IMG/VR virus record: IMGVR_UViG_3300034104_005687 | Coordinates: 248,001-312,000 of that record | DNA: 64,000 nucleotides | Reading direction: 5' to 3' (one strand) | In this document: positions 1 through 64,000 of the stretch, one piece after another | Position numbering within the stretch: the first letter of the stretch is position 1 | How the letters are laid out: each line of letters begins with the position of its first letter | Program-made: the position numbers and the translations under genes | The notes under the pieces: generated by a model | The model's database searches: none | What the model was told of the DNA's origin: nothing | The model's input: only the letters and a program-made list of their open reading frames with translations

Positions 1-1629
1 TGGTATTATAGTGTCACAGAAAAATCAGCATTCTTAGGTTACGATCAATCTGCTGGTAAAATGGTTATTGCGTCTAATGTAGCTATCAGCAGCGACGTTG
101 TCAGCTATGCTAATTTTGGAACCACTGTGGTTGGTAATTTAGAGGTTGGATCTTTGCAACCAGGTGGCACCGGTGGGGAAATAAGTGTATTTGGCAACGT
201 CACTGGTTACAATCTCAACACAGGCAACATAGTCAGTGCTGTGGGCAACGTGGTTGGTGGCAACATTACCACTGCAGGAATTGCCAACATTGCCACAGCA
301 GAAATTGTCACACTTGTCAACATCAAAGCCACAACTGCTGCCACAACAACCACCTCAGGCGCATTAAGAGTAGCTGGAGGCGCCGGTGTTGTTGGCAACG
401 TGTATGCTGGTAATTTTTACACTGGTGGCATAGTAAGTGCAACAGGCAATATCGACGGCGGAAATATCAACGCCGCCAGCGGAGTATATGCTGCTGGTAT
501 AGTCAGTGCTGTGGGCAACATAATTGCTGCGACATTTATTACTGGTGGTTCTTTGGAGGCAACAGGCAATATTGTGGGAGGCAACATCAGTACCACAGGC
601 ATTGCTAATATTGCTACACTGGAAATTACCACACTGGCCAACATCAAAAATGCTGCCGCAGCAACTTCGACCACATCGGGTAGTTTAAGAACTGCAGGCG
701 GTGCTGGCATAGGTGGTAACGTGTTTGCCGGAGGACTGATCAGTGCTGTAGGCAACATTGACGGTGCAAATATCAACACCGCAGGACTGGTCAGTGCTGT
801 GGGCAGTGTTGTAGGTGGCAACATTGTCACAGGTGGCACAGTGAGTGCTACTGGAAATATCACTGGCAACTGGTTGTTGGGCACTAATATTTCTACTGGA
901 GGAGTGATTACTGCAACTGGCAACATTAGTGGTGGCAACATCAATACCGGTGGTGTTGTAAGTGCTACAGGAACTATTACAGGTGGCAACATTGCCACAG
1001 GTGGCACAGCAAGTGCAACTGGTACTATCACAGGTGGCAACATTGCCACAGGTGGCACAGTAAGTGCAACTGGTACTATCACAGGTGGCAACATTGCCAC
1101 AGGTGGCACAGTAAGTGCTACAGGAACTATTACAGGTGGCAACATTGCCACAGGTGGCACAGCAAGTGCAACTGGCAACATTGGTGGTGGCAACATCAAC
1201 ACTGCCGGACTTGTGAGTGCAACTGGTAACATCACAGGTGGCAACATCAACACTGCCGGACTTGTGAGTGCAACTGGTGCAGTAATAGGAGCCAGTTTAT
1301 CTACTGCAGGCACAGCAAGTGCCGCAGGCAATGTCATTGGTGGCAACGTCAACACTGCAGGAGTTGTGAGTGCCGCAGGCAATGTCATTGGTGGCAACGT
1401 CAACGGTGGTGCCAATGTGTTTGCTACCATTCATACAGGAACAACAGTCAGTGTAACTGGTGCTGTGCAAAGCGCCAACGTTGCTGCAGGTAACGTACAA
1501 GCAACGTCAAGACTGATCATACCTACTGCCGCAAGCGATCCTGCTAGCCCAGTAGCTGGACAATTGTATTACAGCACTTCGCTTGGTGGGCTAAGACTGT
1601 GGACTGGATCTGCATGGGACAGCGTATAA
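1..1629 (+). CDS. Tail fibre-like Gly/Thr/Asn-rich repeat protein (5' end lies outside the window)
   Basis: Frame is open from position 1 (WYYSVTEKS...). 17-aa repeats (SATGTITGGNIATGGTV). C-terminal 'PVAGQLYYSTSLGGLRLWTGSAW' motif typical of phage fibre proteins. Confidence 0.75.
   Translation, partial: WYYSVTEKSAFLGYDQSAGKMVIASNVAISSDVVSYANFGTTVVGNLEVGSLQPGGTGGEISVFGNVTGYNLNTGNIVSAVGNVVGGNITTAGIANIATAEIVTLVNIKATTAATTTTSGALRVAGGAGVVGNVYAGNFYTGGIVSATGNIDGGNINAASGVYAAGIVSAVGNIIAATFITGGSLEATGNIVGGNISTTGIANIATLEITTLANIKNAAAATSTTSGSLRTAGGAGIGGNVFAGGLISAVGNIDGANINTAGLVSAVGSVVGGNIVTGGTVSATGNITGNWLLGTNISTGGVITATGNISGGNINTGGVVSATGTITGGNIATGGTASATGTITGGNIATGGTVSATGTITGGNIATGGTVSATGTITGGNIATGGTASATGNIGGGNINTAGLVSATGNITGGNINTAGLVSATGAVIGASLSTAGTASAAGNVIGGNVNTAGVVSAAGNVIGGNVNGGANVFATIHTGTTVSVTGAVQSANVAAGNVQATSRLIIPTAASDPASPVAGQLYYSTSLGGLRLWTGSAWDSV
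960..1175 (+). repeat. 51-bp tandem coding repeat (four near-identical copies, A-B-B-A pattern)
   Basis: Units start at about 960, 1011, 1062 and 1113 and share the core ACAGGTGGCAACATTGCCACAGGTGGCACAG. More degenerate units continue to about 1410. Confidence 0.9.
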
Positions 1630-1630
1630 T

Positions 1631-4600
1631 ATGACAAGACCAATTTGGATAACCCCAACAGGTAGTTTGGGAGTCATTCCCGAAGGAGTGTTTTATCAGC
1701 AGCCCTTGCTGGCCGCCGCAGAGCCGTTGCCTATGCGACCAATTTGTACGGCCACTGCTGCTGGCACAAACTTGGTGACCTGCGACAGCACAGCAGGGGT
1801 GTATGCAGGCCTGGAGGTTACATTTGTAGGCACAACATTTGGCGGATTGTCAGAAAACACACGCTATTTTGTGCTGCAGGTCACAAACTCCACACAGTTT
1901 AGTCTTACTACCAGCGAGATTGGCACTGTGCCTGTGGCACTGACTGCAGGTACAGGCAACATGATCGCAGTATTTGCGCCACACGTATTTTACAGGCTGA
2001 TTGCAGGAACATTACCAACTGGGCTACAGTTAGCAGACAACGGCAATGTGGCAGGCGTTCCCAAAGCAGTTGCAAGTTTGCAGGGTATTCCCATAGACGT
2101 TGCCGAAGACATCACCAACAAATTTGCTGTGCGTGCCTATATCACCACGCAGGCCGGAGTAGTCACAGGCATTTCAGACCGAACATTTACGCTGACTATC
2201 ACTGGCAATGACGTACCAGAGTTTACTACTCCTGCTGGAGCATTTGCCACAGTGTCCACAGCACAGTTCACAGCATCAATATCAGGCACAACTCTCAGTG
2301 TGTCTGGGGAACCACCGGTAGTAGGCATTATTCGTCCAGGTATGAGTCTCAAAGGCAACGGGGTATACCCAGGAACAGTGATTAGATCTTTTATCACTGG
2401 CAGCGGCGGCACAGGTACCTATGAAGTAAACATATCTCAAATACGCAGTTCTGTCAGCATGGTTGGCTCAGTGGGCACATACTACGATGGCGACTATGTA
2501 GAAATTCCAATTCAATATACCAGCACTGATCCAGGAGAAGTTGTGACGGTGACCTTGATTGCTGGGCAACTTCCTTTGGGCCTGACCATAGATGCTGCAG
2601 GAGTGATCAAAGGATTTATTCGTCCTGCTCCCAACGAAGATGAACCAGTGGGCTACGACGAGACTCCTTCAGGCACTGTTCCTTATGACTTTGTGAGCTC
2701 GGCTATCAGCAAAAACTATCAGTTCACACTAGAAGTCAGCGATGGCAAAACCAGCAGTATAAGAACATTCACAATCTTTGTGTACAATCGAGAAGATCTC
2801 ACTGCTGACGATACCTATATCACTGCTGACACTACATTTGTCACTGCCGATCAGACTCCTGAACGATTCCCGTTCTTGCTGAATTTTGAACCCAGCAGTC
2901 TTGGCCGTGTGCGCAGCGACAACAACTTTGCTTATAGATTTATCGGGCAAGACTATGACATCGAACCTGTGCGTTATGCGTTCAGTGTAAATCAAGGATT
3001 TGGATCTCCACCGGGATTGACTCTGGACCCTGCGTCGGGCTGGTATTATGGATTCATCCCTGATCAAGGGGTTACCGAAATTGAATACAGTTTCAATATA
3101 ACTGTGTATCAGGCCACTTATTCTGGAACTCCCATTACCTGTACTGCTACCACCAGTGGAACCAATGTAATTACATGCAACAGTACATTGCAGTTGGCGG
3201 TAGGACAACCTATTGTATTTACTGGCACGGGATTTGGTGGGATCACTGCGTCTGCTACCACAATATACTATGTGGCAGAAGTATTTGGTGCTCTTGGGTC
3301 AACTCAATTTAAAGTATCTACTAGTCCAGTATCTACCACACCGGTGGTGTTGACCACAGCAGCAGGTACTATGCAGGCCAATCTTGTGGTTGCATCACCG
3401 CCATACCCATTCTCTATCACCATTGCCGGCGATATTGACAGCGAAGTTTCGTGGCTATCTCCGGAGTTTCTGGGCGATATTGAAAACGGAGACACCAGTA
3501 TTTTCCGAATACAAGCAGTCAACTCAGGCGGCCGCACACTGAGTTATCGATTAAAAGACGGAGCATTCAACGAGTTGCCGCAGGGATTGAAGCTGTTGCC
3601 TTCGGGAGAAATTGCTGGAAGAGTCACATTCAACACTTTTGCCATTGACCTAGGATCAACCACATTTGATTCAACACAGAGTTCAGTCACTGAAGTTGAT
3701 CCTACCACATTTGATTTAACGTTTATATTTACAGTCAACGCCTATGCCGAAGATTCTGAACAGCCTTTGTATGAACTCAGCGAAATGATTGTGTTGGACG
3801 GAGGCACAGGATTTTCGAGCCCGCCACAGATTCAATTTGCAGCACCACTGGGCGCCAGCGCAGAAGTTGCTGTGGTGGAAGCAGAAGTTGCTGCTGGCGC
3901 AATCACTGCAATCAATGTAGTAGAGCCAGGAGCTGGATACACAACCACTAACCCTGCGTTTAGTATCACAGGTGCAGGGTCAGGACAGGATCTACAAGTA
4001 GTAATGCAACAGACTGGTGTCAAAGACATTATTTCTGTGTTCAAAACATTTACTATTCGTGTAATCAGAGCATACAACAAACCTTATCAAAACTTGTTTG
4101 TGTTGGCCATGCCACCGCAGAACGATCGAGTACTGCTGAATCAGCTGCTGACCGATCAAAACATTTTTATTCCTGACGCAATTTACAGACCCGATGATCC
4201 AAACTTTGGACTCAGTACACAGGTCAAATATCAGCATGCGTTTGGGCTAGCACCAGAAACGTTTGAAACTTATGTGTTGAGCCTGTACGAAAATCACTAC
4301 TGGAAAAATCTTGTGTTGGGCGAAATTGGTACTGCACAAGCCATTGATCCCGACACTGGGCTAGTGGCATACGAAGTTGTGTACAGCAAAGTTGTGGACA
4401 ACTTGGTAAATGCACAAGGGCAAAGTGTCAGCAAACTGGTGAGTTTGCCGTATCCCATCATTGACCCCAACGACGGTAGCACAGTGATTGGCACTGTGTA
4501 TCCCAACAGTTTGATCAACATGCGTGATCAGGTAATTGATGTTGTGGGACAAATTTCTACCAAACTGCCATTGTGGATGACCAGTAAACAAGTCAACGGT

Positions 4601-6025
4601 CGTGTGCTGGGATTCACTCCGGCTTGGGTAATATGTTATACCAATCCTGGGGAGTCTTCTCGTATTGCCTACTACATCAACAGTCAATTTGGCCAACAAC
4701 TAAACAACATTGACTTCAAAGTTGACAGATATGTGTTGGATTCTACACTGAGCAAAAACTGGGATCCAGTCGCACAAGACTGGACTCCTGACCCTAGTCA
4801 AACAACATTTGATCGTGTGGATACCTTGGGGTATGCTGACCTAGGCATTGTGAATGCTTGTACTGAGCTAGCGTTTGCTGACATCAACTACCAACCTATT
4901 AGCTACATAAACTCCCTAGGCGGCCTCGACGGTCCTACTTGGGTGGCCAAGGCCGGCCAAACTCCTCCTGTTGGTACCACAGTGATCATTCAAAACGGCA
5001 GCAAAATTATATTTGTCAAACAAGAAGCATTCATTGGTCCTTCGGGCAGTGTGTTTGATACTGCTGACGATGCGTTTACCAACTATGCAACACCGTTCGA
5101 CAACGGTGGGTTTGACTCAGGATCAGGTCTAGCCGATCCTGGCACATTTGACTATGGTCCTATTATCAGCGACGGGTACAGTCAAACCTGTACAGCAACC
5201 AGTGCCGCTGCCGACGCTATCAGATGCAACAGCACTGTGGGCATGACAGTAGGGGACAAAGTATGGTTTACTGGCACCACATTCGGCGGTGTACAGTCCA
5301 CTAACAACGGCAGTATACAGTTGTACTATGTGACTGATGTCACAGATGTGGTGTGCACCAATACCACATCTGGCACCAACTTGATTACCACAACAGGTGT
5401 AGCCAACATCAACACTTTGCTGGCAGTAGGTAATCAAGTATGGTTTACTGGCACCACATTTGGCAACGTAAATGATCTAACAGCCGATGGTTCGCCACGT
5501 GCCTACTTTGTGGTAGATATTCCAAATACCACACAGTTTGCCATCAGTGACAGTGCAGGCGGTTCGCCTATAACATTGAGCACTGCGTCGGGCAGTATGA
5601 CTATGTATGTTGGCCAATTCCAGATTAGCCAAGCACCCAGCGGAACACCGGAAACGTTTTCCAATGCGTCAGGCACTATGTTTGCCAACTATGGCAACGA
5701 CAGAATGGCAATCTACACTGTGAGCATTGATGCAGAAGAAATTATCACACTGATACTGGACGAACAAACCATATCTGATGATTATGTGAGCTCAAGCCAA
5801 GGACAAAAATACGCTGCCAATACTTTGTTGTACAGACCAGCTTCTCCCCAACAAGATCTTGTGCTGATAAACTGGCAACCATTGATAACTGCCACAACAA
5901 TTATCACAGGCGAAACCTTGTTTGATGGTGGTAGTGTGGCCTGGGTGGATCCAGTTGATATGTACAATGCCACAGATGAGTTGGATAAATATCTTGTATT
6001 CCCCAAAACCAATATTTTGGTTTAA
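1631..6025 (+). CDS. Large virion structural protein with putative Ig (He_PIG-like) repeats; probable baseplate/tail component
   Basis: 1464 aa. Repeated 'GxLPxGLxLxxxGxIxG' Ig-like motifs and repeated 'CTATxxGTNxxTC' beta modules. Lies in a structural gene cluster. Confidence 0.7.
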   Translation: MTRPIWITPTGSLGVIPEGVFYQQPLLAAAEPLPMRPICTATAAGTNLVTCDSTAGVYAGLEVTFVGTTFGGLSENTRYFVLQVTNSTQFSLTTSEIGTVPVALTAGTGNMIAVFAPHVFYRLIAGTLPTGLQLADNGNVAGVPKAVASLQGIPIDVAEDITNKFAVRAYITTQAGVVTGISDRTFTLTITGNDVPEFTTPAGAFATVSTAQFTASISGTTLSVSGEPPVVGIIRPGMSLKGNGVYPGTVIRSFITGSGGTGTYEVNISQIRSSVSMVGSVGTYYDGDYVEIPIQYTSTDPGEVVTVTLIAGQLPLGLTIDAAGVIKGFIRPAPNEDEPVGYDETPSGTVPYDFVSSAISKNYQFTLEVSDGKTSSIRTFTIFVYNREDLTADDTYITADTTFVTADQTPERFPFLLNFEPSSLGRVRSDNNFAYRFIGQDYDIEPVRYAFSVNQGFGSPPGLTLDPASGWYYGFIPDQGVTEIEYSFNITVYQATYSGTPITCTATTSGTNVITCNSTLQLAVGQPIVFTGTGFGGITASATTIYYVAEVFGALGSTQFKVSTSPVSTTPVVLTTAAGTMQANLVVASPPYPFSITIAGDIDSEVSWLSPEFLGDIENGDTSIFRIQAVNSGGRTLSYRLKDGAFNELPQGLKLLPSGEIAGRVTFNTFAIDLGSTTFDSTQSSVTEVDPTTFDLTFIFTVNAYAEDSEQPLYELSEMIVLDGGTGFSSPPQIQFAAPLGASAEVAVVEAEVAAGAITAINVVEPGAGYTTTNPAFSITGAGSGQDLQVVMQQTGVKDIISVFKTFTIRVIRAYNKPYQNLFVLAMPPQNDRVLLNQLLTDQNIFIPDAIYRPDDPNFGLSTQVKYQHAFGLAPETFETYVLSLYENHYWKNLVLGEIGTAQAIDPDTGLVAYEVVYSKVVDNLVNAQGQSVSKLVSLPYPIIDPNDGSTVIGTVYPNSLINMRDQVIDVVGQISTKLPLWMTSKQVNGRVLGFTPAWVICYTNPGESSRIAYYINSQFGQQLNNIDFKVDRYVLDSTLSKNWDPVAQDWTPDPSQTTFDRVDTLGYADLGIVNACTELAFADINYQPISYINSLGGLDGPTWVAKAGQTPPVGTTVIIQNGSKIIFVKQEAFIGPSGSVFDTADDAFTNYATPFDNGGFDSGSGLADPGTFDYGPIISDGYSQTCTATSAAADAIRCNSTVGMTVGDKVWFTGTTFGGVQSTNNGSIQLYYVTDVTDVVCTNTTSGTNLITTTGVANINTLLAVGNQVWFTGTTFGNVNDLTADGSPRAYFVVDIPNTTQFAISDSAGGSPITLSTASGSMTMYVGQFQISQAPSGTPETFSNASGTMFANYGNDRMAIYTVSIDAEEIITLILDEQTISDDYVSSSQGQKYAANTLLYRPASPQQDLVLINWQPLITATTIITGETLFDGGSVAWVDPVDMYNATDELDKYLVFPKTNILV

Positions 6026-6037
6026 ACTAGGATAAAA

Positions 6038-6931
6038 ATGACCAGTCTTATTAACCCAAACAACATTGATACTTCTTACCCTGTGGCTGGCCAAGACAAC
6101 AGCACACAGGGTTTTCGTACCAATTTTACCAATATCAAACAGAATTTTCAATATGCCGAGGATGAAATCAACACATTGCAAACCAATGGTGTGGTCAACA
6201 ATGCCGCAAACAATTTCAACAACAACCTGATTTACGCAGCAAGAATGCAGGACATTGCATTTACCAAAATCACTGATTCTTCGGCTGCCGGAGCTATTAT
6301 TCTGAATTTTGCTACTGGGCAATACTATTCCCTGGTCACTGATGGTATAGTTAGCCTTACTTTCAGTAACTGGCCTGCAGCCGGTGAAAGTGCTGTGGGA
6401 TACATGAGACTGCAAGTTCAGGTCACCAACGTTGCACACACTGTGACCATTGCCGCCAACAATTCTGAAGGCGGTGCTGCATTGATCAATGCTACAGAAG
6501 TAACAGGTTATGCTGCGACCAATGCTTACACAGGCACAATTACATTTCCTGCAACAGGATACTATGATTTTGAATTTTCGTGCTACGATGGCGGCACTGA
6601 AATCATGGTAAATCAATTGGATCATGCTGCACTGAATGCCAGCAGCGAAGATGTTGCTGCATCAGCAGCAGTGAGTCGTGCTGTCAGCGACAGCTATTTC
6701 AGTACCGCAGCAGCAGAAACTGCCACACTGGCTGCCGGTGTGCCTGGTCAAGTCAAAGTACTAGCCATGTTTGCTGACGGTGGTGATATGGTTATTACAG
6801 TTACCAACGCCGGCTGGAAAACATCGGGCACAGGCACAATCACATTTGATACCATTGGTGATGCTTGCACACTCAAATACATCAACTCAAAATGGTTCTG
6901 CATTGGCAACAACGGTTGTGTATTCGCATAA
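6038..6931 (+). CDS. Virion structural protein (paralogue of next gene)
   Basis: 297 aa. N-terminus 'INPNNID..YPVAGQDN..QGFR.NFTNIK.NF..AEDEIN.LQT' is shared with 6947..8464. Confidence 0.65.
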   Translation: MTSLINPNNIDTSYPVAGQDNSTQGFRTNFTNIKQNFQYAEDEINTLQTNGVVNNAANNFNNNLIYAARMQDIAFTKITDSSAAGAIILNFATGQYYSLVTDGIVSLTFSNWPAAGESAVGYMRLQVQVTNVAHTVTIAANNSEGGAALINATEVTGYAATNAYTGTITFPATGYYDFEFSCYDGGTEIMVNQLDHAALNASSEDVAASAAVSRAVSDSYFSTAAAETATLAAGVPGQVKVLAMFADGGDMVITVTNAGWKTSGTGTITFDTIGDACTLKYINSKWFCIGNNGCVFA

Positions 6932-6946
6932 GGTCAAGGACAAACA

Positions 6947-8464
6947 ATGTCAAGTAACATCAATCCCAACAACATCGACGGTGCATATCCAGTTGCCGGC
7001 CAAGACAACAACTCACAAGGATTTCGCGACAACTTTACCAACATCAAAGTAAACTTTCAATCTGCCGAAGACGAAATCAACGACCTACAAACCAAGTCGT
7101 TGTTGAAGGCAGCACTGGTAGGCGGCATTCTTGACAACAACATGAATGACAACTTGATCTATGCTGCCACCATTAGAGATTTTGCTGCTCCGCGTGTTAC
7201 ATTGAGCCCCACAGGTAGCCCATTGACTGCCACAGTAAACTATGCAGCCGGACACTATCAAACACTGACTACCAGTGCATCTACCACTGTGGAATTTTCA
7301 AACTTTCCGTCATTGAATGGTTTGATTTCAAATTATGGTTATGTAAAAATTCAATTCAATATCACTGACATATCTCACACCATAACAGTCAAAGCCCCAA
7401 CTACAGGACAACTATTGGGCACAGCAGGCATTCAAGGCTATGTTGCCACCAATGCCTACACTGGCGTTATTTCGTTTGGTGCCACGGGCCTGTATGAATT
7501 TGCATTTGGCAGCTACGATGCAGGCGTCACTATCACTGTGTTTGATCTGAACCGAGCTCTCACAAACTTTGTTTCTGCTGATATTCAAACTGATGATGTC
7601 ACTGCCACTGGATTTGTGAGTGCAGCGGGCAACGTTACGGGCGGTAACTTGATCACTGGTGGTAGAGTTACTTCTACCGGCAATATTGTTGGTGGCAACA
7701 TCACCACTGCAGGCACTGTGAGTGCTACTGGCAACATTGTTGGTGGCAATTTGAATAGCACAGGAACAGTCAGTACGTCAGGCAACGTTGCTGGAGTCAA
7801 CATAAACGGATTTTTGAGACCCACTACTGGCACCAACCTTAATGCACCCATTAGAATGACTGCCGGAACCGTGTTGGCCACACCAGCAGCTGGCGCAATC
7901 GAATACGACGGGGATGCAATGTACAGTTCAGTTGCTGCAAGTCAGCGCGGAGTATTACCCAGCGAGTCGTTTATTGCTCAGAGCTCTAATTATGTCGCAG
8001 CAAATTCGGCATCTGCTCAACAGGTGTTTGATGCCACTGCCTCGGGTACAATCACTGTGGCAGGGTCAACTGCCTACATGTTTGAAGCAGTGTATTATAT
8101 CTCTCGGGCAGCTGGTACTACCAGTCATACATTGGCCACACTGTTTGGCGGTACAGCAACTTTTACCAGTATCACATATCTGGCAGAAACCACTTCTACC
8201 ACAGGCAACGTACTGGGTGCAGTGAGTCGAATATATGGCACAGGTGCCACAGCATTGACAGTGACCGCTGCATCTACTTCGGCTACCGAAAACATCACTG
8301 TGATACTAAAAGGCATGATTCGTACCAACGCTGGCGGAACAATGATCCCGCAGATTCAATACAGCGCGGCACCTGGTGGCGTTCCCACTGTTGTACGAAA
8401 CAGCTATTTCCGGTTGACACCTGTGGGCAACAGTTCTGTGGTGTCAGTGGGCAACTGGAGTTGA
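6947..8464 (+). CDS. Virion structural/tail-fibre protein
   Basis: 505 aa. Same N-terminal module as the previous gene, plus GNIVGGN repeats like the first ORF. Confidence 0.65.
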   Translation: MSSNINPNNIDGAYPVAGQDNNSQGFRDNFTNIKVNFQSAEDEINDLQTKSLLKAALVGGILDNNMNDNLIYAATIRDFAAPRVTLSPTGSPLTATVNYAAGHYQTLTTSASTTVEFSNFPSLNGLISNYGYVKIQFNITDISHTITVKAPTTGQLLGTAGIQGYVATNAYTGVISFGATGLYEFAFGSYDAGVTITVFDLNRALTNFVSADIQTDDVTATGFVSAAGNVTGGNLITGGRVTSTGNIVGGNITTAGTVSATGNIVGGNLNSTGTVSTSGNVAGVNINGFLRPTTGTNLNAPIRMTAGTVLATPAAGAIEYDGDAMYSSVAASQRGVLPSESFIAQSSNYVAANSASAQQVFDATASGTITVAGSTAYMFEAVYYISRAAGTTSHTLATLFGGTATFTSITYLAETTSTTGNVLGAVSRIYGTGATALTVTAASTSATENITVILKGMIRTNAGGTMIPQIQYSAAPGGVPTVVRNSYFRLTPVGNSSVVSVGNWS

Positions 8465-8473
8465 TCTTATTGG

Positions 8474-8502
8474 TTGACTGCGTGTCAACTCCATAATACA
8501 AT
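8474..8502 (+). promoter_or_regulatory. Sigma70-type promoter with an inverted repeat over the -35 box
   Basis: TTGACT-17 nt-TACAAT just upstream of ATG 8509. GTTGAC-tgcgt-GTCAAC palindrome overlaps the -35 box. Confidence 0.7.
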
Positions 8503-8508
8503 ACAGTT

Positions 8509-8748
8509 ATGGAACATCCACTAATTGGCAACATTTCTGACTTGACTCTGGAAGAATTGGGCAGCAAGGTCAGTGAATTACAAAAAAAATTATCTATAGT
8601 ACAGCGGTCTGGCAATGGCCATTTGGCCAATCAGATCAGAATGGCGTTAGAATCATACTACAACGTTTATCAAGCTCGACTACAAGAAAGCTATCAGAAA
8701 GATCAACCCAGCAACGTCAATTTTGACAACAAAATCAATATTCAATGA
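8509..8748 (+). CDS. Hypothetical protein (coiled-coil, 79 aa)
   Basis: ORF directly downstream of a promoter and coupled (ATGA) to the next gene. Confidence 0.7.
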   Translation: MEHPLIGNISDLTLEELGSKVSELQKKLSIVQRSGNGHLANQIRMALESYYNVYQARLQESYQKDQPSNVNFDNKINIQ

Positions 8749-9350
8749 ACGTTAGACTACAATACAACCTAGAGTTTGCCGGTGCAGTGCACATTGACGG
8801 CCATTTGCAGCTGAATCAATATCAAGTCAATCTCGACTTGCAAACATGTACTCGTGACCGAGAGGCCATCAACATTGCCATGGATCGACTGCGATTTTTT
8901 GTAAATGTGGAATTGGCCAATGCAGTATATGTAAATCAGAGCGAGCACGATCTTGCTGAAATACTGCAGATGATTGGCACAAATGTAGTCACACTGCCCG
9001 ATGAACCAGTAGACCAGATTGTTGGATTGATGCTGTACTGCAAACTCAACGCAATCATGGAAGGTGTAATGACAGTGACTGCACTGAGCATCTGTTCGGC
9101 GTTGGGCGACGACGTTTGGTACGAGCACACCGAAGAAGATGCCGTGGGACCATTTTTTGACCCTGGCTGGTGGAATCTTGCAACCACAGTACACAACAAT
9201 TTGGACACAGTGGATCGCAGCGACAAAGTGGTAAAAGTGGTACCAGATTGCTGGTCCGAATATGATTTGAGTTGGCCGGATCAGGTTGACAAAGATCAGG
9301 AAAAAGCGCATACTGTGGTATACGCAAAATTTCCCAAGCATGAGAACTGA
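8745..9350 (+). CDS. Hypothetical protein (201 aa)
   Basis: ORF overlapping both neighbours in an operon; no recognisable motif. Confidence 0.7.
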   Translation: MNVRLQYNLEFAGAVHIDGHLQLNQYQVNLDLQTCTRDREAINIAMDRLRFFVNVELANAVYVNQSEHDLAEILQMIGTNVVTLPDEPVDQIVGLMLYCKLNAIMEGVMTVTALSICSALGDDVWYEHTEEDAVGPFFDPGWWNLATTVHNNLDTVDRSDKVVKVVPDCWSEYDLSWPDQVDKDQEKAHTVVYAKFPKHEN

Positions 9351-9858
9351 CAAATTTGGACAATTGATTTTTAACGAGCACGATGTTGTTCACTTGTATA
9401 TGCAAGGACATGACCCATTGGTTCTGAATCATTTGTTGGTAGACAATACCATTGACCTAGAAACTGCTGCACACATTTTGGACAATGTGCCTGCATTTAT
9501 CCGGTACGATGAACTGGTGCAACAACAGTCGCTCGAAGAGTGGGATCATCGTTGTCAAGCCAACTGGTACATGCCACAAAGCTACAAAGATTTAGACATT
9601 GCCAAGTATGTGTTAGAGCTATGTGAGTCGGACACTGAACTACAGAGATGTGGGCATGAACTCATGCTGTTTCAAGAACGCAACCTGTTTGATCTATTGC
9701 GATATCTCAAATATCTAGTGGATGTAATGACTGAGAATCAACTGATTTGGGGTGTGGGCCGAGGCAGCAGTGTTGCCAGCTTTGTGCTGTACAAACTGAA
9801 AGTTCACCGAATCAACAGCATGTACTACGAATTAGATCCTGCTGAATTTTTACGTTAA
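9340..9858 (+). CDS. Truncated DNA polymerase III alpha (DnaE)-like protein
   Basis: 'WGVGRGSSVASFVLYKLKVHRINSMYYELDPAEFLR' matches the DnaE motif GxGRGSxxxSLVxYxLxIT.IDP...L.FERFL. The protein stops before the catalytic PDxD. ATG 9340 is the likely start. Confidence 0.75.
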   Translation: MRTDKFGQLIFNEHDVVHLYMQGHDPLVLNHLLVDNTIDLETAAHILDNVPAFIRYDELVQQQSLEEWDHRCQANWYMPQSYKDLDIAKYVLELCESDTELQRCGHELMLFQERNLFDLLRYLKYLVDVMTENQLIWGVGRGSSVASFVLYKLKVHRINSMYYELDPAEFLR

Positions 9859-9880
9859 ATATAATTTTAAGGAGACTATT

Positions 9881-10084
9881 ATGACTCAAAAGACTTATCG
9901 AACAGCCCAGGGCAAAACAGTTGACATGGGCCGCTTGGTTCTTCAGAACGAACGAACTCGTGCTGTAGGCAACATGAAGGTCAACGCTCGTGGTGATGCC
10001 GTAGACGACATGAATCGTCCCATCAGCAGCAAAACACAACAAGTGAACCGCCAGTACAACAATCAAACCACACCCAAAAAATGA
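9881..10084 (+). CDS. Hypothetical protein (67 aa)
   Basis: AAGGAG RBS; TAAATA late-promoter-like motif upstream. Confidence 0.7.
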   Translation: MTQKTYRTAQGKTVDMGRLVLQNERTRAVGNMKVNARGDAVDDMNRPISSKTQQVNRQYNNQTTPKK

Positions 10085-10482
10085 TCAAAGCAGCCTTTTC
10101 AGCACATCGAATTGATCAATCACAACTAAAGCCCTTGCGGGACGCTGTGATTGTGAGTGAAATGAACTTTGACGAACGCCTCTCAAATGGCGGTATTATT
10201 TTGGTCAAAGACAATGGCAAAAGCTCGGGCATTCGGCCGCGATGGGGCCGGGTATATGCTGTGGGCCCGGATCAGAAAGACATCCGAGTAGGCACATGGA
10301 TCTGTGTTGAACACGGACGTTGGACTCGCGGCATTGACATTGAAGATGAAAACGGCAAACAAACTCTACGCAGAGTTGACCCCAAAGACATCATGCTAGA
10401 ATCAGATGAAGAGCCACAGGATACCACGTTCTCAGATGCCATTCACATTGAAGCCAAACCATCACACATGCAACATAACTAA
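10081..10482 (+). CDS. groES: Co-chaperonin GroES (Cpn10)-like protein
   Basis: 'LKPLRDAVIV...SNGGIIL...WGRVYAVGP...IRVG' matches the Cpn10 pattern. Confidence 0.8.
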   Translation: MIKAAFSAHRIDQSQLKPLRDAVIVSEMNFDERLSNGGIILVKDNGKSSGIRPRWGRVYAVGPDQKDIRVGTWICVEHGRWTRGIDIEDENGKQTLRRVDPKDIMLESDEEPQDTTFSDAIHIEAKPSHMQHN

Positions 10483-10715
10483 TGATTAAAAACTGGGATG
10501 TAGAGCAAGTTATTTCTTCTTGCCAAAAAATGTATTACGGTGCCAATGACCCGTATGTAACTGGTTGGAACAACTGGCCTTGCAAACAAGACTTATATCG
10601 TGTAAAATTTGCTGTGGACGAGATGCTAAAGAAAACCAATACGTTCGCCGGTGAACAAGAGTGGTTAGAAGAACACAACAAAGAAAAAGTTTGGAAGGCT
10701 TTAAATGAAGTGTGA
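10482..10715 (+). CDS. Hypothetical protein (77 aa)
   Basis: Translationally coupled ORF. Confidence 0.6.
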   Translation: MIKNWDVEQVISSCQKMYYGANDPYVTGWNNWPCKQDLYRVKFAVDEMLKKTNTFAGEQEWLEEHNKEKVWKALNEV

Positions 10716-10851
10716 CACCTGTAGAAAACCCGTCTCTCTTGACTGCGATTGGCGCCAAGGCCGTTGTCCGCATCGCCCGCCAATGTTTACGAGTTATCAC
10801 TATAGATTTCTCAATCTAGCAAATTGGATCAAAGGATTATTTAGAAAATGA
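10705..10851 (+). CDS. Small Cys-rich hypothetical protein (48 aa; not in the ORF track)
   Basis: MKCDTCRKPVSLDCDWRQGRCPHRPP...; fills the gap and overlaps the next gene by ATGA. Confidence 0.55.
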   Translation: MKCDTCRKPVSLDCDWRQGRCPHRPPMFTSYHYRFLNLANWIKGLFRK

Positions 10852-11039
10852 GCAAAGGCACAAGACCTCGTCCTGCTGTGATTTCCCAACAAGAAATTGC
10901 TGCCAGGCATGAAGAAATTTTTGGTAAAAAAGAACCCAAACCCCGATGGGTGCCCCCACCACTTCCCGACGATATGCAAAACGTTGAATCGTCATTTGAA
11001 AAACAACTTGGTAAAAACATTCCACAAGGAAGAACATGA
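10848..11039 (+). CDS. Hypothetical protein (63 aa)
   Basis: Coupled ORF (ATGA overlap on both sides). Confidence 0.6.
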   Translation: MSKGTRPRPAVISQQEIAARHEEIFGKKEPKPRWVPPPLPDDMQNVESSFEKQLGKNIPQGRT

Positions 11040-11959
11040 AAAAACTTTGGGTAGAGCAGTATAGGCCAAACACAGTGGATGGATATGTGTTTGTGGATGA
11101 TAGTCAACGTGACCAGGTACAAAGCTGGATCAACAGCAAGTCTATACCACACTTGATGTTGAGCGGATCAGCAGGCACAGGCAAAACCACACTGGCCAAG
11201 CTGTTGATTCACGAACTAGGTGTGCAGGACTACGACGTAATGTATGCCAATGGATCCAAAGAAGCTCGCAAAGTAGAATGGGTAGACAAACTGATCAGCT
11301 TCTGTCAAACCATGCCATTTGGTGATTTCAAGGTTGTGCTGATCGACGAGGCCGACTACATGAACAAAGATTCAGTTCAGCCTGCGCTGCGTAACCTAAT
11401 GGAAGACTATTCTGAAACTGTGCGTTTTGTTCTTACCTGTAATTATCCGCACAAAATTATTCCGCCTATTCACAGTCGGTGCCAAGGATTTCATATTGTA
11501 AAAACAGATCAAACAGAGTTTACAGCCCGTGTTGCTACAGTATTGGTAACAGAAGGGGTAGACTTTGACTTGGATGTGCTGGACAGCTATGTCAAGGCCA
11601 CATATCCTGATTTGCGCAAATGCCTAAACTTGGTGCAGCTCAACAGTCAATCTGGACAGCTGAATCCTCCAGGTGCATCAGATCGTTCTGCCCGAGACTG
11701 GAAGCTGGAATGTGTGGACCTGTTCAAGAAAGGTCGACTGCGTGAAGCTCGCACCATGATTTGTCAGAATTCTACTCCCGAAGAAGCTGAAGATATCTTT
11801 CGCTGGATGTACGACAATTTGAATCTGTGGGGAAATACTCCAGAACGGCAAGATCAGGCCATTGTGATTATTCGTAACGGACTCGTCAATCACAACTCGG
11901 TAGCAGATGTAGAAATCAACTTGAGTGCTACATTAATTGAATTGGCGCAAATACAATAA
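11036..11959 (+). CDS. Sliding-clamp loader AAA+ subunit (T4 gp44/RFC-like)
   Basis: 'LWVEQYRP', Walker A GSAGTGKT, Walker B 'LIDEAD', 'LTCNY', SRC motif and 'PDLRK'. Confidence 0.92.
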   Translation: MKKLWVEQYRPNTVDGYVFVDDSQRDQVQSWINSKSIPHLMLSGSAGTGKTTLAKLLIHELGVQDYDVMYANGSKEARKVEWVDKLISFCQTMPFGDFKVVLIDEADYMNKDSVQPALRNLMEDYSETVRFVLTCNYPHKIIPPIHSRCQGFHIVKTDQTEFTARVATVLVTEGVDFDLDVLDSYVKATYPDLRKCLNLVQLNSQSGQLNPPGASDRSARDWKLECVDLFKKGRLREARTMICQNSTPEEAEDIFRWMYDNLNLWGNTPERQDQAIVIIRNGLVNHNSVADVEINLSATLIELAQIQ

Positions 11960-12583
11960 TGCCAGGATCTCAGCAATAGCACGATGAGAACGCACCCCAA
12001 ACGTATATCGGGCGCCTGGAATAGAATAATCTAAATGAAATTTATTGACTATTGAAATTTTGTCAATAACAGACTTTGGTAAGTCATAGTCTTGGTCATC
12101 CCAATACAACAGCATGGTACGGCGATCAGCAGTCAATTCTAAAACCTGATCAAAATAATCCAAGAATCGTTTGCGAGAAAACTTAGAGCAATTATCTGTT
12201 GTAACTATATTGTCTTTGTTGCGATAACGATCAAGATTATTGATTTGAACAATAAAAATATCATCGGTGCTGCGTTGACTCAAAATTTTTAAATTTGCAA
12301 GATGATCGTGGTTTTCATGAAAGTAACAACCAATCCCAAAGTTGTTACAGGGCAAGCCTAATTTCTGAGACAACAGGTATCCAAATGTTTGGTGTTCATC
12401 AAGTCCGATGCCAAACGCAATGCTATTGCCAACAACGTTTATGCTAGTATCGGCACTGTATTTGTTTCTAAAACCTAACTCGTTGAAGCAATAGGTCACT
12501 GTATTGGTTTGATCATATCCAAAACATTTTACTGTTGAATTGGCCAAATTTTTCATGTGTGGCGGGACAAACCATTTTTCCAA
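11933..12583 (-). CDS. SGNH-like hypothetical protein (AT-rich, opposite strand)
   Basis: 'FNELGFR...VVGNSIAFGIGL...TF..LL.......NFGIG' pattern resembles 24463..25320. The start may be 12556. Confidence 0.5.
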   Translation of the reverse strand: MEKWFVPPHMKNLANSTVKCFGYDQTNTVTYCFNELGFRNKYSADTSINVVGNSIAFGIGLDEHQTFGYLLSQKLGLPCNNFGIGCYFHENHDHLANLKILSQRSTDDIFIVQINNLDRYRNKDNIVTTDNCSKFSRKRFLDYFDQVLELTADRRTMLLYWDDQDYDLPKSVIDKISIVNKFHLDYSIPGARYTFGVRSHRAIAEILALLYLRQFN

Positions 12584-13287
12584 TTTAAAATTTCCTTAAG
12601 AATTTGCGTTTTTTTTGCATAGTCAACACTGGGAATAGACACCAGCTCAGTGCAAAAGTCTCTCTGATTTGCTTGTTGATATTGAGCGTATATTGGCTGC
12701 CAAATTTCCCATCTTTTGTGATCAATACTGAGTTGTAGATATTTGAATATAACAGGCAATTTTTGATCCAGCAGCTGGAACAGATCAACATAATTGATCT
12801 TGCACACTGCTGGTATTGTTGCTGGTATTTCATAATATTGCATAAAAGATTTATGACATTCCAACAGAGTTTCTTGTACTAACTGAGCATCGTAATTTTT
12901 ACCAATTGATTCAATTGCAGCAATATAAGGATTTAGAGATTTTGGTATAGTTATCATTGCCCTTGCCATTAAGATTTTGCTATAATCAGTTGTGTCAAAA
13001 ATAATTTTTTTTCCTGGGAGAGTCAATAAGTATTCGAAGTCGTCCTGACTTCCCGGAACAGCATAGATTATACTGTGCTCTGTTGCGTGATCAAAACGTA
13101 TTTTTAAATCTTGTATGCGTAAATGATCTTTGATATAGCTGTGTGCAACAGATCCCATCAATGGATTTGTTCTGATTTTGTGTTTGACTCCATCCAGCGT
13201 TTGATAAAAAGTATCGCCGCGAAGAAATGAAATAGACCAATTCAAAAATGTAAACCCGCACCCACCAGGACCAATTGTTAACAACAT
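12553..13287 (-). CDS. Hypothetical protein, possible P-loop/sulfotransferase-fold
   Basis: 244 aa; N-terminal 'GPGGCGFTFL' loop; AT-rich. Confidence 0.45.
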   Translation of the reverse strand: MLLTIGPGGCGFTFLNWSISFLRGDTFYQTLDGVKHKIRTNPLMGSVAHSYIKDHLRIQDLKIRFDHATEHSIIYAVPGSQDDFEYLLTLPGKKIIFDTTDYSKILMARAMITIPKSLNPYIAAIESIGKNYDAQLVQETLLECHKSFMQYYEIPATIPAVCKINYVDLFQLLDQKLPVIFKYLQLSIDHKRWEIWQPIYAQYQQANQRDFCTELVSIPSVDYAKKTQILKEILNWKNGLSRHT

Positions 13288-13296
13288 AAAGAAACT

Positions 13297-13590
13297 ATGA
13301 GATATCTACTACTTACCTATGTAACCAGACCCAATGGGAAAATTGACGAACAAATGGAGATTAGCCGTCGTGTAAAACAGCGAGATCTTCAAATGTCCAA
13401 TGTAATTCTTGACTTTAAAGAGTTAAAGGTAGTGAAGTGTAGCATGAGCGGCACTGTGATTCCCAGGGATTGGGACCGAATTGTCAGCTACTACCATCAA
13501 CACTATGCATCGACTATAGAACGATTGCTGAAAGAAAACGGCTACGAAATTGTAAAACCTGATCAACAACCGGCAGAAGAATCCAAATGA
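13297..13590 (+). CDS. Hypothetical protein (97 aa)
   Basis: ORF coupled to the next gene. Confidence 0.65.
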   Translation: MRYLLLTYVTRPNGKIDEQMEISRRVKQRDLQMSNVILDFKELKVVKCSMSGTVIPRDWDRIVSYYHQHYASTIERLLKENGYEIVKPDQQPAEESK

Positions 13591-14177
13591 AAGATAGAGT
13601 AATTTTGGTAGATGCAGACGGTGTACTTCTTAACTGGGAATACGCTTTTGCAATCTGGATGGAACAACACGGATTTAAAACAGTGCCCGGCAGTCAATTC
13701 GACTACAGCATGGGCACACGGTATGCAATTGATGCCGATCAATCCAAGCGATTGATCAAGATGTTCAACGAATCAGCTGCTATTGGATTTTTGCCTGCAC
13801 TCAGAGATGCAGTATACTATGTCAAACGTCTGCACGAAGAACACGGATTTGTGTTTCACTGCATTACCAGTTTGAGCTTGGATCCCAATGCAGGCAAGCT
13901 GCGCGAAATGAATCTAAACAAACTGTTTGGATCAACTGCATTTGAACGTGTGGTGTGTTTGGACACTGGTGCTGACAAAAATGCAGCTCTTGAACCATAT
14001 CGTGATTCGGGACTTTGGTGGGTAGAAGACAAGCCTGAAAATGCCGATGTTGGCCACAACATGGGATTGAAAAGTATACTAATGGAACACGGGCACAACA
14101 TGAAACATGAGTGCCCGTATCCTGTGGTCAAAAATTGGCGAGAAATTTACTCAATAATTGCTCCTCAATCTGAATAA
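13587..14177 (+). CDS. HAD-superfamily phosphatase / 5'(3')-nucleotidase-like (T4 gp30.2-like)
   Basis: Motif I 'LVDADGVLLNW', 'ITS' and motif IV 'WVEDKPEN'. Confidence 0.8.
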   Translation: MKDRVILVDADGVLLNWEYAFAIWMEQHGFKTVPGSQFDYSMGTRYAIDADQSKRLIKMFNESAAIGFLPALRDAVYYVKRLHEEHGFVFHCITSLSLDPNAGKLREMNLNKLFGSTAFERVVCLDTGADKNAALEPYRDSGLWWVEDKPENADVGHNMGLKSILMEHGHNMKHECPYPVVKNWREIYSIIAPQSE

Positions 14178-14899
14178 AGTTTCAAGACATCGCCGATGAT
14201 TTTGTGACGCTGCACATCTCGACTTTCCAGTTCACACACTGCAATTCCTCGAACAGGATGATCTTGCAATCGTTCACACAGATCCAATAGTCCGTTGTCA
14301 CCCGAGGCTCGGTCAGCTTGTTCAACATCACCTGTGATCACAATACGTGAGTTTGTGCCGATACGTGTCATCAGCATCTTGGCCTGTGCTGGGGTCGCGT
14401 TTTGCATTTCGTCTGCGATGATCCACGAGTGTTTGAATGTCCTGCCGCGCATGTAGGCCAGTGGCGCAATTTCAATGACTTGATCTTCAATCATGGCCAC
14501 AATATCTTGTGGTCTATAGTGTTCACGCAATACGTCCAGCAAAGGACGAGTCCATGGTTCCATTTTGGCCACTAGGTTGCCAGGGAGGAATCCGTGTTGT
14601 TCCCCTTCAACTCCCACTGCTGGGCGTGTCATAATGATTCGTTCGCAATCTCCTTCTTTCAGTGCTTTGATAGCAGCTAACATAGCTAGGTAAGTTTTTC
14701 CTGTACCTGCTGGACCTACTGTGACCACAATGTGTTGTGCTGCATCTTGCAGCGCCAGCACCAGTTGTTCTTGGTTTCGTGTTCGAGGGACCAGATCAAT
14801 GCGTCTAGACTGTGGTCTAGGTGCTTGATCAAAACTGATGGTGTTTTCATGGTGTGGCATACGTTTTGCTTGTGCCTTTGCGGCGCGGTTTCTGCTCAA
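14165..14899 (-). CDS. phoH: PhoH-family ATPase
   Basis: 'GPAGTGKTYLA', 'TRPAV', 'GFLPG', 'AYMRGRTF', 'DEMQN', 'TRIG', 'GDVEQ', 'VQRH'. TTG start at 14899 follows an AGGAG RBS. Confidence 0.95.
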   Translation of the reverse strand: MSRNRAAKAQAKRMPHHENTISFDQAPRPQSRRIDLVPRTRNQEQLVLALQDAAQHIVVTVGPAGTGKTYLAMLAAIKALKEGDCERIIMTRPAVGVEGEQHGFLPGNLVAKMEPWTRPLLDVLREHYRPQDIVAMIEDQVIEIAPLAYMRGRTFKHSWIIADEMQNATPAQAKMLMTRIGTNSRIVITGDVEQADRASGDNGLLDLCERLQDHPVRGIAVCELESRDVQRHKIIGDVLKLYSD

Positions 14900-15080
14900 A
14901 GTGTTTACTCCTGGTTGTGCCCTTGTTTGGGCAAGAATATTTACGGTCACAAAAAAATCAAGATATGTGGATACATTATGCTGTGTTTTTACCATAAGTA
15001 TTTCTCTATGGCAGACGTTTTGAACGGACTGTGTGCAGCAGATACCGTATCATAAATATTTCAATAAACGCACACTGACC

Positions 15081-17216
15081 ATGACTACATCATCTCCTGC
15101 ACCTGTTCCTGTACCGTCACCGTCACCCACTCCGTTGGTAGAAAGCTTTGCACCAAGACCAGTGCGTCCTGCACAGGATCCTGGTGTACCAGTAACCACC
15201 CCAACAGTGGTCCCGGCCAGTGAACGTAAAAGAGCTCCACCACCTGTGACGCCTGGCGCCGGAATAGGCACAAGCGTGACATCCATAAACAGTGTGCCGC
15301 CATTGGCAGATATCACAACTGATGCTGCCGATATTACTCCTGCTTCTACAACCGGCAATACTGTAATACCAACTATAACAAGACCAGGCGGCAATGTAGG
15401 AGCCATACAGTTCAACAACGGCAATGCATTTGGAGGCAATGCTAATTTGACCTTTGCTCAGGGCGGGTTATGGGTCGGAGGCGTGTCAAGTTCAGCAAAT
15501 GCTAGTGGTATAATCACTACCAAAAATGATTTTCGTGCAGGTACTTGGAGTCCTATTAGATCTAGTGCCGAGAACCCTGCGTTTAGTCGACTTCGTTTTG
15601 TTGCAAATGCACCCAACGCAAATACTAGTTTTTATGGGTTCAACAGCGATTATCAAGTAATTCAACAGCAATGCACAGTTGTAACCAATGAAAATGTAAC
15701 TACAACAGCCATGGTATTAATGGAAGGAATCGCATATAATGAGGAGTACGCATCGGTACAACCGGGTACTATTTTTGGCATAAGTGTTAACAATGGGTTT
15801 GGTGACCCCATAAGCACCGGTAATGAATACGGCTGGCAAAGACTTATGCAACTTGATAATTGGGGAACACTTAGTGTCGGCGGCAATATCTCAATAAAAC
15901 CTAATTTTAACTATATTTATAATAATGAGAATCCAAATGAGCCCGGTAGGTTTGGTATTGTATTTGCAGATGGCTCATATCAATGGCATGCACCTATTAT
16001 ACAAAAAGACAGTGCCAATGTTGTGGCAAATGCAAGTATAGTTAATTTTGTAGGCCCTGGTGTCACAGTAACCAATGCAAACGGCATTGCCAATATCAGT
16101 ATCTCTAGCGGAAACATTGTATCAGGCATTGCTGTACAAGAAGAAGGCTCTAACGTAGTTGCCACAGCAAATACCATTAACTTTGTGGGTGCAGGTGTCA
16201 CTGCCAGCAATGTAGGCGGAGTTGCCACCATCACAATTCCAGGAGGCAATGGCTCAGGTATTGTTGTGCAAGAAGAAAGCTCAAATGTTCTGTCTAGTGC
16301 TAGCACACTTAACTTTGTGGGTGCAGGTGTAACAGCAAGTAATGTAGGCGGTGTTGCAACTATTACAGTTCCAGGCAGCAGCGGCATCAGCGGCGTCAAC
16401 ATTCTGTATAATGCCAGCGTTGTAACTGCCAATGCTACCACTATCAACTTCTTTGGACCTTTGGCCAATGTAACCAATGTAGGCGTTGGTAATGCCACAG
16501 ATGTTGGTATTGGATTGACTGTTCAAGATGAAAGCACAGTTGTTACAGGAAATGCAGCCATTGGCACACTTAACTTTCTTGGCGCAGGTGTTACTGTAAC
16601 TGCTGGTCCAACTGGTGTTGCAAACATCACAATTCCCAGTGGCGGTGGCACACCTGGTTCACCAAACGCATCAATTCAATTCAACGATGGGGGCAGTTTT
16701 GCCGGCAACACATATTTTACCTTTAACAAAACCAACGGAAACGTGGATATGGCATTGGGTAATCTCACAGTTTCTAACGGTAATATCACTGGCTACACCA
16801 ATGGCATCCCGCTGGGCTACAAGTACCTGCCTGGAAATTCAGTAACTGGCAATCGTGACATATCTTCATCTGACATAGGAGGCTACATTGTTAAATGGGG
16901 CAATAGCGATATAACACTAACAACTCCTGGTTTTCCTGGCGATAGCAATCTTCCAGTTGGAACAAAGATTGAAATTTTCAATGCAAATCCAACTGGCAAT
17001 GCCAACATTGTGGCTGGCAGTGGTGGTGGTACCAGTACAGTGCTTGTGGGTCCACGTCCCAATGCTGAAGGTATTTTGAGCTACGTGCAAGTTGGTCCTT
17101 ATGAACAAGTGACCATGGTTAAATTAGGAGCATCTGCCAGCAACGTATACACTGGCAACAGTGTGGTTTGGTTCTGCTACGGAAGTGCTTATCCACTGGG
17201 AGTGGCGTACCCTTGA
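15081..17216 (+). CDS. Tail fibre / receptor-binding-like protein with Pro-rich N-terminus
   Basis: About five repeats of 'VQEEGSNV...TINFVGAGVTASNVGGVATITIP' and two 'IQFNxG..F.G' motifs. CATAAATA upstream; ATG 15081 is the likely start. Confidence 0.7.
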   Translation: MTTSSPAPVPVPSPSPTPLVESFAPRPVRPAQDPGVPVTTPTVVPASERKRAPPPVTPGAGIGTSVTSINSVPPLADITTDAADITPASTTGNTVIPTITRPGGNVGAIQFNNGNAFGGNANLTFAQGGLWVGGVSSSANASGIITTKNDFRAGTWSPIRSSAENPAFSRLRFVANAPNANTSFYGFNSDYQVIQQQCTVVTNENVTTTAMVLMEGIAYNEEYASVQPGTIFGISVNNGFGDPISTGNEYGWQRLMQLDNWGTLSVGGNISIKPNFNYIYNNENPNEPGRFGIVFADGSYQWHAPIIQKDSANVVANASIVNFVGPGVTVTNANGIANISISSGNIVSGIAVQEEGSNVVATANTINFVGAGVTASNVGGVATITIPGGNGSGIVVQEESSNVLSSASTLNFVGAGVTASNVGGVATITVPGSSGISGVNILYNASVVTANATTINFFGPLANVTNVGVGNATDVGIGLTVQDESTVVTGNAAIGTLNFLGAGVTVTAGPTGVANITIPSGGGTPGSPNASIQFNDGGSFAGNTYFTFNKTNGNVDMALGNLTVSNGNITGYTNGIPLGYKYLPGNSVTGNRDISSSDIGGYIVKWGNSDITLTTPGFPGDSNLPVGTKIEIFNANPTGNANIVAGSGGGTSTVLVGPRPNAEGILSYVQVGPYEQVTMVKLGASASNVYTGNSVVWFCYGSAYPLGVAYP

Positions 17217-17267
17217 TATTAGCAAGAACTATATTACACGCCGACTAAATATTTTGATAAACACACT

Positions 17268-18029
17268 ATGACTATTTCGTCTCCTGCCCCAATTCCTGCC
17301 CCATTGCCGCCAGTCACTCCGTTGGTAGAGACTTATGCACCAGCACCAGTGCCTGTGCCCCCGCCCACAGTGACCCCGCCAGAAGTATTCAGGCCAGGCC
17401 CCCAACCAGCACCACCGCCTGAACCCGATTATCCTGAACTCAATGCTGAACCCGTGGCACCGCCTGATCCTCAATTGATCCTGGCCCGAGGCAGTGTTCC
17501 TTATGCTGTAGCAGTGTTGGACGAAGGTGATTTGGTTACTCCCAAAGTAACTCAGATGAATTTTATCGGTGCGTCGATCACAGCGTCAGCTGATGGCAGC
17601 CGAGCATCCATACAGGTCAGTCCACAAACTGTGTCCACAGTCAGTGCAGGTACAGGCATACAGGTTGTTGCAGTTCAGGAAAGTAATGGTACCAATTATC
17701 AAGTTATCAATACTTTTACAGAAGTTGTAATAGATCTTGGCACTGTATCAGGTACATTTACTCCCAACAGAAACAACGGCACCATACAAAAACTAACACT
17801 AACTGGCAACATTGTGCTAAACGCACCCAGCAATATGTCAGCTGGGCAAAGCTTGACATTGATTATCAAGCAAGACGGATCAGGAAATCGAGGGTTTACT
17901 CCTGCAAACACATATTTGTTTGCCAGCGGATATCAAACATTGAGTCCCGAAGCCAACGTCACTGATATGCTAAACATGTTCTCTGATGGAACATTTGTCT
18001 ACGCCACTTTGACCAATGGATACGTCTAA
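17268..18029 (+). CDS. Fibre-related structural protein with Pro-rich N-terminus
   Basis: N-terminus is paralogous to the previous gene. C-terminal 'LTLTGNIVL.AP.N..AGQSLTLIIKQDGSG.R' phage fibre module. Confidence 0.65.
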   Translation: MTISSPAPIPAPLPPVTPLVETYAPAPVPVPPPTVTPPEVFRPGPQPAPPPEPDYPELNAEPVAPPDPQLILARGSVPYAVAVLDEGDLVTPKVTQMNFIGASITASADGSRASIQVSPQTVSTVSAGTGIQVVAVQESNGTNYQVINTFTEVVIDLGTVSGTFTPNRNNGTIQKLTLTGNIVLNAPSNMSAGQSLTLIIKQDGSGNRGFTPANTYLFASGYQTLSPEANVTDMLNMFSDGTFVYATLTNGYV

Positions 18030-18655
18030 TGCCAACAGGTGCGTCAAGACTGGGATTTTGGTGGGTAACTCCGTTTGCGCCGCCACCTCCGCCTCCTGAA
18101 CCTCCAGTAGATCCGCAACCCATTGATTTTGATGCCGACTACATTGTAATCGAATACACATTTACCAACGGTAGAGATCTTGACACCAGGTCTAGGGTCA
18201 ATATTCCTACTTTGCCTCCGCCCACCGGCGGCGGGCCATATATTGGATGGGGACAAGGTATTTCACAGGGCAGTTATGTCAGCGGTACTGTTTTGACCTG
18301 GGGCGGGGACAACACAGGCCAAGGTGTTGAAGCCACACTGCTAGATTTGAGAGTAATCAAGAGTCAATTCCCATCTGCTACCAATGTAGAAGTTGAATGT
18401 AGATGTATGTGGTTTGGTGCAGTGGGCAATTTGCCTGTGTATCTAACACTGCTTATGTATCAAGGCGGCACAATGGTAAGAAGCGGATTTACCTGGACCA
18501 ACCCCACTGCCACTGCTGCACAAACTGTGTACAGCACAGGCAAGGTAATAACTGCATATTCAAGAACTCCAAGCAACAACGGCGAACTTTTGGGCAGCAT
18601 TGTTTACAATGTAACCGATGGGGAAGGTGCCATAACCATTGTGCCCATCCCATAA
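18029..18655 (+). CDS. Hypothetical structural protein (208 aa)
   Basis: Coupled ORF; Pro-rich linker followed by a beta-rich domain ('DLDTR', 'WGGDNTGQGVE'). Confidence 0.6.
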   Translation: MPTGASRLGFWWVTPFAPPPPPPEPPVDPQPIDFDADYIVIEYTFTNGRDLDTRSRVNIPTLPPPTGGGPYIGWGQGISQGSYVSGTVLTWGGDNTGQGVEATLLDLRVIKSQFPSATNVEVECRCMWFGAVGNLPVYLTLLMYQGGTMVRSGFTWTNPTATAAQTVYSTGKVITAYSRTPSNNGELLGSIVYNVTDGEGAITIVPIP

Positions 18656-18693
18656 TTAGGACAAGTTAGCAGCAGCAACTCATAAATAATCAC

Positions 18694-19269
18694 ATGGACA
18701 AAGAGATTTTCAAGAACCACGAAGACTACTGGCAAGTAGCAGACAACATTCGCGACATCTACATGAGCGACGGCAGTCTCACTACCTTGCTGGATTTTGA
18801 GCGTGTGTTGGACGAAATGGACATGTATGCTTTCAAAAACTGGGCCATAGGAGAACTGATTCAGGGTCCTGTGATCTCAAAATACCGAGTGGCCTGCACG
18901 TTTATGTGGCCCTACAAGCTAATGCCGGACCCGCGTGCAGCACGCAGATTGCTGCCGTTTGACTGCGAAGTCAACTACAAAAAGCAAAAGATCAAGATAC
19001 CAATTCGCATCACTGACCCCAGCGATTATCGCCCGGGCACAGCCAAAGCACGACTCATTGAAAAACCTGTGTGGCTGGTAGAAATTGTGATGCCCAAGGC
19101 TCTCATGAGCGACATTCGTACAGGCAGCATTGAAATGGAAGACCAGGACATTGACCTGGAAGATCTAGATTCAGCCTACGAGGAAGATCTAGACAAAGAA
19201 GAATATCAAAACGACAATCAGGCGCAAGATGCACAGCAACAACTCAACCAACCCGCACCCGCTGTTTGA
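18694..19269 (+). CDS. Hypothetical protein (191 aa, acidic tail)
   Basis: CATAAATA motif 13 nt upstream; clean ORF. Confidence 0.7.
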   Translation: MDKEIFKNHEDYWQVADNIRDIYMSDGSLTTLLDFERVLDEMDMYAFKNWAIGELIQGPVISKYRVACTFMWPYKLMPDPRAARRLLPFDCEVNYKKQKIKIPIRITDPSDYRPGTAKARLIEKPVWLVEIVMPKALMSDIRTGSIEMEDQDIDLEDLDSAYEEDLDKEEYQNDNQAQDAQQQLNQPAPAV

Positions 19270-19786
19270 AGGCCTTGAATACAAGGATCTAGACGGCATC
19301 ATGAAGTCCACTGTTCATGTGGACGAGTTTGCCTCCAAAATGGGCGACGACGCTGACATCATTGTGCTGAGCTTTTTTGTACGCGACAAAGCTGCTGCTC
19401 GTGATCTAATGTCGTGGTTTGAAAAAGGCTATGAATTTGTGTTGGACGCAGACGTAAGCCCTGGAGAAATCAAACCTGGACGCTACTTGGTATATTTGGA
19501 AATACGTCGTCGCAGTGCTGCAGGACGCCATATTCAGTCATTGCTGGATGATCTGTCTACCTTGACTGAGTTTGAGCCCAAGGACTGGAGATTCACCTAC
19601 GATGATCAACAGTATGATTGGAGCGAAGACAAGTTTGAGCAGGTAGTGCCCTTAACTCCTGATGCATATCGTCGTGAACACGAATCTGAACTCAACGAGT
19701 GGCGCACTGCTGCAGGCTTGCCCGCTAAACGAATTCACGAAGTCAAACCCGACATACGTAGTTTACAGAACGCTGCTGGAATTTAA
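19229..19786 (+). CDS. Hypothetical protein (185 aa)
   Basis: Overlaps the previous ORF; clean reading frame. Confidence 0.7.
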   Translation: MHSNNSTNPHPLFEGLEYKDLDGIMKSTVHVDEFASKMGDDADIIVLSFFVRDKAAARDLMSWFEKGYEFVLDADVSPGEIKPGRYLVYLEIRRRSAAGRHIQSLLDDLSTLTEFEPKDWRFTYDDQQYDWSEDKFEQVVPLTPDAYRREHESELNEWRTAAGLPAKRIHEVKPDIRSLQNAAGI

Positions 19787-19816
19787 AACTGCAATTCACA
19801 GCTTCATACATAGTGT

Positions 19817-20470
19817 ATGATAGTAAAAAGTTTCGGTTGCAGCTTTGTATGGGGGTCTGAACTATCAGATATCAACCTTAAAAATAAAAAGTTCAGTTCA
19901 TTGACATGGCCTGCTCTGATTGCAAACAAAAAACAAGCCCAATATCAGTGTCACGCTCGCCCTGGTGCTGGAAATTTCTTTATATTACAAAGTCTGCTGA
20001 ATCAGTTACAAGATCCCGACGATCTATACATTGTGAACTGGACGTTTCACGGACGGTATGATTATGTGTTTGCACACGGTGAAAAAACTACAACATCGTG
20101 GCATTCAATCACACCTTGGGACATGCACGATCGTGCAAAATTTTATTATCAAAATTTTCACAGCGAACTTGTTGACAAGTTGCAAAATTTGATCTGGATA
20201 TCGTCAGCTGTTGCAGCGTTGACTGAGGTCAATGCAAAATTTTGCATGACCTATATGGACAACTTGTTGTTTGACAGTCGATGGAACTGTACTCCGGCAA
20301 TGATCAAATTACAAGAAACGGTTAGACCTCATCTACATCAATTTGAAGGACAGAACTTTGTTGATTGGAGTCAAAAGAATCAATATCCCATAGGATCTGT
20401 GGGCAATCATCCCTTGGAGCAAGCACATGCAGCAGCGGCTGAATACCTGATAAATCAACGTTTGGTATAA
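19817..20470 (+). CDS. SGNH-hydrolase-like protein
   Basis: 'FGCSFVWG...TWPALIA...ARPGAGN' plus C-terminal 'HP..AH'. Confidence 0.55.
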   Translation: MIVKSFGCSFVWGSELSDINLKNKKFSSLTWPALIANKKQAQYQCHARPGAGNFFILQSLLNQLQDPDDLYIVNWTFHGRYDYVFAHGEKTTTSWHSITPWDMHDRAKFYYQNFHSELVDKLQNLIWISSAVAALTEVNAKFCMTYMDNLLFDSRWNCTPAMIKLQETVRPHLHQFEGQNFVDWSQKNQYPIGSVGNHPLEQAHAAAAEYLINQRLV

Positions 20471-21189
20471 ACAAAATACAACCTACCTAGTTCGGTAGGT
20501 TCTTTTTTGAACGTATCTAAAGTCAAGTTGTAGCGTTCAGCAAACTGATTTACAATTTCAAATGTCCAAGGAAAAATATCCACATAGGGACCAGTCTTGT
20601 GCGGGATACCTGGATTGGCTCGCAAAAAGAATTTACCACCAGGCTTCAACAAGTTCACACAGTGTGCAAATCTTTCTTCAATTTCATCTTGTGAGTTAAA
20701 GTTGATACTGCCCAGTGCAATAATCACATCATGTGATTCTGGCTTTACTTTGTAGTCTAGAATATCTACTTCATAATCAGCTGCATCATTGTAAGGATCA
20801 ATACCAACAATATTGTGTATGCGATCTTTAAACGGGTGATAGCCACAGCCCACATCCAGAACTTTTTCAGGATTTAGTTTGTTTACTTCTTCCACTAGTG
20901 CCCATCCTGAGTGATCATATTCACCAGTTCTGGGACGCCAGATTTCACTGAAGAAACGATGTGTGTAACGCTCGCTTAGATCTGCTACAATTTCTTTTAT
21001 TGTGCCACGATATTCACATGGCAAAAACAACTCAGCATCCACAGCATCTTTGAATTTGCTGTAGCGAGCCGGCGTCCACGGCAGTGATTGCACGTTGGTA
21101 TCAGCATCAAAAGAAATATTTGCATACTTGGGTAAATTAAATGCAAGTTGCAAATTTTTTGTAATTAGGTTAAAAATTTTGGTGTTCAT
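20455..21189 (-). CDS. Class I SAM-dependent methyltransferase with a small N-terminal extra domain
   Basis: 'VLDVGCG', 'GIDP' and 'LLKPGG' motifs. Confidence 0.8.
   Translation of the reverse strand: MNTKIFNLITKNLQLAFNLPKYANISFDADTNVQSLPWTPARYSKFKDAVDAELFLPCEYRGTIKEIVADLSERYTHRFFSEIWRPRTGEYDHSGWALVEEVNKLNPEKVLDVGCGYHPFKDRIHNIVGIDPYNDAADYEVDILDYKVKPESHDVIIALGSINFNSQDEIEERFAHCVNLLKPGGKFFLRANPGIPHKTGPYVDIFPWTFEIVNQFAERYNLTLDTFKKEPTELGRLYFVYTKR
20480..20508 (+). terminator. Rho-independent terminator
   Basis: AACCTACC-tagttc-GGTAGGTT hairpin followed by CTTTTTT, just after the stop at 20470. Confidence 0.65.
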
Positions 21190-21243
21190 AGGAAATTTTG
21201 ATATATAAGTTAGATTTTCAATTACTATTTAAGGAGACTTACG

Positions 21244-22203
21244 ATGATCAAGAAATTTCTACTTGCCTTGTTGCTGGTGCCTGCTTTGGCCACTGCTTGG
21301 CAACCCACAAAACCAGTTACTGTGGTATTCCCCAATGGCCCCGGGGCCGGAAACGAAATATCATTTCGTATTGTAGCAGACATTGTGGAACGGAAAACTG
21401 GAGCCAAATTCAATTCTGAATATCGCCCAGGAGCTGACGGCAACATTGCTATCAATCACTTTGTGACAACTCCCCGCGATGGACACACCATTAGTGTGCC
21501 TGCTTGCCAATCAAATTGGGTCACACCTGAAATCTGGTATCCCAACATGATCAAGTACAGCCCAATGGATCTGGAACCCATTGCCAACATTGCTCGCTCA
21601 CCCCTAGCATTTTGGGCACATCCGTCAAGCAAGATCAACACTCCGGAAGAGTTTGTTGCAGCCATTCGTAATAAGCAACGAATGACTGTGGCTATTGGCG
21701 GTGGCGGGCACAAGCTGGCAGTGGAATATCTTGTGGACAAGGTCAGTGTGGCTGGCAGTGATAACTTACAAACTGCTATGTACAAAGGTCCAGCACAGGC
21801 CCTGTTGGATGTCATGGGCGGGCACGTGGAATTTGGCGTAACTCCCGTGGCAGTGGGATATCCTCATGTACAAGCAGGCAAACTCAAGTTCATTGGCATT
21901 GCTGATACACGCCCACTGCCAGGGTTGGAGCACATTCCTTTGATGAGCAAAGCAGCGCCAGGACTCAGCATACACGGCTGTTGGAACATGGTATTGCCAC
22001 CAGGTACACCCCTTGAAATCCAAGCATGGTATCGTGATCAGTTTGTGCCTGCAATTCGCAGTGCAGACGCTGCTGTGAAGTTTCGTGAAAACATGATGTA
22101 CATTACGCCAGAAGAACACAGTGCCGCAGGTGTTAGAGTCAGCATGGCACGTTTGCAGCAGACATGGCAACCCATTGCTCGCAGAATTGATCCCAACAAA
22201 TGA
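21244..22203 (+). CDS. Bug/TctC-family periplasmic solute-binding protein (tripartite tricarboxylate transporter receptor)
   Basis: Signal peptide, 'WQPTKPVTVVFPNGPGAG', 'RPGADGNIA', 'PRDGHT', 'YKGPAQALLDVMGGHV', 'GKLKFIG', 'PPGTP'. AAGGAG RBS. Confidence 0.88.
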   Translation: MIKKFLLALLLVPALATAWQPTKPVTVVFPNGPGAGNEISFRIVADIVERKTGAKFNSEYRPGADGNIAINHFVTTPRDGHTISVPACQSNWVTPEIWYPNMIKYSPMDLEPIANIARSPLAFWAHPSSKINTPEEFVAAIRNKQRMTVAIGGGGHKLAVEYLVDKVSVAGSDNLQTAMYKGPAQALLDVMGGHVEFGVTPVAVGYPHVQAGKLKFIGIADTRPLPGLEHIPLMSKAAPGLSIHGCWNMVLPPGTPLEIQAWYRDQFVPAIRSADAAVKFRENMMYITPEEHSAAGVRVSMARLQQTWQPIARRIDPNK

Positions 22204-22829
22204 AATATATCTTTGTAGCCGGTGCTCCGGGCTCTAAATGGAGCAGCGTGGTCAAAAACATCTATTACTCACCCAGTATCGATCAAAGTGACTACCGAGA
22301 CGAGTGGACCTATTATCACGATGCGTCTGGCCAGCGCGAACTCATGCATTTGGGTGCATACTGGGATCCAGGCATGGCATGCGACCTGCCCGCGGATCTC
22401 ACTACACTTACACAACAACAACTGGAGGAAAAATTCAATGAACCATTCAACCAGGATTCTGCAGGAATCCGAATCATCAAAAGCCATATCTTCTCGTATG
22501 AACAAAATATCAGATACCTGCGTCAGCAGTTCGTAGATTGTGCCATTGTGCTGGTTCATCGCAGCGATGATGCTTGCCTGGGTTGGTGGGTAAAGTGCGG
22601 ACACTTTGACATCACTTACCCCAGTTATGCAGGTTACTATCAAAACTTAAAAAATATGGCCAGCATAATTAAACAGCAAAATACAGGTATACGTCAGGCC
22701 TGGACTCACTACACAGGTTCTGAACCACAGACCAATAGACTGCTGGCTACTGAGCTGGGTATTGAAACGCCACCATTGGAATACATACAAGACTACCACA
22801 TGAGCAACATCAAGGTAAAAGTAATATGA
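22200..22829 (+). CDS. Hypothetical protein, possible P-loop/sulfotransferase-fold
   Basis: 'IFVAGAPGSKWSS', 'IIKSH', 'IVLVHR' pattern. Confidence 0.45.
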   Translation: MKYIFVAGAPGSKWSSVVKNIYYSPSIDQSDYRDEWTYYHDASGQRELMHLGAYWDPGMACDLPADLTTLTQQQLEEKFNEPFNQDSAGIRIIKSHIFSYEQNIRYLRQQFVDCAIVLVHRSDDACLGWWVKCGHFDITYPSYAGYYQNLKNMASIIKQQNTGIRQAWTHYTGSEPQTNRLLATELGIETPPLEYIQDYHMSNIKVKVI

Positions 22830-23476
22830 CACAAAGCAACTGGGAAATAACAAGACAACGCAGTCAATATCATTTTGACAACAGCCGAATGGACCCACGT
22901 TGGGACACTGTACAACAGCTGGGACACATTGCGCCCTGTTGGCATGCGGAATTATCTGAAGCTATCGCAGCATCAACACCAGTGACTTGGCGCACTCGTG
23001 GTCGAGACAACGATCCACTGAAACGTGCATCAGAGGAATACGATCAAGAAGATTATGATCTAGAACAGCAGGGCTATGGTCGAGATCACATTGTTACAGA
23101 CTTGAACTACAACCTGGCACCTGTGTTTCAGCACATTGCTGATCAGTTTGCCTTGGACAAAAGCATGGCTCGCATACACGTACAACGCCCAGGACAGACC
23201 TGGAACCTACACTTAGACAAGCTGGAAAAATGGATGCCAGCAGATCCCAGTCAGGTAGTACGATACTTTGTGCAACTCACAGACTGGCAACCTGGACATT
23301 TTTGGAGTTATGGCAATTACAACTGGTCAGGTTGGCGTGCTGGAGATGTTTCAACTTTTGACTGGGTCAATGTGCCCCATGCAACAGCCAATGCAGGACA
23401 TGTGCCCAGAGCAACACTGCAGATCACCGGAATTAAAACCGCTGCCACAGACACTTTCTTAAATAGTATACTATGA
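22826..23476 (+). CDS. Cupin/2OG-Fe(II) oxygenase-like protein
   Basis: HxD 'LHLD', distal 'PHATANAG' and 'RATLQITG'. Confidence 0.65.
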   Translation: MTQSNWEITRQRSQYHFDNSRMDPRWDTVQQLGHIAPCWHAELSEAIAASTPVTWRTRGRDNDPLKRASEEYDQEDYDLEQQGYGRDHIVTDLNYNLAPVFQHIADQFALDKSMARIHVQRPGQTWNLHLDKLEKWMPADPSQVVRYFVQLTDWQPGHFWSYGNYNWSGWRAGDVSTFDWVNVPHATANAGHVPRATLQITGIKTAATDTFLNSIL

Positions 23477-24270
23477 AACAACCTCAACGTATTCTTATCA
23501 TGGGCCTGCCCGGTGCAGGCAAAACATATCTAGCTCAACAACTAAAGCAACAGCTTGAAAGTCACGGATCTACTGTAGGCTGGCTCAACGCCGACGAAGT
23601 TCGACGTCATTACAACGACTGGGATTTCAGTCGTGAAGGGCGTATACGTCAAAGCCTGCGTATGCGTGATCTTGCTGATGAAAGCAACACAGACTATGTA
23701 ATTGTGGACTTTGTGGCCCCACTGCCCGAAATGCGTCACAACTTCAAAGCTGATTGGTGTATCTGGATGGATACCATTGATGCAGGACGCTACGAAGACA
23801 CCAACAAGATGTTTGTGGAACCTGATGTTTACGATTTCCGTATTACAGAACAGGCAGCAGAAAAATGGTCAGAGTTTGTGGCCGAGCACATCCAGGACAA
23901 TCGTCGCAGACCTGTGTTTGACTGGCAGCGAGAAACAGTTCAAATGCTGGGACGTTGGCAACCATGGCATACAGGCCATCGTGCACTGTTTGAACGTGCT
24001 ATTGCCAAAACAGGGCAAGTTGTGATTCAAATCCGTGACTGCCAAGGCTGGCAAGGGTCAAACCCATTTGCTATAGAACAGGTCAAAAGTTACATACGCA
24101 GAGATCTAGATCCTTTGTATCAGGGACAATACGAAATACAAGTTGTGCCCAATATTGTGAACATTACCTATGGGCGAGATGTTGGTTACAAAATTGAACA
24201 AGAAGTATTTGATGATGCTACTCATTCAATAAGTGCTACTAAAATACGCCGGAGCATGGGGCTTGAATGA
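23473..24270 (+). CDS. cysC: Adenylylsulfate (APS) kinase fused to an HxGH nucleotidyltransferase domain
   Basis: N-terminal 'MGLPGAGKT', 'LNADEVR', 'DFSREGR', 'DFVAP'. C-terminal 'GRWQPWHTGH' and 'ISATKIR'. Confidence 0.8.
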   Translation: MKQPQRILIMGLPGAGKTYLAQQLKQQLESHGSTVGWLNADEVRRHYNDWDFSREGRIRQSLRMRDLADESNTDYVIVDFVAPLPEMRHNFKADWCIWMDTIDAGRYEDTNKMFVEPDVYDFRITEQAAEKWSEFVAEHIQDNRRRPVFDWQRETVQMLGRWQPWHTGHRALFERAIAKTGQVVIQIRDCQGWQGSNPFAIEQVKSYIRRDLDPLYQGQYEIQVVPNIVNITYGRDVGYKIEQEVFDDATHSISATKIRRSMGLE

Positions 24271-24466
24271 TACTACTGCTAGAAGTTTAGTAAAAACCGT
24301 GACATGGAGAGTCACTGGATCGACTGCTACATTTCTGATTGCGTATGCAATGACTGGCAACTTTGCTGTTGCTGGCGTGATAGGGGTGACTCAAATGATA
24401 TCTAACACCATTCTGTACTATATTCACGAGCGGGCATGGAATCGCATTACATGGGGAGTAAAATGA
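24263..24466 (+). CDS. DUF2061-like small membrane protein
   Basis: 'RSLVKTVTWR...YYIHERAW..I.WG'; TTG start after GGAG. Confidence 0.75.
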   Translation: MNDTTARSLVKTVTWRVTGSTATFLIAYAMTGNFAVAGVIGVTQMISNTILYYIHERAWNRITWGVK

Positions 24467-25320
24467 TATTGCCTAGCTTGGTGTTGCCAAGTCGCATAAA
24501 TCAGCACTGGCAATTTTCAGGAATGGATCATATTGACCAGTGCTTTGACAAGAATCATTTTTTGTCATATCCTTACAGTATAACTTACAAGTACAACAGT
24601 CGTGGGTTCCGTGATCAAGAATGGCCCGACACCATGCAAGAATTGCGCAACGCAATATGGTGTATTGGTGACAGCTTCACTGTCGGTCTGGGGTCGCCGC
24701 TGGAACACACCTGGGCATTTCGACTGTCACAGATTGCCAATCGTCGTATCATAAATGTTTCAATGGACGGTGCCAGCAATGAATGGATTGCAAGAACTGC
24801 AAAAAACATTGTTCAAGTTGTTGATCCTGCACAACTTGTAATAATGTGGAGTTACACTCATCGTCGGGAAAGCATCAAAACGTCATTGAGTGATGAATTT
24901 CGAAGAATATATAGCAGTAACTGCACTGACCACGAAGACTGGGAGAATTTCGTAGACTGTAAAAAAAGAGTTGATTTGATTGCAAACTCGGTGCAATTTG
25001 CAGTACCTTGTTTTCGTCATGAACCACCGTTGATTCATCAGAGTTGGTGGGAATCAATACGTGGCACTAACTGGCCAGCAAACCCTCCGACTACACCCCA
25101 AGAATTAAATTCATTGCCAGACTGGATATTGCATGAACTAAAAAATTTGCATGGAAGATTAGACGAATACAGAGATATTGTGACAAGACAACAGTTGTAT
25201 TCTCCACTTCCTGCTACAGTTATACAAGTTGAATCTCAAGATCTTGCTCGAGACGGTCATCATTTTGATTTGATTACAGCTGATTGGGTGGCAACTCAGG
25301 CAACGAGCCGGTTGAATTAA
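24463..25320 (+). CDS. SGNH-hydrolase-like protein
   Basis: 'YNSRGFRD', 'IGDSFTVG', 'NVSMDGASN', C-terminal 'DGHH'. Confidence 0.6.
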   Translation: MILPSLVLPSRINQHWQFSGMDHIDQCFDKNHFLSYPYSITYKYNSRGFRDQEWPDTMQELRNAIWCIGDSFTVGLGSPLEHTWAFRLSQIANRRIINVSMDGASNEWIARTAKNIVQVVDPAQLVIMWSYTHRRESIKTSLSDEFRRIYSSNCTDHEDWENFVDCKKRVDLIANSVQFAVPCFRHEPPLIHQSWWESIRGTNWPANPPTTPQELNSLPDWILHELKNLHGRLDEYRDIVTRQQLYSPLPATVIQVESQDLARDGHHFDLITADWVATQATSRLN

Positions 25321-26518
25321 AGATAGAATTCCAAAATTCTGACTCTGTATGTGTTTTTTCTAACAAGTATTGATCAGTAACTGGTGACGCTGTTTCTGGG
25401 TTGGCCTGAGCCCAGTCGTTGTATATCTCGATCAACTGTTCAAAATTTCTTATTGTTTTTTGTTTTTCAGACAGTGTTTGTTTTTTGATTGGAGGCCCAC
25501 TTATCATTATACCCAACTCAATCATTTGATTTATGGTTTGTTGTGCCTGATCATATCCGTGTTTGAATTGAACCAATGCTTGCTGCTGCGGATGACTCAT
25601 CAGAGACACTACTCCTTCGTGACGTATTAGATTTTGTGCCCATTGCTGCTGTAACTCCGTTGGTAAATTAGCAATATCCTCTACAGAGTGCACTGCCGGC
25701 CAATGCTCAGGAGCGTGCTGTTGGTAATGTTTTACAACGTCAGTTTGTTCCAGTAGTAATTTGTTCAAATCGCTGGGTTTTTCCAGGGGCAAATGATTTA
25801 GATCGCTGCGAGCATAGTGCATCTTGTTCCAGTCATTGAAACTTATGCCAAAATTCTGATTCCATGTTACGCGATTAGATTGAGAGGAAAACACCGGTAG
25901 GTCAAGTATGTATTGTTCTAGTCTAGGAATATCTTTTTCGTAGTTGAAATACGAAGCAATGTCAAAATGTTGCTCGCTCCAGTCAACATACAGTTTGTAT
26001 GCATCCAACTGTCGCTCAAATACCACAGGATCCAGAGTCACTCCCGATTTGTATATTTCGTAAAATGCGTTGATTTTTTCATAGGCAGTGTATACATTTA
26101 GTTTTTTGGTAATTGTGTTCAATGTCATGCTGAGAGCGTGCTCAAACACATTGGCACGCCTACAAGCAATCACATAAAAGTTTTCATTGAGATAGTGATA
26201 AAAAGGAACTTGTTGTTCCATGGTGTCACCACGTCGACGAATATGATAATGTGCCAAGCGTGACGTTTTGTAGTGATCTACACCGTCCAACAACTCTGTT
26301 ACTTGTTGCAGTGTTTGATGATATCCCCAGTCTTTTACTGTTTTTTTGCTGACAATTTCTCGACCAAATTCAGGGCTGTAGTACTTGGCCAGTCCGTTGG
26401 TGAGTTCGTGCATGTTGATAACAGGGCGACCAAAGTCATGAAACTGCATGTAAATGGTCAGCATGCGTTGCAACAAGGTGCTGCCCACAGCATCAGGAGT
26501 GAGAATTAGAACGTTCAT
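25274..26518 (-). CDS. Sulfotransferase-like protein
   Basis: 5'-PSB-like 'TPDAVGSTLL' and 3'-PB-like 'RRANVFEHALS', as in Stf0-type sulfotransferases. Confidence 0.55.
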   Translation of the reverse strand: MNVLILTPDAVGSTLLQRMLTIYMQFHDFGRPVINMHELTNGLAKYYSPEFGREIVSKKTVKDWGYHQTLQQVTELLDGVDHYKTSRLAHYHIRRRGDTMEQQVPFYHYLNENFYVIACRRANVFEHALSMTLNTITKKLNVYTAYEKINAFYEIYKSGVTLDPVVFERQLDAYKLYVDWSEQHFDIASYFNYEKDIPRLEQYILDLPVFSSQSNRVTWNQNFGISFNDWNKMHYARSDLNHLPLEKPSDLNKLLLEQTDVVKHYQQHAPEHWPAVHSVEDIANLPTELQQQWAQNLIRHEGVVSLMSHPQQQALVQFKHGYDQAQQTINQMIELGIMISGPPIKKQTLSEKQKTIRNFEQLIEIYNDWAQANPETASPVTDQYLLEKTHTESEFWNSIFNSTGSLPELPPNQL

Positions 26519-26545
26519 GCAGGTACTTATGGACTAAATATCTAC

Positions 26546-27034
26546 ATGTGGATATTACAACTTCTTCCTGACGCAGTTATTCTTTGGTTCTGTAACATCC
26601 TGTTGTTGGTTGGCGTTGTGCTGACTGTAGCAGGGTTTTTCATTCATAGATTACCTTTCTTGTATCAATATCAGTTGCCCTTCAAAGTCATAGGCATTGC
26701 ACTGTTGACCCTGGGCGTGTACTTTCGCGGAGGCTATGCTGTAGAACACGAGTGGCGTCAACGTGTGGCAGAACTAGAAGCACAACTCAAAGTAGCACAA
26801 CAACAAAGTGCTCAAGTCAACACTGTGATTCAAGACCGTGTGATCACAAAAACACAAGTTATCAAAGAAAAAGCCGACACTCTGGTGCAGTTTGTGGATC
26901 GTGAAATTTTCAAAGATCGTGAAGTTGTACGAGAAGTAAACAACTGTCCTGTACCGCAAGAAGCCATTGATGTGCACAACGAAGCTGCACGAATGAATCG
27001 AGTGATTGAACAGCAAAGAAAGAGCACAAAATGA
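26546..27034 (+). CDS. Rz-like inner-membrane spanin
   Basis: N-terminal TM helices, coiled coil and a C-terminal Cys; adjacent to a lipoprotein gene. Confidence 0.7.
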   Translation: MWILQLLPDAVILWFCNILLLVGVVLTVAGFFIHRLPFLYQYQLPFKVIGIALLTLGVYFRGGYAVEHEWRQRVAELEAQLKVAQQQSAQVNTVIQDRVITKTQVIKEKADTLVQFVDREIFKDREVVREVNNCPVPQEAIDVHNEAARMNRVIEQQRKSTK

Positions 27035-27297
27035 AATTGTTGGTTCTAACTGCTGCGTTGGCGCTGTCAGCATGCTCCACTCCTGTGCCAGTGAAACAAC
27101 CATTTCCTGTGGCTCCTGCTGCACTGCTGGAACGCTGTCCTGACTTGCTGGTCATTGATGACGGCAAAAACAGCATGCGAGACATGCTGAAAGTTGTGAT
27201 ACAAAACTATGCACTGTATTATCAGTGTGCAGAAAAGACTCACGGCTGGCAAGACTGGTACGGTGAGCAAAAAAGAATACATGAGAGCGTGCGATGA
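27031..27297 (+). CDS. Rz1-like outer-membrane lipoprotein spanin
   Basis: Lipobox 'LSAC', Pro-rich segment and two further Cys. Confidence 0.75.
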   Translation: MKLLVLTAALALSACSTPVPVKQPFPVAPAALLERCPDLLVIDDGKNSMRDMLKVVIQNYALYYQCAEKTHGWQDWYGEQKRIHESVR

Positions 27298-27641
27298 GAT
27301 ACAGAGAAATACTGGAATCTTGTTGGAAGGGCTATCAGCGTGTGCCAGGCACAGCTGAATACTCACCAGGCAGTTGTGAAAAGATCAGTGAAACAGATCT
27401 TGAAGAAGACCTGCGTAAATGGTTCAAACAAAAGTGGGTGAGATTTGGACCTGACGGCAAGATCCGTGGAGACTGTGCTAGAGGTTCAGAAAAGGAAGGC
27501 AAACCCAAGTGTTTGCCACAGGCCAAGGCACATGCCCTGGGCAAGAAGGGTCGTGCGTCAGCAGCGGCTCGCAAACGTCGTCAAGACCCTGACGCCAATC
27601 GCAGAGGAGCGGCCATCAACGTGGCCACAAAGAAAAAATGA
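27294..27641 (+). CDS. Basic hypothetical protein, putative internal head protein
   Basis: 'MRYREILE' leader followed by two Cys-containing modules, the second Lys/Arg-rich. Confidence 0.55.
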   Translation: MRYREILESCWKGYQRVPGTAEYSPGSCEKISETDLEEDLRKWFKQKWVRFGPDGKIRGDCARGSEKEGKPKCLPQAKAHALGKKGRASAAARKRRQDPDANRRGAAINVATKKK

Positions 27642-28648
27642 AAATCAATCAATTTGTAAACGAATCCCACATGACCTGTCCCGAGTGCGGCGGCCCTGCT
27701 TTCAGTGATCTGCTGTTGGCAGAAAAGAAAGACGCTTGCTATCACAAGGTCAAAGCAAGTGCCAAGGTATGGCCGTCAGCGTATGCGTCTGGACGACTGG
27801 TGCAGTGCCGCAAAAAAGGTGCTGCCAACTATGGCAACAAATCTGAAGGTGTGGCCGAAGATGCTGTGGCAGACTTTGTGGCTCGCGGCGGCCAGATACA
27901 AAAAGGAAAACTACACAAACCACGTAAGGGTGAAACTTGGCAAGGATCATCACATATTGGCGCAGCGGGTGGACAAGGTACAAAAGGTACAGTGTCAGGT
28001 CGAGCTGCAAACACCAACCCAAAGGGTGGTAAACCAGTGGTCAGTGCCGAAGGTTACAATCCTGAATACGATGACGAAGCAGGCATGGCTGACAACAATC
28101 TCGAAACGCTAGAACGTGCAGTCAAAGGCATTGATGACCTAATTCAAGCCGGTGACAACTTGCCAGAATGGTGCCAAGAAAAGATTGCTGTGGCAAAAAG
28201 CATGTTGGTAAGTGTATGGGACTACATGTATTCAGAAGAAGCCAGTGACGAAGTAGATCCTGAAGTCGATGAGATGTTTGAAGCCATGGATCAGTTAGCA
28301 GAAGAGCTGGCTGCCAAGCACAAGGTCAATGTAGACACTGTGTGGGAAAGTTTTGAACAGCTGGATGATCGCATTCTGTACGAAACTGCTGCATGGCGAC
28401 GCAAAGAAGGCAAAAGCAAAACAGGCGGACTCAATGCCAAGGGTGTGGCCAGCTATCGTCGTGAGAACCCAGGATCAAAACTGCAAACTGCTGTGACCAC
28501 AAAGCCAAGCAAACTGAAGCCTGGATCAAAGGCTGCCAAACGCAGAAAGAGCTTCTGCGCCAGAATGTCGGGCGTAAAAGGCCCAATGAAAAAGCCCAAC
28601 GGCAAACCAACTCGCAAAGCACTAGCACTGCGCAAGTGGAACTGCTGA
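27638..28648 (+). CDS. Modular basic/acidic hypothetical protein, putative internal head protein
   Basis: 'MKINQFVNE' leader; modules separated by LAE/VAE/SAE/LYE motifs. Confidence 0.55.
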   Translation: MKINQFVNESHMTCPECGGPAFSDLLLAEKKDACYHKVKASAKVWPSAYASGRLVQCRKKGAANYGNKSEGVAEDAVADFVARGGQIQKGKLHKPRKGETWQGSSHIGAAGGQGTKGTVSGRAANTNPKGGKPVVSAEGYNPEYDDEAGMADNNLETLERAVKGIDDLIQAGDNLPEWCQEKIAVAKSMLVSVWDYMYSEEASDEVDPEVDEMFEAMDQLAEELAAKHKVNVDTVWESFEQLDDRILYETAAWRRKEGKSKTGGLNAKGVASYRRENPGSKLQTAVTTKPSKLKPGSKAAKRRKSFCARMSGVKGPMKKPNGKPTRKALALRKWNC

Positions 28649-28667
28649 CCATACAAGGAGCCAAGTT

Positions 28668-29285
28668 ATGAGCATACTCACACTACAGCAACTACGACAA
28701 CTGGTACCAAGTGCACCCCACATCGAAGATTGGCACGAAGCCCTGGACCAGCTGCTGGACGACTACGGAATCAACACACCACAACGTGTGGCACACTTCA
28801 TAGCACAATGCGCCCATGAATCAGGAAATTTTAGATTTATTCGTGAGAACTTGAACTACAGTGCCAAAGGCCTGATGAGCACGTTTAAAAAGTATTTCCC
28901 CACAGAAGCACTGGCCACACAGTATCAACGTCAACCTGAACGCATTGCCAATCGAGTGTATGCTAGCCGTATGGGCAATGGCGACGAAGCTTCCGGAGAC
29001 GGATGGCGTTATTGCGGTCGCGGCCTGATCCAACTCACAGGCAAAGACAACTACACATTCTTTGCCGGTAGTCTTGGAATCCCTGTGGAAGAAGCTGCTG
29101 AATACTTGGCCACGTTTGAAGGTGCTGCACAAAGTGCCTGTTTTTTCTGGGAACAAAACAATCTCAATCGTTTTGCTGATGCCAACGACGTCAAAGGTCT
29201 GACTCGTGCCATCAACGGTGGACAGATCGGCCTAGAAGACCGTATCAAACACACCAACCATGCCTTGCATGTCATGGGAGTTTAA
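28668..29285 (+). CDS. Endolysin, glycoside hydrolase family 19
   Basis: 'AHFIAQCAHESG', 'ENLNYS', 'GRGLIQLTGKDNY', 'TRAINGG..GLEDR'. AAGGAG RBS. Confidence 0.92.
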   Translation: MSILTLQQLRQLVPSAPHIEDWHEALDQLLDDYGINTPQRVAHFIAQCAHESGNFRFIRENLNYSAKGLMSTFKKYFPTEALATQYQRQPERIANRVYASRMGNGDEASGDGWRYCGRGLIQLTGKDNYTFFAGSLGIPVEEAAEYLATFEGAAQSACFFWEQNNLNRFADANDVKGLTRAINGGQIGLEDRIKHTNHALHVMGV

Positions 29286-30161
29286 ATGCCAATCATATTT
29301 GAATCCGGTGTATCGATCAGTGCAGGCATAACCATTACAGATGGTACTGGAGAGACCCAAGGGCAGTTATTCTCTACACCTGGCACATTTAGTTGGACTG
29401 CTCCCGAAGGAGTAACCAGCGTGTGTGCTGTTGCCATTGGCGGAGGTGCTGGCGGGTATAGATTTACTGGCGGGCTAAAACGAGGCGCTGGTGGTGGCGG
29501 TGGCGGATTGGGTTGGAAAAACAATATTCCAGTTACGCCAGGGCAAAGTTATACAGTAGTAGTAGGCGCTGGCGGCACTGGAACATCTGGAGCCGATCTT
29601 CCCCTAGCCACTGATGGCACTGAAAGTTATTTCATTAGTGATAGCACAGTTAGAGGCCTTCCTGGTTATCGTACCGGCCTTGGTGGTAGAGAATCTCAAG
29701 GAGGGGGATATATAGGCGATGGCGGCGGCAATGGCGGTAACAGCGGTGGCGATGCTAGCAATGAAGTAGGTGGTGGTGGCGGAGCCGGTGGATATAGTGG
29801 AAACGGCGGTTTAGGAAGCTCGTTTGGAAACAACGGTGCTGCAGGCGCCGGTGGTGGCGGTGGAGCCGGTGGCTCTTATAGAACACCATTCGCTGGTGGT
29901 GACTTTGGACTTGCCGGCGGAGGGGTTGGTGTATTTGGTGAAGGATCAAGTGGAGCAGGAGGTCTTGGCTACAACAACGGTTCTACCACCGACTCAACAG
30001 GTCAAGGTGGTTCAGGCGGAACCGCAGGTAGTTCTGGTCAAGGGGCCGGCGGACTCTATGGTGGCGGTGGCGGATCAGCAAATGCGGGCGGTGGCGGAGC
30101 AGTAAGAATTATTTGGGGCTCAGGCCGTGCGTTTCCATCAACCAATACAGGTAGGTTATAA
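29286..30161 (+). CDS. Glycine-rich virion accessory protein
   Basis: 'TPGTFSWTAPEGVTSVCAVAIGGG', 'VTPGQSYTVVVGAGG', 'GAVRIIWG': glycine-rich domain common in phage fibres. Confidence 0.7.
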   Translation: MPIIFESGVSISAGITITDGTGETQGQLFSTPGTFSWTAPEGVTSVCAVAIGGGAGGYRFTGGLKRGAGGGGGGLGWKNNIPVTPGQSYTVVVGAGGTGTSGADLPLATDGTESYFISDSTVRGLPGYRTGLGGRESQGGGYIGDGGGNGGNSGGDASNEVGGGGGAGGYSGNGGLGSSFGNNGAAGAGGGGGAGGSYRTPFAGGDFGLAGGGVGVFGEGSSGAGGLGYNNGSTTDSTGQGGSGGTAGSSGQGAGGLYGGGGGSANAGGGGAVRIIWGSGRAFPSTNTGRL

Positions 30162-30260
30162 TGGCTGCCGAAGCAACATCTACATTGGCTGGTGCAACCA
30201 GTGTGTTTACCAATACAGCAACACCAATTCTGTAAGATTAAATAAACAAAAGAGCAAACA

Positions 30261-30977
30261 ATGCCAATAGTAATCGGACCAGGAATTGAAGTAGGACCCG
30301 GAGTTGTCATGGGCGGCGGGTTTGTGCCGTCAGCTACCCTGGTGTACGATTTGGATGCAGCCAACTACTCAGCTGTGCCTGTTAACGGCAGCACAGTGGC
30401 TGGCACCGGCAGTTTTGGCATCACAGTGGCCAATGCCGGTGCCAGTATCTCTTGGCAGTCAGACAATGGCGGCGTGTTTAGAAAAAGCAATGCCACTGGC
30501 ACTGATGTCATGTATGGCGGCCCTAACTATGTCACTGGACAAAGTTACACAGTGTTTATGGCCTACAAACGCATAGCTACATCGTCTGGAAGACTGCTTA
30601 ACACTCAAAGTGAAGCGACCAAAGACTGGCTAATGGGACTCTACAACGGCAATCCTGATACATTCTATCCCAACTACGCAGTAAACTTGCCTGCATCTGG
30701 CGCTGACCTTGTGTGGCACTTTGGGTGGGCAACCTGGAACACCAGCACAAATCTAGGACAACTATACACTGCAACAAGTTCACAGCCAGTGGGAACATCA
30801 TACGCTGTAACCAATGCTGGAGGAGGCGGTTTTAACCAACTCAGAATGTTTAGTCGTTCTGCCGGCAGTGAAGTGCAAACGGCTGACATAGGTTTTGTCA
30901 AGGTATACAATGGAGTACTCACATTGTCAGATGTACAAGGCTTGTACACACAATATAAATCAAGATTTGGATATTAA
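30261..30977 (+). CDS. LamG/concanavalin-A-like lectin domain protein
   Basis: 'LVYDLDAAN..S', 'IGFVKVYNGVLT..DV..LY...KSRFG'. Confidence 0.7.
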   Translation: MPIVIGPGIEVGPGVVMGGGFVPSATLVYDLDAANYSAVPVNGSTVAGTGSFGITVANAGASISWQSDNGGVFRKSNATGTDVMYGGPNYVTGQSYTVFMAYKRIATSSGRLLNTQSEATKDWLMGLYNGNPDTFYPNYAVNLPASGADLVWHFGWATWNTSTNLGQLYTATSSQPVGTSYAVTNAGGGGFNQLRMFSRSAGSEVQTADIGFVKVYNGVLTLSDVQGLYTQYKSRFGY

Positions 30978-31050
30978 AACATAACAATCATATTATGATC
31001 AGTAATCGCAACAGATACGAAATCTAATAAATATTTCAAAGGAGCCAACA

Positions 31051-31605
31051 GTGAGCAAAAAAGAACTACCCCCAAGCAAAATATCCAAAGCAGAAGAAGA
31101 CTGGATGACCAAGAAATGGCGACCCATGATGGCCATCATGTACATGACTGCCTGCTTGTTTGACTTTGTGTTTTTTCCAATAATGTTCACAGCCGTTCAA
31201 TTCTGGGAAACTGCTGTACAAAACGATGCGTTCCGTCAATGGGCACCTATCACATTGCAAGGTGGCGGCCTGTTCCACGTGGCCATGGGTGCTGTGCTGG
31301 GCGTGAGTGCATGGAGTCGAGGCCAAGAAAAAATGGCCGGTGTGTCTGGAGGAAACAATGCAACACCACAACTATCCAACCCTGCAACCGGGGCTGCAAC
31401 ATTTGGCGTATCTGCGCCAGCAACAAACTCCTGGGGTTCGCAACCCATGGGCGGCGGAAGCAGCTTTGGAAGCGCACCTCAATCAGCAGCGTATACTCCC
31501 GCACCCAGCTGGGGTCAGACTCCTGTTGCAACCGCGGCACCAGTAAACACTGGATGGGGCGGCAAAAAGGCTCCACCTGAGCCAGAATATCCAGTAATTG
31601 GTTAA
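31051..31605 (+). CDS. Holin-like membrane protein (3TM holin family-like)
   Basis: 'WRPMMAIMYM...FDFVFFPI', 'GAVLGVSAWSRGQEK'; near the endolysin. Confidence 0.65.
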   Translation: MSKKELPPSKISKAEEDWMTKKWRPMMAIMYMTACLFDFVFFPIMFTAVQFWETAVQNDAFRQWAPITLQGGGLFHVAMGAVLGVSAWSRGQEKMAGVSGGNNATPQLSNPATGAATFGVSAPATNSWGSQPMGGGSSFGSAPQSAAYTPAPSWGQTPVATAAPVNTGWGGKKAPPEPEYPVIG

Positions 31606-31618
31606 AAAGGAAACAGCA

Positions 31619-31840
31619 ATGAAATCATTAATTTTAGCAGTAGCATTGGCTCTAGGTACTTCGCTGGCGTATGCTGAAGAGCCCAAAAAAGAAACTAAAA
31701 AAGTTTGTGTAGACGTCAAAGACAAAGAAGGCAAACCTGTCAAAGACGCCAAAGGCAATGTCAAGCAAAATTGCAAAGAAGTCAAGCAACACAAAAAACT
31801 TGAAAACGCAACTGCGGTACCGGACGGCAACAAAAAATGA
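31619..31840 (+). CDS. Small secreted Lys-rich protein
   Basis: Signal peptide 'MKSLILAVALALGTSLAYA' and a Cys pair; AAGGA RBS. Confidence 0.7.
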   Translation: MKSLILAVALALGTSLAYAEEPKKETKKVCVDVKDKEGKPVKDAKGNVKQNCKEVKQHKKLENATAVPDGNKK

Positions 31841-31926
31841 TAGGTATTGTACTCTGGGTCAGTTCTGTTTTGGTTGTGGCCATTGCAGTTTGGTGGACCA
31901 CAGACTATCTATTTCGTCGACGTTGA
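31837..31926 (+). CDS. Single-TM micropeptide (29 aa; not in the ORF track)
   Basis: MIGIVLWVSSVLVVAIAVWWTTDYLFRRR; ATGA-coupled to the upstream gene. Confidence 0.5.
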   Translation: MIGIVLWVSSVLVVAIAVWWTTDYLFRRR

Positions 31927-31927
31927 T

Positions 31928-31957
31928 TTGACAAAGGCAGCACCAACCCAGTATAAT
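31928..31957 (+). promoter_or_regulatory. Consensus sigma70 promoter upstream of dnaJ-clpA
   Basis: TTGACA-18 nt-TATAAT. Confidence 0.75.
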
Positions 31958-31980
31958 TAACATATACTGGGTTTCTTTTA

Positions 31981-32757
31981 ATGACAGATCACTACGCCAC
32001 ATTGGGTGTTTCCAAAACTGCCACCGCTGACGAGATCAAACGAGCATTTCGCAAGCTGGCCAGTCAGCACCACCCTGACAAAGGTGGCGATACCGCAGCA
32101 TTTCAAAAAATACAGGCTGCATATGACACACTGGGCGACGCAGCCAAACGAGCTGCCTACGACAACCCCCCAGCACAACACAACTTTTCAAACTTTGGCG
32201 GTGCACAGTTCAATGACATATTTGGTCAGATGTTTGGCGGCGGTGGGTTTCCAGGGTTTAATCAAACACGTCGCAATCATGTGCGTGTGACGCTGTGGAT
32301 AACACTGCATGATGTTGCCACCGGAGGTGCCAGAACAGTGAGTCTAGACACAGCACAAGGTGCCAGTGCTGTGGAGATCAACATTCCTGTGGGCATTGAA
32401 GACAACGACAATGTACAGTATGCAGGCATAGGACCTGGTGGCACTGACTTGGTCGTGACCTTCAAGATTCGCCCAGATTCTCAATGGCAGCGTCAGGGTC
32501 AAAATCTCATTCAAGAACAGCGTGTGAATGTGTGGGATTTAATCACTGGCGGGTCTGTTCAAATCACTGACATTTTGAACAACCAATTGCAGATTACCAT
32601 TCCGGTGGGTACACAACCGGGCACTATGTTGCGTGTGCGAGGACGTGGTCTTCCCAACTCGCAAGGGCAAACCGGAGACATGTTTGTGAGAGTACATGCA
32701 GTATTGCCCCCCAAAATTGCTCCAGAAATACTGGAAGCAATCCAAAAGTATCGCTAA
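31981..32757 (+). CDS. dnaJ: DnaJ/CbpA-type co-chaperone (J domain + G/F region + C-terminal domain, no Zn finger)
   Basis: 'DHYATLGV', HPD motif, 'AYDTLGD..KR..YD', C-terminal 'GRGLP...GDMFV'. Confidence 0.9.
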   Translation: MTDHYATLGVSKTATADEIKRAFRKLASQHHPDKGGDTAAFQKIQAAYDTLGDAAKRAAYDNPPAQHNFSNFGGAQFNDIFGQMFGGGGFPGFNQTRRNHVRVTLWITLHDVATGGARTVSLDTAQGASAVEINIPVGIEDNDNVQYAGIGPGGTDLVVTFKIRPDSQWQRQGQNLIQEQRVNVWDLITGGSVQITDILNNQLQITIPVGTQPGTMLRVRGRGLPNSQGQTGDMFVRVHAVLPPKIAPEILEAIQKYR

Positions 32758-32802
32758 TTTATTTGCGATGTGTTACAATAACAGTTAGGTTAACTTTTTA
32801 CT

Positions 32803-35073
32803 ATGTCCATGACAAACAACTCCGAAATTGAAAGCATTGTTGAACAAGCCGTTGAAATTGCTCGCGACAAAAAACATGAATTTGTTATCACCGAGCACTT
32901 GCTGTTGGCCATGATACGGTATCAGCCGTTTCGCAAACTACTGGACAAATTTGGCACAGACACTGAGCACATGGAGGTCGAGGTTGACACATATCTTGGT
33001 GGTCTGACCAACATTGTGACTTCAGCAGAAAACATCCAGCCCAGAAAAACACAGGCTCTGGAACGCATTTTCAATCGAGCCAATGTGCAGGCCATGTTTA
33101 CTGGCCGACGCACACTGACCACTGGCGACTTGTATCTCAGCATCATGAGTGAGAGCAACAGTCATGCACATTATTTCTTGCTGAAATACGGTGTGAAGAA
33201 AACAGAATTCATTGACTTCTGGCAGAAAAACTACACTGCTGCCGAAGGCAAACTCAGCAATACACAAGCCACAGAAATCCTGGAAGAGTACTGCATAAAC
33301 CTCAGTGCCAAGGCCAAAGCCAATCAGCTGGAGCCCATGATTGGCAGAAGCAAAGAAGTACAGGAAATGATCACTGTGCTGGCTCGCAAGTTCAAGGCCA
33401 ACGTGCTGATGGTGGGCGATCCTGGTGTGGGCAAGACTGCTATTGTGGAAGGCTTGGCCCAGGAAATTGTGGCTGGTCGAGTGCCTGCGTTTATCAAGGA
33501 TCATGAAGTATGGGGCTTGGAAATTGGTTCACTGTTGGCCGGATCTAAGTATCGCGGTGACTTTGAAGAAAAACTCAAGTCTGTGATTGCTGCACTGGAA
33601 AGCAGAAAGAACTGTATTTTGTTTGTGGACGAAGCACACACCATGAAAGGTGCAGGAGCCAGTTCCAACAGCAGCCTGGACTTTGCCAACATGCTGAAGC
33701 CTGCTATCACCAAAGGCAGCTTGAAAGTGGTGGCTTCAACTACCTGGGAAGAATACTATGAAAGCTTTGAAAAAGACCGTGCTCTTATGCGACGTTTCTA
33801 TCGCTTGTCGATTGATGAACCGGATACTCTCACTACCGAACAAATTCTCATTGGTTTGTCGCCCCGGCTCGAACAGTTTCACAATGTTCTCATTGATACC
33901 GAAGCCATTACGGGCGCAGTGGAGTTGGCCAACCGATACATCCATGATCGCAAAAACCCAGACAAGTCGATTGATCTCATTGATGCAGCATGTGCTCGGG
34001 AACGTGTCAAAGACGCAGGTACAGTTACAATTACAAAATCCATGATTGAACAACAGCTGAGTCGTGTGGCTGGTGTGCCTGTGGACAAACTGCAAAATGA
34101 ACGCAGTGCCAAAATTGTGGAACTGGAAGGCAATATCAAACAACGACTATATGGGCAAAATTCAGCTGTGGACACTGTGTTGGAACGTGTGTACATCAGC
34201 TTTGCCGGCATCGGCAATGAGAGCAAGCCCATGAGCAGTTTCTTGTTCCTGGGACCCACAGGCACAGGCAAAACAGAATTGGCCAAAGCATTGTCCAACA
34301 ATCTAGACATGCACTTGTTGCGATACGACATGAGTGAGTATCAGGAACGTCACTCAGTAAGCAGTTTGATTGGTGCGCCACCAGGATATGTGGGCTTTGA
34401 AGATGGCAACATCGGCGGCGGCAAACTGATCTCAGACATCAGCAAGCATCCGTTCAGCATTATCTTGTTTGACGAGATTGAAAAAGCTCACCCCGATGTC
34501 ACCAATATCTTGTTGCAGATGCTGGACGAAGGACACATCACTGGCAGCAACGGCAAAAAAGTCAGTTGCAAAAACACCATCATCATCATGACATCCAACC
34601 TGGGTGCACGTGACAGTGAAACCAATGCCATTGGCTTTGGTTCACAAGAAAAAACAGGCGAAGACGAACGAGCCATGAAAGAGTTTTTCAAGCCCGAGCT
34701 GCGAAATCGTATTGATGCTGTGTGCAAGTTTGTGAAACTGGACACACTGGCCATCAAGAAGATTGTGGTAAAGTTTGTGGATGAACTCAAAGCCAGCTTG
34801 GCACCCAAGAACATCAGACTGAATCTTAGCGAAGCAGTGATTGATTACTTGGCAGTCAAAGGATACGACAGCAAGATGGGCGCTCGACCATTGAGTCGCA
34901 AAATTGACGAAATCATTCGTGTGCCGTTGAGCAAGAAGATCTTGTTTGAACGTTTGAGCGACTGCACAGTCAACGTGGATATTCAAAACGACACAGCAGT
35001 GTTTGATGTAGAAGTTGCAGTTCAATCAGGAGTAAATCATGACGGTATCATTGTTGTCAACACTGAAAACTGA
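32803..35073 (+). CDS. clpA: ATP-dependent Clp protease ATP-binding subunit ClpA
   Basis: Clp N-domain 'HEFVITEHLLLA', two AAA+ modules (GDPGVGKT; GPTGTGKT), 'GAPPGYVGF', IGF loop; 756 aa with no ClpB M-domain. Confidence 0.92.
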   Translation: MSMTNNSEIESIVEQAVEIARDKKHEFVITEHLLLAMIRYQPFRKLLDKFGTDTEHMEVEVDTYLGGLTNIVTSAENIQPRKTQALERIFNRANVQAMFTGRRTLTTGDLYLSIMSESNSHAHYFLLKYGVKKTEFIDFWQKNYTAAEGKLSNTQATEILEEYCINLSAKAKANQLEPMIGRSKEVQEMITVLARKFKANVLMVGDPGVGKTAIVEGLAQEIVAGRVPAFIKDHEVWGLEIGSLLAGSKYRGDFEEKLKSVIAALESRKNCILFVDEAHTMKGAGASSNSSLDFANMLKPAITKGSLKVVASTTWEEYYESFEKDRALMRRFYRLSIDEPDTLTTEQILIGLSPRLEQFHNVLIDTEAITGAVELANRYIHDRKNPDKSIDLIDAACARERVKDAGTVTITKSMIEQQLSRVAGVPVDKLQNERSAKIVELEGNIKQRLYGQNSAVDTVLERVYISFAGIGNESKPMSSFLFLGPTGTGKTELAKALSNNLDMHLLRYDMSEYQERHSVSSLIGAPPGYVGFEDGNIGGGKLISDISKHPFSIILFDEIEKAHPDVTNILLQMLDEGHITGSNGKKVSCKNTIIIMTSNLGARDSETNAIGFGSQEKTGEDERAMKEFFKPELRNRIDAVCKFVKLDTLAIKKIVVKFVDELKASLAPKNIRLNLSEAVIDYLAVKGYDSKMGARPLSRKIDEIIRVPLSKKILFERLSDCTVNVDIQNDTAVFDVEVAVQSGVNHDGIIVVNTEN

Positions 35074-35710
35074 AAGTCGAGACCGACTGTATTTTGATCA
35101 GTGGCAGTATGCGTTTTCTTTTTGGTTGAAAGAAGCGCACACACTCAGACATAGATCTGTTGCTGCACTAGATCACTATGTTGGTGACAGAATGTCATGG
35201 GCACACTGGGAAGAACGGTACACAGCAAAAGTAGTTTCCGATCTAAGAATCGTTCTGGATTTTGTCAACCATATTGCACAGCCGTTCAAGCTGACTGTGA
35301 GCGGGCACTGGGCTTCGATCTATACCAACGATCCTGACATTGCTGACGATTTAATTGCGCAGTGTCCTTTTACCAAACAACACCGGATCAAACAGGCTGT
35401 GGTAGATCGGCCTCGTGACACTGTGTTGCTGTTGGAGCCCACACATCAGTTTCGCAGTTACTTTAAGAGTCAGAAATTTCCTGGGGCCAAAATATCTGCT
35501 TTACAAGATTTTTTTACAGCGCAAGGCAACGATATAAAACCCAGTATTGCCATGCAACAGTTCTTGAAAGGTACTCGGCACGGCAATCACTGGATTCCAG
35601 ATCACTACTATGTGGACTACAATGACCCAGTGTATGCTACCATGTTGGCATTGATCATGCCCAGAGCTTTCAGAAAGACTGTGCCCATTGTTCAGCGTAT
35701 AAATACTTGA
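35039..35710 (+). CDS. Hypothetical protein (223 aa)
   Basis: Clean ORF overlapping the end of clpA. Confidence 0.65.
   Translation: MTVSLLSTLKTESRDRLYFDQWQYAFSFWLKEAHTLRHRSVAALDHYVGDRMSWAHWEERYTAKVVSDLRIVLDFVNHIAQPFKLTVSGHWASIYTNDPDIADDLIAQCPFTKQHRIKQAVVDRPRDTVLLLEPTHQFRSYFKSQKFPGAKISALQDFFTAQGNDIKPSIAMQQFLKGTRHGNHWIPDHYYVDYNDPVYATMLALIMPRAFRKTVPIVQRINT
35698..35705 (+). promoter_or_regulatory. T4-type late promoter (TATAAATA)
   Basis: Exact T4 late consensus 7 nt before ATG 35713. Confidence 0.65.
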
Positions 35711-35712
35711 CT

Positions 35713-35880
35713 ATGGCAAAAATTATCGAAGACGTACTCGTCATTAAATTCAGCAAAATTGTGCGTGAAAACGACACAGACCCAGATCCAGCTATTACCA
35801 ATGAGCACATTACTGCCATGGTAGAAGTTGCACAGGAACTGGTGGGCAGTGCAGTGATTGTGGAAGTTGAACGAGCATAA
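35713..35880 (+). CDS. Hypothetical protein (55 aa; not in the ORF track)
   Basis: MAKIIEDVLVIKFSKIVREND...VEVERA; TAATG-coupled to the next gene. Confidence 0.65.
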   Translation: MAKIIEDVLVIKFSKIVRENDTDPDPAITNEHITAMVEVAQELVGSAVIVEVERA

Positions 35881-36242
35881 TGATCACCACCAAAACCATG
35901 CTGGGCACCACAGTGTATGGCACACCGTCGGGCAACTACGACGGCAGCAGTCAAGACTGGGCTGGCGATGCTGTCGAAGCTGCCAACTACTATCAAGGTC
36001 GCGGTGGTTTGCAAACTGTGTTGATCAATGTAACTAGCGTGGTAGCCGAAATCATCATCGAAGCCACCCTAGACTCTGTGGCTCAAACTGCCACATGGTT
36101 TGAAACTTATTCCATTGGTGATTCAAGTTCGGCTGTGACTGGTTATTATTCGGTCAATATTCCTGGAAACTTTGCCTGGATTCGGGCCCGTGTAGTGGGC
36201 TTTGACGGCGGTACTATTAACTCTGTAACTATTTCATACTGA
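35880..36242 (+). CDS. Hypothetical beta-rich (probably structural) protein
   Basis: 120 aa; coupled ORF under a late promoter. Confidence 0.65.
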   Translation: MITTKTMLGTTVYGTPSGNYDGSSQDWAGDAVEAANYYQGRGGLQTVLINVTSVVAEIIIEATLDSVAQTATWFETYSIGDSSSAVTGYYSVNIPGNFAWIRARVVGFDGGTINSVTISY

Positions 36243-36679
36243 TGACTACTTCAAAATTAAAATTCGATATTGTTCCCACCAATCCTGATGCTCCCGTAGG
36301 CGTAGAGGTTTGGGCTGATCAGCAATGCATACTGAATCAAGATCAGTGTACTGAATCTCATGCAGTGGACCACGATTTTGATGACACAGTTGAACAACTG
36401 CATGTTGTGAAAATTGTGATAAAAAACAAAACAGCCGAACACACTCAAATTGATGACAACGGCACAATTGTGAGTGACAGCATGTTGGAAATCAACAACT
36501 TCAGCATTGACGGAATTGACATAGATCAAGTGGTGCGCGAACAAGCTGTGTACCGACATGATTTCAACGGTACTGAGACCGAAATCACTGAACAGTTCTA
36601 CAACACTGTGGGCTGCAACGGAACTGTGAGCTTGAAGTTTTCTACCCCTGTTTACCTTTGGTTGCTGGAACACATGTAA
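36242..36679 (+). CDS. Hypothetical protein (145 aa)
   Basis: Coupled ORF. Confidence 0.65.
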   Translation: MTTSKLKFDIVPTNPDAPVGVEVWADQQCILNQDQCTESHAVDHDFDDTVEQLHVVKIVIKNKTAEHTQIDDNGTIVSDSMLEINNFSIDGIDIDQVVREQAVYRHDFNGTETEITEQFYNTVGCNGTVSLKFSTPVYLWLLEHM

Positions 36680-36692
36680 ACTAAATACCAGC

Positions 36693-38162
36693 ATGACCAC
36701 AATTGTAATCATGCCTGGCGGCTTTCACCCATTTCATGCAGGACATGCTGCATTGTATCAAAGTGCGCAACAAACTTTTCCCGATGCTGAAGTGTATGTT
36801 GCTGCCACCAACGATACCAGTTCACGACCTTTTCCGTTTGCTGTAAAAGAAAAGCTGGCTCGATTAGCCGGAGTCGATACAGGTCATTTTGTACAAGTCA
36901 AATCACCGTTTAGAGCAGAAGAAATTACCGCCAAGTTTGATCCACAAAAAGATGTGTTGATCTTTGTACGCAGTGAAAAAGACGCAGCACAACCGCCACA
37001 ACCTGGTGGTGTCAAAAAAGACGGGTCGCCTAGCTACTTGCAGCCTTTGTTGGGTGCTCGAAAGCTAGAACCATTTGCAAAACATGCCTACATGGCATAC
37101 TTGCCCACTGTGGAGTTTGGTCCTGGCATGACGTCGGCCACTGAGATTCGTAGTGCATGGCCCCGGCTAAACGAAAAACGCAAAACAGCTCTTGTGATGA
37201 GCCTGTACCCTAAAACGCAAACGAACCCTAAGTTGGCACAAACTGTGGTCAAACTGTTGGACACAGCATTAGGTGTAGTAGATGAGAGTGCGCTGGATAA
37301 CCTTCCACGCCCAAACAAACGTAATCAATTCAAGAGTCTACACAAACAAAGAAAACAACGTGGACTAGACGAGCAAGGTGTGGCGGAAGGCGTTCCTCAA
37401 CCTGGTAAATCATCTGGCAAACCTATATCCTGGATTGATCCTACCAAAGTTGTAACAGAATATCTAACGCTAGATGAGATATTCAAGTCAGTATCAGGCA
37501 TACCATACTATAACAATGTTGTAACAGATAGAGATAATAAAGACTTTACTTGGGGAGTAACTAAAAGAGTAATTCAATATGCAAAAGAATTAGTCATACG
37601 ACCCGATGCCTATAAAAACTGGCCTCCTATAATAGTTTTAGATGGCAAATTACAAGACGGGGCACATCGCATATCCACTATATACTTGATGCAACAAAGA
37701 GTTCAGCCAAATAACCCAATTTGGAAAAACGCTAAACTAAAAGTAGAATTTGGTACATCAGATAATGTAAAGCAAGGTGTGGCGGAAGGCAACGATGATA
37801 TCTGGGGACCGCAAGGAAACTTTGCTGGAGATATCAAAATAGATGTTGGCACAGCAAGCATGAAAAAAATACAAGCTGGTGATACTGTAAAGTATTTTGG
37901 AGAAACAGCACAAGTAATTGAACTAGATCCAGACAAAAACTATGCTCGAATCTCAGCCAATGGCAAGACTCTGAATGTGCGTTTATCTGACTTAAAACAG
38001 TTAGGTCGAGGTGTAGGCGAAAACCAAGGTTGGGCTGCTACCTTTACCAACGAAGACGACTACATAGAAGAAAAGTGGAGCAGCAAGTACAAAAACAGCA
38101 TCAACTGTGCTGCACCACGAGGATTCAGTCAACGTGCTCACTGTGCTGGCCGCAAAAAATAA
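36693..38162 (+). CDS. Modular protein: HxGH nucleotidyltransferase + ParB/Srx-like cassette + SH3-like module + basic Cys tail
   Basis: 'PGGFHPFHAGH' and 'SATEIR'; 'PPIIVLDGKLQDGAHRI' lies between two QGVAEG repeats. Confidence 0.7.
   Translation: MTTIVIMPGGFHPFHAGHAALYQSAQQTFPDAEVYVAATNDTSSRPFPFAVKEKLARLAGVDTGHFVQVKSPFRAEEITAKFDPQKDVLIFVRSEKDAAQPPQPGGVKKDGSPSYLQPLLGARKLEPFAKHAYMAYLPTVEFGPGMTSATEIRSAWPRLNEKRKTALVMSLYPKTQTNPKLAQTVVKLLDTALGVVDESALDNLPRPNKRNQFKSLHKQRKQRGLDEQGVAEGVPQPGKSSGKPISWIDPTKVVTEYLTLDEIFKSVSGIPYYNNVVTDRDNKDFTWGVTKRVIQYAKELVIRPDAYKNWPPIIVLDGKLQDGAHRISTIYLMQQRVQPNNPIWKNAKLKVEFGTSDNVKQGVAEGNDDIWGPQGNFAGDIKIDVGTASMKKIQAGDTVKYFGETAQVIELDPDKNYARISANGKTLNVRLSDLKQLGRGVGENQGWAATFTNEDDYIEEKWSSKYKNSINCAAPRGFSQRAHCAGRKK
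37372..37390 (+). repeat. 19-bp repeat AGCAAGGTGTGGCGGAAGG, copy 1
   Basis: Exact match to the copies at 37771, 45990 and 46344. Confidence 0.95.
37771..37789 (+). repeat. 19-bp repeat AGCAAGGTGTGGCGGAAGG, copy 2
   Basis: 399 bp (133 codons) after copy 1. Confidence 0.95.
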
Positions 38163-38245
38163 TTGATTTTTGTTTCAAAACCACTAGAAAAATTTTGTCA
38201 GGCCGTGTATAATCTGTAAATATTAGCACATTTTACGGAGATACC

Positions 38246-39148
38246 ATGGCAGACATTCAACCCACAACCACCCCACCTAGCAACACTGATCCCGCTCAAG
38301 TACAGATTCAAGTTGATCTAGATTACTTGCGCACTACTCGTGTTCATATCTGCATGCCATGCTACGGCGGCATGATGACTGAACAAACATTCATGAGCTT
38401 TATCAAATGGGGCAATACTTGTCGCCAATTGGGCATTGACTGGACTGTGGAAACCATGACCAATGAAAGCTTAATCAGTCGTGCACGAAACACACTCACA
38501 GCCAAGTTCTTGAACACACCCGAAAGCACTCACTTGATGTTTATCGACGCAGACATTGGCTGGGAACCCTGGCACCTGTTGGTCATGATCAATGCTCGCA
38601 AAGACGTGATCGGCGGCTTGTACCCCATGAAGAGTTTGCCTGTGAAATGGTGCGTCAACGGCATCCCGGGCAAAGAAGAAGGCACACCCGAACAACCACA
38701 CTTGGTAGAAGTCAGCAAAACTGGCACAGGTTTCTTGTTGATCAAGCGCGATGTGTTTGAAAAGCTGAATCAGCACCCTGCTACTCGTCCGTTCAACAAC
38801 GACATTGGCTTGCCCGAAGAACTCAATCCTTACATGAAAACCTACTTTGACACAGCAGTGCGTGAAAATCGTTACTACTCCGAAGACTGGACATTCTGTG
38901 AAAACTGGCGTGATCTAGGCGGGGAAGTGTACGTGGACAAACGTGTGCTGTTGCGTCACGTGGGCACCTATGTGTTTGACGGTCAAACACAAGACAAACT
39001 GTATCAGGACCTTGCTGCTCTGGTCAAAGGTCCCACACATCAGATTCCTAGCCAGTTGCCGCCTGCGGCTACAGAGGCTGCACCTGCTGCAGAGCCTGAA
39101 GTGTTTGCATCTAGCCAAACCCCCGAAACAACTTCTACAGCTCCGTAA
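38246..39148 (+). CDS. GT-A fold (GT2-like) glycosyltransferase
   Basis: 'ESLISRARN', DxD 'FIDADIGW', 'GTGFLLIKRDVF', 'SEDWTFC'. Confidence 0.7.
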   Translation: MADIQPTTTPPSNTDPAQVQIQVDLDYLRTTRVHICMPCYGGMMTEQTFMSFIKWGNTCRQLGIDWTVETMTNESLISRARNTLTAKFLNTPESTHLMFIDADIGWEPWHLLVMINARKDVIGGLYPMKSLPVKWCVNGIPGKEEGTPEQPHLVEVSKTGTGFLLIKRDVFEKLNQHPATRPFNNDIGLPEELNPYMKTYFDTAVRENRYYSEDWTFCENWRDLGGEVYVDKRVLLRHVGTYVFDGQTQDKLYQDLAALVKGPTHQIPSQLPPAATEAAPAAEPEVFASSQTPETTSTAP

Positions 39149-39162
39149 CGGTAAATACACTC

Positions 39163-42100
39163 ATGAACCTCCATGAGTTAGATTCCTACAACCTTGCAGA
39201 TGCAGTAAAATTCCACAATCGCCTTAACCCGCGGTTGTGGGACAAAACTGAACATCTGTTGCCCGAAGTACACAACAAACTGCTGGAAATAGCAGCCGAT
39301 TTTCAAGAATTTTTGGGTGTGCCTGATCTAGACGTAGTGGATGTCACAGTGTCAGGATCCAATGCAGCCTACAGTTATACCCCACACAGTGACATTGACC
39401 TGCATCTTGTGGTGCAAATGCCAGAGCAAAACAGCGAAGTATTTCAAGAACTTTTCAACGCCAAAAAATATCAGTACAACGATGAACACGACATACGCAT
39501 AGGGGGTGCTGATGTTGAACTCTATGTTCAACCTGCGGATCAAAAACATCATAGTCTAGGAATCTACAGTGTCAAAAACAATGACTGGGTCCAGGTACCA
39601 CGCAGACGCAAAATAGAACTAGACGACCAGTGCGTGGCTCATAAAACTGAAGATCTGGCAGCCAGGATTGATCAAGCTGTGGCATCCGGCAGCGAAGAAA
39701 CCATGCAGCGTTTGTGGGACAAAATTAAGACCATGCGTCAGACTGGGCTAGAGCAAGCCGGCGAGTTTGGCTGCGATAACTTGGTATTCAAAATGCTGCG
39801 TCGTTCTGGACACATCGAACGTTTAACGCAAGCCAAGACACAGGCTCATGATCGTGAGCTCAGTCTCACAGAAAAGAAAAAACGCAAGAAGGCCAAAAAG
39901 AAATTTACCTATGGTGCGTTTGGTGGCTGGTTCTATCCAGGCTACAACTTTGGCGCAGGCGAAACCGGTGATGCTGGTGGCGGAGACGGCGGTGGAGAAA
40001 GTGTACGCGAAGTTGATTCAGGCATTGCACAAGGCAGCGCCATTGGTGACGCTGGTGCACAAAGCACATGGGACGGGGTAAGTCCTGACACTGACGAATA
40101 TCTCAGTGAAGAAGCCGAAGCCGAAAGCATTGTGCGTGATTTCATTAGAGACACTGCTCGCCGACTGAACATTCAGAAACTACCGCGTGTGCGACTACAC
40201 AATGATGACAGCTGGAGCGAAAATGCCGGCAGCTTTGGCAGATACGTACCTGAAACACACGAACTACATGTGAACATGGCCGATCGCCACATCATGGACA
40301 TATTGCGTACCACTGCACACGAATTGGCACATTGTAGACAGCACGAACTGTCGCCGTTGCCTGCTGATGCTGGCAACACTGGCAGTCGTTGGGAAAATCA
40401 AGCACATGCCACAGCTGGTGTGATCATGCGTGATTATGCTGATGCACATCCAGAAATGTTTGACAAATCTGCTGTAACTGAAAGCTCAGGTTACATTCCC
40501 ACTGACGCAGAAAAGAACGATCCACGCTTTGTGATGGCCTTGAGTCCAGATGTTCGTCCAGGCGCAACAGGCAAGAATGCCAACAAGATGGCGTTGAGGA
40601 CCAATGCACAAGGTCAGCCACAATTGGCCAAGACCAATGGCCTAGTAGAAAGCCTGCGTCGAGAGTTTGCTCTCCTAGAGGATGAATTTCTAGGCGAAAT
40701 CAAAATGACCAGCAAGAATCTGCGAGCTGAAGCCGCCAAGACTGGTGCTATAGCTGGCATGGAATTTGAAATGATTGTGCCCAACACTGAAGGCAACGAT
40801 GACGGTGACTTGGAACCCGACTATGACGCAGACCAACGCTGCCGTAGCATAGATGATGCTGTGGAGTTTTTCTATGACGGCGACTACAATGGCCGTAGAG
40901 ATGTTGAAAACCTACGTGCAAGAATGAACAACGATTTCCAGGAATGGCGTGATGATAAAATTGGCAATGATTGGGATACGGATGGGGATGATTATGTGCG
41001 TGAGTGGGTTGCCAACAATGTAGACGAATCAGAATGGAACAACAATGAAGATGATCCTGAAGCTTCGCGTGAAGAAAAATTAGACAACTTTGCTGCTAAT
41101 GTTTACAATGATCCCGGCAGTAATTACCATCAACAAGCATTTGATGAGTTCCGAGAAGAAAATCAAGACTCATATGACGAAAGTGACTGGTTAGACGCTG
41201 AAGACCTAGATCGCATGAGCGGTGTTGAAAACGCCTATGATATTTCTTGGCCGCACTGGACCAGCGGTGGCGGCGGTGGCGAAGCCAGTATTGAAGATGT
41301 AGCACAAGAGTTTGAAAATGCCATAGGCCGTGACGTTCGAGCCAGTGGCAGCTATCATTCAGGACGAGTACAAAGACCCAGCCCTACACAACAACACTAT
41401 GTGGTCGAGCCCGATGGCAGTTTGGAGCCGGATGATACCAATGATCAAGGCCTGGAGTTTGTAAGTCCGCCCCTGCCCATTGACGATATACTAAGTGACT
41501 TGAACAAAGTCAAGGCCTGGGCCAAAGAATATGGCTGCTATACCAACGACTCAACAGGCTTGCACATCAACATCTCAGTGCCCAACTACAGCAGAGAAAA
41601 CTTGGACTTTGTAAAGTTAGCATTGTTAATGGGCGACGAGTATATCCTGGACTTGTTTGGTCGTGTTGGCAATACCTACGCTAAGTCAGCCATGAAGCTG
41701 GTCAAGGAAAAAGTACGTGAAAATCCAGATGCAGCAAAACAGTTGCTGGACAAGATGAAGGGTAACTTGGATGCACTTGCTACCAAGGCCATCCACTCAG
41801 GTATTACCAGCAAGTACACCAGCATCAACACCAAGGACGGACACATTGAATTCCGCTCACCTGGTGGTGACTGGCTGGATGACAACTTTGACAAGATTGA
41901 AAACACCCTGTTACGATTCACAGTGGCCATGAGTGCGGCACTGAATCCGGATGCTTATCGTCAAGAGTATCAAAAGAAACTTTACAAATTGTTGACTGCG
42001 GACCAAAAGGATTCAGACACAATCAAGTATTTTGCACAATATGCTGCTGGTGAGCTACCCAAGGCTGCCTTGCGTAGTTTTGTTAAGCAAGCACAACTAG

Positions 42101-43389
42101 AGCGCAAGGTAAAACGCGGCGAAACAATCAATCAAAAAATGTGGTGGAGCGTTACCAATCCCCCGCAAAGTTCTGCCGGTATAGAAGTTGTTGCTACCTC
42201 TAAAGAAGAAGCCATTGCCCAAGCCCTGGGACCAGATGGCTATCCTGGCTGGGCCAACACACGACAATCAGTTGTGGCCAAGCCTTTGCGTCCATTTGAA
42301 GACACCAGTTTGGACAAACCTTTTGTATGGAAAGTTCAAGGCACTGATTCTCCATATCAAAGACAAGGTATAGAAGTTGTTGCTTTTAGTGAGCTCGAAG
42401 CAATGCAAAAAGCCAGACGACGATGGAATTTAAACATAGGTACAACCCCAGAACAAGAATTCTTTAGAACCAACCGTTGGATTGCTACCACTGTTCGTCC
42501 TGCTGAAGAACCTGAACAAGATCAAGACAGTGCAACAACTGGCAACTGGGGAGCTTATGTAACGGTGCTTGATCGGTTTGCAGAATTCAACGACCAAGGT
42601 ACCACCCGTACTAGGAGATTCAGAGACCAGGCAGCAGCTGAGTCCTGGATACAGAATTATAATATAAGGTACCCTAGAAATGATCTTGAATTGACTGCTC
42701 GAGAGCTTGAACCTTCTGAACAAGCGCCGCAGTCTGGCCGTGCTGCCACAAGCCCAACAGGACAGTGGAAAATGGTTGATGGTTTAAATCGTGAAGTATA
42801 TCGTTTCCGTCCTGCAGAGAATACTAGAGCCAAAGCCAATGAGTTAGCCTCACTATGGGCACGGGAAAACAACTTTGATGGCAATTATCAAGTTGAACCT
42901 GCGGAAGATACTGCACAAACAGATACGAACCCACTAACACCAACAGGCTCTGGACCCTGGGAAGTAGCCAGCAGAAGCAACAATCAAGTTTATTACAACC
43001 CACCAAGCAGTAATCCTATTGAAGCAGAGTCACAATCAAGAACGTGGTTAAGACAAAACGATCACAACGAATCAGACTTTGAAGTACGAACTCGAGAAGG
43101 TGTTGGTGGCACAGACACAGCACAAGGTGGTATCATTGATATTGAACCAGATATATCACAATACAATGCACCACAAACACTGACCCGCCCTGGGCAAGAT
43201 CAGCAGGTGTTTACAGGCCAATGGAAAGTAACACTCGATGGCGAAGAGATTCATCGCTTTGGCGGCATTGGTAACAATCAAATGGATGCAAATCGTGTTG
43301 GCCGTGAATGGGCACGTAATCAAATACGTCAAGGATTATTATATCCTGCGGGCGATATCGAAGTCTTTCCAGTAATGGGAAATGCCTAA
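39163..43389 (+). CDS. Polyvalent protein: Pol-beta-type nucleotidyltransferase + HExxH metallopeptidase-like + amidoligase (COOH-NH2 ligase)-like + C-terminal repeats
   Basis: 'GSNAAY....SDIDLH'; 'AHELAH...E..A'; 'GMEFE', 'EPDGSL', 'GLEFVSP', 'TGLHIN', 'KYTSIN', 'IEFR'. Confidence 0.75.
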   Translation: MNLHELDSYNLADAVKFHNRLNPRLWDKTEHLLPEVHNKLLEIAADFQEFLGVPDLDVVDVTVSGSNAAYSYTPHSDIDLHLVVQMPEQNSEVFQELFNAKKYQYNDEHDIRIGGADVELYVQPADQKHHSLGIYSVKNNDWVQVPRRRKIELDDQCVAHKTEDLAARIDQAVASGSEETMQRLWDKIKTMRQTGLEQAGEFGCDNLVFKMLRRSGHIERLTQAKTQAHDRELSLTEKKKRKKAKKKFTYGAFGGWFYPGYNFGAGETGDAGGGDGGGESVREVDSGIAQGSAIGDAGAQSTWDGVSPDTDEYLSEEAEAESIVRDFIRDTARRLNIQKLPRVRLHNDDSWSENAGSFGRYVPETHELHVNMADRHIMDILRTTAHELAHCRQHELSPLPADAGNTGSRWENQAHATAGVIMRDYADAHPEMFDKSAVTESSGYIPTDAEKNDPRFVMALSPDVRPGATGKNANKMALRTNAQGQPQLAKTNGLVESLRREFALLEDEFLGEIKMTSKNLRAEAAKTGAIAGMEFEMIVPNTEGNDDGDLEPDYDADQRCRSIDDAVEFFYDGDYNGRRDVENLRARMNNDFQEWRDDKIGNDWDTDGDDYVREWVANNVDESEWNNNEDDPEASREEKLDNFAANVYNDPGSNYHQQAFDEFREENQDSYDESDWLDAEDLDRMSGVENAYDISWPHWTSGGGGGEASIEDVAQEFENAIGRDVRASGSYHSGRVQRPSPTQQHYVVEPDGSLEPDDTNDQGLEFVSPPLPIDDILSDLNKVKAWAKEYGCYTNDSTGLHINISVPNYSRENLDFVKLALLMGDEYILDLFGRVGNTYAKSAMKLVKEKVRENPDAAKQLLDKMKGNLDALATKAIHSGITSKYTSINTKDGHIEFRSPGGDWLDDNFDKIENTLLRFTVAMSAALNPDAYRQEYQKKLYKLLTADQKDSDTIKYFAQYAAGELPKAALRSFVKQAQLERKVKRGETINQKMWWSVTNPPQSSAGIEVVATSKEEAIAQALGPDGYPGWANTRQSVVAKPLRPFEDTSLDKPFVWKVQGTDSPYQRQGIEVVAFSELEAMQKARRRWNLNIGTTPEQEFFRTNRWIATTVRPAEEPEQDQDSATTGNWGAYVTVLDRFAEFNDQGTTRTRRFRDQAAAESWIQNYNIRYPRNDLELTARELEPSEQAPQSGRAATSPTGQWKMVDGLNREVYRFRPAENTRAKANELASLWARENNFDGNYQVEPAEDTAQTDTNPLTPTGSGPWEVASRSNNQVYYNPPSSNPIEAESQSRTWLRQNDHNESDFEVRTREGVGGTDTAQGGIIDIEPDISQYNAPQTLTRPGQDQQVFTGQWKVTLDGEEIHRFGGIGNNQMDANRVGREWARNQIRQGLLYPAGDIEVFPVMGNA

Positions 43390-43931
43390 TGCGAGCTAAT
43401 GAGTTTGTTGTTGAAGCACACGTTCCACCTATACGTGATCAGATTCGTGCTGACGTGAAAAAGAATGGTCCTGGTGAATATTTTGTGCGTGTAACTGCTG
43501 TAGACCAACTGGGATTTAGTGCCAGGCAAAAGTTTGGTCGATCGCCCGACATGGATGATCCCAACTTTGATGTAGACTACATTGGTGCAGGCCGAGGACG
43601 TCCTGCACTTTGGTTCTACCCAGTTAACGAATATCTCAAAAACAAAGACTTGTACGCAACAGAAAATCCTTATGTTTGGCTAGTTAAACTAAAAGACACA
43701 GCTTGGCTACAACCTGCTCGTCGTGGTGATTCAGGTGTGGCTAATCCGCCGCAGGGTAAACAACGTGTGGGTATTATGCGTATGAGTAATCCTCCGGCTG
43801 CTATATTCTTCCAGCCAGGATTTGATGTTGTAGGACGTTACTATGACTATGCAGGACAACACAAGCGTCACGGCGAAGTCAAGGGTCGTCCTGATCCTAG
43901 CTGGTTTGATCGTGTTAGAGGTCAATCATGA
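43389..43931 (+). CDS. Hypothetical protein with MRAxEF leader (putative internal head protein)
   Basis: Starts MRANEFVVE. Confidence 0.65.
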   Translation: MRANEFVVEAHVPPIRDQIRADVKKNGPGEYFVRVTAVDQLGFSARQKFGRSPDMDDPNFDVDYIGAGRGRPALWFYPVNEYLKNKDLYATENPYVWLVKLKDTAWLQPARRGDSGVANPPQGKQRVGIMRMSNPPAAIFFQPGFDVVGRYYDYAGQHKRHGEVKGRPDPSWFDRVRGQS

Positions 43932-44410
43932 GAGCACAAGAGTTTGTAGGCGAAAAAGTTTCTCCAGAAACTGCACAAGACGGTTTTCTTGATCAGCAGC
44001 TGGTCAACAACGGAGAATGGACAATCAAAGCCACGGGCGATACACGACGCTATGGTGACACAGTTGCCAATGTGTTGCATGTAAAGGTGTTTGATACCAA
44101 CACCAATGAAGAACTGGCCTGGGTCGATTTTCTTGTAAAAACTCGTAGAGAAGATGGAGAGCGATACATGGAGTCAGCATACACTTATGTAAATCCTCGA
44201 TACCGCGGCAAGGGACTGGCCAAGTTAATGTATCAGTATGCCAATAGCTTGGGCAACGACATTCAACCAAGTCAAATGCAAACTGACATGGGCAAAGGTA
44301 TGTGGAAAGGACTCAACAAGGCTGTGAAACAACCTCCTTTGCTGCCTACTGTGTCTGTGCCCGAGAAACCGCCCAGTGTGTGGCAGCGTTTGCGAAAGGC
44401 CGTGGTATGA
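43928..44410 (+). CDS. GNAT-family acetyltransferase with MRAxEF leader
   Basis: Acetyl-CoA motif A 'YVNPRYRGKGLAKLMY' and 'QTDMGKGMW'; starts MRAQEFVGE. Confidence 0.8.
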   Translation: MRAQEFVGEKVSPETAQDGFLDQQLVNNGEWTIKATGDTRRYGDTVANVLHVKVFDTNTNEELAWVDFLVKTRREDGERYMESAYTYVNPRYRGKGLAKLMYQYANSLGNDIQPSQMQTDMGKGMWKGLNKAVKQPPLLPTVSVPEKPPSVWQRLRKAVV

Positions 44411-44955
44411 GAGCAAATGAATTTACACAACCACGGGCTGCTGGCTGTATAATAGTAGCTGAGGACACAGGTCGTTGGTGTTTACAGCAACGCAGTGACA
44501 CAGTGAGTGATCCTGGCCTGTGGTCAACCTGGGGTGGCGGCTGTGAACTAGGAGAAACACTGGAACAATGTGTGCGTAGAGAGCTGGCAGAAGAAGGTGG
44601 ATATGTAGGCCCACTCCAGTTGGAACCACTCAGCAGCAACAGTCAGTATGCCACCTTTATTGGTCGTGTGCCACATGAATTTGAACCCAAAATCAATCGT
44701 GAATCAAAAGACTGGTGCTGGTGTGAGTCAGATCAACTGCCTGAACCCATGCATCCAGGACTTGCACAAGCGTTGAGTGAAAACTTTGCTGACGGCAAAG
44801 TAAAAGGAAAAAGCAGACCTGGGCGTGTAAAACGTGCAGGTGCCAGCTGCAATGGAAGTGTAACAGATCTAAGAGCAAGAGCCAAACGTGCATCAGGAGA
44901 AAGAGCCCGTATGTACCACTGGTGTGCCAACATGAAATCAGGACGTAAAAAATAA
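44407..44955 (+). CDS. Nudix hydrolase with MRAxEF leader and a basic C-terminal module
   Basis: Nudix box 'GGCELGETLEQCVRRELAEEGG'; ATG 44407 is coupled to the previous stop. Confidence 0.85.
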   Translation: MRANEFTQPRAAGCIIVAEDTGRWCLQQRSDTVSDPGLWSTWGGGCELGETLEQCVRRELAEEGGYVGPLQLEPLSSNSQYATFIGRVPHEFEPKINRESKDWCWCESDQLPEPMHPGLAQALSENFADGKVKGKSRPGRVKRAGASCNGSVTDLRARAKRASGERARMYHWCANMKSGRKK

Positions 44956-44999
44956 GAGGCGGTCTCCTGTAACTTAAACTTATTTCAAAAACAAACAGC

Positions 45000-45445
45000 A
45001 CAAGGTTGGCGGGCCGAATATAATACCGCTGGTGAATCCGCTCTGATGTGTGGCGGTAGCCAATTCTGTCCGCTGTTAACAGGCTTCTGTTCTCTACCCC
45101 TGTGCCGCAGGGATGCCCAGAGAAAACGTCTGCCCTGTGGCAGTAGCGTTAGAACAGTCGTACGGGTTGAGCGTAGCGCAAGCTAGCTTATTGTCAGATA
45201 CTGTCATAGATCCAATTGACACCGAGGGATCTTTAAAAGTCGTAGCAGGTAGGGTAAGGTACAGAGCCCAGAACAGTAGACAACACAAATACCTGCTGTC
45301 ATAAGTGTGGCTGAGCAACTCAGCGAATGTCTTGGCGCCCTGTTTCAGGGTGTCGTATGGCGTCACAATCTAGCGAAATATCTCTTGTGTATTTGTATAA
45401 ACAAAGCGAGCTGACAAGCGAAGCTTAGGATTGCGTAGCAATCCG
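45000..45445 (+). ncRNA. Unidentified, highly structured non-coding element (candidate large ncRNA and/or ssDNA structure)
   Basis: Core of the longest gap in the window (44956-45466), with at least nine readable stems, some with G-U pairs and GCAA loops. Confidence 0.6.
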
Positions 45446-45466
45446 ATCAGACTAAATACAAATACT

Positions 45467-46597
45467 ATGCTATTCAACGAACTCTTTAACTCTAGCCCTG
45501 AACCCCTTGCTGAGGGTGTATTGGATAACCCTGGGCAAGAACACAGCCCGGTTGCGTCTGCTATTATTCGTCGTATCTTGCTACAGCGTACAGACTTATT
45601 GAGCAAGTACGGTCCTGAGCGAGTGGGTGCAGCAGTTGACGATGTTGCTGACTTTGTGGGTGACACGGACGAAATTGGCAGTAGCGATGTATCCGGTTGG
45701 GTTCGCCAAGTTGAACAGATGTTGGGCAACATGACAGAAGCTGGATACAAGCGTGATGCGTATCAAAGAGATTACGACAATAGTGTTGCAGGCATGAGCA
45801 AACGTGACTCTTACGCCTACAGTCAAGACGGTGGTGGCAACGATGAACGCCACGATCTAGATCCCACTGAGTGGTACATTGTCAAAGATGGCAAAATGTT
45901 CAAAGCAACTGTGTATCCTACCCAAGTACAGTCAGCAATGTCACAGGGCTTTAGTCCCAGCAGAGAAGAAGCCAAAGCCAGAGCTGACCAGCAAGGTGTG
46001 GCGGAAGGCTCAGATTTTTTTGCAGGTAGCAAATTTGCCGACGAAGATGGCAATACATTTAGTGTAGAAAAAATAATAGCCTTTGCCAAAAAAAATCCAA
46101 AATATTTTCATAAAGATTTTCCATTATCAAAAATAAAACATGATCTTTCATGGTGGCAAGGAAATAAAGAAAGAATGATGAATGCTGATACAAGTTTTCC
46201 ACTGTTAGTAATTCAAAATGATGATGGACATCTTGGTGTTGCTGATGGGCTTAATCGCATGAAAAAAGCAGTTGATGTTGAGAAGAAAACAACTATTGAT
46301 GTTTATCTAGTTCCAAAAAAAGATATTATGAAGTTCTCTGAAAAGCAAGGTGTGGCGGAAGGTGATATCGGTCAGTTAGAAAAAGATATTGCTGCTGCAC
46401 CAGTTGAGCCTATTGCCAACATGGAAGGCTCCAACGAAAAGATTGGCAATATGGATGCTGATGCGTTTGATTCTGCCATGGCACGCCTTAAAAAGCTAGC
46501 AGGTGCAGGGCCAATGAAAACTGTGTGGGATCCTACCAAACGTGTTTACCGCAACATGCCCACAGCAGTTCAACCTCCTCAACAGCCCAAAAAATGA
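45467..46597 (+). CDS. Modular putative internal head protein with a ParB-like cassette
   Basis: CTAAATA upstream; 'MLFNELF...LAE'; 'FPLLVIQNDDGHLGVADGLNRMKKA' lies between two QGVAEG repeats. Confidence 0.65.
   Translation: MLFNELFNSSPEPLAEGVLDNPGQEHSPVASAIIRRILLQRTDLLSKYGPERVGAAVDDVADFVGDTDEIGSSDVSGWVRQVEQMLGNMTEAGYKRDAYQRDYDNSVAGMSKRDSYAYSQDGGGNDERHDLDPTEWYIVKDGKMFKATVYPTQVQSAMSQGFSPSREEAKARADQQGVAEGSDFFAGSKFADEDGNTFSVEKIIAFAKKNPKYFHKDFPLSKIKHDLSWWQGNKERMMNADTSFPLLVIQNDDGHLGVADGLNRMKKAVDVEKKTTIDVYLVPKKDIMKFSEKQGVAEGDIGQLEKDIAAAPVEPIANMEGSNEKIGNMDADAFDSAMARLKKLAGAGPMKTVWDPTKRVYRNMPTAVQPPQQPKK
45990..46008 (+). repeat. 19-bp repeat AGCAAGGTGTGGCGGAAGG, copy 3
   Basis: Exact match. Confidence 0.95.
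46344..46362 (+). repeat. 19-bp repeat AGCAAGGTGTGGCGGAAGG, copy 4
   Basis: 354 bp (118 codons) after copy 3. Confidence 0.95.
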
Positions 46598-46860
46598 GAG
46601 CCAGCGAGTTCATTGGCACCGTTGCCAAACGTAATGCTCGCGTAGGCTCCAGACATCAACGTGGGCACACTCCGCTGCCCAGATATCGTTACAGCAATGA
46701 TCAAAAATTGGATGAACTCAGTTTCCTGGGTTCTGAATGCACCAAGGACTGTTCAGGACATCGTGCTGGCTACGACTGGTACAAGAAACGTGGCTATGAA
46801 CCAGCCAGCTGGAGCAACAGCTTCAACCGTGGTGCTGCCTTGGCTGCTGCTGGCAAATAA
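46594..46860 (+). CDS. Small protein with MRAxEF leader
   Basis: Starts MRASEF; 'CTKDCSGHRAGYDW' module follows LDE. Confidence 0.65.
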   Translation: MRASEFIGTVAKRNARVGSRHQRGHTPLPRYRYSNDQKLDELSFLGSECTKDCSGHRAGYDWYKKRGYEPASWSNSFNRGAALAAAGK

Positions 46861-46893
46861 CAACTCACAATCACAGCTAGCATACATACGTGC

Positions 46894-47733
46894 ATGATTG
46901 ATATTTGCACTGTTGTATTCCAACAAGAAATTCCTGTGCTGAAATTACAGGCTCAAAGCATAGATTTGTACTGCCACGACATTGGCGTAAACTGCATTTA
47001 TGTTGTGGTCAACGATCACGACTCAGTTGTGCAACTGATTGATCCTGCATGGTGGGGCAGTATGAGCCATTTGGTTCGAGTCATACCCAGATCTGTGTTT
47101 TCAACTGACTTTGTGGACAATGGATGGGTCAGTCAGCAAGTACTCAAACTACTGGTGCCCGCCATGAGCTACAATCAGTGTACCATGGTATTGGATGCCA
47201 AAACTGTATTTGTTCAACCTGTGACATTGTCACAACTGTTTGATTCCACAGGCAAGATTGCCACAGGAACCCTGGAGCTGTATCCAGTGTTTGATGCTGC
47301 TAGACAAATTGTCAATGCCACATACAACATTGACCTACAGCATCAAATTGGACCCGGCGGCGTGCCGTTTGTGTTCAACAACAACACAGTGAGAATGATG
47401 ATTGCAGATACCACTGCACTGACTCAGCAGAACTTCCCTGAATGGTTTCAATCGCAAGGCATGCTCACAGAGTTTGTGCTGTATTCTGGTTATGTGCAAT
47501 ACCGACATGGTTCATTGACCAGTTTGTACACTACAGATCAACCATCAATACGGCCGGTAAACATGTGTCACAGTGAGGTTGCATTAGCGGATCGTATACT
47601 AGATCATATGCAGCAGGCCACCACAGTGAGCATACACCGAAACGCCTGGCCGCAGCTCACTGTGAGTCAGCAACAACAGTATCGTGATTTGCTGATCGAC
47701 AAAGGAATTACTCAAGCATGGGCACTAAAATAA
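46894..47733 (+). CDS. Glycosyltransferase-related (DUF6492-like) protein
   Basis: 'GWVSQQVLKL', 'VLDAK', 'TEFVLY'; same pattern as 50098..51114. Confidence 0.55.
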   Translation: MIDICTVVFQQEIPVLKLQAQSIDLYCHDIGVNCIYVVVNDHDSVVQLIDPAWWGSMSHLVRVIPRSVFSTDFVDNGWVSQQVLKLLVPAMSYNQCTMVLDAKTVFVQPVTLSQLFDSTGKIATGTLELYPVFDAARQIVNATYNIDLQHQIGPGGVPFVFNNNTVRMMIADTTALTQQNFPEWFQSQGMLTEFVLYSGYVQYRHGSLTSLYTTDQPSIRPVNMCHSEVALADRILDHMQQATTVSIHRNAWPQLTVSQQQQYRDLLIDKGITQAWALK

Positions 47734-48242
47734 ACGCACTGTGCATGGTTGCACACCCTGATGACTGTGTGATTTTTGCCTATAGTTATATTCACAATCA
47801 TCCAGAAATGAATTGGACCATTGGATACCTGACCTATACTGAACAAGACCCACGAGGTGCAGAGCTTGCTGCTTTTTGGCGCCGCCGAGGTATTGATACT
47901 GTGTTCTTGGGATTTGAAGATCATTGGCACGACAATGAACAAAAACAATTCACTAGATGGACAGAGGAACGTGCCGAACGAGCCTGTTGGGAGTTGGCAA
48001 AGAATTTTGATCTGGTGTTGACACATGATGAATTTGGCGACTACGGACACATACATCATGTGTTGGTACACAATTCAGTGCAATGGCATCCGCGTCTGGT
48101 CACATTTGCGCCACCAGGCCAAGGTACCACATACACTGTGCCTGCAGGTACATACAACCTCAATGAGTTGCCCATGCACGGTGAAATTGTGCAAGGCTTT
48201 CATCACAGTGAACACCGCAACAGTTACAAGGAAACAAAATGA
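47718..48242 (+). CDS. PIG-L/LmbE-family deacetylase
   Basis: 'VAHPDD' and 'THDEFGDYGHIHH'. Confidence 0.8.
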   Translation: MGTKINALCMVAHPDDCVIFAYSYIHNHPEMNWTIGYLTYTEQDPRGAELAAFWRRRGIDTVFLGFEDHWHDNEQKQFTRWTEERAERACWELAKNFDLVLTHDEFGDYGHIHHVLVHNSVQWHPRLVTFAPPGQGTTYTVPAGTYNLNELPMHGEIVQGFHHSEHRNSYKETK

Positions 48243-49051
48243 AATTAATGGTAGCAGGATGTAGTTATTCAGCAGTGAGTCAGCGCATGCCTGGCACCAG
48301 CTGGAGTGAGTTGCTGGCTCAACAACTAGGCTGGGACCTGACGAATCTAGCACGACAGGGTTGCAGCAACGGGGGCATACGTGTGCAGATTGATGAAATA
48401 CTGAGGCAACGTCCTGACTTTGCTGTGATCACTCCCACGTTCTGGGACAGAATGGAAATACCAGCTTCGGCAGCACCATTTGATTGGAAAAAAAGCACAG
48501 GTGGATGGAATCCAGAAATACAGCGTCACTTGCAAGATCGCACATTAAAAAATGGCTATAATCGTGACGATGGCATCAACAACGTCAACTACGGCAACAA
48601 CAACTACAACATGATCTGCGAGACTATCTACACCTTAGCAGAAAACTTTGATCATCCTTATCGTTCAGGGCTGATCAGCAAAACATCTCAGACTGCTGTA
48701 CGACACTACATAGATGGTATATATGATTCAGAATGGAAACGGCAACAAGACGAATGGATTGTTAAGTCGGGCATTTTTGAACTGCATCATGCTGGCATTG
48801 ACTTTTTGTTTGTGCCTGTGTTGTTGTGGCCCTTTGATCCTGCGTTGGGGGCAACTCAATGGCGCAAATCAATCAGTACTGCTGTGCCTGACCGCAACGT
48901 GATGTTTGACGAACGAGAATCAATATTGCCGTTGTGTGGCAACAATCCGTTTGAAGGAGAAGATCCTGGTTACCATTCGGGTGCCCGGGGCCAACAACTC
49001 ATTGCTGACAACTACTATCGCAGAATCACACAAGATTTTGGATTAGCGTAA
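48239..49051 (+). CDS. SGNH-hydrolase-like protein
   Basis: 'AGCSYS...SWSELLA...NLARQGCSN', C-terminal 'YH....Q..IA'. Confidence 0.55.
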   Translation: MKLMVAGCSYSAVSQRMPGTSWSELLAQQLGWDLTNLARQGCSNGGIRVQIDEILRQRPDFAVITPTFWDRMEIPASAAPFDWKKSTGGWNPEIQRHLQDRTLKNGYNRDDGINNVNYGNNNYNMICETIYTLAENFDHPYRSGLISKTSQTAVRHYIDGIYDSEWKRQQDEWIVKSGIFELHHAGIDFLFVPVLLWPFDPALGATQWRKSISTAVPDRNVMFDERESILPLCGNNPFEGEDPGYHSGARGQQLIADNYYRRITQDFGLA

Positions 49052-50101
49052 ATGTGGCTCAATCATGCGCTGCATTTCGGAGTATTTTTCTTGACGAAAC
49101 TCATATAGCCTGTGATGATTGTGGTCCAGGATGGATCGAGCTTGCAGTAGTATTTTCTGATGGTCTTGTTGACTCAACCATTTTACTTGCTCAAATGCAG
49201 CTTGCCAACGATCAATGTCACGTTCAATGCTGTCATAGCTTTCGTCCAGTATGGAATCAAAAGTCTTGAATCCAAAGGATCGAAGTTTTTTCAACCAGTG
49301 TGCTACGCCAAAGTGCACAAACAGTCTACGAGCATGTAGGCATTTGCCAATCTTTTCTGCCATGAGATAGCAGTCTCCAGATCCCAGTGTTTCTACCAAG
49401 ATGCTGTAGTATGTGCGATTGTATATTTCCCAGGGTTCGATGCTGCTGATAGAGTTGTCAAGATGTTCTCTTACCTCCCATGCAGGATCTAGATTTGGAC
49501 TCACATAAGGCCACACAATTTTTTGATCAGGAAATTGTTGTTGTACTTTGTCAGTGGTTTCGGTGATGTTGCCACCTACAAAAATGTCTCGGTAGGTAGC
49601 AATACTGTGATTCAGCAGTCCTGATTTTTCAAGACTCAGCATCACATAGTCTCGATGTTCTCTGCGTGTGCCACACAAACAGTCAAACAAATAAGGACGT
49701 GACAGTGGAAAATCATCACGTGGTGGGTTCCACTGTAGGAAAGTAAAACTCCACCATGGACGATACACTGTACGATGAGTCAAAGTTTCAGAAGCATACA
49801 GTCCTGCTACACTCAACAGCCAGTTGTTGGCATCGGTGGTATCAATCCAGTTGATCAACTCTGTCTGCGATCTAAACTCAATATCAGTAAACAACACCAG
49901 GTCAAACTGACTCAATTGTAGATTTTCAAATTCTGGTTTGTAAGAAAATTCTGTGGGTCGATTAAAGTACACTGGCAATACTGCAATCTTGGTAGGCTGT
50001 GCCAGTGCAGTGGCTAGATCCACTATCTGTGGATAATCAAAACCCCAATCTATGGCTTGGTAGCCCGGGCTATAAATTTTGAGTTGCGAGAAATCTGTCA
50101 T
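49043..50101 (-). CDS. Hypothetical protein, possibly glycosyltransferase-like (GT-B)
   Basis: 352 aa; 'SILVET...AEKIGK...F.TF..ILDESYD' pattern; lies in a glycan gene cluster. Confidence 0.45.
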   Translation of the reverse strand: MTDFSQLKIYSPGYQAIDWGFDYPQIVDLATALAQPTKIAVLPVYFNRPTEFSYKPEFENLQLSQFDLVLFTDIEFRSQTELINWIDTTDANNWLLSVAGLYASETLTHRTVYRPWWSFTFLQWNPPRDDFPLSRPYLFDCLCGTRREHRDYVMLSLEKSGLLNHSIATYRDIFVGGNITETTDKVQQQFPDQKIVWPYVSPNLDPAWEVREHLDNSISSIEPWEIYNRTYYSILVETLGSGDCYLMAEKIGKCLHARRLFVHFGVAHWLKKLRSFGFKTFDSILDESYDSIERDIDRWQAAFEQVKWLSQQDHQKILLQARSILDHNHHRLYEFRQEKYSEMQRMIEPHLR

Positions 50102-51114
50102 GGTTTCCAGGCCTTGTAAGTGTTACCAAACTTTTGAGTTAGGTGTTGGTCGTCTGCAGCACTGCGTCCTAACCAATGTTGATCAGGCTGTCCAGGGCAT
50201 ATTTCTTCCATAATTGAAGTCTTGATCACACCCGTAGCTTCAGAAAGCCTTTGCCGTATCTGATCCATCCACTGATCAAAGTTCTCAATTTCTTTTTTAT
50301 CCCAATCAAATCGCACACTGCGGTTAAGATCGGGCACAGCATCACAGATTGCTGTGTGATAGTCAGGATCAAACCCGCCAATCTTGGTCATATCATCATA
50401 CATGTACCTGTGCTGTGGCTCTGTAGAGATCTCTCTGCGACTCATGGTCCAGTTGCCCAGTAATTCGTACTCAGACAACCAGCGTATGAGTTCACCTTTG
50501 CCCCAGGGTGGCACAGTGGCTTCTCCTGGACAGTTGTCCACAATGGCGTCTAACCATTTGATGTGATGACGTTGTTCCAGGAACAGTCGTAGATCAGTGA
50601 TGTCTTGTTTGAGTACAGGCACATATTCAGAAATAAAGCAGTGAGGTGTTTGTCTTTCAATTCCCAAAGCGTTTTTGATAGTTTCGTAGTAACCCCAGCT
50701 GTGTCGTTGATTTTCCAGTACCATGTAATTCAACTTGCCGTTCTTGAACGGTTCATAATCGCGAATCAAGATACAGTCAGGGTCGTTCATGACCATGAGA
50801 TCATAATCTAGGTAATCCAAAAAAGCCATCTTGATGGCCTGTTGTCGCAGCCACCAACCCCGATAGTCATCTTCAAACACCCAGTTGTTGACTTCGGGAT
50901 ACAGTCTGTAGATTTCTGAGTCGGGCGCATAATCAAAGTTAGTGGTATCAATGCCGTATTTTTCAAATACGGGCCATAGTTCTTCTTTGGGCACAGGACT
51001 GGCAATACAGGTTCTGTCTACACCAATCAGGTGCCGGCTAAACTCTGATTGCAACGCCATCACAGCGTGCGGCACACGATAACGTGCAAGGTATACAATT
51101 TTTGCTGATGTCAT
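50098..51114 (-). CDS. Glycosyltransferase-related (DUF6492-like) protein
   Basis: 'GWWLRQQAIKM', 'NDPD', 'SEYELLG'. Confidence 0.55.
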   Translation of the reverse strand: MTSAKIVYLARYRVPHAVMALQSEFSRHLIGVDRTCIASPVPKEELWPVFEKYGIDTTNFDYAPDSEIYRLYPEVNNWVFEDDYRGWWLRQQAIKMAFLDYLDYDLMVMNDPDCILIRDYEPFKNGKLNYMVLENQRHSWGYYETIKNALGIERQTPHCFISEYVPVLKQDITDLRLFLEQRHHIKWLDAIVDNCPGEATVPPWGKGELIRWLSEYELLGNWTMSRREISTEPQHRYMYDDMTKIGGFDPDYHTAICDAVPDLNRSVRFDWDKKEIENFDQWMDQIRQRLSEATGVIKTSIMEEICPGQPDQHWLGRSAADDQHLTQKFGNTYKAWKP

Positions 51115-51710
51115 AATATTTCTTTGAATTGATCACGATGCCACAACGACATGTTGTTGGCATCACAGTCTGTGACCTGATCCAGCGGGACAGGAAAGTT
51201 CCAGGGTGGCAACTGCCAGTTGACACCAGATGATGGAAAATGTTCTGCAGAGTATTCAATATCAACGTTTTGACCAATGTATGTTTGGTGTGTGATAAGA
51301 ATCCAAGGAACACTGCTGTTGTACCAGTTGAGCCATAATTGACGACAATCATGATTGTTGAGATGTATAGCAACATCTCTCACAAACAGCAAATCAACTT
51401 TGGGTATGGGATCTGTGGTCACATCGTGTAACACAACATCAAGCTCAGGATGGCGATGCCAAGCATCTGCAACCATGGCCAAACTGATATCGCCCCCTTG
51501 GTACTGCACAAACTGTCCCACTCTCTTCATCCAATTGCAGTCGTTACACCCAGCATCAAAAATACTGGATATATTATGTTTCTTAAAAAGTTCAATAATG
51601 TTGTCACGTAAGCGTTGTGTACCGGGCACACTACTGGCCCCTGTTAAATTGCCAGCAGTATGAGTTGGTGAATACAACTTTGAAAATATTTTTTGTAAGG
51701 TTAGATTCAT
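51111..51710 (-). CDS. Class I SAM-dependent methyltransferase
   Basis: 'IFDAGCND.NW', 'GGDIS', 'DLLFVRDVAIHL'. Confidence 0.75.
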   Translation of the reverse strand: MNLTLQKIFSKLYSPTHTAGNLTGASSVPGTQRLRDNIIELFKKHNISSIFDAGCNDCNWMKRVGQFVQYQGGDISLAMVADAWHRHPELDVVLHDVTTDPIPKVDLLFVRDVAIHLNNHDCRQLWLNWYNSSVPWILITHQTYIGQNVDIEYSAEHFPSSGVNWQLPPWNFPVPLDQVTDCDANNMSLWHRDQFKEIL

Positions 51711-52759
51711 ATCTTGTTGCAGGTTTTAACGCACTGGTATGTTCTACCTTGTGCTATGCTATTTAATTGCCATGTTTGTTCCACACGATCAAACCATTCA
51801 AGACATTGAGTCAATGGATATTCCAGTGCGTTGTTTTGATGTATCAGCGTGGCCAGTTCTTGATTACCAGGATGATTCATTTGTCCCGGATAGAATCCCA
51901 AAAAGCAACAAGGGTACACAGATCCGTTGGCGGCCACATAGATTTCTCGGTTGCGTTTGTGAATACACTGTATGTCAAGATCGGGCGTGTCCTTGGCTTC
52001 TTTGACAGTTTTGGAATCGTACCAAGTAACATGATTTTCTAACAAGGGTTTGATATCTCTAGGAGTCCCGTTGAATCCAGGATCGTTACCAATTTGATGA
52101 CTAAACTCTCCAGTGCGTGTAAATGCAGGGCCGTTGTCTCTGCCGTCGTATATGTTTTCAAACTTGGCAAACCCAAGCTGTTGTGCCATGTTTCTACAGG
52201 CCTGTTCTTGATGACGATTATGTTCAAATGGAACAAATCTCCATACTGCACGACCGCCTGCTTGGATAAAGGCAGAGGCATGTTCAATGATTCTATGCCA
52301 GTCAGTGTCTTGACGATATAAAGAATGAGTATCTGCTAGTCCGTCAATTGCCCAACCAATTTCTACTCCTGACATAGCCAATCGAGCCCACCATTCAGAG
52401 TTGCGCACACTGCCATTGGTATTGATTGCCACAGGCACGCCGTGGTCAACTAGATACTTGACTATTTCTGCGCCGTCTCGCGCTGATCCAAAATCCCCAA
52501 GATTACCGTTGAAAGAAAATCCGTGCGAGAATCCATATGACACAGGAACACGCCCGTTGACAGGAGGATCAGGCTGCATGATACTGGCCAATATTTCAGG
52601 AGTAAAAATTTGTTGAAATTGAACTAAGTTGAGTTCACACACAGGATAACCTGAATTAAAATCCATGCCTCTATAGTTGCGCATGCACATAGGACAACGA
52701 GCATTGCATCTTGTGGTTAACTCAACGTGGACTCTACGTATCTGATTTAGTTTTAACAT
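51707..52759 (-). CDS. Radical SAM protein with SPASM/twitch-like C-terminus
   Basis: CxxxCxxC 'CNARCPMC', 'NTNGS', 'IYVAANGSVYPCC', terminal 'CVKTC'. Confidence 0.88.
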   Translation of the reverse strand: MLKLNQIRRVHVELTTRCNARCPMCMRNYRGMDFNSGYPVCELNLVQFQQIFTPEILASIMQPDPPVNGRVPVSYGFSHGFSFNGNLGDFGSARDGAEIVKYLVDHGVPVAINTNGSVRNSEWWARLAMSGVEIGWAIDGLADTHSLYRQDTDWHRIIEHASAFIQAGGRAVWRFVPFEHNRHQEQACRNMAQQLGFAKFENIYDGRDNGPAFTRTGEFSHQIGNDPGFNGTPRDIKPLLENHVTWYDSKTVKEAKDTPDLDIQCIHKRNREIYVAANGSVYPCCFLGFYPGQMNHPGNQELATLIHQNNALEYPLTQCLEWFDRVEQTWQLNSIAQGRTYQCVKTCNKI

Positions 52760-52766
52760 TGTAGAA

Positions 52767-52794
52767 TATTTATAGGCGTAGTTTTTGATAAATA
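52767..52794. promoter_or_regulatory. Divergent pair of late-type promoters
   Basis: TATAAATA on the - strand (52767-52774) before the radical SAM gene; GATAAATA on the + strand (52787-52794) before ATG 52800. Confidence 0.6.
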
Positions 52795-52799
52795 TTCTT

Positions 52800-53096
52800 A
52801 TGAAAAGTCAGTTTGTCAAATTGGTGTTCGATGTATACTGTCGTTGGAGTGACACTCCTCCACGATATCGTTGCTATGTTGAAGACGAGTTGTTTGCTGA
52901 ACGAACATGGACATGGCAAGGTGTTCATCTTGAAGAAGCATTTCAGATACAGGCACCGCCGGGTCGATACAAAATAAGATATGAGTTGTTGGATACTGAA
53001 AAAGCAGAACTGCGTCTGCGCAACGGCAGAGTAGAAGTGGGATCAGCTGTGTTGCACAAAGGTGATGTGTTGGAGATAATCAATGAAAATGCGTGA
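52800..53096 (+). CDS. Hypothetical protein (98 aa)
   Basis: ORF after a late-type promoter. Confidence 0.6.
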   Translation: MKSQFVKLVFDVYCRWSDTPPRYRCYVEDELFAERTWTWQGVHLEEAFQIQAPPGRYKIRYELLDTEKAELRLRNGRVEVGSAVLHKGDVLEIINENA

Positions 53097-53280
53097 AATT
53101 ATGGAAACGGCCAGTGGTGGTGCCAGTGCAGGTGTTACATCAGCTGGCAGTATGGCTCCGGCTATAGGCAACATGGGCATGTTGTCAAGAACAGGCTCAG
53201 GCCTACTGACAGGTAAATATACATCAGAGCCGACGCCTAACACGCCGGCCAAATACAAAAGGAAAAAACGTGCTAGTTGA
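53083..53280 (+). CDS. Small putative head peptide (MKMREIME leader, basic tail)
   Basis: Leader resembles the other CTS-like leaders; Gly/Ser/Ala-rich with a Lys/Arg tail. Confidence 0.55.
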   Translation: MKMREIMETASGGASAGVTSAGSMAPAIGNMGMLSRTGSGLLTGKYTSEPTPNTPAKYKRKKRAS

Positions 53281-53713
53281 TGATTTAAAAACACTGTTGG
53301 CCACCCAATATGCTTATGTGCTCAAGGCACAGTTGTTTCATTGGAACGTTGAAGGCCCAGACTTTGCCCAACTACACAAATTTTTTGGCAAGATATACGA
53401 AGAAGTGTACGAAAATTCTATAGATCAAACCGCAGAATTTATTCGCATACTTGACGACTACACCCCAGGCAGCTTTGAACGTTTTGCTGAACTCAGTTTG
53501 ATTCCTGGTCAAACCAAAATCCCGCGTGCTCGACTCATGATTGAAGAACTGTTCAATGACTCAGAGCAATTGATTGCATTGTTGAATCAGTGTTTTGATG
53601 TGTCTGAAGCCGAAGATCAACAAGGCATTTGTGATTTCCTTGCTGGTCGTATTGATGCCATGGGCAAGCACCGTTGGATGCTGAGAAGTTTCTTGAAAGA
53701 CCAACGAGCATGA
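53270..53713 (+). CDS. dps: Dps / ferritin-like DNA-protecting protein
   Basis: 'HWNVEGPDFAQLHKFF..IYEE....D..AE' ferroxidase motif and 'KHRWML'. Confidence 0.9.
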   Translation: MLVDDLKTLLATQYAYVLKAQLFHWNVEGPDFAQLHKFFGKIYEEVYENSIDQTAEFIRILDDYTPGSFERFAELSLIPGQTKIPRARLMIEELFNDSEQLIALLNQCFDVSEAEDQQGICDFLAGRIDAMGKHRWMLRSFLKDQRA

Positions 53714-54459
53714 CCGTAGATATTCGCACCATATTGCAACGCATTACAGCCATTGAAGAAGGTGCAACCACACCAGCTGTGGTCAAGCACGGGCTAAATC
53801 CTCAACAGAAGTCAGTGCCGCAGTTGCCTGCATTGTTCAAGCCTAGATCTATCAAAGCATTGGGTGCAAAGACTGATCCGCAGCATCCCATGAAAGGGTA
53901 TGCTGTGGGTGCAGATGAAAGTGCAGAGTCCAAGAAGTCTGCCTTGGAAGAAGCCATGGCCCAGGTAGAAGAAGACATGCTGAGCAAAGTCAAAGCTGAT
54001 CTCAACAGCTACCTAGACAGATTAGAAAACAAATTGGCCGGTGATGATGGCCAGCGCGACAAAGGCACACCTGACTTGGATCGTCTAGAAAAGAAAACTC
54101 GCATCGACCGAGACCTAATAGACAAGGCTGTGAATGCTATTGAAAAAGGCCAGGCTGAAAGCGACCAAGCAGTTGCAGAAGATCCCACACAACAAGACTC
54201 TATGTCTGCGGCGCCACCTGTGCCTGTTGAAGATCCTGTGTTGCCTGAATCAGCAGGTCCTGTGTTCACAGTGGAAATGAGTGACGGATCATGTTTAGAA
54301 TGTTGGGGCGACGAAGGACGCGGTTTTGAAGTACGCAGACAAGGTCGTTCTATGCCTAGTCGTTTCCCCAAAGTTGATCATGCTAAGATGGCCATGGACC
54401 TGTTTAGGAATCAGTGGGAACGACAAGACCGTGGGCAGGATTACATAGAGGAACACTGA
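53710..54459 (+). CDS. Hypothetical modular acidic protein (putative head protein)
   Basis: 'IRTILQRITAIEE', with LEE/VAE/LPE-delimited segments. Confidence 0.55.
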   Translation: MTVDIRTILQRITAIEEGATTPAVVKHGLNPQQKSVPQLPALFKPRSIKALGAKTDPQHPMKGYAVGADESAESKKSALEEAMAQVEEDMLSKVKADLNSYLDRLENKLAGDDGQRDKGTPDLDRLEKKTRIDRDLIDKAVNAIEKGQAESDQAVAEDPTQQDSMSAAPPVPVEDPVLPESAGPVFTVEMSDGSCLECWGDEGRGFEVRRQGRSMPSRFPKVDHAKMAMDLFRNQWERQDRGQDYIEEH

Positions 54460-54494
54460 AATACTGCCGATGAAATATCAGTAGCAAACAAGAA

Positions 54495-54580
54495 CACCCT
54501 TAGGACCGCACTTGTTGCGAGGGCGCCCGGCTGCTGGGCGTGGTAATCCGATTCGCTACCGGAACCCACTAAGTGAGCAA
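54495..54580 (+). ncRNA. Candidate small structured RNA motif
   Basis: Intergenic and GC-rich; three adjacent stems plus a possible pseudoknot. Confidence 0.5.
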
Positions 54581-54597
54581 ATACCCTCAACAGAGGC

Positions 54598-54626
54598 TTG
54601 ACTTCGGCCGCTGTTTCATTTATACT
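54598..54626 (+). promoter_or_regulatory. Sigma70-type promoter for the replication genes
   Basis: TTGACT-17 nt-TATACT. Confidence 0.7.
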
Positions 54627-54649
54627 AGTGTTTTAAACAGGAGTATTGT

Positions 54650-54910
54650 ATGGAACAAAAAACATTCAACGGTGAACAAAAGATCAAACTGATTCAAATC
54701 ATCAACGAAGGTATGCAGGTCACTCAAGAAATTGAAACTCTAACCGGCGGCCTCAATGACACCATCAAGGCTGTGGCCGAAGAACTGGAAATCAAACCAG
54801 GTGTACTGAAAAAAGCCATCAAGCTGGCACACAAGGCCGAATTTGGCAAAGCCAAACAAGACCACGAACTGCTGGAAACAATTTTAGAAACTGTTGGCAA
54901 GACCTTATAA
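54650..54910 (+). CDS. Small helical dsDNA-binding-like protein (T4 DsbA/GapR-like)
   Basis: 86 aa, coiled-coil, 'IKAVAEELEIKPGVLKKAIKLAHK'; AGGAG RBS. Confidence 0.5.
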   Translation: MEQKTFNGEQKIKLIQIINEGMQVTQEIETLTGGLNDTIKAVAEELEIKPGVLKKAIKLAHKAEFGKAKQDHELLETILETVGKTL

Positions 54911-54956
54911 ATATCTGTTTCAACAGCGAGTCGCTACCGTAAGCAGCATGAATCAC

Positions 54957-54978
54957 GGCCTTCCGGCCATAAACGGAG
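54957..54978 (+). promoter_or_regulatory. Candidate H-type pseudoknot/hairpin sequestering the PolB ribosome-binding site
   Basis: GGC-C-TTCCG-GCC-ATAAA-CGGAG, where TTCCG can pair with the Shine-Dalgarno CGGAG. Confidence 0.45.
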
Positions 54979-54982
54979 AACA

Positions 54983-57649
54983 ATGAGTTATATTGACGCA
55001 CTATTTGATCGTGAGCACGATCGCATTCATGTTGTAGAACGCCGCGATGGCATTCGCAAATATCAAGAGTACCCTGCAAATTACGTTTTTTACTACGACG
55101 ATGCTCGTGGCAAATTTCGCAGTATCTACGGCAATCCAGTTTCAAGATTCAGTTCCAAAAACAACAAAGAATTTCGCAAAGAAGTGCGACAGCACAGCCA
55201 CAAGCAGTTGTATGAAAGCGATATCAACCCAATCTTTCGTTGTCTAGAAGACAACTACAAGGGTCAAGATGGTCCCAAGCTACAAACAGCATTTTTTGAC
55301 ATTGAAGTAGCATTTGACAAAGAGCGTGGGTTTTCACCTACCACAGATCCTTTCAATCCTATCACAGCAATATCAGTGTACCTGGACTGGCTGGATCAAC
55401 TGATTACTATGGCAGTGCCGCCGCGAGGGTTGAGTTGGGAAACTGCACAGGAACTGGTAGCAGAGTTTGACAACACATTTTTGTTTGAACGTGAAGAAGA
55501 CATGATCAAGATGTTTCTTGACATCATCGATGATGCTGATGTGTTGAGTGGTTGGAACTCCGAGGGCTATGATATACCTTACACAGTAAACCGTACCACA
55601 CGGGTGCTCAGCAAGGATGACACTCGCAAGTTTTGCTTGTGGGGACAGTTGCCCAAAAAACGCATGTTTGAACGTTTTGGTGCAGAGAACGAAACATACG
55701 ACTTGATTGGTCGAGTGCATATGGACTATATGCAACTGTATCGCAAGTACACTTACGAAGAACGTCACAGTTATAGCCTAGATGCCATTGCTGAATACGA
55801 ACTAGGCGAACGCAAGACACAGTTCGAAGGCACACTGGATCAGTTGTATAATCAACACTTCAAGAAGTTTATTGAATACAACCGTCAGGACACTGCACTG
55901 ATCGGCAGACTGGACAAGAAGCTGAAGTTCTTGGATCTGGCCAACGTGTTGGCACATGAAAACACTGTGCTGTTGCAGACCACCATGGGTGCTGTGGCAG
56001 TGACTGAGCAAGCTATTATTATCGAAGCCCACGAACGTGGAGTTGTTGTTCCTAACCGCAAAGAAAGACTCGCAGATGAAGACACACAAGCCGCAGGTGC
56101 CTATGTTGCTTACCCCAAAAAAGGCATCCATGAATACATTGGCAGTATTGACATCAACTCGCTCTATCCCTCGGCTATTCGTGCGCTCAACATGGGGCCA
56201 GAAACCATTGTTGGTCAACTCAGACCCACGGCAACTGATAAATTGATTCGTGACAACATGTCTCAAGGGCAAAGCTTTGCTGCTGCCTGGGAAGGCTTGT
56301 TTGCCAGCATAGAGTATACTGCTGTGATGGAACAGAATCGCGGCAGCGAAATCACCATTGACTGGCAAGATGGCACAGAAAGCACACACTCAGGTGCTGA
56401 AATTTGGCACATGATTTTTGATTCTAACCAGCCCTGGATCATGAGCGCCAATGGCACTATTTTCACTTATGAACGTGAAGCAGTGATTCCAGGCCTGCTG
56501 AAACGTTGGTATGCTGAACGCAAACAAATGCAGGCCAAACTCAAAGAGTGCATTGACTCAGGAGACAAAGCTGCCGAAGAGTATTGGGACAAGCGTCAAT
56601 TGGTCAAGAAGATTAACTTGAACAGCTTGTATGGTGCTATTTTGAATCCAGGATGTAGATTCTTTGACAAACGTATTGGACAGAGTACCACACTCACAGG
56701 CCGTAGTATTGCTAAACACATGGATGCGTATGTCAACGAATGTATCACAGGCAAATATGATCATGTGGGCGAGACCATCATCTATGGCGACACAGATTCG
56801 TGTTATTTCTCGGCCTGGCCAGTGTTGCAGAAGTCTGTGGAAGCTGGCGAAATGGAATGGAACAAAGAAATTTGCATTCAGCTGTATGATTCAATTGCTG
56901 ATCAAGTCAACGAAAGCTTTCCTGGATTTATGGAGCAAGCATTTCATTGTCCCAGGGAAATGGGTTCAGTGATCAAGGGCGGTCGAGAAGTTGTGGCATC
57001 AAAAGGACTGTTTATTACCAAAAAGCGATATGCTGTGATGATTGTGGACAAAGAAGGCAAACGTCAAGACATCAATGGCAAGCCGGGCAAGGTCAAAGCC
57101 ATGGGGCTGGATCTAAAACGCAGCGATACTCCCAAAGTGATTCAAGACTTCTTGAGTGATGTATTGCACGATGTGCTAACAGATGCCACACGCGATGCTG
57201 TGGTTGAAAAAATACGCACATTCAAATATGTGTTTTCAGAACGTCCAGCCTGGGAAAAAGGTTCACCCAAGCGTGTCAACAATTTGACCAAGTATGGTGC
57301 TGCCGAGGCTGCGCAAGGCAAAGCCAATATGCCAGGACATGTGCGAGCAGCACTGAACTGGAACACACTGCGTCGCATGAACAGCGACAACTATTCAATG
57401 CAGATTGTGGATGGCATGAAAACCATTGTGTGCAAGTTAAAGTCGAATGCATTGGGCTGGACATCAATTGGTTATCCCACTGACGAGCAGAGACTGCCCG
57501 CCTGGTTCACAGAATTGCCTTTTGATGACGGGCTCATGGAAGCCACTGTGGTTGACGGCAAAGTTGACAACTTGTTGGGTGTGTTGGACTGGGACTTGGC
57601 AGCAGCCACCAACACTGAAAACACATTTACCTCACTGTTTAGCTTCTAA
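54983..57649 (+). CDS. Family B DNA polymerase
   Basis: ExoI 'FFDIEV', ExoII 'GWNSEGYDIPY', ExoIII 'YNRQD'; polymerase motifs 'DINSLYPS', 'KINLNSLYG', 'YGDTDS', 'KKRY'. Confidence 0.97.
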   Translation: MSYIDALFDREHDRIHVVERRDGIRKYQEYPANYVFYYDDARGKFRSIYGNPVSRFSSKNNKEFRKEVRQHSHKQLYESDINPIFRCLEDNYKGQDGPKLQTAFFDIEVAFDKERGFSPTTDPFNPITAISVYLDWLDQLITMAVPPRGLSWETAQELVAEFDNTFLFEREEDMIKMFLDIIDDADVLSGWNSEGYDIPYTVNRTTRVLSKDDTRKFCLWGQLPKKRMFERFGAENETYDLIGRVHMDYMQLYRKYTYEERHSYSLDAIAEYELGERKTQFEGTLDQLYNQHFKKFIEYNRQDTALIGRLDKKLKFLDLANVLAHENTVLLQTTMGAVAVTEQAIIIEAHERGVVVPNRKERLADEDTQAAGAYVAYPKKGIHEYIGSIDINSLYPSAIRALNMGPETIVGQLRPTATDKLIRDNMSQGQSFAAAWEGLFASIEYTAVMEQNRGSEITIDWQDGTESTHSGAEIWHMIFDSNQPWIMSANGTIFTYEREAVIPGLLKRWYAERKQMQAKLKECIDSGDKAAEEYWDKRQLVKKINLNSLYGAILNPGCRFFDKRIGQSTTLTGRSIAKHMDAYVNECITGKYDHVGETIIYGDTDSCYFSAWPVLQKSVEAGEMEWNKEICIQLYDSIADQVNESFPGFMEQAFHCPREMGSVIKGGREVVASKGLFITKKRYAVMIVDKEGKRQDINGKPGKVKAMGLDLKRSDTPKVIQDFLSDVLHDVLTDATRDAVVEKIRTFKYVFSERPAWEKGSPKRVNNLTKYGAAEAAQGKANMPGHVRAALNWNTLRRMNSDNYSMQIVDGMKTIVCKLKSNALGWTSIGYPTDEQRLPAWFTELPFDDGLMEATVVDGKVDNLLGVLDWDLAAATNTENTFTSLFSF

Positions 57650-58590
57650 TGAAACTGAGTGATTTGGTTGCCTATAGAAACTTGTTGGAAGAATATTCCC
57701 TGGCGGATATTCACCAACAGTCTCGCGGTCAGCTCAATGCTGTGATGCATCAAGTGGTCAACCATGGACTACAATTCAAACAGTTCAGCAGGGAACTGGG
57801 GCAGGATGCTGCCGCAATTGATTCAGCATTTGTCAAATTTGGTACCACTATCAACGACATCAAACAACACCTAGATGTGTTGATTGAGCAACAATATCCC
57901 GACATGCTTAGAGAAAGCCTGCGTTGGTTTGAACACGAAAGCATATACGAGGCCACTGACTATGTGCTGAATCGCAAACTGCATCTTGATCCAGCTAGTC
58001 AGGAATTGTTGTTGGGTCGAGTATTGAGATACACTGATTGGCGATTGCCTGGGTTGTGTTTTAGACCTGGATTAGAAAAATGGGTAGAACACTTGGTACC
58101 CTTGGATCCGTTGTATCTGGTAGACCACAACACTGAGTTATTGGCACCAGCAGTGGCAGGGTTTCACGAGCAGTATCAGCGCAGACTGAGATTGTATACC
58201 ATTAATGATTGCAACAACAATCAGGCTATTTTATCACAACTACCCAACAATCAATTTGGTTATGTGTTTGCCTACAACTGGTTCAATTTCAAACCATTGC
58301 AGGTAATCGAGCAGTACCTACGTGAACTGTGGCACAAGGTACGACCTGGCGGTACAGTGTTGATGACATTCAATGACTGCGATTATGCACATGGTGTTGC
58401 ACTAGCCGAACGCAATTTTATGTGCTTTACCCCGGGCACACGCATCATGAAGGCTGCCGAAACAGTGGGGTTTGACACCCTGGATCGACATCGCGGGCTA
58501 GGTGATGTAGCCTGGTTAGAATTCCAAAAGCCCGGAAAAATTTACAGCCTGCGCGGCGGCCAAACATTGGCCAAAATAATTGAGAAATAA
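57649..58590 (+). CDS. Methyltransferase-fold protein
   Basis: C-terminal 'LRELWHKVRPGGTVLMTF'; SAM motif I is degenerate; N-terminal coiled coil. Confidence 0.55.
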   Translation: MKLSDLVAYRNLLEEYSLADIHQQSRGQLNAVMHQVVNHGLQFKQFSRELGQDAAAIDSAFVKFGTTINDIKQHLDVLIEQQYPDMLRESLRWFEHESIYEATDYVLNRKLHLDPASQELLLGRVLRYTDWRLPGLCFRPGLEKWVEHLVPLDPLYLVDHNTELLAPAVAGFHEQYQRRLRLYTINDCNNNQAILSQLPNNQFGYVFAYNWFNFKPLQVIEQYLRELWHKVRPGGTVLMTFNDCDYAHGVALAERNFMCFTPGTRIMKAAETVGFDTLDRHRGLGDVAWLEFQKPGKIYSLRGGQTLAKIIEK

Positions 58591-58601
58591 TATCAATTTA
58601 G

Positions 58602-58630
58602 TTGAAAAATCTAAATATATCCTGTATAAT
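58602..58630 (+). promoter_or_regulatory. Sigma70-type promoter with a nested late-type motif
   Basis: TTGAAA-17 nt-TATAAT, with CTAAATA (58611-58617) inside the spacer. Confidence 0.65.
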
Positions 58631-58647
58631 TGTTTAAAGGAGAAATC

Positions 58648-59370
58648 ATGAGAGACCATTTGTTAGACCTAGTACAACACAGCATTGACCTTGGCTGTAT
58701 CGACATGTTGAAAATTGAGGGCACTGAGACCGAGACCAAAATCATTGGTGTAGGCAATGATCAAAGTGTGGTGATTGATGGTGTATTCCATCATCCAATT
58801 GCTGAGTTTGTGGGATCGTTTGGCATGCCTAATCTGCCCAAACTCAAAACTATTTTGAATCTTGATGAGTACAAACAAGATGCCAACTTGACCATGAGCC
58901 GCAACAACAGCGGTGATCTTGACGGCATTGAATTTGCCAACAAGTCTGGAGACTTTCGCAACACCTATCGATTCATGGTAGCAAATGTTGTGGCCAGCAA
59001 AGTGCCCACACCTAAGTTCCGTGGAGCCAACTGGCACGTTGAATTCCAGCCAGCCGCTGCCAACATTCAACGCCTGAAATGGCAAATGAGTGCCAATGCT
59101 GAAGAACCCAACTTTCAAACCAAAGTTGAAAACGGCGATTTGAAGTTCAGCTTTGGTGCAGCGGCCACACACGCTGGCAACTTTGTGTTTCAATCAGCAG
59201 TGACAGGAACACTCAAACGCAGTTGGAATTATCCTGCCGCACAGATTGCCAGCATTTTAGGCAGCAGTGGCGACAAAACCATGAAACTCAGTGACGATGG
59301 TGCTATGCAGATCACTGTGGATTCAGGACTGGCTGTTTACAACTACATCATCCCTGCTCAGACCAAGTAA
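58648..59370 (+). CDS. Probable DNA sliding clamp (gp45/PCNA-like)
   Basis: 240 aa, alpha/beta pattern ending 'YNYIIPA'; next to PolB, and the clamp loader is in the window; AAGGAG RBS. Confidence 0.6.
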   Translation: MRDHLLDLVQHSIDLGCIDMLKIEGTETETKIIGVGNDQSVVIDGVFHHPIAEFVGSFGMPNLPKLKTILNLDEYKQDANLTMSRNNSGDLDGIEFANKSGDFRNTYRFMVANVVASKVPTPKFRGANWHVEFQPAAANIQRLKWQMSANAEEPNFQTKVENGDLKFSFGAAATHAGNFVFQSAVTGTLKRSWNYPAAQIASILGSSGDKTMKLSDDGAMQITVDSGLAVYNYIIPAQTK

Positions 59371-61004
59371 TGACTGATTCTATTGTTCAAGACAATCTCA
59401 CAGCCAAGCAGTCAGACTATGCTGTGTTTTTACCAGCTATCTCAGGCTTCTATGCTACCTTTGTAGGAAAACAAAGGAACGAGCACTATGTGGATCCTGC
59501 ACGTTTCCCTGCTGGGCTCACAGACATGGAACAGATGAATTGGCTCAACAGCCAAAAAGCCTTGTTTCCGTATCGTTGGAGTCTGTATTCTGGTGGGCAT
59601 GCCAACTTGGACTTGAACAAGCAGGACTGGTCAGAGGACATGGTTCGCAACCGAGAGCCCGGCACGTTCATCCTAGGCGACTCAGGTGGATTTCAAATTG
59701 CCAAAGGCCTGTGGGAAGGCGATTGGAAAGCCAACTCGGGTTGTCCAAAAGCACAAAAGAAACGTGAGTTGATTCTAAACTGGCTAGACACAGTGGCTGA
59801 CTACGGAATGATTCTTGATATTCCAACTTGGGTCATTCACGACAAGAAAGCATCAGAAGCCTGTCAGATTACCACATTGCAAGAAGCCGTGGATGCCACC
59901 AAGTTCAACAACGAATACTTCATGCGTCACCGCAAGGGTGTAAAGAATGGTGGTGCCAAGTTCTTGAACGTGTTGCAGGGAGACAACCACACCAGTGCGG
60001 ATGCATGGTACGAGACCATGAAGGAATATTGTGATCCTGCAAAATATCCAGACACACATTTTGATGGGTGGTCAATGGGTGGTCAGAACATGTGCGATGT
60101 TCATTTGGTGTTGCGACGACTGGTGGCTTTGCGATACGACAACTTGCTGCAACAGGGAGTACATGACTGGATGCACTTCTTGGGCACATCAAAACTAGAG
60201 TGGGCGGTGTTGCTCACTGTTATTCAGAGAGCTGTGAGAAAATATGTCAACCCTGCTTTTACTATCTCTTTTGATTGTGCTAGTCCATTCCTTGCAACGG
60301 CGAACGGGCAAGTCTATTTTGAAAACGTTTTTGAGCACGATTCTAAGTGGTCGTACAGAATGGCGCCGTCGGCAGACGACAAAAAGTACTCAACAGACAC
60401 CCGCAAGTGGTCAGACGGAGTAGTACAAGACGGTGTCTATCCACGTTGGGAAGACTCACCAATCAGCAACATGCTGAAGATGAAAGACATCTGTATCTAC
60501 AAGCCAGGTGTGCCCAAAGCAGGTGTTGTTATCACAGAAGAAAACTTCCGTGATCCAGAAATGTATGATGTATTGCCTGATGTCAACAAGAACAGCAAGT
60601 GGGGTAAGACATCCTGGGACAGTTTCAGTTATGCCTTGCTGATGGGTCACAACGTTTGGATGCATTTGACTGCGGTGCAAGAAGCCAACCGACGCTTTGA
60701 TGCTGGTGAACATCCTGCTATGATGCAACGTTCGGGAGGTGATTACGCCAAGTTTGCGGACATTGTAGAAGCTATCTTTGCAGCACCAGACCGTGACAGT
60801 GCAGAAGCCATAATTGAACACTATGACACATACTGGATGGAGATTGTGGGCACACGCGGATTCAAAGGCAAAAAGACCAAAAACGCACGTACACAGTTCA
60901 ACGCATTGTTCAGTTTGGACGAACCCGAGGTTGCACAATCCAATGACGACAGTGTACAATTAGACAACAACAAACTCGATCAACTAGAGCAGGATCAACA
61001 ATGA
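59370..61004 (+). CDS. tRNA-guanine transglycosylase (TGT)/DpdA-like protein
   Basis: 'DSGGFQ', 'MILDIP', 'VLQG', 'GWSMGG', 'HFLG', 'SFDCAS', 'HN'. Confidence 0.8.
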   Translation: MTDSIVQDNLTAKQSDYAVFLPAISGFYATFVGKQRNEHYVDPARFPAGLTDMEQMNWLNSQKALFPYRWSLYSGGHANLDLNKQDWSEDMVRNREPGTFILGDSGGFQIAKGLWEGDWKANSGCPKAQKKRELILNWLDTVADYGMILDIPTWVIHDKKASEACQITTLQEAVDATKFNNEYFMRHRKGVKNGGAKFLNVLQGDNHTSADAWYETMKEYCDPAKYPDTHFDGWSMGGQNMCDVHLVLRRLVALRYDNLLQQGVHDWMHFLGTSKLEWAVLLTVIQRAVRKYVNPAFTISFDCASPFLATANGQVYFENVFEHDSKWSYRMAPSADDKKYSTDTRKWSDGVVQDGVYPRWEDSPISNMLKMKDICIYKPGVPKAGVVITEENFRDPEMYDVLPDVNKNSKWGKTSWDSFSYALLMGHNVWMHLTAVQEANRRFDAGEHPAMMQRSGGDYAKFADIVEAIFAAPDRDSAEAIIEHYDTYWMEIVGTRGFKGKKTKNARTQFNALFSLDEPEVAQSNDDSVQLDNNKLDQLEQDQQ

Positions 61005-61498
61005 ATCGCAAAGGACACGACCATGTGAATTTTTTCACTGGTACAGAAGTAGAAAAAACTCCTGCATTTGGCAAACAAACACTGTTTGTGGTAGGTGTGC
61101 AAAGTGTCGAAAGTGTTGCACTGAATTTACAAGGCTGCGAACATATCTTTTTTGGAGCCAATCACAGCTTTGATCCCAAAGACAATCTAGAGTGGGCACG
61201 TTGGGAAGGCATGATCGGATACTTTCTTGAGCGTGGTTATTTGTGCAGTTTGGATATTCCCACAAGTGCTGTAGAGCAATTCAATGACTCGGGCTTGTGC
61301 GAATATCGCAACTTTGTGCCACAGATTCGTGTGAGCATTCCGTATATTAAATTGTGGAACTACAACACCATGATCAAGATTGACGACAACGATTTTGACG
61401 CAACCAATCCCGGCGTATGGACGCACAGCTTGCACAGCCTAATGTCAAAGCGAACGTTCACAGACTGGGATCAATACAACAAGGACCAACCTATATGA
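61001..61498 (+). CDS. Hypothetical protein (165 aa)
   Basis: Coupled ORF in the TGT operon. Confidence 0.7.
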   Translation: MNRKGHDHVNFFTGTEVEKTPAFGKQTLFVVGVQSVESVALNLQGCEHIFFGANHSFDPKDNLEWARWEGMIGYFLERGYLCSLDIPTSAVEQFNDSGLCEYRNFVPQIRVSIPYIKLWNYNTMIKIDDNDFDATNPGVWTHSLHSLMSKRTFTDWDQYNKDQPI

Positions 61499-61938
61499 AT
61501 CAACAACAAAGAGAAACAGTAGAACGCATTATGACTGCGGCAGAGCGTAAAATTTGGATCACGTTTCGCAAGGAAGGCATTCACTGCTATCCTGCAGCCG
61601 CAACTGATCCTGCACTGGCCACAGGCGACGAGTATGATGTGAGCTTTCTTGGCACACCACACCGTCACATCTTTCACTTTCGTGTTTGGATCGACGTGAT
61701 TCACAATGATCGAGACATTGAGTTCATCCAGTTCAAACGCTGGTTAGAGAATCTTTACAGAGACAGTATTCTACAGTTGGATTACAAGAGCTGTGAAATG
61801 ATGGCAGATGATCTATATCTACAGATTGCTGCAAAGTATCCAGATCGTGCGGTCTGGATTGAGGTTGCCGAAGATGGTGAAAACGGCGCCCTTATAAAGT
61901 ACGAAACTTACCGCCCTCAACTCAGTGTTAACATTTAA
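61495..61938 (+). CDS. QueD/6-pyruvoyl-tetrahydropterin synthase-like T-fold protein
   Basis: 'GIH', 'HRH', 'SCEMMA' and 'EVAEDGENGA' align with the QueD pattern H...HGH...T.E.lA...ET. Confidence 0.6.
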   Translation: MNQQQRETVERIMTAAERKIWITFRKEGIHCYPAAATDPALATGDEYDVSFLGTPHRHIFHFRVWIDVIHNDRDIEFIQFKRWLENLYRDSILQLDYKSCEMMADDLYLQIAAKYPDRAVWIEVAEDGENGALIKYETYRPQLSVNI

Positions 61939-61947
61939 GGAAGTATC

Positions 61948-62175
61948 ATGGCCAAGCCTACATTCAAACCCAACCAGCGCCTGACTGAGATCTTTGAAGA
62001 TCTCGAAGTGTTCTTGGAATTCTGCCAAGACTACGGGTATCGTTACAACGAGAGCGATCTCTACAACTTCAAAAGCTATGCTTGGCAACAGTTTACCAAG
62101 TACAGCACCGGCAAGAACGCCAAGAACATGTGGTGGGAAGATGCACGCCGCTTTGCAGGATACCGCCCAGCATGA
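61948..62175 (+). CDS. Hypothetical protein (75 aa)
   Basis: AAGGA RBS; coupled to the next gene. Confidence 0.65.
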   Translation: MAKPTFKPNQRLTEIFEDLEVFLEFCQDYGYRYNESDLYNFKSYAWQQFTKYSTGKNAKNMWWEDARRFAGYRPA

Positions 62176-63386
62176 GAAAGCTGTTCTACATGGGCTTGGA
62201 GAGCTACGAAGCCCGTTACACACTACAGCTCACAGAGTGGAACCGGCGTGTTTTTGAACGCCGTGGCTTAGACGTTGTGTATGTACCCGGCAACACCATT
62301 GACAACACACAGGCCATCTCAGTGGGTCAAGTGTTGGATGCACATGGTCGCAGTTACTTTGCCATGAGCCAGATGATGAATTTGGTTCAGATGATGAAGA
62401 ACGGTGATGTCACAGGTGACGATGTGATCTACTTTGAAGACATGTTCCAGCCAGGCTTTGAAAGTCTTGGCTATATCATGAATCAGATTCCACGTGAACA
62501 ATGTCCCAAAATCTATGTGCGTTGTTTGGCACAGGCCATTGACCCTGATGACTTTGTGCATGTATGGGGTATGGCAAAGTGGATGAACTTGTATGAACAA
62601 ATGGTCAATGAAATGGTGGCTTTCTCGGGGGGTGCAGTATTGGCTACCAATGAGGAAATGGTCGCGCACATGCGCATTGCTGGATGGACTGCTCCAATCT
62701 ACAACATTTCTGGTCTTGCATTTGGAAAGGCGGAAGTACTGGAGCGGATCGGTGGACTGGAAAAAATCCAACCGTTTAATCAGCGTTCCCGGAGGGTGGG
62801 TTTCGCAGCAAGGTTTGACCAAGAAAAGCAACCTGGCTTCTTTATGGATCTCATTGAAATGTATGGCGAGCTTACCACGGAGCCATGTGAGTTTGCAATT
62901 TACAGTGGCGGACCTTTGCGATCCAACAATCCAGAGTATGTTGAACGTGCCCGCCGTATGGAGGCAGAAGGCAAACTCCAGATCTATGACAACATAAGCA
63001 AGAACGAATACTATGCTCACCTTAACAATACTCGTGTGCTGTTTAATTGTGCTCTACAAGACTGGGTCTCTAACACAGTTTCCGAGGCTGACACTCTTGG
63101 CTGCAATGTTCTTTATCCTGCCTATCGCAGTTTCCCCGAAACTTTTGCAAACGATCCAAACAGGCTTTATGTCCCTTGGAGTATAGACGATGCCTACCAC
63201 AAAATGCAACTACTCTTACGAGAACCGCATCACAACATGGGACTTATTAGCGATTGGAACAATGCCACTGTGGATCGTGTTGTTGATATCGTTACTGGCA
63301 TGGGTGAGCAGTGGAATCGAGCGGGCAATCGCTATCGTGACCATGCTGCTCACGAAAAATATCAAGTTGTAAAGATTGAATCATGA
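62172..63386 (+). CDS. GT-B fold (GT4-like) glycosyltransferase
   Basis: 'FAARFDQEKQP', 'QDWVSNTVSEADTLGC', 'SFPE'. Confidence 0.75.
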   Translation: MRKLFYMGLESYEARYTLQLTEWNRRVFERRGLDVVYVPGNTIDNTQAISVGQVLDAHGRSYFAMSQMMNLVQMMKNGDVTGDDVIYFEDMFQPGFESLGYIMNQIPREQCPKIYVRCLAQAIDPDDFVHVWGMAKWMNLYEQMVNEMVAFSGGAVLATNEEMVAHMRIAGWTAPIYNISGLAFGKAEVLERIGGLEKIQPFNQRSRRVGFAARFDQEKQPGFFMDLIEMYGELTTEPCEFAIYSGGPLRSNNPEYVERARRMEAEGKLQIYDNISKNEYYAHLNNTRVLFNCALQDWVSNTVSEADTLGCNVLYPAYRSFPETFANDPNRLYVPWSIDDAYHKMQLLLREPHHNMGLISDWNNATVDRVVDIVTGMGEQWNRAGNRYRDHAAHEKYQVVKIES

Positions 63387-64000
63387 ATGTTGTAGTAACA
63401 GGCGCTGCTGGCTATATTGGCGGCCAAGTGGCATTGCAGTTGCAAGATGCAGGCCACTCTGTAACAGGCATTGACCGCAGACCTTTGCCACAACACCTTC
63501 GAGGTATAATGAAGTTTGTGCAAGCAGACTTTGACAGCGACGAGTCCTATAAATTGTTGTTGGATGTGCAGCCCAATGCTATTGTACATTGTGCCGGTAC
63601 TAGCCTGGTTGGGCCCAGCATTAAAAAACCTTCAGATTACTACAACAACAATGTGGCCAAGACCCTGCACCTGCTTAATTTTATAACACAGGCTTTGCCT
63701 CGAACTAGATTTATTTTTAGTTCAAGCGCAGCAGTATACGGTGAACCTATTATGACACCATGTCACGAAGTTGATCCTTTGCAACCTATCAGTCCCTACG
63801 GTCAAAGCAAATTGATGACAGAAATGATCTTGGAGAGCTATCATTGTGCTTATGGGCTGGACTATGTGGCATTCCGCTACTTCAATGCCTGCGGTGCCGA
63901 CAGCCAAGCTAGGCATGGACAAGAGACAGGTGCCACGCACATCATTGCCAGGGTGCTGGAAAGCATTAGAGATCAACAAGATTTTGTGCTCAACGGCATT
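63383..64000 (+). CDS. galE: UDP-glucose 4-epimerase-like NAD-dependent epimerase (runs off the window end; not in the ORF track)
   Basis: 'VVTGAAGYIGG', 'FSSSAAVYG', YxxxK 'PYGQSK', 'RYFNACGA'. Confidence 0.88.
   Translation, partial: MNVVVTGAAGYIGGQVALQLQDAGHSVTGIDRRPLPQHLRGIMKFVQADFDSDESYKLLLDVQPNAIVHCAGTSLVGPSIKKPSDYYNNNVAKTLHLLNFITQALPRTRFIFSSSAAVYGEPIMTPCHEVDPLQPISPYGQSKLMTEMILESYHCAYGLDYVAFRYFNACGADSQARHGQETGATHIIARVLESIRDQQDFVLNGI

Follow-up and report, generated by a model that had tools for sequence, protein, structure and literature searches.

Polymorphic toxins recombine their variable domains at borders marked by a short motif, VENN preceding CdiA-CT and PxxxxDPxGL preceding the variable domain of Rhs. 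Short conserved crossover points are also found in T4-type genomes, at the His boxes and G-islands of T-even tail-fibre adhesins and in PeSL gene shuffling.

The polyvalent proteins of phages and conjugative elements described in the main text of Iyer et al. 2017 (PMC5512222) carry ParB/Srx, GNAT, NUDIX, nucleotidyltransferase and zincin peptidase domains; for the phage proteins, members with ParB/Srx domains included, packing into the head, processing and early delivery are predicted there. The prohead protease gp21 cleaves after Glu at the motif L/I-X-E (PMC9026906). The capsid-targeting sequence (CTS) of T4 reads MKTYQEFIAE.

Here, we describe a computational analysis of two genes in a 64,000-nucleotide window (positions 248,001 to 312,000 of IMG/VR record IMGVR_UViG_3300034104_005687) from a T4-like jumbo phage with a genome of 349,369 bp. 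We show that both genes encode "beads-on-a-string" proteins, in which an 18-bp linker encoding QGVAEG connects small, independent domains, and that two of the linker-bounded cassettes have a minimal ParB/sulfiredoxin fold with a D-G-x-H/N-R motif and lack the helix-turn-helix and dimerization parts of true ParB. Coordinates are those of the window, and all features lie on the plus strand.

Results

Gene A (36693-38162, 489 aa) has positional orthologues in two other contigs (L127 and L132). Its cytidylyltransferase-like N-terminal domain (aa 6-84; Pfam CTP_transf_like, E 6e-4; also NCBIfam cyt_tran_rel) is followed by a linker (37374-37391), cassette 1 (37392-37772; aa 234-360, 127 aa), a second linker (37773-37790) and an SH3-like domain with a weak Pfam match to MSSS SH3 (aa 396-434). 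A decayed linker-like junction, GVGEN (38010-38024), separates the SH3-like domain from a C-terminal mini-domain; at another locus (L040) the same SH3-like domain ends in QGVEEG. The mini-domain itself (38076-38159, WSSKYK...GRKK) is basic and contains Cys; tblastn matched it, at 60-72% identity, with small hypothetical proteins that T4-like cyanophages encode, and it recurs as a cassette in many linker-bearing proteins.

Gene B (45431-46597) encodes 388 aa if read from TTG 45431, but ATG 45467 is the more likely start. From there a probable leader, MLFNELF...PLAE/G (45467-45517), ends in an L-A-E-G site and is followed by two small domains, a linker (45992-46009), cassette 2 (46010-46345; aa 194-305, 112 aa), a linker whose final wobble base is T (46346-46363) and a C-terminal domain. 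Domains of gene B are present in a different order at loci L013 and L008, the former having a canonical QGVAEG in front of the domain that here follows the leader, and the C-terminal part is shared with P0048.

The four linkers are exact copies of the 17-mer CAAGGTGTGGCGGAAGG, which the final wobble base extends to 18 nt, and all encode in-frame QGVAEG. Even when one mismatch was allowed, the 349,369-bp genome contained no further copy, and the reversed control gave none. A variant fifth linker (EGVAED; GAAGGTGTGGCCGAAGAT) lies at 27845-27862 inside a multi-domain ORF (27638-28648) that has the leader MKINQFVNE and a C-terminal DUF6321. With the codon usage of this phage, in which GCG makes up just 7% of Ala codons, the probability that even a single QGVAE would have exactly these codons is 0.004. 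The linker repeats are not due to chance.

The 17-mer was present in more than 120 IMG/VR contigs, among the matches listed. Every spacing between copies is a multiple of 3, and 161 of 162 copies at 120 other loci are in frame (counting open frames of 100 aa or more). From linker to linker the median domain length is only 70 aa, and 100 linker-bounded segments fell into 85 clusters. At 64 unascertained GVAEG sites the exact 14-nt core was kept in 35, and the shares of GGT, GTG and GCG were 92%, 81% and 80%, compared with 30%, 39% and 7% in the jumbo phage genome. Synonymous sites of the linker, including the rare GCG codon, are conserved. The initial annotation had recognized the repeats, which are confirmed here, but not that they belong to a widespread, in-frame linker, conserved in DNA, that delimits many kinds of swappable cassettes, ParB-like and other.

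Cassettes 1 and 2 are, as judged by their sequences, two unrelated families (BLASTP E 0.61 over 21 residues; hhalign probability 0.9%). Cassette 1 carries D-G-A-H-R at 37656-37670, and an N-terminal P-Q-x-G-x-S-S-G is invariant in its family alignment (A1). Cassette 2, which matches phrog_17560 and has 237 representative relatives, carries D-G-L-N-R at 46244-46258 where the wider family has D-G-L-H-R; this substitution of N for H may alter or abolish catalysis. The D, G and R are invariant across both families. Neither cassette was matched in Pfam, NCBIfam, PADLOC or PDB single-sequence searches, nor by PF02195.

AlphaFold2 models of the two cassettes were confident, with pLDDT values of 90.6 and 89.0. 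In each, a β-hairpin with a P-I/L-x-V strand precedes a helix that starts with D-G-x-H/N-R. Foldseek ranked ParB/Srx members first in the PDB for both models, and the structural neighbours come almost exclusively from this superfamily (Srx, SerK, SbnI, PadC, KorB, Osa and ParB). In a Foldseek-independent alignment against 48,161 chains, the top nine matches of cassette 1 were all ParB/Srx (Z 5.5-3.7), as were 11 of the 12 chains with Z of at least 2 for cassette 2 (up to 6.8). Such members were also on top in structure searches of BFVD (cassette 1) and the Atlas (cassette 2). The scores are modest, with best Z values of 5.5 for cassette 1 and 6.8 for cassette 2 and Foldseek E values above 0.006, although the match lists are specific. 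A profile of the cassette 2 family (A4, 63 sequences) matched SbnI with E 5.6e-6, placing P-i-L-V..D-G-l-H-R over the SbnI motif; sequence profiles connected cassette 1 with no ParB/Srx protein of solved structure. The models thus support a ParB/Srx-type fold for both cassettes. The initial annotation had described repeat-bounded, otherwise dissimilar ParB/Srx-like cassettes in two genes and had proposed structure prediction of the excised segments as a check; the peptides it quoted do lie between the four exact linkers, and its fold assignment and the dissimilarity of the pair are borne out by the models, the SbnI match and the pairwise comparisons.

Copies of the cassettes on other contigs are 94-96% identical in DNA, whereas the backbone around them is 60-74% identical, and the high identity ends at the linkers. 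Cassette 2 and its copy in L127 are 95.4% identical across a 366-nt block that stops at the linker on either side, in a syntenic backbone of 65-70% identity. Cassette 1 is 96% identical from linker to linker (417 nt) to a copy in L132, where the backbone is 69-74% identical, and 95% identical, again from linker to linker, to one in L131 that is the sole match in 9 kb. At four-fold degenerate sites the cassettes differ by 10-21% and the backbone by 49-74%. Identical or near-identical cassettes were seen in many architectures, and the same slot holds cassette 1 in gene A and cassette 2 in a positional orthologue of gene A. Each cassette is a laterally mobile in-frame unit, as shown by near-identical copies that the same linkers enclose in phage genes otherwise divergent or unrelated, and the exchange of both is recent. 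These identities uphold the earlier proposal that the two cassettes were acquired independently.

Between genes A and B lies a 1408-aa polyvalent-type protein (39163-43389) with PHROGs matches and, in Pfam, matches to Amidoligase_2 (1.3e-8) and, for a nucleotidyltransferase-like N-terminus, NTP_transf_2 (weak); it also has a zincin-like HELAH motif (40318-40332) with E-N-Q-A-H downstream. Three consecutive genes (43389-44955), encoding a protein of unknown type, a GNAT-like protein and a NUDIX protein, start with MRANEF, MRAQEF and MRANEF, and a small gene (46594-46860) starts with MRASEF of the same leader family; the genome has six MRA[NQRS]EF leaders in all. These MRAxEF leaders resemble the T4 CTS. 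In gene A and its orthologues the transferase domain lies right at the start, with no leader.

The genome encodes a gp21-like prohead protease (Peptidase_S77, E 2e-23), whose gene adjoins gp22- and gp23-like genes, the latter for a capsid protein (Gp23, E 1.6e-97). No gp21 match was found in one linker-bearing jumbo contig that is 99% complete. The linker V-A-E/G resembles the gp21 motif, but has V at P3 instead of the published L/I. Leaders of stand-alone homologues end in [LIV]-x-E exactly where fused copies have ..V-A-E.

Discussion

The reading that best explains these observations, to which we give a probability of roughly 0.65, is that genes A and B encode beads-on-a-string proteins whose mobile ParB/Srx-fold cassettes recombine at the linkers, with putative processing by gp21 and delivery. 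Homologous recombination within the DNA-conserved linkers would swap or insert cassettes without breaking the reading frame. The linker V-A-E/G and leaders of the form MRAxEF..E/ would mimic the T4 CTS and its I-A-E/ cleavage site; the gp21-like protease may cut the proteins of genes A and B inside the head into separate small domains, which would be ejected with the phage DNA. The ParB/Srx modules might then act early in infection as nucleotide-binding, phosphotransfer (SbnI/SerK/Srx-like) or nicking effectors. The likeness of linker and leaders to the T4 CTS and the gp21 motif, together with the gp21 and gp23 genes, makes packing, linker cleavage and injection possible; packaging of the gene A product is doubtful because gene A and its orthologues have no leader. 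The suggestion in the initial annotation that the cassettes are delivered at infection is thus plausible in view of CTS-like leaders in neighbouring genes and stand-alone homologues, but less so for gene A. Nucleotide processing and anti-defence, which it also suggested, are hypothetical roles, and neither cassette matched a PADLOC model.

A merely coincidental motif likeness, with a ParB/Srx domain in neither segment, would fit the empty single-sequence searches and the modest structural scores; this is very unlikely given that ParB/Srx members came out on top in four independent structure libraries for both models, and given the profile match to SbnI. It is just as hard to credit that the cassettes represent true ParB proteins for partition or CTP clamping, whole or in remnant form, that serve phage genome segregation: ParB, Noc and KorB have the same fold, but domains of 112-127 aa without a helix-turn-helix, a dimerization domain or a PF02195 match, which sit inside unrelated enzymes and change slots, speak against it, as does SbnI, an ATP-using enzyme, being the closest sequence relative. 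Self-splicing or excised elements of intein or intron type, with the repeats as their ends, would also be in-frame insertions bordered by direct repeats and vary in presence among orthologues. The cassettes, however, have no intein blocks (no +1 Cys/Ser/Thr, no His-Asn) and no Rfam intron, their homologues also stand alone as ordinary genes, and the linker is common to more than 85 unrelated segment families; such an origin is very unlikely.

Whether the linker is cut is a closer question. It could be a flexible hinge only, in multi-domain cytoplasmic enzymes that stay intact and unpackaged, a reading to which the leaderless gene A and the placement of linkers between independently folding domains lend some weight, with the identity of linker DNA arising incidentally because co-infecting phages recombine often. 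This reading is unlikely but deserves serious consideration; a hinge would not need a single fixed peptide, and the linker Glu corresponds in alignments to the terminal Glu of the leaders in stand-alone homologues, in a phage with T4 CTS-like leaders and a gp21-like protease. It is rather improbable that the linkers are instead cut by an HExxH zincin-like metallopeptidase of polyvalent proteins. The 1408-aa protein carries such a motif from 40318 onward, similar modules adjoin cassettes in P0053, P0055 and L038, and the main text of PMC5512222 proposes metallopeptidase processing for polyvalent proteins in general; yet no Pfam metallopeptidase match was found at E of 0.1 or below, many linker-bearing proteins have no HExxH module, and a strict P1 Glu is the signature of a gp21-type protease (PMC9026906).

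Cleavage by the prohead protease remains our preferred reading, and the locus can be compared with several known systems. Like SbnI, SerK and sulfiredoxin, which are minimal ATP-using enzymes, the cassettes have the core fold without a helix-turn-helix, and the helix that follows the β-hairpin opens with D-G-x-H-R (G-C-H-R in Srx); unlike them, they lack the C-terminal domain of the SbnI/SerK type and the catalytic Cys of Srx, identity is only 8-24%, and N replaces H in cassette 2 of this phage. Polyvalent proteins, as described in the main text of PMC5512222, combine several effector domains of unrelated types in one phage protein, as genes A and B do, and the 1408-aa neighbour fits that description. 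Their ParB family is DdrB-like, other than the cassette families, and domains of the cassette type are very small; the word "linker" does not occur in that main text, nor is exchange of cassettes bounded on two sides described in it.

Polymorphic toxin systems share with the linker a conserved border motif and a common cassette pool, but their motif marks one border of a C-terminal toxin with a paired immunity gene, whereas the linker marks both borders of internal cassettes without immunity genes. His boxes, G-islands and PeSL are likewise short conserved sequences for modular exchange; they serve receptor-binding segments or whole genes, whereas the linker serves effector domains at large, drawn in frame from a common pool. 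The internal proteins IPI-III of T4 have an N-terminal leader of about 10 aa, to which MRANEFVVE and MRAQEFVGE of this phage, and MNLQEFII.. of a stand-alone relative, are similar, and are cut by gp21 after Glu, as the putative [I/L/V]-x-E site of the linker proteins might be. Both groups comprise diverse small payloads, IPI* of T4 being an anti-restriction protein. The T4 proteins are single-domain and cut once, whereas in the linker proteins the putative site is repeated between domains, and one precursor would yield several products if these internal sites are cut.

Results

A repeated linker bounds the cassettes of genes A and B

The window covers bases 248001-312000 of an IMG/VR virus record (349,369 bp, 97% complete by CheckV). 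This record carries a gene for a gp21-type prohead protease (G000:84691-85329; Peptidase_S77, E 2e-23) that adjoins a scaffold-like gene and a Gp23-type major capsid gene (E 1.6e-97), and because these genes lie side by side we assign it to the T4-like jumbo phages. Directly upstream of the protease, whole-genome positions G000:83825-84685 (579-1439 of locus L125) encode a very acidic protein with the leader-style start MNRFEQLIE, probably a component of the prohead core of gp67/gp68 type.

The 17-mer CAAGGTGTGGCGGAAGG is present in only four copies in the whole genome, at window positions 37374, 37773, 45992 and 46346, and each copy lies in a long ORF whose frame translates it as QGVAEG, the product of an 18-bp linker. 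The first pair of linkers encloses 127 codons (cassette 1) of gene A (36693-38162, 489 aa), which comprises transferase, ParB-like, SH3-like and basic domains; the second encloses 112 codons (cassette 2) of gene B (45431-46597, 388 aa). The ParB/sulfiredoxin (Srx)-type peptides that the initial annotation had quoted from both cassettes are indeed present in the translated sequence. Gene A ends in a basic tail that contains Cys (38076-38159; starting WSSKYK and ending GRKK); this tail also recurs elsewhere as a cassette and is 60-72% identical to small hypothetical proteins of the T4-like cyanophages S-CAM9, S-SM2, Bellamy and P-TIM68.

Adjacent genes for DnaJ- and ClpA/ClpB-like chaperones (31981-35073) precede gene A, and the synteny of this pair is kept in two related contigs, L127 and L132. 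Gene A is followed by a 300-aa gene and by a gene for a 1408-aa protein (39163-43389) with a nucleotidyltransferase-like N-terminus, a zincin-like HELAH motif of the HExxH type (40318-40332), an amidoligase domain and repeated small C-terminal modules; this protein has a polyvalent-protein architecture and no canonical linker. Three small genes (43389-44955) encode an unknown, a GNAT-like and a NUDIX protein, the last ending in a basic mini-domain (44773-44952; starting NFADGK, ending MKSGRKK and preceded by L-S-E) that dozens of unrelated multi-domain proteins also carry after ..E/NFADG junctions. The 511-nt non-coding gap that separates gene B from the NUDIX gene (44956-45466) yielded no ORF, protein similarity or Rfam match; its RNA fold z-score is -2.46, and at 45048-45063 it holds a 16-mer that resembles the linker, includes a stop codon and is possibly a decayed cassette junction. 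Downstream of gene B, both strands of 46894-52759 carry genes of DUF6492, PIG-L deacetylase-like and radical-SAM-like type, a block that may constitute a sugar or DNA modification module, and a family-B DNA polymerase gene lies further on. Searched at near identity against GenBank phages, the DNA of 36693-46597 returned no match, nor did gene B in tblastn.

The linker is conserved as DNA and occurs in many phages

Under the codon usage of this genome, the probability that one Q-G-V-A-E takes exactly the codons of the linker is 0.004, and GCG accounts for 7% of Ala codons; the repeat is therefore an identity at the level of DNA. In contrast, the MRAxEF gene starts of the same genome are conserved as peptide, with synonymous sites free to vary. 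A scan of IMG/VR found the exact 17-mer in at least 120 stretches of DNA, where about ten matches would be expected for a random 17-mer by rough estimate. Among the matches listed, 161 of 162 copies stand in the QGVAEG frame of open frames 100 aa or more in length, every spacing between neighbouring copies is a multiple of three, single ORFs carry up to six linkers with a median inter-linker segment of 70 aa, and 100 linker-bounded segments fall into 85 sequence clusters. At 64 further x-GVAEG sites, which were not selected by the search pattern, the exact 14-nt core is found in 35, and GGT, GTG, GCG and GAA have codon shares of 92%, 81%, 80% and 89%, respectively. Canonical linkers number one to four in each of five other jumbo contigs, where they share a strand and mostly cluster in a single region, and three of the five encode a gp21 homologue.

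Decayed-looking junctions, which appear to be older, include GVGEN in gene A, EGVAED at 27845, and QGMAEN, QDVAEG and similar forms in many relatives. The protein encoded at 27638-28648 resembles beads on a string, with a leader (MKINQFVNE), a Zn-ribbon/'SAYASG' mini-domain, the EGVAED junction (27845-27862), then an acidic stretch, and DUF6321 at the C-terminus; in other contigs its mini-domains are found again behind canonical linkers. A literature search with the linker peptide turned up no phage paper naming the motif, and a word search of the main text of the polyvalent-protein paper PMC5512222 did not find the word 'linker'.

Other origins of the repeat were weighed. Codon bias as an explanation is ruled out by the genome's own usage together with the codon shares at sites elsewhere. 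Inteins and self-splicing introns would account for in-frame insertions; they are ruled out by junctions (..E-G/V.. and ..K-Q/G..) that contain no Cys, Ser, Thr or His-Asn splice residues and by an Rfam search that was empty over the window, and the same negative over the whole window led us to drop a reading of the repeats as an RNA element. An internal ribosome-binding site with a start codon, in or after the linker, was looked for by eye, and the idea was dropped because no in-frame start lies within usable distance. Finally, a chimera of assembly is rejected because the same junctions are found in independent contigs from different projects and because a repeat of 18 bp falls below the k-mer lengths that assemblers commonly use.

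Cassettes are exchanged between carrier genes

The 121-kb JGI contig L127 is syntenic with the window, having DnaJ, ClpA-like, small, transferase and 303-aa genes, and its transferase gene is 52% identical to gene A at the amino acid level in the N-domain and 46% in the SH3-like domain. Between linkers, at the position where gene A holds cassette 1, this gene holds cassette 2. The two copies of cassette 2 (45997-46362 in the window) share 95.4% DNA identity over 366 nt, compared with 65-70% for the backbone. Likewise, cassette 1 (37372-37788) is 96% identical over 417 nt to L132, a second positional orthologue with a backbone identity of 69-74%, and 95% identical over 416 nt to a segment of an unrelated 785-aa protein in L131, where nothing else in 9 kb matches. 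The block of high identity begins and ends inside linkers in all of these comparisons. Four-fold degenerate sites differ at 10-21% in the cassettes and at 49-74% in backbone genes, and the cassettes are therefore far younger than the genomes carrying them. The earlier proposal that they were independently acquired thus receives strong support from the 95-96% cassette versus 65-74% backbone identity and from the differing contexts. In L127 the small genes and the transferase gene are separated by a Zeta_toxin/AAA_33-like gene (4603-5364) that is missing from that place in the window.

Relatives join GNAT, NUDIX, deaminase, sigma-70 r4 and chitinase modules, and identical or near-identical cassettes occur after such modules and after other ParB-like ones. 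Cassettes 1 and 2 stand in tandem in one relative (P0055), and a 525-aa protein of a JGI contig (P0195) carries four different ParB-like modules with QGVAEG between them; the linker-bounded pool contains four or more types of ParB/Srx-like cassette. Orthologues of gene A (P0050, P0197, P0204 and P0207) retain the transferase domain, with differing parts downstream of it.

Both cassettes are predicted to adopt a ParB/Srx fold

As single sequences, the cassettes gave nothing meaningful in Pfam, PDB sequences, NCBIfam or PADLOC. Relatives of cassette 1 comprise 35 stand-alone proteins, each some 140 aa long, and 140 copies embedded in longer proteins; those of cassette 2 comprise 10 close sequences, one PHROG of unknown function and, in an exhaustive profile search, 237 representative proteins. 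Confident AlphaFold2 models made from the family alignments (pLDDT 90.6 for cassette 1 and 89.0 for cassette 2) have the same core, with its elements in the order expected of the superfamily: a beta-hairpin with P-I/L-x-V in its first strand, a helix starting D-G-x-H/N-R, and a final strand. Foldseek against the PDB placed sulfiredoxin, pNOB8 ParB-N, PadC, Noc, ParB, SbnI and KorB on top for both models, with E-values of only 0.03-1. In a Foldseek-independent structural alignment against 48,161 representative chains, the top nine matches of cassette 1 were all ParB/Srx (Z 5.5-3.7), namely Srx (5.5), SerK (4.9), PadC (4.6) and SbnI (4.3), followed by Atu1540, KorB, Osa and pNOB8 ParB; for cassette 2, 11 of the 12 chains with Z of at least 2 were ParB/Srx, Srx being first (Z 6.8). 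These Z-scores are modest, though the match lists are specific to ParB/Srx, and searches of BFVD and the ESM Atlas agree with the assignment.

The motif residues D89, G90, A91, H92 and R93 of cassette 1 are each at least 90% conserved in its family alignment. In the 63-sequence cassette-2 family D79, G80 and R83 are invariant and the consensus is D-G-L-H-R, in which Asn replaces His in this phage and its closest relatives. The profile of this family matches SbnI over the hairpin and motif (E 5.6e-6), while that of cassette 1 found only chance-level matches among PDB sequences and hence no bridge to a solved member. The assignment of both cassettes to the ParB/Srx fold in the initial annotation is thus borne out by structure prediction, structural searches and the cassette-2 profile match to SbnI; the two were also said to be dissimilar, and hhalign detected no relationship between their families. 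We conclude from the models that they are minimal, enzyme-like ParB/Srx-fold domains of the Srx, SerK and SbnI kind. A canonical ParB, the CTP-dependent DNA clamp, was rejected: because the cassettes (112-127 aa, flanked by unrelated modules) have no HTH and no dimerisation domain, and PF02195 (ParB_N) does not match them even at E<=10, they are not ParB partition proteins.

Leader-like sequences end where linkers stand

The T4 prohead protease gp21 cleaves after Glu at L/I-X-E (PMC9026906), and the leader MKTYQEFIAE directs T4 internal proteins to the prohead before it is itself removed. Starts of the form MRA[N/Q/R/S]EF are found in six genes of this genome, four of them in the window near genes A and B (for example MRANEFVVE/A and MRAQEFVGE/K); their likeness to the T4 leader was judged by eye. 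Leader-type starts are located at window positions 43389, 43928, 44407, 46594 and 27294 and at G000:134261 and 134629, one of them reading MRYREILE. Gene B most likely starts MLFNELF...PLAE/G, and in the capsid protein an L-K-E/N site falls within the N-terminal region where one is expected. Where homologues of either cassette stand alone, they bear short leaders ending in [L/I/V]-x-E one or two residues ahead of the domain, the final Glu sitting exactly where fused copies have ..G-V-A-E/G; in one relative, MRASEFVVAE/G immediately precedes the domain. Since the ends of the leaders match the V-A-E of fused copies, we think that the linker may be an internal copy of the cleavage site of the leader.

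Discussion

The chief result of this analysis is that, in T4-like jumbo phages, a DNA-conserved, in-frame linker bounds a large shared pool of swappable cassettes. Recombination within the linker is the simplest reading of how cassettes move: a double crossover would swap a cassette, insertion at a single linker would duplicate the linker, and copies that keep the consensus would stay exchangeable. We put at about 0.35 the probability of a dual signal, in which the QGVAEG linker, common to a large population of freshwater T4-like jumbo phages, would be both a DNA crossover site and a prohead-protease site. It would then operate as a 'domain integron', through which carrier genes could gain, exchange or reorder small effector cassettes, drawn from a set of 85 or more, without loss of frame, and the protease would free each cassette at the linker as a separate injected effector, ParB/Srx modules being one abundant class of payload.

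The protease half of this proposal assumes that leader-bearing precursors are packed into the prohead, that the gp21 homologue cuts them into single domains, and that the freed domains are ejected with the DNA. The match of leader ends to linkers and the gp21-type gene are consistent with this sequence of events; its weak points are the Val at P3 of the linker, in place of the published L/I, and gene A, which has no leader. Alternatively, an embedded HExxH peptidase rather than the gp21 homologue could be the enzyme that cuts the linkers. Complex prediction pairing the gp21-like protease with 45 aa that surround and include linker 1 scored 0.00, which speaks neither for nor against cleavage. 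Delivery of the cassettes at infection, which had been suggested initially along with a role in anti-defence, is plausible, and the anti-defence role is a reasonable guess.

If confirmed, these observations would mean that phages shuffle protein domains, not genes, through a common pool, with a fixed linker that keeps translation in frame and perhaps doubles as the point where the domains are cut free. This could account for the fast diversification of early and injected effectors in jumbo phages. A single 17-mer would be a sequence handle for mining hundreds of candidate effector domains in metagenomes, and the linker could help to build multi-effector cargo in T4-type vectors. The two cassettes also add ParB/Srx-fold families that are invisible to current family libraries and to PF02195-based surveys.

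Srx, SerK and SbnI are ATP-using enzymes, and varied NTP preferences have been reported for phage ParB-fold proteins; by analogy, the cassettes probably bind nucleotide and then transfer phosphate or nick DNA. They differ from sulfiredoxin in missing the catalytic Cys of its G-C-H-R motif, having G-A-H-R and G-L-N-R instead. A profile relationship to the SbnI/SerK kinases exists for cassette 2 only; moreover, these kinases are two-domain proteins of about 250 aa, whereas the cassettes end at linkers without the C-terminal domain that completes the active site, and the structural matches span only residues 1-100 of the 241-254-aa SbnI/SerK chains. The DdrB-like ParB domains described in PMC5512222 have an extra helix with a conserved Tyr and an Asp/Asn ending strand 2; the one sign of a link to them was a weak BFVD match to a DdrB-like protein (rank 30), and no family model matched. 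The packing, cutting and ejection proposed above agree with what has been put forward for phage polyvalent proteins, P1 DdrB and T4 IPI*. A polyvalent protein strings together effector domains of unrelated kinds, and a peptidase for processing is often among them; as read from their genes, gene A and its relatives are alike in combining such domains; as in phages with T4-type internal proteins, a gp21-type prohead protease gene is likewise present here.

Follow-up and report, generated by a model that had tools for sequence, protein, structure and literature searches.

A T4-like jumbo phage gene for a probable effector polyprotein combining nucleotidyltransferase, zincin and amidoligase modules

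To our knowledge, very few injected phage proteins are known outside T4, P1, N4 and the phiKZ group. Injected proteins act before phage gene expression, and they therefore decide whether the defenses of the host are overcome. In T4 a capsid-targeting sequence, MKTYQEFIAE (PMC8442874), and a prohead protease, gp21, that recognizes L/I-X-E (PMC8442874, PMC9026906) have been described, and the ejection and inner-body proteins of phiKZ and SPN3US are cleaved after S/A-X-E (PMC9026906). The polyvalent proteins are predicted to enter the host together with the DNA (Iyer et al. 2017, PMC5512222).

Within a window of 64,000 nucleotides, the whole stretch of DNA analyzed here, there is a gene whose product can be compared with each of these systems. 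Like polyvalent proteins (PMC5512222), it is a very large phage protein that joins unrelated catalytic domains and a zincin-like peptidase, with a domain make-up that varies among close relatives and draws on ART, GNAT, deaminase and lysozyme-type modules. An earlier note on this DNA had taken it as established that such proteins combine domains of the kinds seen here. Phage polyvalent proteins do join unrelated domains, but the survey (PMC5512222) makes no mention of an amidoligase, and has Pol-beta nucleotidyltransferases (NTases) only in proteins of conjugative elements. The NTase-zincin-amidoligase core is not in the survey, and the family falls outside it. Neither LPD nor MuF domains were found.

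Like the T4 internal proteins IPI-III and Alt, the protein is encoded in a T4-like genome that has homologues of gp21 and gp23, along with short N-terminal leaders ending in [LIV]-x-E; hypervariable enzyme cargo lies behind leaders, with an Alt-type ART in some homologues. Whereas the T4 proteins are separate and small, the present family fuses its cargo into a polyprotein of 1300-2000 residues with internal cleavage-type junctions. A leader of sequence MRAQEFITE is comparable to MKTYQEFIAE of T4, but the leader in our phage differs from it and its targeting role is putative. phiKZ and SPN3US are likewise giant phages that pack many head proteins and have a gp21-related protease cutting after Glu, but they are of another lineage, with another motif, and their proteins are mostly not recognizable multi-enzyme fusions.

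The gene and its genome

The source genome is that of a 349-kb T4-like jumbo phage, and near-identical DNA was assembled in at least 24 lake-water metagenome runs. The capsid gene is of gp23 type (Gp23 match, E = 1.6e-97), and its protein is 66-67% identical to those of jumbo phages of the PA5oct / Vibrio 2.275.O / Phosso group. A profile search finds a gp21-type protease at C1:84747-85190 (Peptidase_S77, PF03420; 80.5 bits against a cut-off of 27). The head genes lie ~200 kb away from the polyvalent gene, which is clustered with DnaJ, ClpB, NMNAT-like and NUDIX genes. A search for a late promoter of the polyvalent gene gave none that was convincing; there is a single TATAAATA 3.4 kb upstream, and this motif is absent in front of the capsid gene.

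The reading frame of 1408 codons is open, and every motif named in the earlier note is found at its position. The stop codon overlaps the ATG of the next gene in the sequence TAATG. Homologues fall into >1091 clusters when grouped at 90% identity, and 4032 representatives match at the 50% level; the frame is therefore not a chance one. This large family (>1000 clusters at 90% identity) is widespread in lakes.

Table 1. Features of the polyvalent gene and of the adjacent downstream ORFs (nucleotide positions are those of the window).
Feature	Residues	Nucleotides	Strand	Basis
Whole gene, 158.5 kDa, pI 4.8	1-1408	39163..43389	+	one open frame
Possible short N-terminal propeptide MNLHE, ending [IL]-x-E	1-5	39163..39177	+	E5, L6 invariant
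Pol-beta-type NTase core and ANT-like helical C-terminal domain	20-245	39220..39897	+	profile, fold, invariant residues
Junction site 1, L-T-E	235-237	39865..39873	+	conserved in 46/47
Linker: Lys/Arg patch KKKRKKAKKK, then Gly-rich disordered part	238-316	39874..40110	+	pLDDT 24-46
Minimal zincin metallopeptidase	317-433	40111..40461	+	fold matches, invariant columns
Disordered linker with four conserved junction sites	434-512	40462..40698	+	VTE 438-440, LVE 494-496, LLE 504-506, LGE 510-512
Glutamine-synthetase-like amidoligase (Amidoligase_2)	513-985	40699..42117	+	Pfam, fold, conserved residues
Acidic helical insert in amidoligase, pI 4.05	578-692	40894..41238	+	pLDDT 85-94, helices H84-H198 of model
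Two 'GIEVVA' beta-beta-alpha-beta domains	993-1113	42139..42501	+	sequence and model
Four 'G-x-W' beta-beta-alpha-beta domains	1127-1407	42541..43383	+	sequence and model
180-aa ORF, leader MRANEFVVE		43389..43931	+	
160-aa ORF, leader MRAQEFVGE, GNAT-like		43928..44410	+	
182-aa ORF, leader MRANEF, NUDIX hydrolase and basic Cys/His tail		44407..44955	+	

Three enzyme modules and C-terminal repeats

The GS...SDIDLH motif of the N-terminal module occupies residues 65-81 (nt 39355-39405), and G65, S66, D77, D79 and E119 are invariant in 48 aligned sequences; both the G[GS]-x(9-13)-D-h-[DE] motif and a third carboxylate are present. The module matches phrog_36119 with E = 4.8e-46. The NTP_transf_2 profile (PF01909) scores 15.2 bits here against a cut-off of 21, and the homologue P0026 reaches 21.0. 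Foldseek returns ANT(9), AadA, CdnE and MNT (E from 1e-3 to 1e-1, probability up to 0.99), comparison of the model with 2rff gives a VIA Z of 7.7, and stand-alone NTases in BFVD superpose on the module with an rmsd of ~2 Å. Motif, invariant residues, the phrog_36119 match and the fold matches agree in assigning a Pol-beta NTase, as originally proposed.

In the second module the HELAH motif lies at residues 386-390 (nt 40318-40332). H386, E387 and H390 are invariant among aligned homologues, as is E411, which is the likely third ligand. The fold is matched by YbeY, SPRTN, Wss1 and selecase with VIA Z of 8.3-9.1 across ~100 residues, and in BFVD by an 'IrrE N-terminal-like' protein of 122 residues with TM 0.82. 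Fold and invariant residues together uphold its assignment as an HExxH peptidase. In a profile search MPTase-PolyVal (PF18818) was absent from the protein, and from the entire genome at E ≤ 1. We have therefore rejected MPTase-PolyVal membership; the zincin fold is instead that of an IrrE / SprT / minigluzincin-like family.

Amidoligase_2 proteins were reportedly described by Iyer et al. in 2009 as glutamine-synthetase-like COOH-NH2 ligases. The amidoligase motifs of our protein span from GMEFEM (residues 532-537, nt 40756) to EFRSPGGDW (residues 896-904, nt ~41870), with conserved E534, E536, E749, D751, E765, H801, N803, E896 and R898. The module matches PF12224 with E = 1.3e-8 and 35.4 bits, above the curated cut-off of 22, and is matched by Atlas clusters labelled Amidoligase_2. 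Fold comparison gives VIA Z of 9-10 over 170-190 residues, and the top 50 matches are all glutamine synthetases. The amidoligase assignment is thus sound, and the module is predicted to catalyze ATP-dependent amide-bond formation. It has the glutamine synthetase catalytic fold and conserved Glu, His and Arg residues of Amidoligase_2 (PF12224), but unlike the usual members it is embedded in a polyprotein and carries a 115-residue acidic helical insert. The earlier note had described a long Asp/Glu-rich interruption; such a stretch does exist at residues ~540-700, but the model predicts that it folds as a helical subdomain and is not a loose spacer. None of the usual Amidoligase_2 partner genes was seen beside the polyvalent gene.

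The invariance of the catalytic residues suggests that all three enzymes are catalytically intact. C-terminal to them, residues 993-1407 comprise six small beta-beta-alpha-beta domains, with GIEVVA units at residues 1006 and 1069 and G-x-W units at residues 1127, 1200, 1264 and 1352; the two types of repeat had been correctly described before.

Junction sites, leaders and the proposed fate of the polyprotein

Module boundaries had earlier been placed near six hydrophobic-x-Glu motifs. All six exist, and LTE(235-237), LVE(494-496), LGE(510-512) and VTE(438-440) are conserved among homologues (46/47, 33/34, 26/26 and 31/34, the last being 26/34 when counted as strict L/I). For LSE(314-316), however, the count is only 25/44, and VRE(281-283) sits in a segment missing from most homologues. 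LHE(3-5), kept in 43/47, and LLE(504-506), kept in 21/23, had been overlooked. There are thus six [LI]-x-Glu sites that are 76-100% conserved, all of them in disordered termini or linkers, where the segments have pLDDT <50 or are domain ends. T4 Alt has a propeptide of 7 residues (PMC9026906), and MNLHE may by analogy be one at the N-terminus here. The linker of residues 238-316 holds the sequence S-x-DGV-x-P-x-T-x-x-[FY]-L-x-E, which is tandemly repeated in some homologues, and EDEFLGE, preceding the amidoligase, is similar to QEFIAE, the core of the capsid-targeting sequence of T4 (PMC8442874).

When module versions stand alone they start or stop at the [LI]-x-Glu sites. The stand-alone NTase g125 of cyanophage S-CRM01 has its last residue at the position corresponding to L235. 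The amidoligase module comes first in 70 proteins; in 68 of these [LI]xE-[IVL]-x-M occurs within 45 residues, and 63 begin M[RK]xx[QDENHK][LIFV]. Past the last repeat there are 36 distinct junctions, and in 30 of them [LIV]xE is found within 12 residues (background 12.5%). Residues 513-1408 of our protein contain no [LI]xE where 7.2 are expected; homologues differ in this respect, with an observed/expected ratio of 0.77.

The leader MRA[NQ]EF begins the three adjacent downstream ORFs and one more ORF of the genome, and is conserved at the protein level only. The polyvalent protein itself has a different N-terminus, MN[IL]xE, whereas stand-alone amidoligases carry a leader of the MR..EF type. 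The GNAT-like ORF is homologous to GNAT modules fused into the polyvalent proteins of other phages, and other phages have the basic Cys/His tail of the NUDIX ORF as the C-terminal end of their polyvalent protein.

A cultured relative, Atu_ph07, provides virion evidence. Its gp196 (AUZ94978.1) is homologous to the amidoligase module at 34% identity (E = 3e-28 to 4e-34). It has an MR-type leader, after which L-T-E and L-K-M occur in that order; unlike our protein it is a stand-alone protein of 500 residues without NTase, zincin or repeats. In virions, mass spectrometry identified 14 peptides of gp196 (30% coverage); these virions were PEG-purified only, and the list contains some non-structural proteins. 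The leader M[RK]xx[QDE][LIF]x(1-2)E is present on 22 ORFs of Atu_ph07, and the products of 19 of them belong to the virion (P ~3e-11); the expression was drawn up after the virion list had been seen, and paralogues account for 11 of the 19 hits. An earlier, looser expression placed 5/11 in the virion (P = 0.055).

The linker sites match the cutting rule of the head protease, and the polyprotein is therefore probably packed in the capsid, cut and injected. We favor, as the probable reading, a polyvalent effector polyprotein that would enter the prohead along with the three leader-bearing downstream proteins. There the gp21-type protease would cut after E5, E237, E440, E496, E506 and E512, and the products would be the NTase (~27 kDa), a piece with the zincin (~22 kDa) and the amidoligase joined to the repeats (~101 kDa). 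These fragments would be ejected with the DNA, and would modify host or defense targets at the start of infection. The earlier note had likewise proposed a head-packaged, processed polyprotein, with nucleotidylation and peptide tagging as putative activities of its enzymes. The gp21-family gene, the [LI]-x-E junctions, the neighboring leaders and the Atu_ph07 virion module all support this indirectly, and from them we infer packaging and cleavage for the present protein.

Alternatively, the zincin of the polyvalent protein could be the processing enzyme in place of the gp21 homologue, acting on an unpackaged cytoplasmic polyprotein made after infection. It sits between the modules with HExxH and E411 invariant, in a neighborhood of chaperones and nucleotide enzymes and not of head genes, and autoprocessing by a polyvalent metallopeptidase domain has been proposed (Iyer et al. 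2017, PMC5512222). Yet the zincin fails to match MPTase-PolyVal, and the conserved junction motif fits gp21 specificity and is present also on zincin-free stand-alone modules and leader ORFs, including Atu_ph07 virion proteins. Moreover, the cell-wall hydrolase modules of homologues would be sensible only when delivered from outside. We consider self-processing unlikely; the gp21-type sites at the junctions point to the prohead protease, unlike the case of the polyvalent proteins of PMC5512222. We give still less credence to an enzyme that remains uncut, with NTase and then amidoligase acting on one substrate and the repeats serving as binding modules, for example in nucleotide activation followed by amide ligation to give a modified metabolite, wall component or nucleic-acid modification. 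The order of the three modules is conserved across hundreds of homologues and NMNAT-like and NUDIX genes flank the gene, as such a pathway might lead one to expect, but the peptidase lacks an obvious role in it. Every module is found alone in other phages, unrelated cassettes sit between the modules, and the long, disordered linkers carry conserved sites of protease type. Large size, the acidic helical insert, the repeat arrays and the homologous module in the Atu_ph07 virion might suggest a mainly structural protein of the head interior, a scaffold or inner body in which the enzyme-like domains are relics. We regard this as very improbable, as none of the three enzymes varies in its catalytic residues even among sequences down to 50% identity, and the accessory cassettes are enzymes.

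Cassette exchange and its wider reading

Homologues retain the core and exchange cassettes (deaminase, GNAT, ART, GH19+LysM, M23, M48), which strongly supports the polyvalent, modular nature claimed for the protein from the outset. The cassettes are inserted at the C-terminus and at residue ~497, a hot spot where they are flanked by [LI]xE-type sites. The wall-degrading modules (GH19+LysM, M23+PG_binding) and the Alt-like ART fit injected proteins, as expected.

These exchanges may, quite possibly, reflect a 'cassette grammar' shared by T4-like jumbo phages, freshwater and other, a reading that we hold tentatively. Effector modules bounded by [LI]-x-Glu would be interchangeable, and either fused or made separately behind an MR..(E/D)(F/L/I)..E leader. 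If so, the packaged effectors of thousands of uncultured jumbo phages would be readable from sequence, and the NTase-zincin-amidoligase trio would be a conserved core with possibly new host-modifying chemistry. Should the junction and leader rules hold, they would yield a catalogue of candidate counter-defense enzymes (NTase, amidoligase, deaminase, GNAT, ART, NUDIX). The leader could also tag foreign proteins for loading into jumbo-phage capsids, a use to which the targeting sequence of T4 has already been put in that phage.

Variation extends to the repeats, whose type and copy number differ between homologues and between co-occurring lake variants. An in-frame 828-nt joint within the repeats, 42293->43122, was found in two runs.

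Domain organization of the polyvalent protein

The gene is a single uninterrupted frame of 1408 codons, and its product (P0001, to which residue numbers refer) comprises a nucleotidyltransferase (NTase), a zincin and an amidoligase connected by linkers and followed by six repeats. The motifs of the earlier note were all found where it had placed them, with the amidoligase motifs at aa 532-904, an acidic stretch at aa ~540-700, and two GIEVVA and four G-x-W units. The NTase, peptidase and amidoligase folds that it had proposed were borne out by domain parsing, using AlphaFold models built from family alignments together with profile and structure matches.

Features of the polyvalent gene, its product and related loci (window positions unless stated)
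Feature	Position	Remark
Polyvalent gene	39163-43389 (+)	P0001
NTase and helical domain	aa 20-245	phrog_36119, E 4.8e-46
GS...SDIDLH motif	aa 65-81
Disordered segment	aa 246-316	Lys/Arg patch, Gly-rich stretch
Minimal zincin	aa 317-433	VIA-align Z 8.3-9.1 to YbeY, SPRTN, Wss1, selecase
HELAH motif	aa 386-390
Disordered segment	aa 434-512
Glutamine-synthetase-like amidoligase	aa 513-985	Pfam Amidoligase_2, 35.4 bits against a cut-off of 22
Six small beta-beta-alpha-beta domains	aa 993-1407	one general type
Variable 828-nt block	42293-43122	aa ~1045-1320, repeats 2-5
Tandem linker motif	39874-40110	homologue alignment A1
AF(D/N)(Q/N)PYK module, inside polyprotein	P0006, P0103	hot-spot insert
AF(D/N)(Q/N)PYK module, at end	P0020, P0058, P0065	C-terminal
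AF(D/N)(Q/N)PYK module, separate gene	L006:14127-15572	leader-bearing
Tail-bearing enzyme	36693-38162	NMNAT/cytidylyltransferase-like, GGFHPFHAGH motif
Tail-bearing enzyme	44407-44955	NUDIX protein
Three leader-bearing ORFs	43389-44955	each overlaps the preceding stop
Fourth leader-bearing ORF	C1:134261-134632	whole record, outside window; 123 aa
Prohead protease, T4 gp21 family	C1:84747-85190	Peptidase_S77, 80.5 bits
Late-promoter motif	35698-35705	3.4 kb upstream
DnaJ-like and ClpB-like genes	31981-35073
Atu_ph07 leader-bearing virion proteins	MF403008.1	e.g. gp53-63 (39484-50592), gp43, 381, 408, 482, 487, 548, 561, 672

The NTase domain is similar to aminoglycoside NTases, CD-NTases and MNT antitoxins (Foldseek, VIA-align), and uncultured phages encode stand-alone 'nucleotidyl transferase domain' proteins on which it superposes at ~2 Å. 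All 48 aligned sequences share G65, S66, D77, D79 and E119. The region matches Pfam NTP_transf_2 below threshold, and PADLOC and NCBIfam gave sub-threshold NTase hints only, PDC-S09 and MntA (E 0.05). In fold it comes nearest to ANT and MNT enzymes, which adenylylate small molecules or proteins. The zincin, with invariant H386, E387, H390 and E411, matches a 122-aa viral 'IrrE N-terminal-like' protein with a TM of 0.82.

Enzymes of the amidoligase family use ATP to form amide bonds. The amidoligase of P0001 gives VIA-align Z scores of 9-10 over 170-190 residues, its best 50 matches are all glutamine synthetases, and in the ESM Atlas it neighbours Amidoligase_2 clusters. It retains the conserved acidic, His and Arg residues. 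The Asp/Glu-rich insert described earlier is present, but AlphaFold confidently predicts a helical subdomain at aa 578-692. The six repeats have no match in Pfam or among Atlas features, and against AFDB Swiss-Prot they found generic small-domain arrays only, with TM below 0.1. Profile searches of PDB sequences with both halves of P0001 gave nothing useful.

Homologues and cassette variation

One search returned homologues in 1091 clusters at 90% identity, and when representatives at 50% identity were searched exhaustively, 4032 matched, 1029 with E<=1e-30. Cultured phages lack a full-length homologue and have separate pieces only: cyanophages, Maribacter phages and Lak phages carry the NTase, and Atu_ph07, RsoM2USA and SCTP-2 the amidoligase. 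The core order does not vary in metagenomic homologues, but extra cassettes are inserted near aa 497 (a hot spot) and after the last repeat. These comprise cytidine deaminase, GNAT, ADP-ribosyltransferase, GH19 with LysM, M23 with PG-binding, M48 and U49 domains. Whole cassettes distinguish relatives that share 92-96% identity across aa 1-497. A module of ~140 aa starting AF(D/N)(Q/N)PYK.K.EKSEYGD is found in three places, within the polyprotein, at its terminus, and in a gene of its own that has a leader, and so illustrates cassette shuffling clearly.

Near-identical DNA occurs in at least 24 lake-water metagenome runs. Contigs of four lake runs match the P0001 gene without differences, and the sole break, at 40753-40780, falls in a highly conserved AKTGAIAGMEFEM coding stretch where related variants branch. 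An assembly chimera at this point was rejected, since depth is the same to either side and homologues of 69-75% identity are colinear over the full length. In contigs of two runs an in-frame block of 828 nt, beginning exactly where repeat 1 ends, is skipped or replaced. From the branching of contigs and the variation of this block we conclude that single lakes harbour several cassette variants of the gene side by side.

Junction sites, leaders and virion proteins

The T4 prohead protease gp21 cleaves after L/I-X-E (PMC9026906). P0001 has only eight [LI]xE sites in total, and five of these (3-5, 235-237, 494-496, 504-506 and 510-512) are kept in 91-100% of homologues. At a sixth, VTE 438-440, 76% of homologues have [LI]xE and 91% have [LIVMF]xE. 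The six conserved sites are all either N-terminal or within linkers of pLDDT below 50. Gene boundaries provide independent agreement: the last residue of the stand-alone NTase of cyanophage S-CRM01 aligns with L235, and 68 of 70 mutually distant proteins that start with the amidoligase module have [LI]xE-[IVL]-x-M within 45 residues. Hot-spot cassettes are flanked on both sides by such sites. Past the last repeat, 30 of 36 distinct junctions have [LIV]xE within 12 residues, where the background is 12.5%.

One linker carries the motif S-P-D-G-V-x-P-T-T-K-M-F-L-E-E in one to three tandem copies among homologues, every copy closing with a hydrophobic-x-Glu site. We dropped avoidance of [LI]xE as a sign of exposure to the protease. 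Residues 513-1408 (window 40699-43389, 896 residues) contain none where 7.2 are expected (P ~6e-4); no other ORF of the genome is so depleted in [LI]xE. Homologues keep 2-10 sites (observed/expected 0.77), so the absence is not a property of the family and is not relied on.

Three ORFs directly downstream begin with the leaders MRANEFVVE, MRAQEFVGE and MRANEF, and encode a 180-aa protein, a GNAT-like protein, and a NUDIX hydrolase with a basic Cys/His tail. The leader of a fourth, MRAQEFITE, is the genome's best likeness to the T4 capsid-targeting sequence MKTYQEFIAE (PMC8442874), which the MRA(N/Q)EF peptides resemble. Our literature search found no description of a capsid-targeting sequence in this phage group. 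The leaders are conserved in peptide only; a DNA-level repeat was rejected because the upstream DNA is not conserved and the codons differ. In other phages the GNAT and the Cys/His tail are fused to the C-terminal end of the polyvalent protein, through a junction P-[VI]-M-T-E-[GS]-[LV]-x-E, and 63 of 70 stand-alone amidoligases start with M[RK]xx[QDENHK][LIFV]. The same modules are therefore encoded either way, fused with an internal junction site or as separate leader-bearing genes.

Similar basic Cys/His tails end two otherwise unrelated enzymes of the window (...C...HC.GRKK and ...HWCANMKSGRKK). The same tail terminates the polyvalent protein in several other phages, and may serve in DNA binding or targeting.

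The virion proteome of Atu_ph07, which encodes a gp21 homologue (gp204), has been published (PMC6102473). Its homologue of the P0001 amidoligase is gp196, which starts with an MR-type leader followed by L-T-E; computed masses of 57.93 and 87.3 kDa match the table entries for gp196 and gp197, confirming the identity. It was detected in virions by 14 unique peptides, with 30% coverage (PMC6102473). Of the 140 virion proteins in the published list, 138 could be assigned to ORFs by mass and gene order, and about twenty carry a leader M[RK]W.QL.E closing in a gp21-type L-x-E. The pattern M[RK]xx[QDE][LIF]x(1-2)E occurs in 22 Atu_ph07 ORFs, 19 of them virion proteins (P ~3e-11), with the pattern composed after viewing the virion list and 11 of the 19 being paralogues (gp53-63). 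A looser pattern set beforehand found virion proteins in 5 of 11 cases (P 0.055). Leaders and cleavage are not discussed in the Atu_ph07 paper (PMC6102473). For RsoM2USA the virion data cover the ten strongest gel bands only, and are therefore uninformative on its homologue ORF26.

Proposed processing, known systems and genomic setting

The virus record is 349 kb long, with an estimated completeness of 97%, and encodes both a prohead protease of the gp21 family and a major capsid protein of the gp23 family (E 1.6e-97). The latter shares 66-67% identity with its counterparts in jumbo phages such as Vibrio 2.275.O, PA5oct and Phosso. This capsid protein has L-K-E at residues 40-42, probably close to the position at which T4 gp23 is cut. 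In its best reading P0001 is probably a head-packaged, protease-processed polyvalent effector, as the earlier note had proposed. We infer that P0001 itself is packaged, beyond its Atu_ph07 relative, and that gp21 is the cutting protease rather than P0001's own zincin.

P0001 would work in the manner of polyvalent proteins (Iyer et al. 2017, PMC5512222) and of the leader-targeted head proteins of T4, and would correspond, in fused form, to the internal proteins and Alt of that phage. It differs from classical polyvalent proteins in one defining sequence feature, the MPTase-PolyVal domain, which in profile searches of protein and genome gave no match to its zincin. The 2017 survey mentions no amidoligase and places Pol-beta NTases in conjugative elements only, and the NTase-zincin-amidoligase core is absent from it (PMC5512222).

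The T4 late-promoter motif TATAAATA has 15 copies in the genome, four of them in the window, and one of these lies ahead of the same-strand ORF series to which the polyvalent gene belongs. A genome scan found none ahead of the capsid gene, and sigma-70 and terminator scans gave no useful excess over shuffled controls. Two further contigs (343 kb and 93 kb) share the gene order DnaJ, ClpB, NMNAT-like, ~300-aa ORF, polyvalent gene, DUF6492, PIG-L. The two chaperone genes lie just upstream, syntenic with the polyvalent gene in both related contigs, and Clp proteins are also encoded by Atu_ph07.

Follow-up and report, generated by a model that had tools for sequence, protein, structure and literature searches.

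Leader genes and their cargo

Within a 64-kb stretch (64,000 nucleotides; hereafter the window) of the 349-kb IMG/VR contig IMGVR_UViG_3300034104_005687, four neighbouring genes, 43389, 43928, 44407 and 46594, begin with the residues M-R-A-x-E-F (Table 1; genes are named by their start position). The contig belongs to a T4-related jumbo myophage. The DNA polymerase encoded in the window is 50% identical to that of Sinorhizobium phage Phosso and 47% identical to that of Atu_ph07, and a gene for a 756-aa ClpA-like ATPase and the DnaJ-like gene before it are syntenic with Atu_ph07 gp292 and gp293. All nine leader N-termini named in the first-pass annotation, the four above and five others, are present where it placed them, and the four core proteins have no pairwise similarity past the leader, as it had also claimed.

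Table 1. Leader genes, related genes and predicted linker sites in the window (a slash marks the end of the leader)
Feature	Position	Strand	Leader	Remarks
Leader protein, 115 aa	27294..27641	+	MRYREILE	Very basic (pI 10.0); the relative P0303 starts MRYSEILEACWKGY
Leader protein, 336 aa	27638..28648	+	MKINQFVNE/S	Basic modules, one GVAE linker (27848), C-terminal DUF6321
Multi-module relative without leader	36693..38162	+		Cytidylyltransferase/NMNAT-like N-terminus; two QGVAEG linkers (GVAE at 37377 and 37776)
Polyvalent-type protein, 1408 aa	39163..43389	+	MNLHELD	Translationally coupled to leader genes
Leader protein, 180 aa	43389..43931	+	MRANEFVVE/A	Conserved domain of unknown function; ~290 metagenomic homologues
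Leader protein, 160 aa	43928..44410	+	MRAQEFVGE/K	GNAT acetyltransferase module; homologue L006:16112
Leader protein, 182 aa	44407..44955	+	MRANEFTQP	Nudix and basic Cys-containing C-terminal module of ~60 aa
Leader protein, 376 aa	45467..46597	+	MLFNELF	Multi-module; two QGVAEG linkers
GVAE linker in 45467 protein	45995..46006	+		Predicted protease site
GVAE linker in 45467 protein	46349..46360	+		Predicted protease site
Leader protein, 88 aa	46594..46860	+	MRASEFIG	Basic (pI 9.9); C-terminal Cys-containing module common to other leader proteins
Candidate leader protein, 65 aa	53083..53280	+	MKMREIME	Basic (pI 10.7); weakest member of the set

Two of the core proteins had been read as enzymes. 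The Nudix assignment of 44407 stands (PF00293, 8.8e-19, 68 bits), with the Nudix box (GX5EX7REUXEEXGU) legible in its sequence, GGGCELGETLEQCVRRELAEEGG; its C-terminal module is also found in L005:9363, L013:4430 and L015:11452. The GNAT assignment of 43928 is below the Pfam cut-offs in the protein itself (E 1e-3 to 5e-3; 17-19 bits against cut-offs of 20.7-30), whereas its homologue L006:16112, which aligns with it at E 3e-10, is above them (34 bits). The module contains the motif RYRGKGLAK and has 390 relatives at E <= 1e-3. For the 43389 protein, the AlphaFold model has a pLDDT of 83.8 and fold searches gave no significant match, the weak PDB matches being ADP-ribosyltransferase-like and the weak BFVD matches including ART-PolyVal-like proteins.

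The modules also recur in other arrangements. Orthologues of the 45467 protein begin MLFNELF or ML[IV]NELF, and their modules are reshuffled behind other leader flavours. The 39163 protein has a nucleotidyltransferase-like module at its N-terminus and also contains an HExxH motif (aa 386) and an amidoligase domain (Amidoligase_2, 1.3e-8). In L006:18719 and L008:15487 its aa 293-422, with the HExxH, follow a leader on their own, and its N-terminal module follows the leader MYIREFSEG in P0354. In the leaderless 36693 protein the match to CTP_transf_like is weak, and relatives starting M..IVIMPGGFHPFHAGH have a GNAT module as in 43928. The C-terminal module of the 27638 protein matches DUF6321 at 5e-22. 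With pI values of 8.7-10.7 the small leader proteins are basic, and such small, very basic modules are probably DNA-associated.

Conservation of the leader peptide

The first-pass annotation had proposed a genome-wide motif search of N-termini; in the window, such searches give results that exceed chance. When a position matrix derived from 98 homologue N-termini was applied to every one of the window's 1735 ATGs (six frames), 43389, 43928, 27638, 46594 and 44407 came within the top six. A looser pattern, M[RKLIN]xx[ED][FILV][FILVM], matched 7/66 gene starts and 0/396 internal Met (Fisher p = 9e-7), a slightly circular test given that the starts of 45467 and 46594 were chosen, and one of the seven matches, 57649 after the DNA polymerase gene, is probably a false positive. 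The recurrence of the leader is real and lies far beyond chance. None of the recognisable replication, lysis and metabolic genes of the window carries it, in line with the first-pass interpretation.

The starts themselves deserve comment. Those of 44407 and 46594 are internal ATGs within longer mechanical ORFs (from GTG at 44302 and GTG at 46525, respectively) and overlap the stop codon of the preceding gene (ATGA). For 45467, the start is the earliest ATG in an ORF that opens with TTG, and the orthologues begin at the same point. The pattern could be put down to chance, to mis-called starts or to a constraint on initiation, since an ATGA overlap forces the first base of codon 2 to be A, and three of the four core genes do start in such an overlap, so that R or K is favoured as the second residue. 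However, the overlap leaves positions 3 to 9 unexplained, and 43389 has CGA after TAATG. Chance is rejected by both the matrix and the looser pattern, and the same start recurs in hundreds of homologues; about 110 of 120 Nudix homologues begin exactly at the 44407-type start with MRAxEF kept. The chance tests and the homologue starts refute this reading, to which we give next to no weight.

The leaders have the consensus M-R-A-x-E-F-[IVL]-x-E, which in the 43389 family is followed by A; a broader nine-residue form is M-[RK]-[AIV]-x-[ED]-[FIL]-[IVL]-x-E. More than 300 homologues from three cargo families retain the leader, always at the N-terminus. In the 43389 family (MRA[QNT]EF[IV]xE/A[KQR]V, with starts such as MRAQEFVIE/ARV, MKAQEFIVE/AQV and MRATEFITE/AKV), M1 and E9 are invariant and A10 is present in at least 90% of 50 sequences; mean column identity is 61%. 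Among GNAT representatives with at most 50% mutual identity, 98/150 start with the leader, whose residues are R in 85%, A in 64%, E5 in 92%, F in 69% and E9 in 80%. AlphaFold confidence is low for the leader (pLDDT <50 for residues 1-8 of the 43389 protein), indicating that it lies outside the fold.

The related leaders pointed out earlier, MNLHELD, MLFNELF, MKINQFVNE and MRYREILE, prove to be flavours of one tag that recur in relatives, where MRAxEF, MKINQ[FIV], ML[FIV]NELF and MNLxDLY are found. Behind them lie GNAT, Nudix, Zeta_toxin/AAA_33, Amidoligase_2, GH19, GP88, zincin and small basic modules. The tag had been called portable, and the range of unrelated modules behind it bears this out: no internal leader copies were found, and the leader is at residue 1 even where the GNAT module is internal.

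Could the shared start be a by-product of cassette shuffling, in which recombination at a common 5' end spread the codons of a functionless peptide? The loci are hyperplastic, with shuffled modules and genes fused or split between contigs. But in an alignment of the start regions identity is confined to six codons, with no similarity in the upstream sequence, and within those codons there are synonymous differences (CGA/AGA, GCT/GCA/GCC, GAG/GAA, TTT/TTC); the leader is conserved at the peptide level, not at the DNA level. Moreover, the peptide is retained with conservative replacements in representatives at 50% identity or less, and the divergence of the leader is the opposite of what neutral change at the rate of the linkers would give. 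We consider this explanation very improbable.

Predicted cleavage sites and links to head genes

The internal proteins of T4 (NC_000866) start in much the same way: ipII with MKTYQEFIAE/ARV, ipIII with MKTYQEFIAE/ASV and ipI with MKTFKEFTSTT. In T4, where gp21 cleaves behind [L/I]-x-E, the 10-residue tag is sufficient for packaging, and an Asp in the cleavage position prevents cutting while leaving targeting intact (PMC9026906). The leader shares with this capsid-targeting sequence (CTS) its length of about 10 residues, its N-terminal place, the series [KR]-[TA]-x-[QN]-E-F-[IV]-x-E followed by Ala, and, in many members, the gp21-type [L/I/V]-x-E end. Both tags sit on unrelated, fast-evolving, mostly basic proteins (the T4 internal proteins are likewise basic; PMC9026906) whose genes are clustered, those of T4 even adjoining the lysozyme and nudE genes. 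Unlike the T4 sequence, the leader is one residue shorter, comes in several flavours and lacks the cleavage Glu in some members. It is also found on far more proteins per genome, among them multi-module polyproteins and proteins that are, by their sequence, true enzymes (GNAT, Nudix, kinase, amidoligase, GH19).

The leaders of 43389, 43928 and 27638 end in V-x-E, Val in place of Leu/Ile being common. Those of 44407 and 46594 have no Glu at position 9, so these proteins may be targeted uncut; in 27294 and 53083 the Glu is at position 8. The tag of the Nudix family continues directly into the first strand of the fold, which makes cleavage there doubtful. Putative processing sites also lie inside the multi-module proteins: the relatives of 45467 contain 151 GVAE in 47,331 residues, where a rough calculation from typical residue frequencies gives about one. 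An internal GNAT module is preceded by ..QGVAE/EVNP.., which aligns with MRAQEFVGE/KVSP, placing the linker in register with the leader end. Both the leader end and the QGVAE junctions would fit the T4 gp21 rule. In P0275 (MKITELLTES/AKKGLY), the part from residue 11 onward aligns with a T7-like pelagiphage protein encoded by a gene of its own (Eistla gp44), starting at residue 2 of the latter.

The [IVL]-x-E end and the QGVAE linkers both suggest proteolysis, as would be expected if the tag were a mere propeptide that holds the enzymes inactive until the prohead protease or another protease removes it, with no targeting role. That residues 2-7 (R, A, E, F and a hydrophobic residue) are conserved beyond the needs of a cleavage site, and are kept in the Nudix family despite the missing cleavage Glu, argues against it, as does the fact that the equivalent residues of the T4 CTS, 4 and 7, do the targeting (PMC9026906). 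We regard a propeptide without targeting function as improbable.

No genes for the prohead protease, scaffold or capsid were found for this contig (the 64-kb window was covered, and IMG/VR scans gave other contigs), because they are located outside the window. Cultured members of the T4-related jumbo group encode a gp21-family prohead protease; the family is represented in the lineage by Atu_ph07 gp204, which matches T4 gp21 (32% identity, 5e-18), by K64-1 and by more than 100 IMG/VR loci, and these proteases have L-x-E near residue 7 of their own N-termini. In related jumbo contigs the gene order is portal, small protein, scaffold-like protein, gp21 homologue, 364-aa protein and major capsid protein, mirroring T4 genes 20-67-68-21-22-23, and the small protein between portal and protease starts in a leader-like way (MRSNEFLVE, MRARDFLTE, MLLNEFF or MILRELF). 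Its counterpart in Atu_ph07, a cultured relative for which virion proteomics exists, is gp199 (MKLTELF), which was detected in virions by a single peptide and is the sole leader-like protein in the ~93 kb of that genome that we scanned; the syntenic Atu_ph07 region from DnaJ-ClpA to polymerase has no leader-gene cluster. Atu_ph07 virions also contain a Nudix hydrolase, gp257 (4 peptides, 43% coverage), a leaderless protein that is not orthologous to 44407. In contig L122 leader genes lie beside the portal, protease and capsid genes.

Head modules of other phages contain some of the same parts. The 27638 protein is 64% identical to Eistla gp45, encoded between the scaffold and capsid genes, its homologue in cyanophage S-RIM12 lies between terS and terL, and the DUF6321 module occurs within head/packaging modules of a cyanomyophage and a pelagiphage. 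These small basic genes share modules with the leader proteins (Eistla gp45, and the AKKGLY module of Eistla gp44), but the podovirus counterparts are stand-alone genes without the tag, and in the cyanomyophage S-RIM12 the modules are joined in one 391-aa protein with an internal ..EEFVNE/K...

The tag might instead address something other than the scaffolding core, be it the phage's own ClpA-type unfoldase and DnaJ, acting on stability or folding, or a tail, baseplate or membrane route. The presence in the window of the ClpA-like ATPase and the DnaJ-like gene, together with a Nudix leader that has no cleavable Glu, would suit such a reading. Known ClpS/ClpA N-degrons, however, have F, L, W or Y as the required N-terminal residue, and the leader, which begins with Met, is unlike them; for a membrane route, the tag has no suitable hydrophobic stretch. 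Against any target outside the core stand the residue-by-residue match of the tag to the T4 CTS, the leader-like N-terminus of the small protein between portal and protease and the protease-type leader end in register with the QGVAE linkers. A destination of this kind is therefore unlikely, if less so than the propeptide or shuffling explanations.

A proposed route for effectors into the phage head

We favour the interpretation that the nine-residue N-terminus is a T4-type capsid-targeting and processing signal on shuffled effectors, with a probability of roughly 0.7. Each in silico test that could be made agrees with the packaging-tag interpretation of the first-pass annotation. As a near-T4 CTS is found on unrelated small enzymes and basic proteins, the phage probably loads these into its head, to be delivered along with its DNA, and the same seems to hold for thousands of uncultured relatives. 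We infer core binding, cleavage, presence in the virion, injection and action of the enzymes on the host, as follows. As the head assembles, residues 1 to 6 or 7 (MRAxEF and a hydrophobic residue) would bind the scaffolding core, so that the tagged protein is built into the prohead. The gp21-family prohead protease would then cut after the Glu of [IVL]-x-E and also after the QGVAE linkers of multi-module proteins, freeing mature modules in the head, which would remain with the DNA and enter the cell together with it. The cargo would be shuffled small enzymes (GNAT and Nudix here; in relatives also zeta-type kinase, amidoligase, GH19, zincin and nucleotidyltransferase) and very basic modules.

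Several known systems resemble parts of this proposal. In T-even phages, variable internal-protein genes with CTS-like starts likewise combine a conserved tag with diverse cargo, thought to be injected counter-defence proteins (PMC9026906, PMC3012670); they are small inhibitors in close T4 relatives, whereas here shuffled enzymatic modules are found in a distant jumbo lineage. The inner-body and ejection proteins of phiKZ, 201phi2-1 and SPN3US are also numerous, packed and cut after Glu by a diverged gp21-type protease (PMC9026906), but that protease has the motif [S/A/G]-x-E, and the proteins bear long, varied propeptides, with no short portable tag known; these phages also form a separate lineage without the T4-like replication core. 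Polyvalent proteins are strings of effector domains in phages and conjugative elements, proposed to be delivered together with DNA (Iyer et al. 2017; PMC5512222). The cargo type fits, by analogy, these proposed virion-delivered proteins, and the 1408-aa 39163 protein and the shuffled modules may match their description (relatives reach 3303 aa, with a link to head genes seen in L122 only); here, however, the modules are often encoded separately, each behind a tag of its own. The terms 'capsid targeting' and 'N-terminal leader' are absent from the text of PMC5512222.

The chances are about even that the leader and the QGVAE linker together mark a very large, so far undescribed effector-packaging system in the T4-related jumbo phages that inhabit natural waters and soils, in which tagged proteins and polyproteins are incorporated into the prohead, cut by the protease and injected. 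If this is true, the effectors would include, for example, Nudix and NMNAT-type enzymes directed at NAD or nucleotides, as well as acetyltransferases and kinases that act against host defence, and the tag would make the injected effectors of uncultured phages readable straight from sequence.

The leader genes and their setting in the window

Four neighbouring genes on the plus strand share the M-R-A-x-E-F leader, and all nine N-termini from which the first-pass annotation had proposed a family of tagged proteins, these four and five related ones, are present at the positions tabulated here. As it had also claimed, the four core proteins have no mutual similarity beyond the leader. Its assignment of enzymatic cargo is clear for the Nudix hydrolase 44407, while the GNAT acetyltransferase assignment of 43928 is reached by transitive evidence through relatives. 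The starts of these genes overlap the preceding stops (ATGA in three of the four, TAATG for 43389), so the genes are translationally coupled. When the DNA around the four starts is aligned, identity is confined to six codons, with synonymous differences, and the upstream DNA has nothing in common; the constraint therefore acts on the peptide.

Features of the window discussed in the text; a single coordinate is a gene start or word position
Coordinates	Strand	Feature	N-terminus	Length
6038-6931, 6947-8464		Adjacent genes after a 1464-aa tail-fibre-like protein	M-[TS]-S-x-INPNNID..YPVAGQDN (nearly the same in both)	
15914, 35698, 52767, 54906		T4 late-promoter word TATAAATA		
26546-29285		Lysis cassette		
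26546		Membrane protein		
27031		Lipobox lipoprotein, overlapping 26546		
27294		Leader gene among lysis genes	MRYREILE	
27638	plus	Leader gene among lysis genes	MKINQFVNE	
28668		GH19-type endolysin		
31981-35073		DnaJ-like gene, then ClpA/ClpB-like ATPase		756 aa (ATPase)
35707-44955	plus	Gene run		
36693-38162	plus	Cytidylyltransferase/NMNAT-like gene, without leader		
37377-37388, 37776-37787	plus	QGVAEG linkers of 36693		
39163		Candidate leader gene	MNLHELD	1408 aa
43389	plus	Core leader gene	MRANEFVVE	180 aa
43928	plus	Core leader gene, GNAT	MRAQEFVGE	160 aa
44407	plus	Core leader gene, Nudix	MRANEFTQP	182 aa
44956-45466		Gap between Nudix gene and 45467		510 bp
45467	plus	Multi-module candidate leader gene	MLFNELF	
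46594	plus	Core leader gene	MRASEFIG	88 aa
46894-52759		Sugar/modification cluster adjoining leader genes		
46894		DUF6492		
47718		PIG-L-type deacetylase		
51707-52759	minus	Radical-SAM-like, CxxxCxxC motif; last of four minus-strand genes of the cluster		
53083		Candidate leader gene	MKMREIME	
53270-53713		Ferritin/Dps-like (PF00210, 2.7e-18), directly after 53083		

The motif search of N-termini called for by the first-pass annotation, carried out here across the window, favours the starts of the leader genes. A position matrix built from 98 homologue N-termini and applied to all 1735 ATGs places 43389, 43928, 27638, 46594 and 44407 among its top six, and a looser leader pattern fits 7/66 gene starts (one of them, 57649, doubtful) versus 0/396 internal methionines (p = 9e-7). 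We give almost no credence to the tag being an artefact, an explanation against which these chance tests weigh.

The window is identical to about 248-312 kb of the 349-kb contig IMGVR_UViG_3300034104_005687. The family-B DNA polymerase encoded there shares 50% identity with the one from Sinorhizobium phage Phosso, 47% with the one from Agrobacterium phage Atu_ph07 and about 41% with those of the 121Q/Rak2 group; more distant matches are in T4-like phages. A nucleotide search of GenBank phage DNA with positions 39000-47000 gave no match, nor did tblastn of the 43389 and 43928 proteins against GenBank phages; the 27294 protein gave a single weak one. Self-BLAST of the 39163 protein revealed no significant repeats. 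A promoter and terminator scan around the leader cluster yielded nothing usable, with promoters no better than in shuffles. The T4 late-promoter word occurs four times in the window versus 0.98 expected, a count reached in 0/100 shuffles; of the copies, which are not specifically in front of leader genes, one precedes the plus-strand gene run and one stands just ahead of the DNA polymerase gene. The gap after the Nudix gene contains no convincing ORF, tRNA or Rfam family, and its RNA fold is marginally above shuffles (z = -1.69).

Elsewhere in the window, the two adjacent genes after the tail-fibre-like protein are probably paralogous fibre or receptor-binding proteins, and the membrane protein and lipoprotein of the lysis cassette look spanin-like.

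Conservation and portability of the leader

Metagenomes yielded about 290 members of the 43389 family, some of them on contigs as long as 513 kb. Across 50 aligned members (mean column identity 61%), M1 and E9 never vary and A10 hardly does. The AlphaFold model of the protein (pLDDT 83.8) gives residues 1-8 a confidence below 50, which places them outside the fold. The cargo itself, the most conserved of the set, received no assignment from Pfam on the 50 members or from a profile search of PDB sequences, its ESM Atlas score (0.81) is within noise, and Foldseek returned nothing significant (best E 0.08 in PDB, 4.6e-3 in BFVD). ADP-ribosyltransferase domains make up the majority of the top PDB matches, none of them significant, and this weak, model-based likeness may serve as a lead only.

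The leader is also common on the homologues of the other cargoes. MRAxEF starts about 110 of 120 Nudix homologues, and the leader stands at the start of 98 of the 150 best GNAT representatives from a library clustered at 50% identity (R 85%, A 64%, E5 92%, F 69%, I/V/L at position 7, E9 80%). It remains at the start of the polypeptide even where hundreds of residues separate it from the GNAT module (e.g. the relative P0361), and no internal copies were found in relatives. In sixteen related IMG/VR loci the 43389 homologue lies within clusters of 2-6 leader genes of varied length and content, and the Pfam domains behind the leader in relatives include GP88, GH19, GNAT, Zeta_toxin/AAA_33 kinase and Amidoligase_2. 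Cargo is exchanged piecewise as well: three other leader proteins share the final 60 residues of the Nudix protein and two share the tail of 46594, the HExxH-bearing region of 39163 is found alone behind a leader in relatives, and the NTase-like (nucleotidyltransferase-like) N-terminal module of 39163 is preceded in P0354 by the leader MYIREFSEG. Retention of the peptide in the GNAT representatives clustered at 50% identity, together with the differing codons and unshared upstream DNA of the four starts, weighs against the tag being a relic of shuffling, which we consider very improbable.

Four of the five 'related leaders' of the first-pass annotation (MKMREIME being the exception) proved to be recurrent flavours among relatives of the multi-module protein 45467, whose starts include ML[FIV]NELF, MKVTEIITEA, MRLFEFT, MKINQ[IV]I (compare 27638), MNLNDLYEM (compare 39163) and MRYSEILEACWKGY (compare 27294). 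On one related contig (L008, 13820-14926), the leader MRAVEFTNV precedes an intact zeta-toxin/AAA_33-type kinase domain; it is possible that this kinase is injected and acts on the bacterial host.

Likeness to T4 and links to the head

In the T4 genome, ipII and ipIII start with MKTYQEFIAE followed by ARV and ASV, respectively, and homologues of 43389 start MRAQEFVIE-ARV, MKAQEFIVE-AQV and MRATEFITE-AKV. T4 ipI starts MKTFKEFTSTT, which the start of the Nudix protein 44407 resembles. Starts of similar style are found on other T4 head proteins (gp24 MAKINELLRE, gp22 MLKEQLIAEA, gp67 MEGLIEA, gp21 MNEPQLLIE). T4 ipII and ipIII adjoin the lysozyme gene e and nudE, as 27294 and 27638 lie within the lysis cassette. 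For T4 IPIII the first ten residues are enough for packaging; residues 4 and 7 of the capsid-targeting sequence (CTS) serve targeting and 8 and 10 processing, an Asp at position 10 blocks cutting and leaves targeting unaffected, and gp21 cleaves after [L/I]-x-E (PMC9026906).

The modules of multi-module relatives are joined by (Q/E)GVAE(G/E/D). Among relatives of 45467, 47,331 residues contain 151 copies of GVAE, about one being expected by a rough estimate based on typical residue frequencies; the GNAT representatives contain 118 copies in 69,828 residues. All five copies in the six frames of the window lie in plus-strand genes (one in 27638, two each in 45467 and the NMNAT-like 36693). Where a GNAT module is internal, the ..QGVAE-EVNP.. 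ahead of it falls in the same alignment columns as the N-terminal MRAQEFVGE-KVSP, so that leader and linker both place hydrophobic-x-Glu directly before a module; judged from sequence, this ending would fit the gp21 rule. Similarly, in the relative P0275 (MKITELLTES-AKKGLY), residue 11 onward aligns with residue 2 of a stand-alone T7-like pelagiphage gene. Retention of MRAxEF in the Nudix family, whose leaders lack the cleavage Glu, weighs against the tag being purely a propeptide, which we think improbable. The leaderless 36693 protein may be processed as leader proteins are. The GNAT module of 43928 is also found in relatives starting M..IVIMPGGFHPFHAGH.

Reportedly, 16 T4 core proteins, head proteins among them, are present in Atu_ph07 (PMC6102473). 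Its gp204 is 32% identical to the T4 protease gp21 (E 5e-18), and a gp21 homologue is also present in the Rak2-like phage K64-1. Head genes are absent from the 64-kb window, and IMG/VR-wide scans, not targeted to this contig, used the Atu_ph07 protease, an alignment of proteases and a capsid protein as queries and returned 44, 80 and 80 loci, none from IMGVR_UViG_3300034104_005687. In related jumbo contigs the portal is followed first by a protein of 66-86 aa and one that is scaffold-like, then by the gp21 homologue, a protein of 364 aa and the major capsid protein, an order matching T4 20-67-68-21-22-23. The small protein after the portal itself starts MRSNEFLVE, MRARDFLTE, MLLNEFFYF or MILRELFYF. 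Purified Atu_ph07 virions yielded one peptide of its counterpart there, gp199 (MKLTELF), four of a Nudix hydrolase, gp257 (43% coverage), and 7 of the protease gp204. The leader-gene cluster is absent from the Atu_ph07 region syntenic with the window, and gp199 is the sole leader match in the 93 kb of Atu_ph07 scanned. On another contig, two leader genes lie a few kb upstream of the portal, protease and capsid genes. Jumbo-clade proteases have L-x-E near residue 7, and in the capsid proteins, by eye, Y-L-[SA]-E stands ahead of [SN]-A around residue 40, as F-L-T-E precedes AEIGG in T4 gp23.

Modules of the 27638 type are head-module genes in two other phages. In cyanomyophage S-RIM12 the DUF6321 module of 27638 belongs to a basic protein of 391 aa that contains ..EEFVNE-K.. 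internally and whose gene lies between those of the small and large terminase. In pelagiphage Eistla the module is a stand-alone, leaderless gene located between those for scaffold and capsid. Eistla (gp43-gp45, L218 4732-5237, again between the scaffold and capsid genes) and P-GSP1 (L219 5022-5770), both T7-like marine podoviruses, encode two or three tiny, extremely basic proteins; these have homologues among the modules of jumbo-phage leader proteins and are candidates for DNA-condensing internal head proteins. The tag and its predicted cleavable junctions were seen in T4-type myophages, not in the two podoviruses examined. T7-like podoviruses are not known to have a prohead protease.

The DnaJ-like and ClpA-like genes are syntenic with Atu_ph07 gp293 and gp292, and the pair could be a phage chaperone or unfoldase for head or cargo proteins. 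Recognition of the tag by a different receptor, such as the phage ClpA, is in our judgement unlikely, yet the least so of the four alternatives; the links to the head weigh against it, and the T4 likeness, selection on the leader, portability and linker register count with them against all four.

A proposed packaging route and its meaning

We favour the tag as a head address and can present a rough proposal for its use. Through leader residues 1-7 the protein would attach to the scaffolding core and so be enclosed as the shell forms; the protease would then cut after E9 and after QGVAE, and the freed modules would stay amid the packaged DNA until both are ejected together. The small leader proteins are mostly basic (pI 8.7-10.7). 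By analogy with the T4 Asp-10 mutant, proteins whose leaders lack Glu-9 (44407, 46594) may be targeted and stay uncut. As to function, we would guess that the Nudix and NMNAT-type enzymes act on NAD or nucleotide signals and that the GNAT modifies host proteins.

T4 and phages closely related to it are already known to use the CTS principle (PMC3012670, PMC9026906). Searches of full-text literature turned up no account of tags of this kind in Atu_ph07-like phages or in other jumbo phages outside the phiKZ group, and the terms 'capsid targeting' and 'N-terminal leader' are absent from the polyvalent-protein paper (PMC5512222). What is new here is the lineage in which the tag occurs, its scale of hundreds to thousands of proteins, cargo that is enzymatic, a tag that comes in several flavours, and QGVAE as a standard junction. 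In T4 the tag is carried by a handful of small proteins, whereas here, if the proposal is true, it is carried by enzymes and by polyproteins cut at standard linkers, and the T4 principle would be old, widespread and heavily used. Tag and linker could also become tools to load cargo into phage heads. Finally, should the tag prove to be a head address, the injected proteins of a phage could be listed from sequence alone, uncultured jumbo phages included, and early counter-defence functions would be expected among them.
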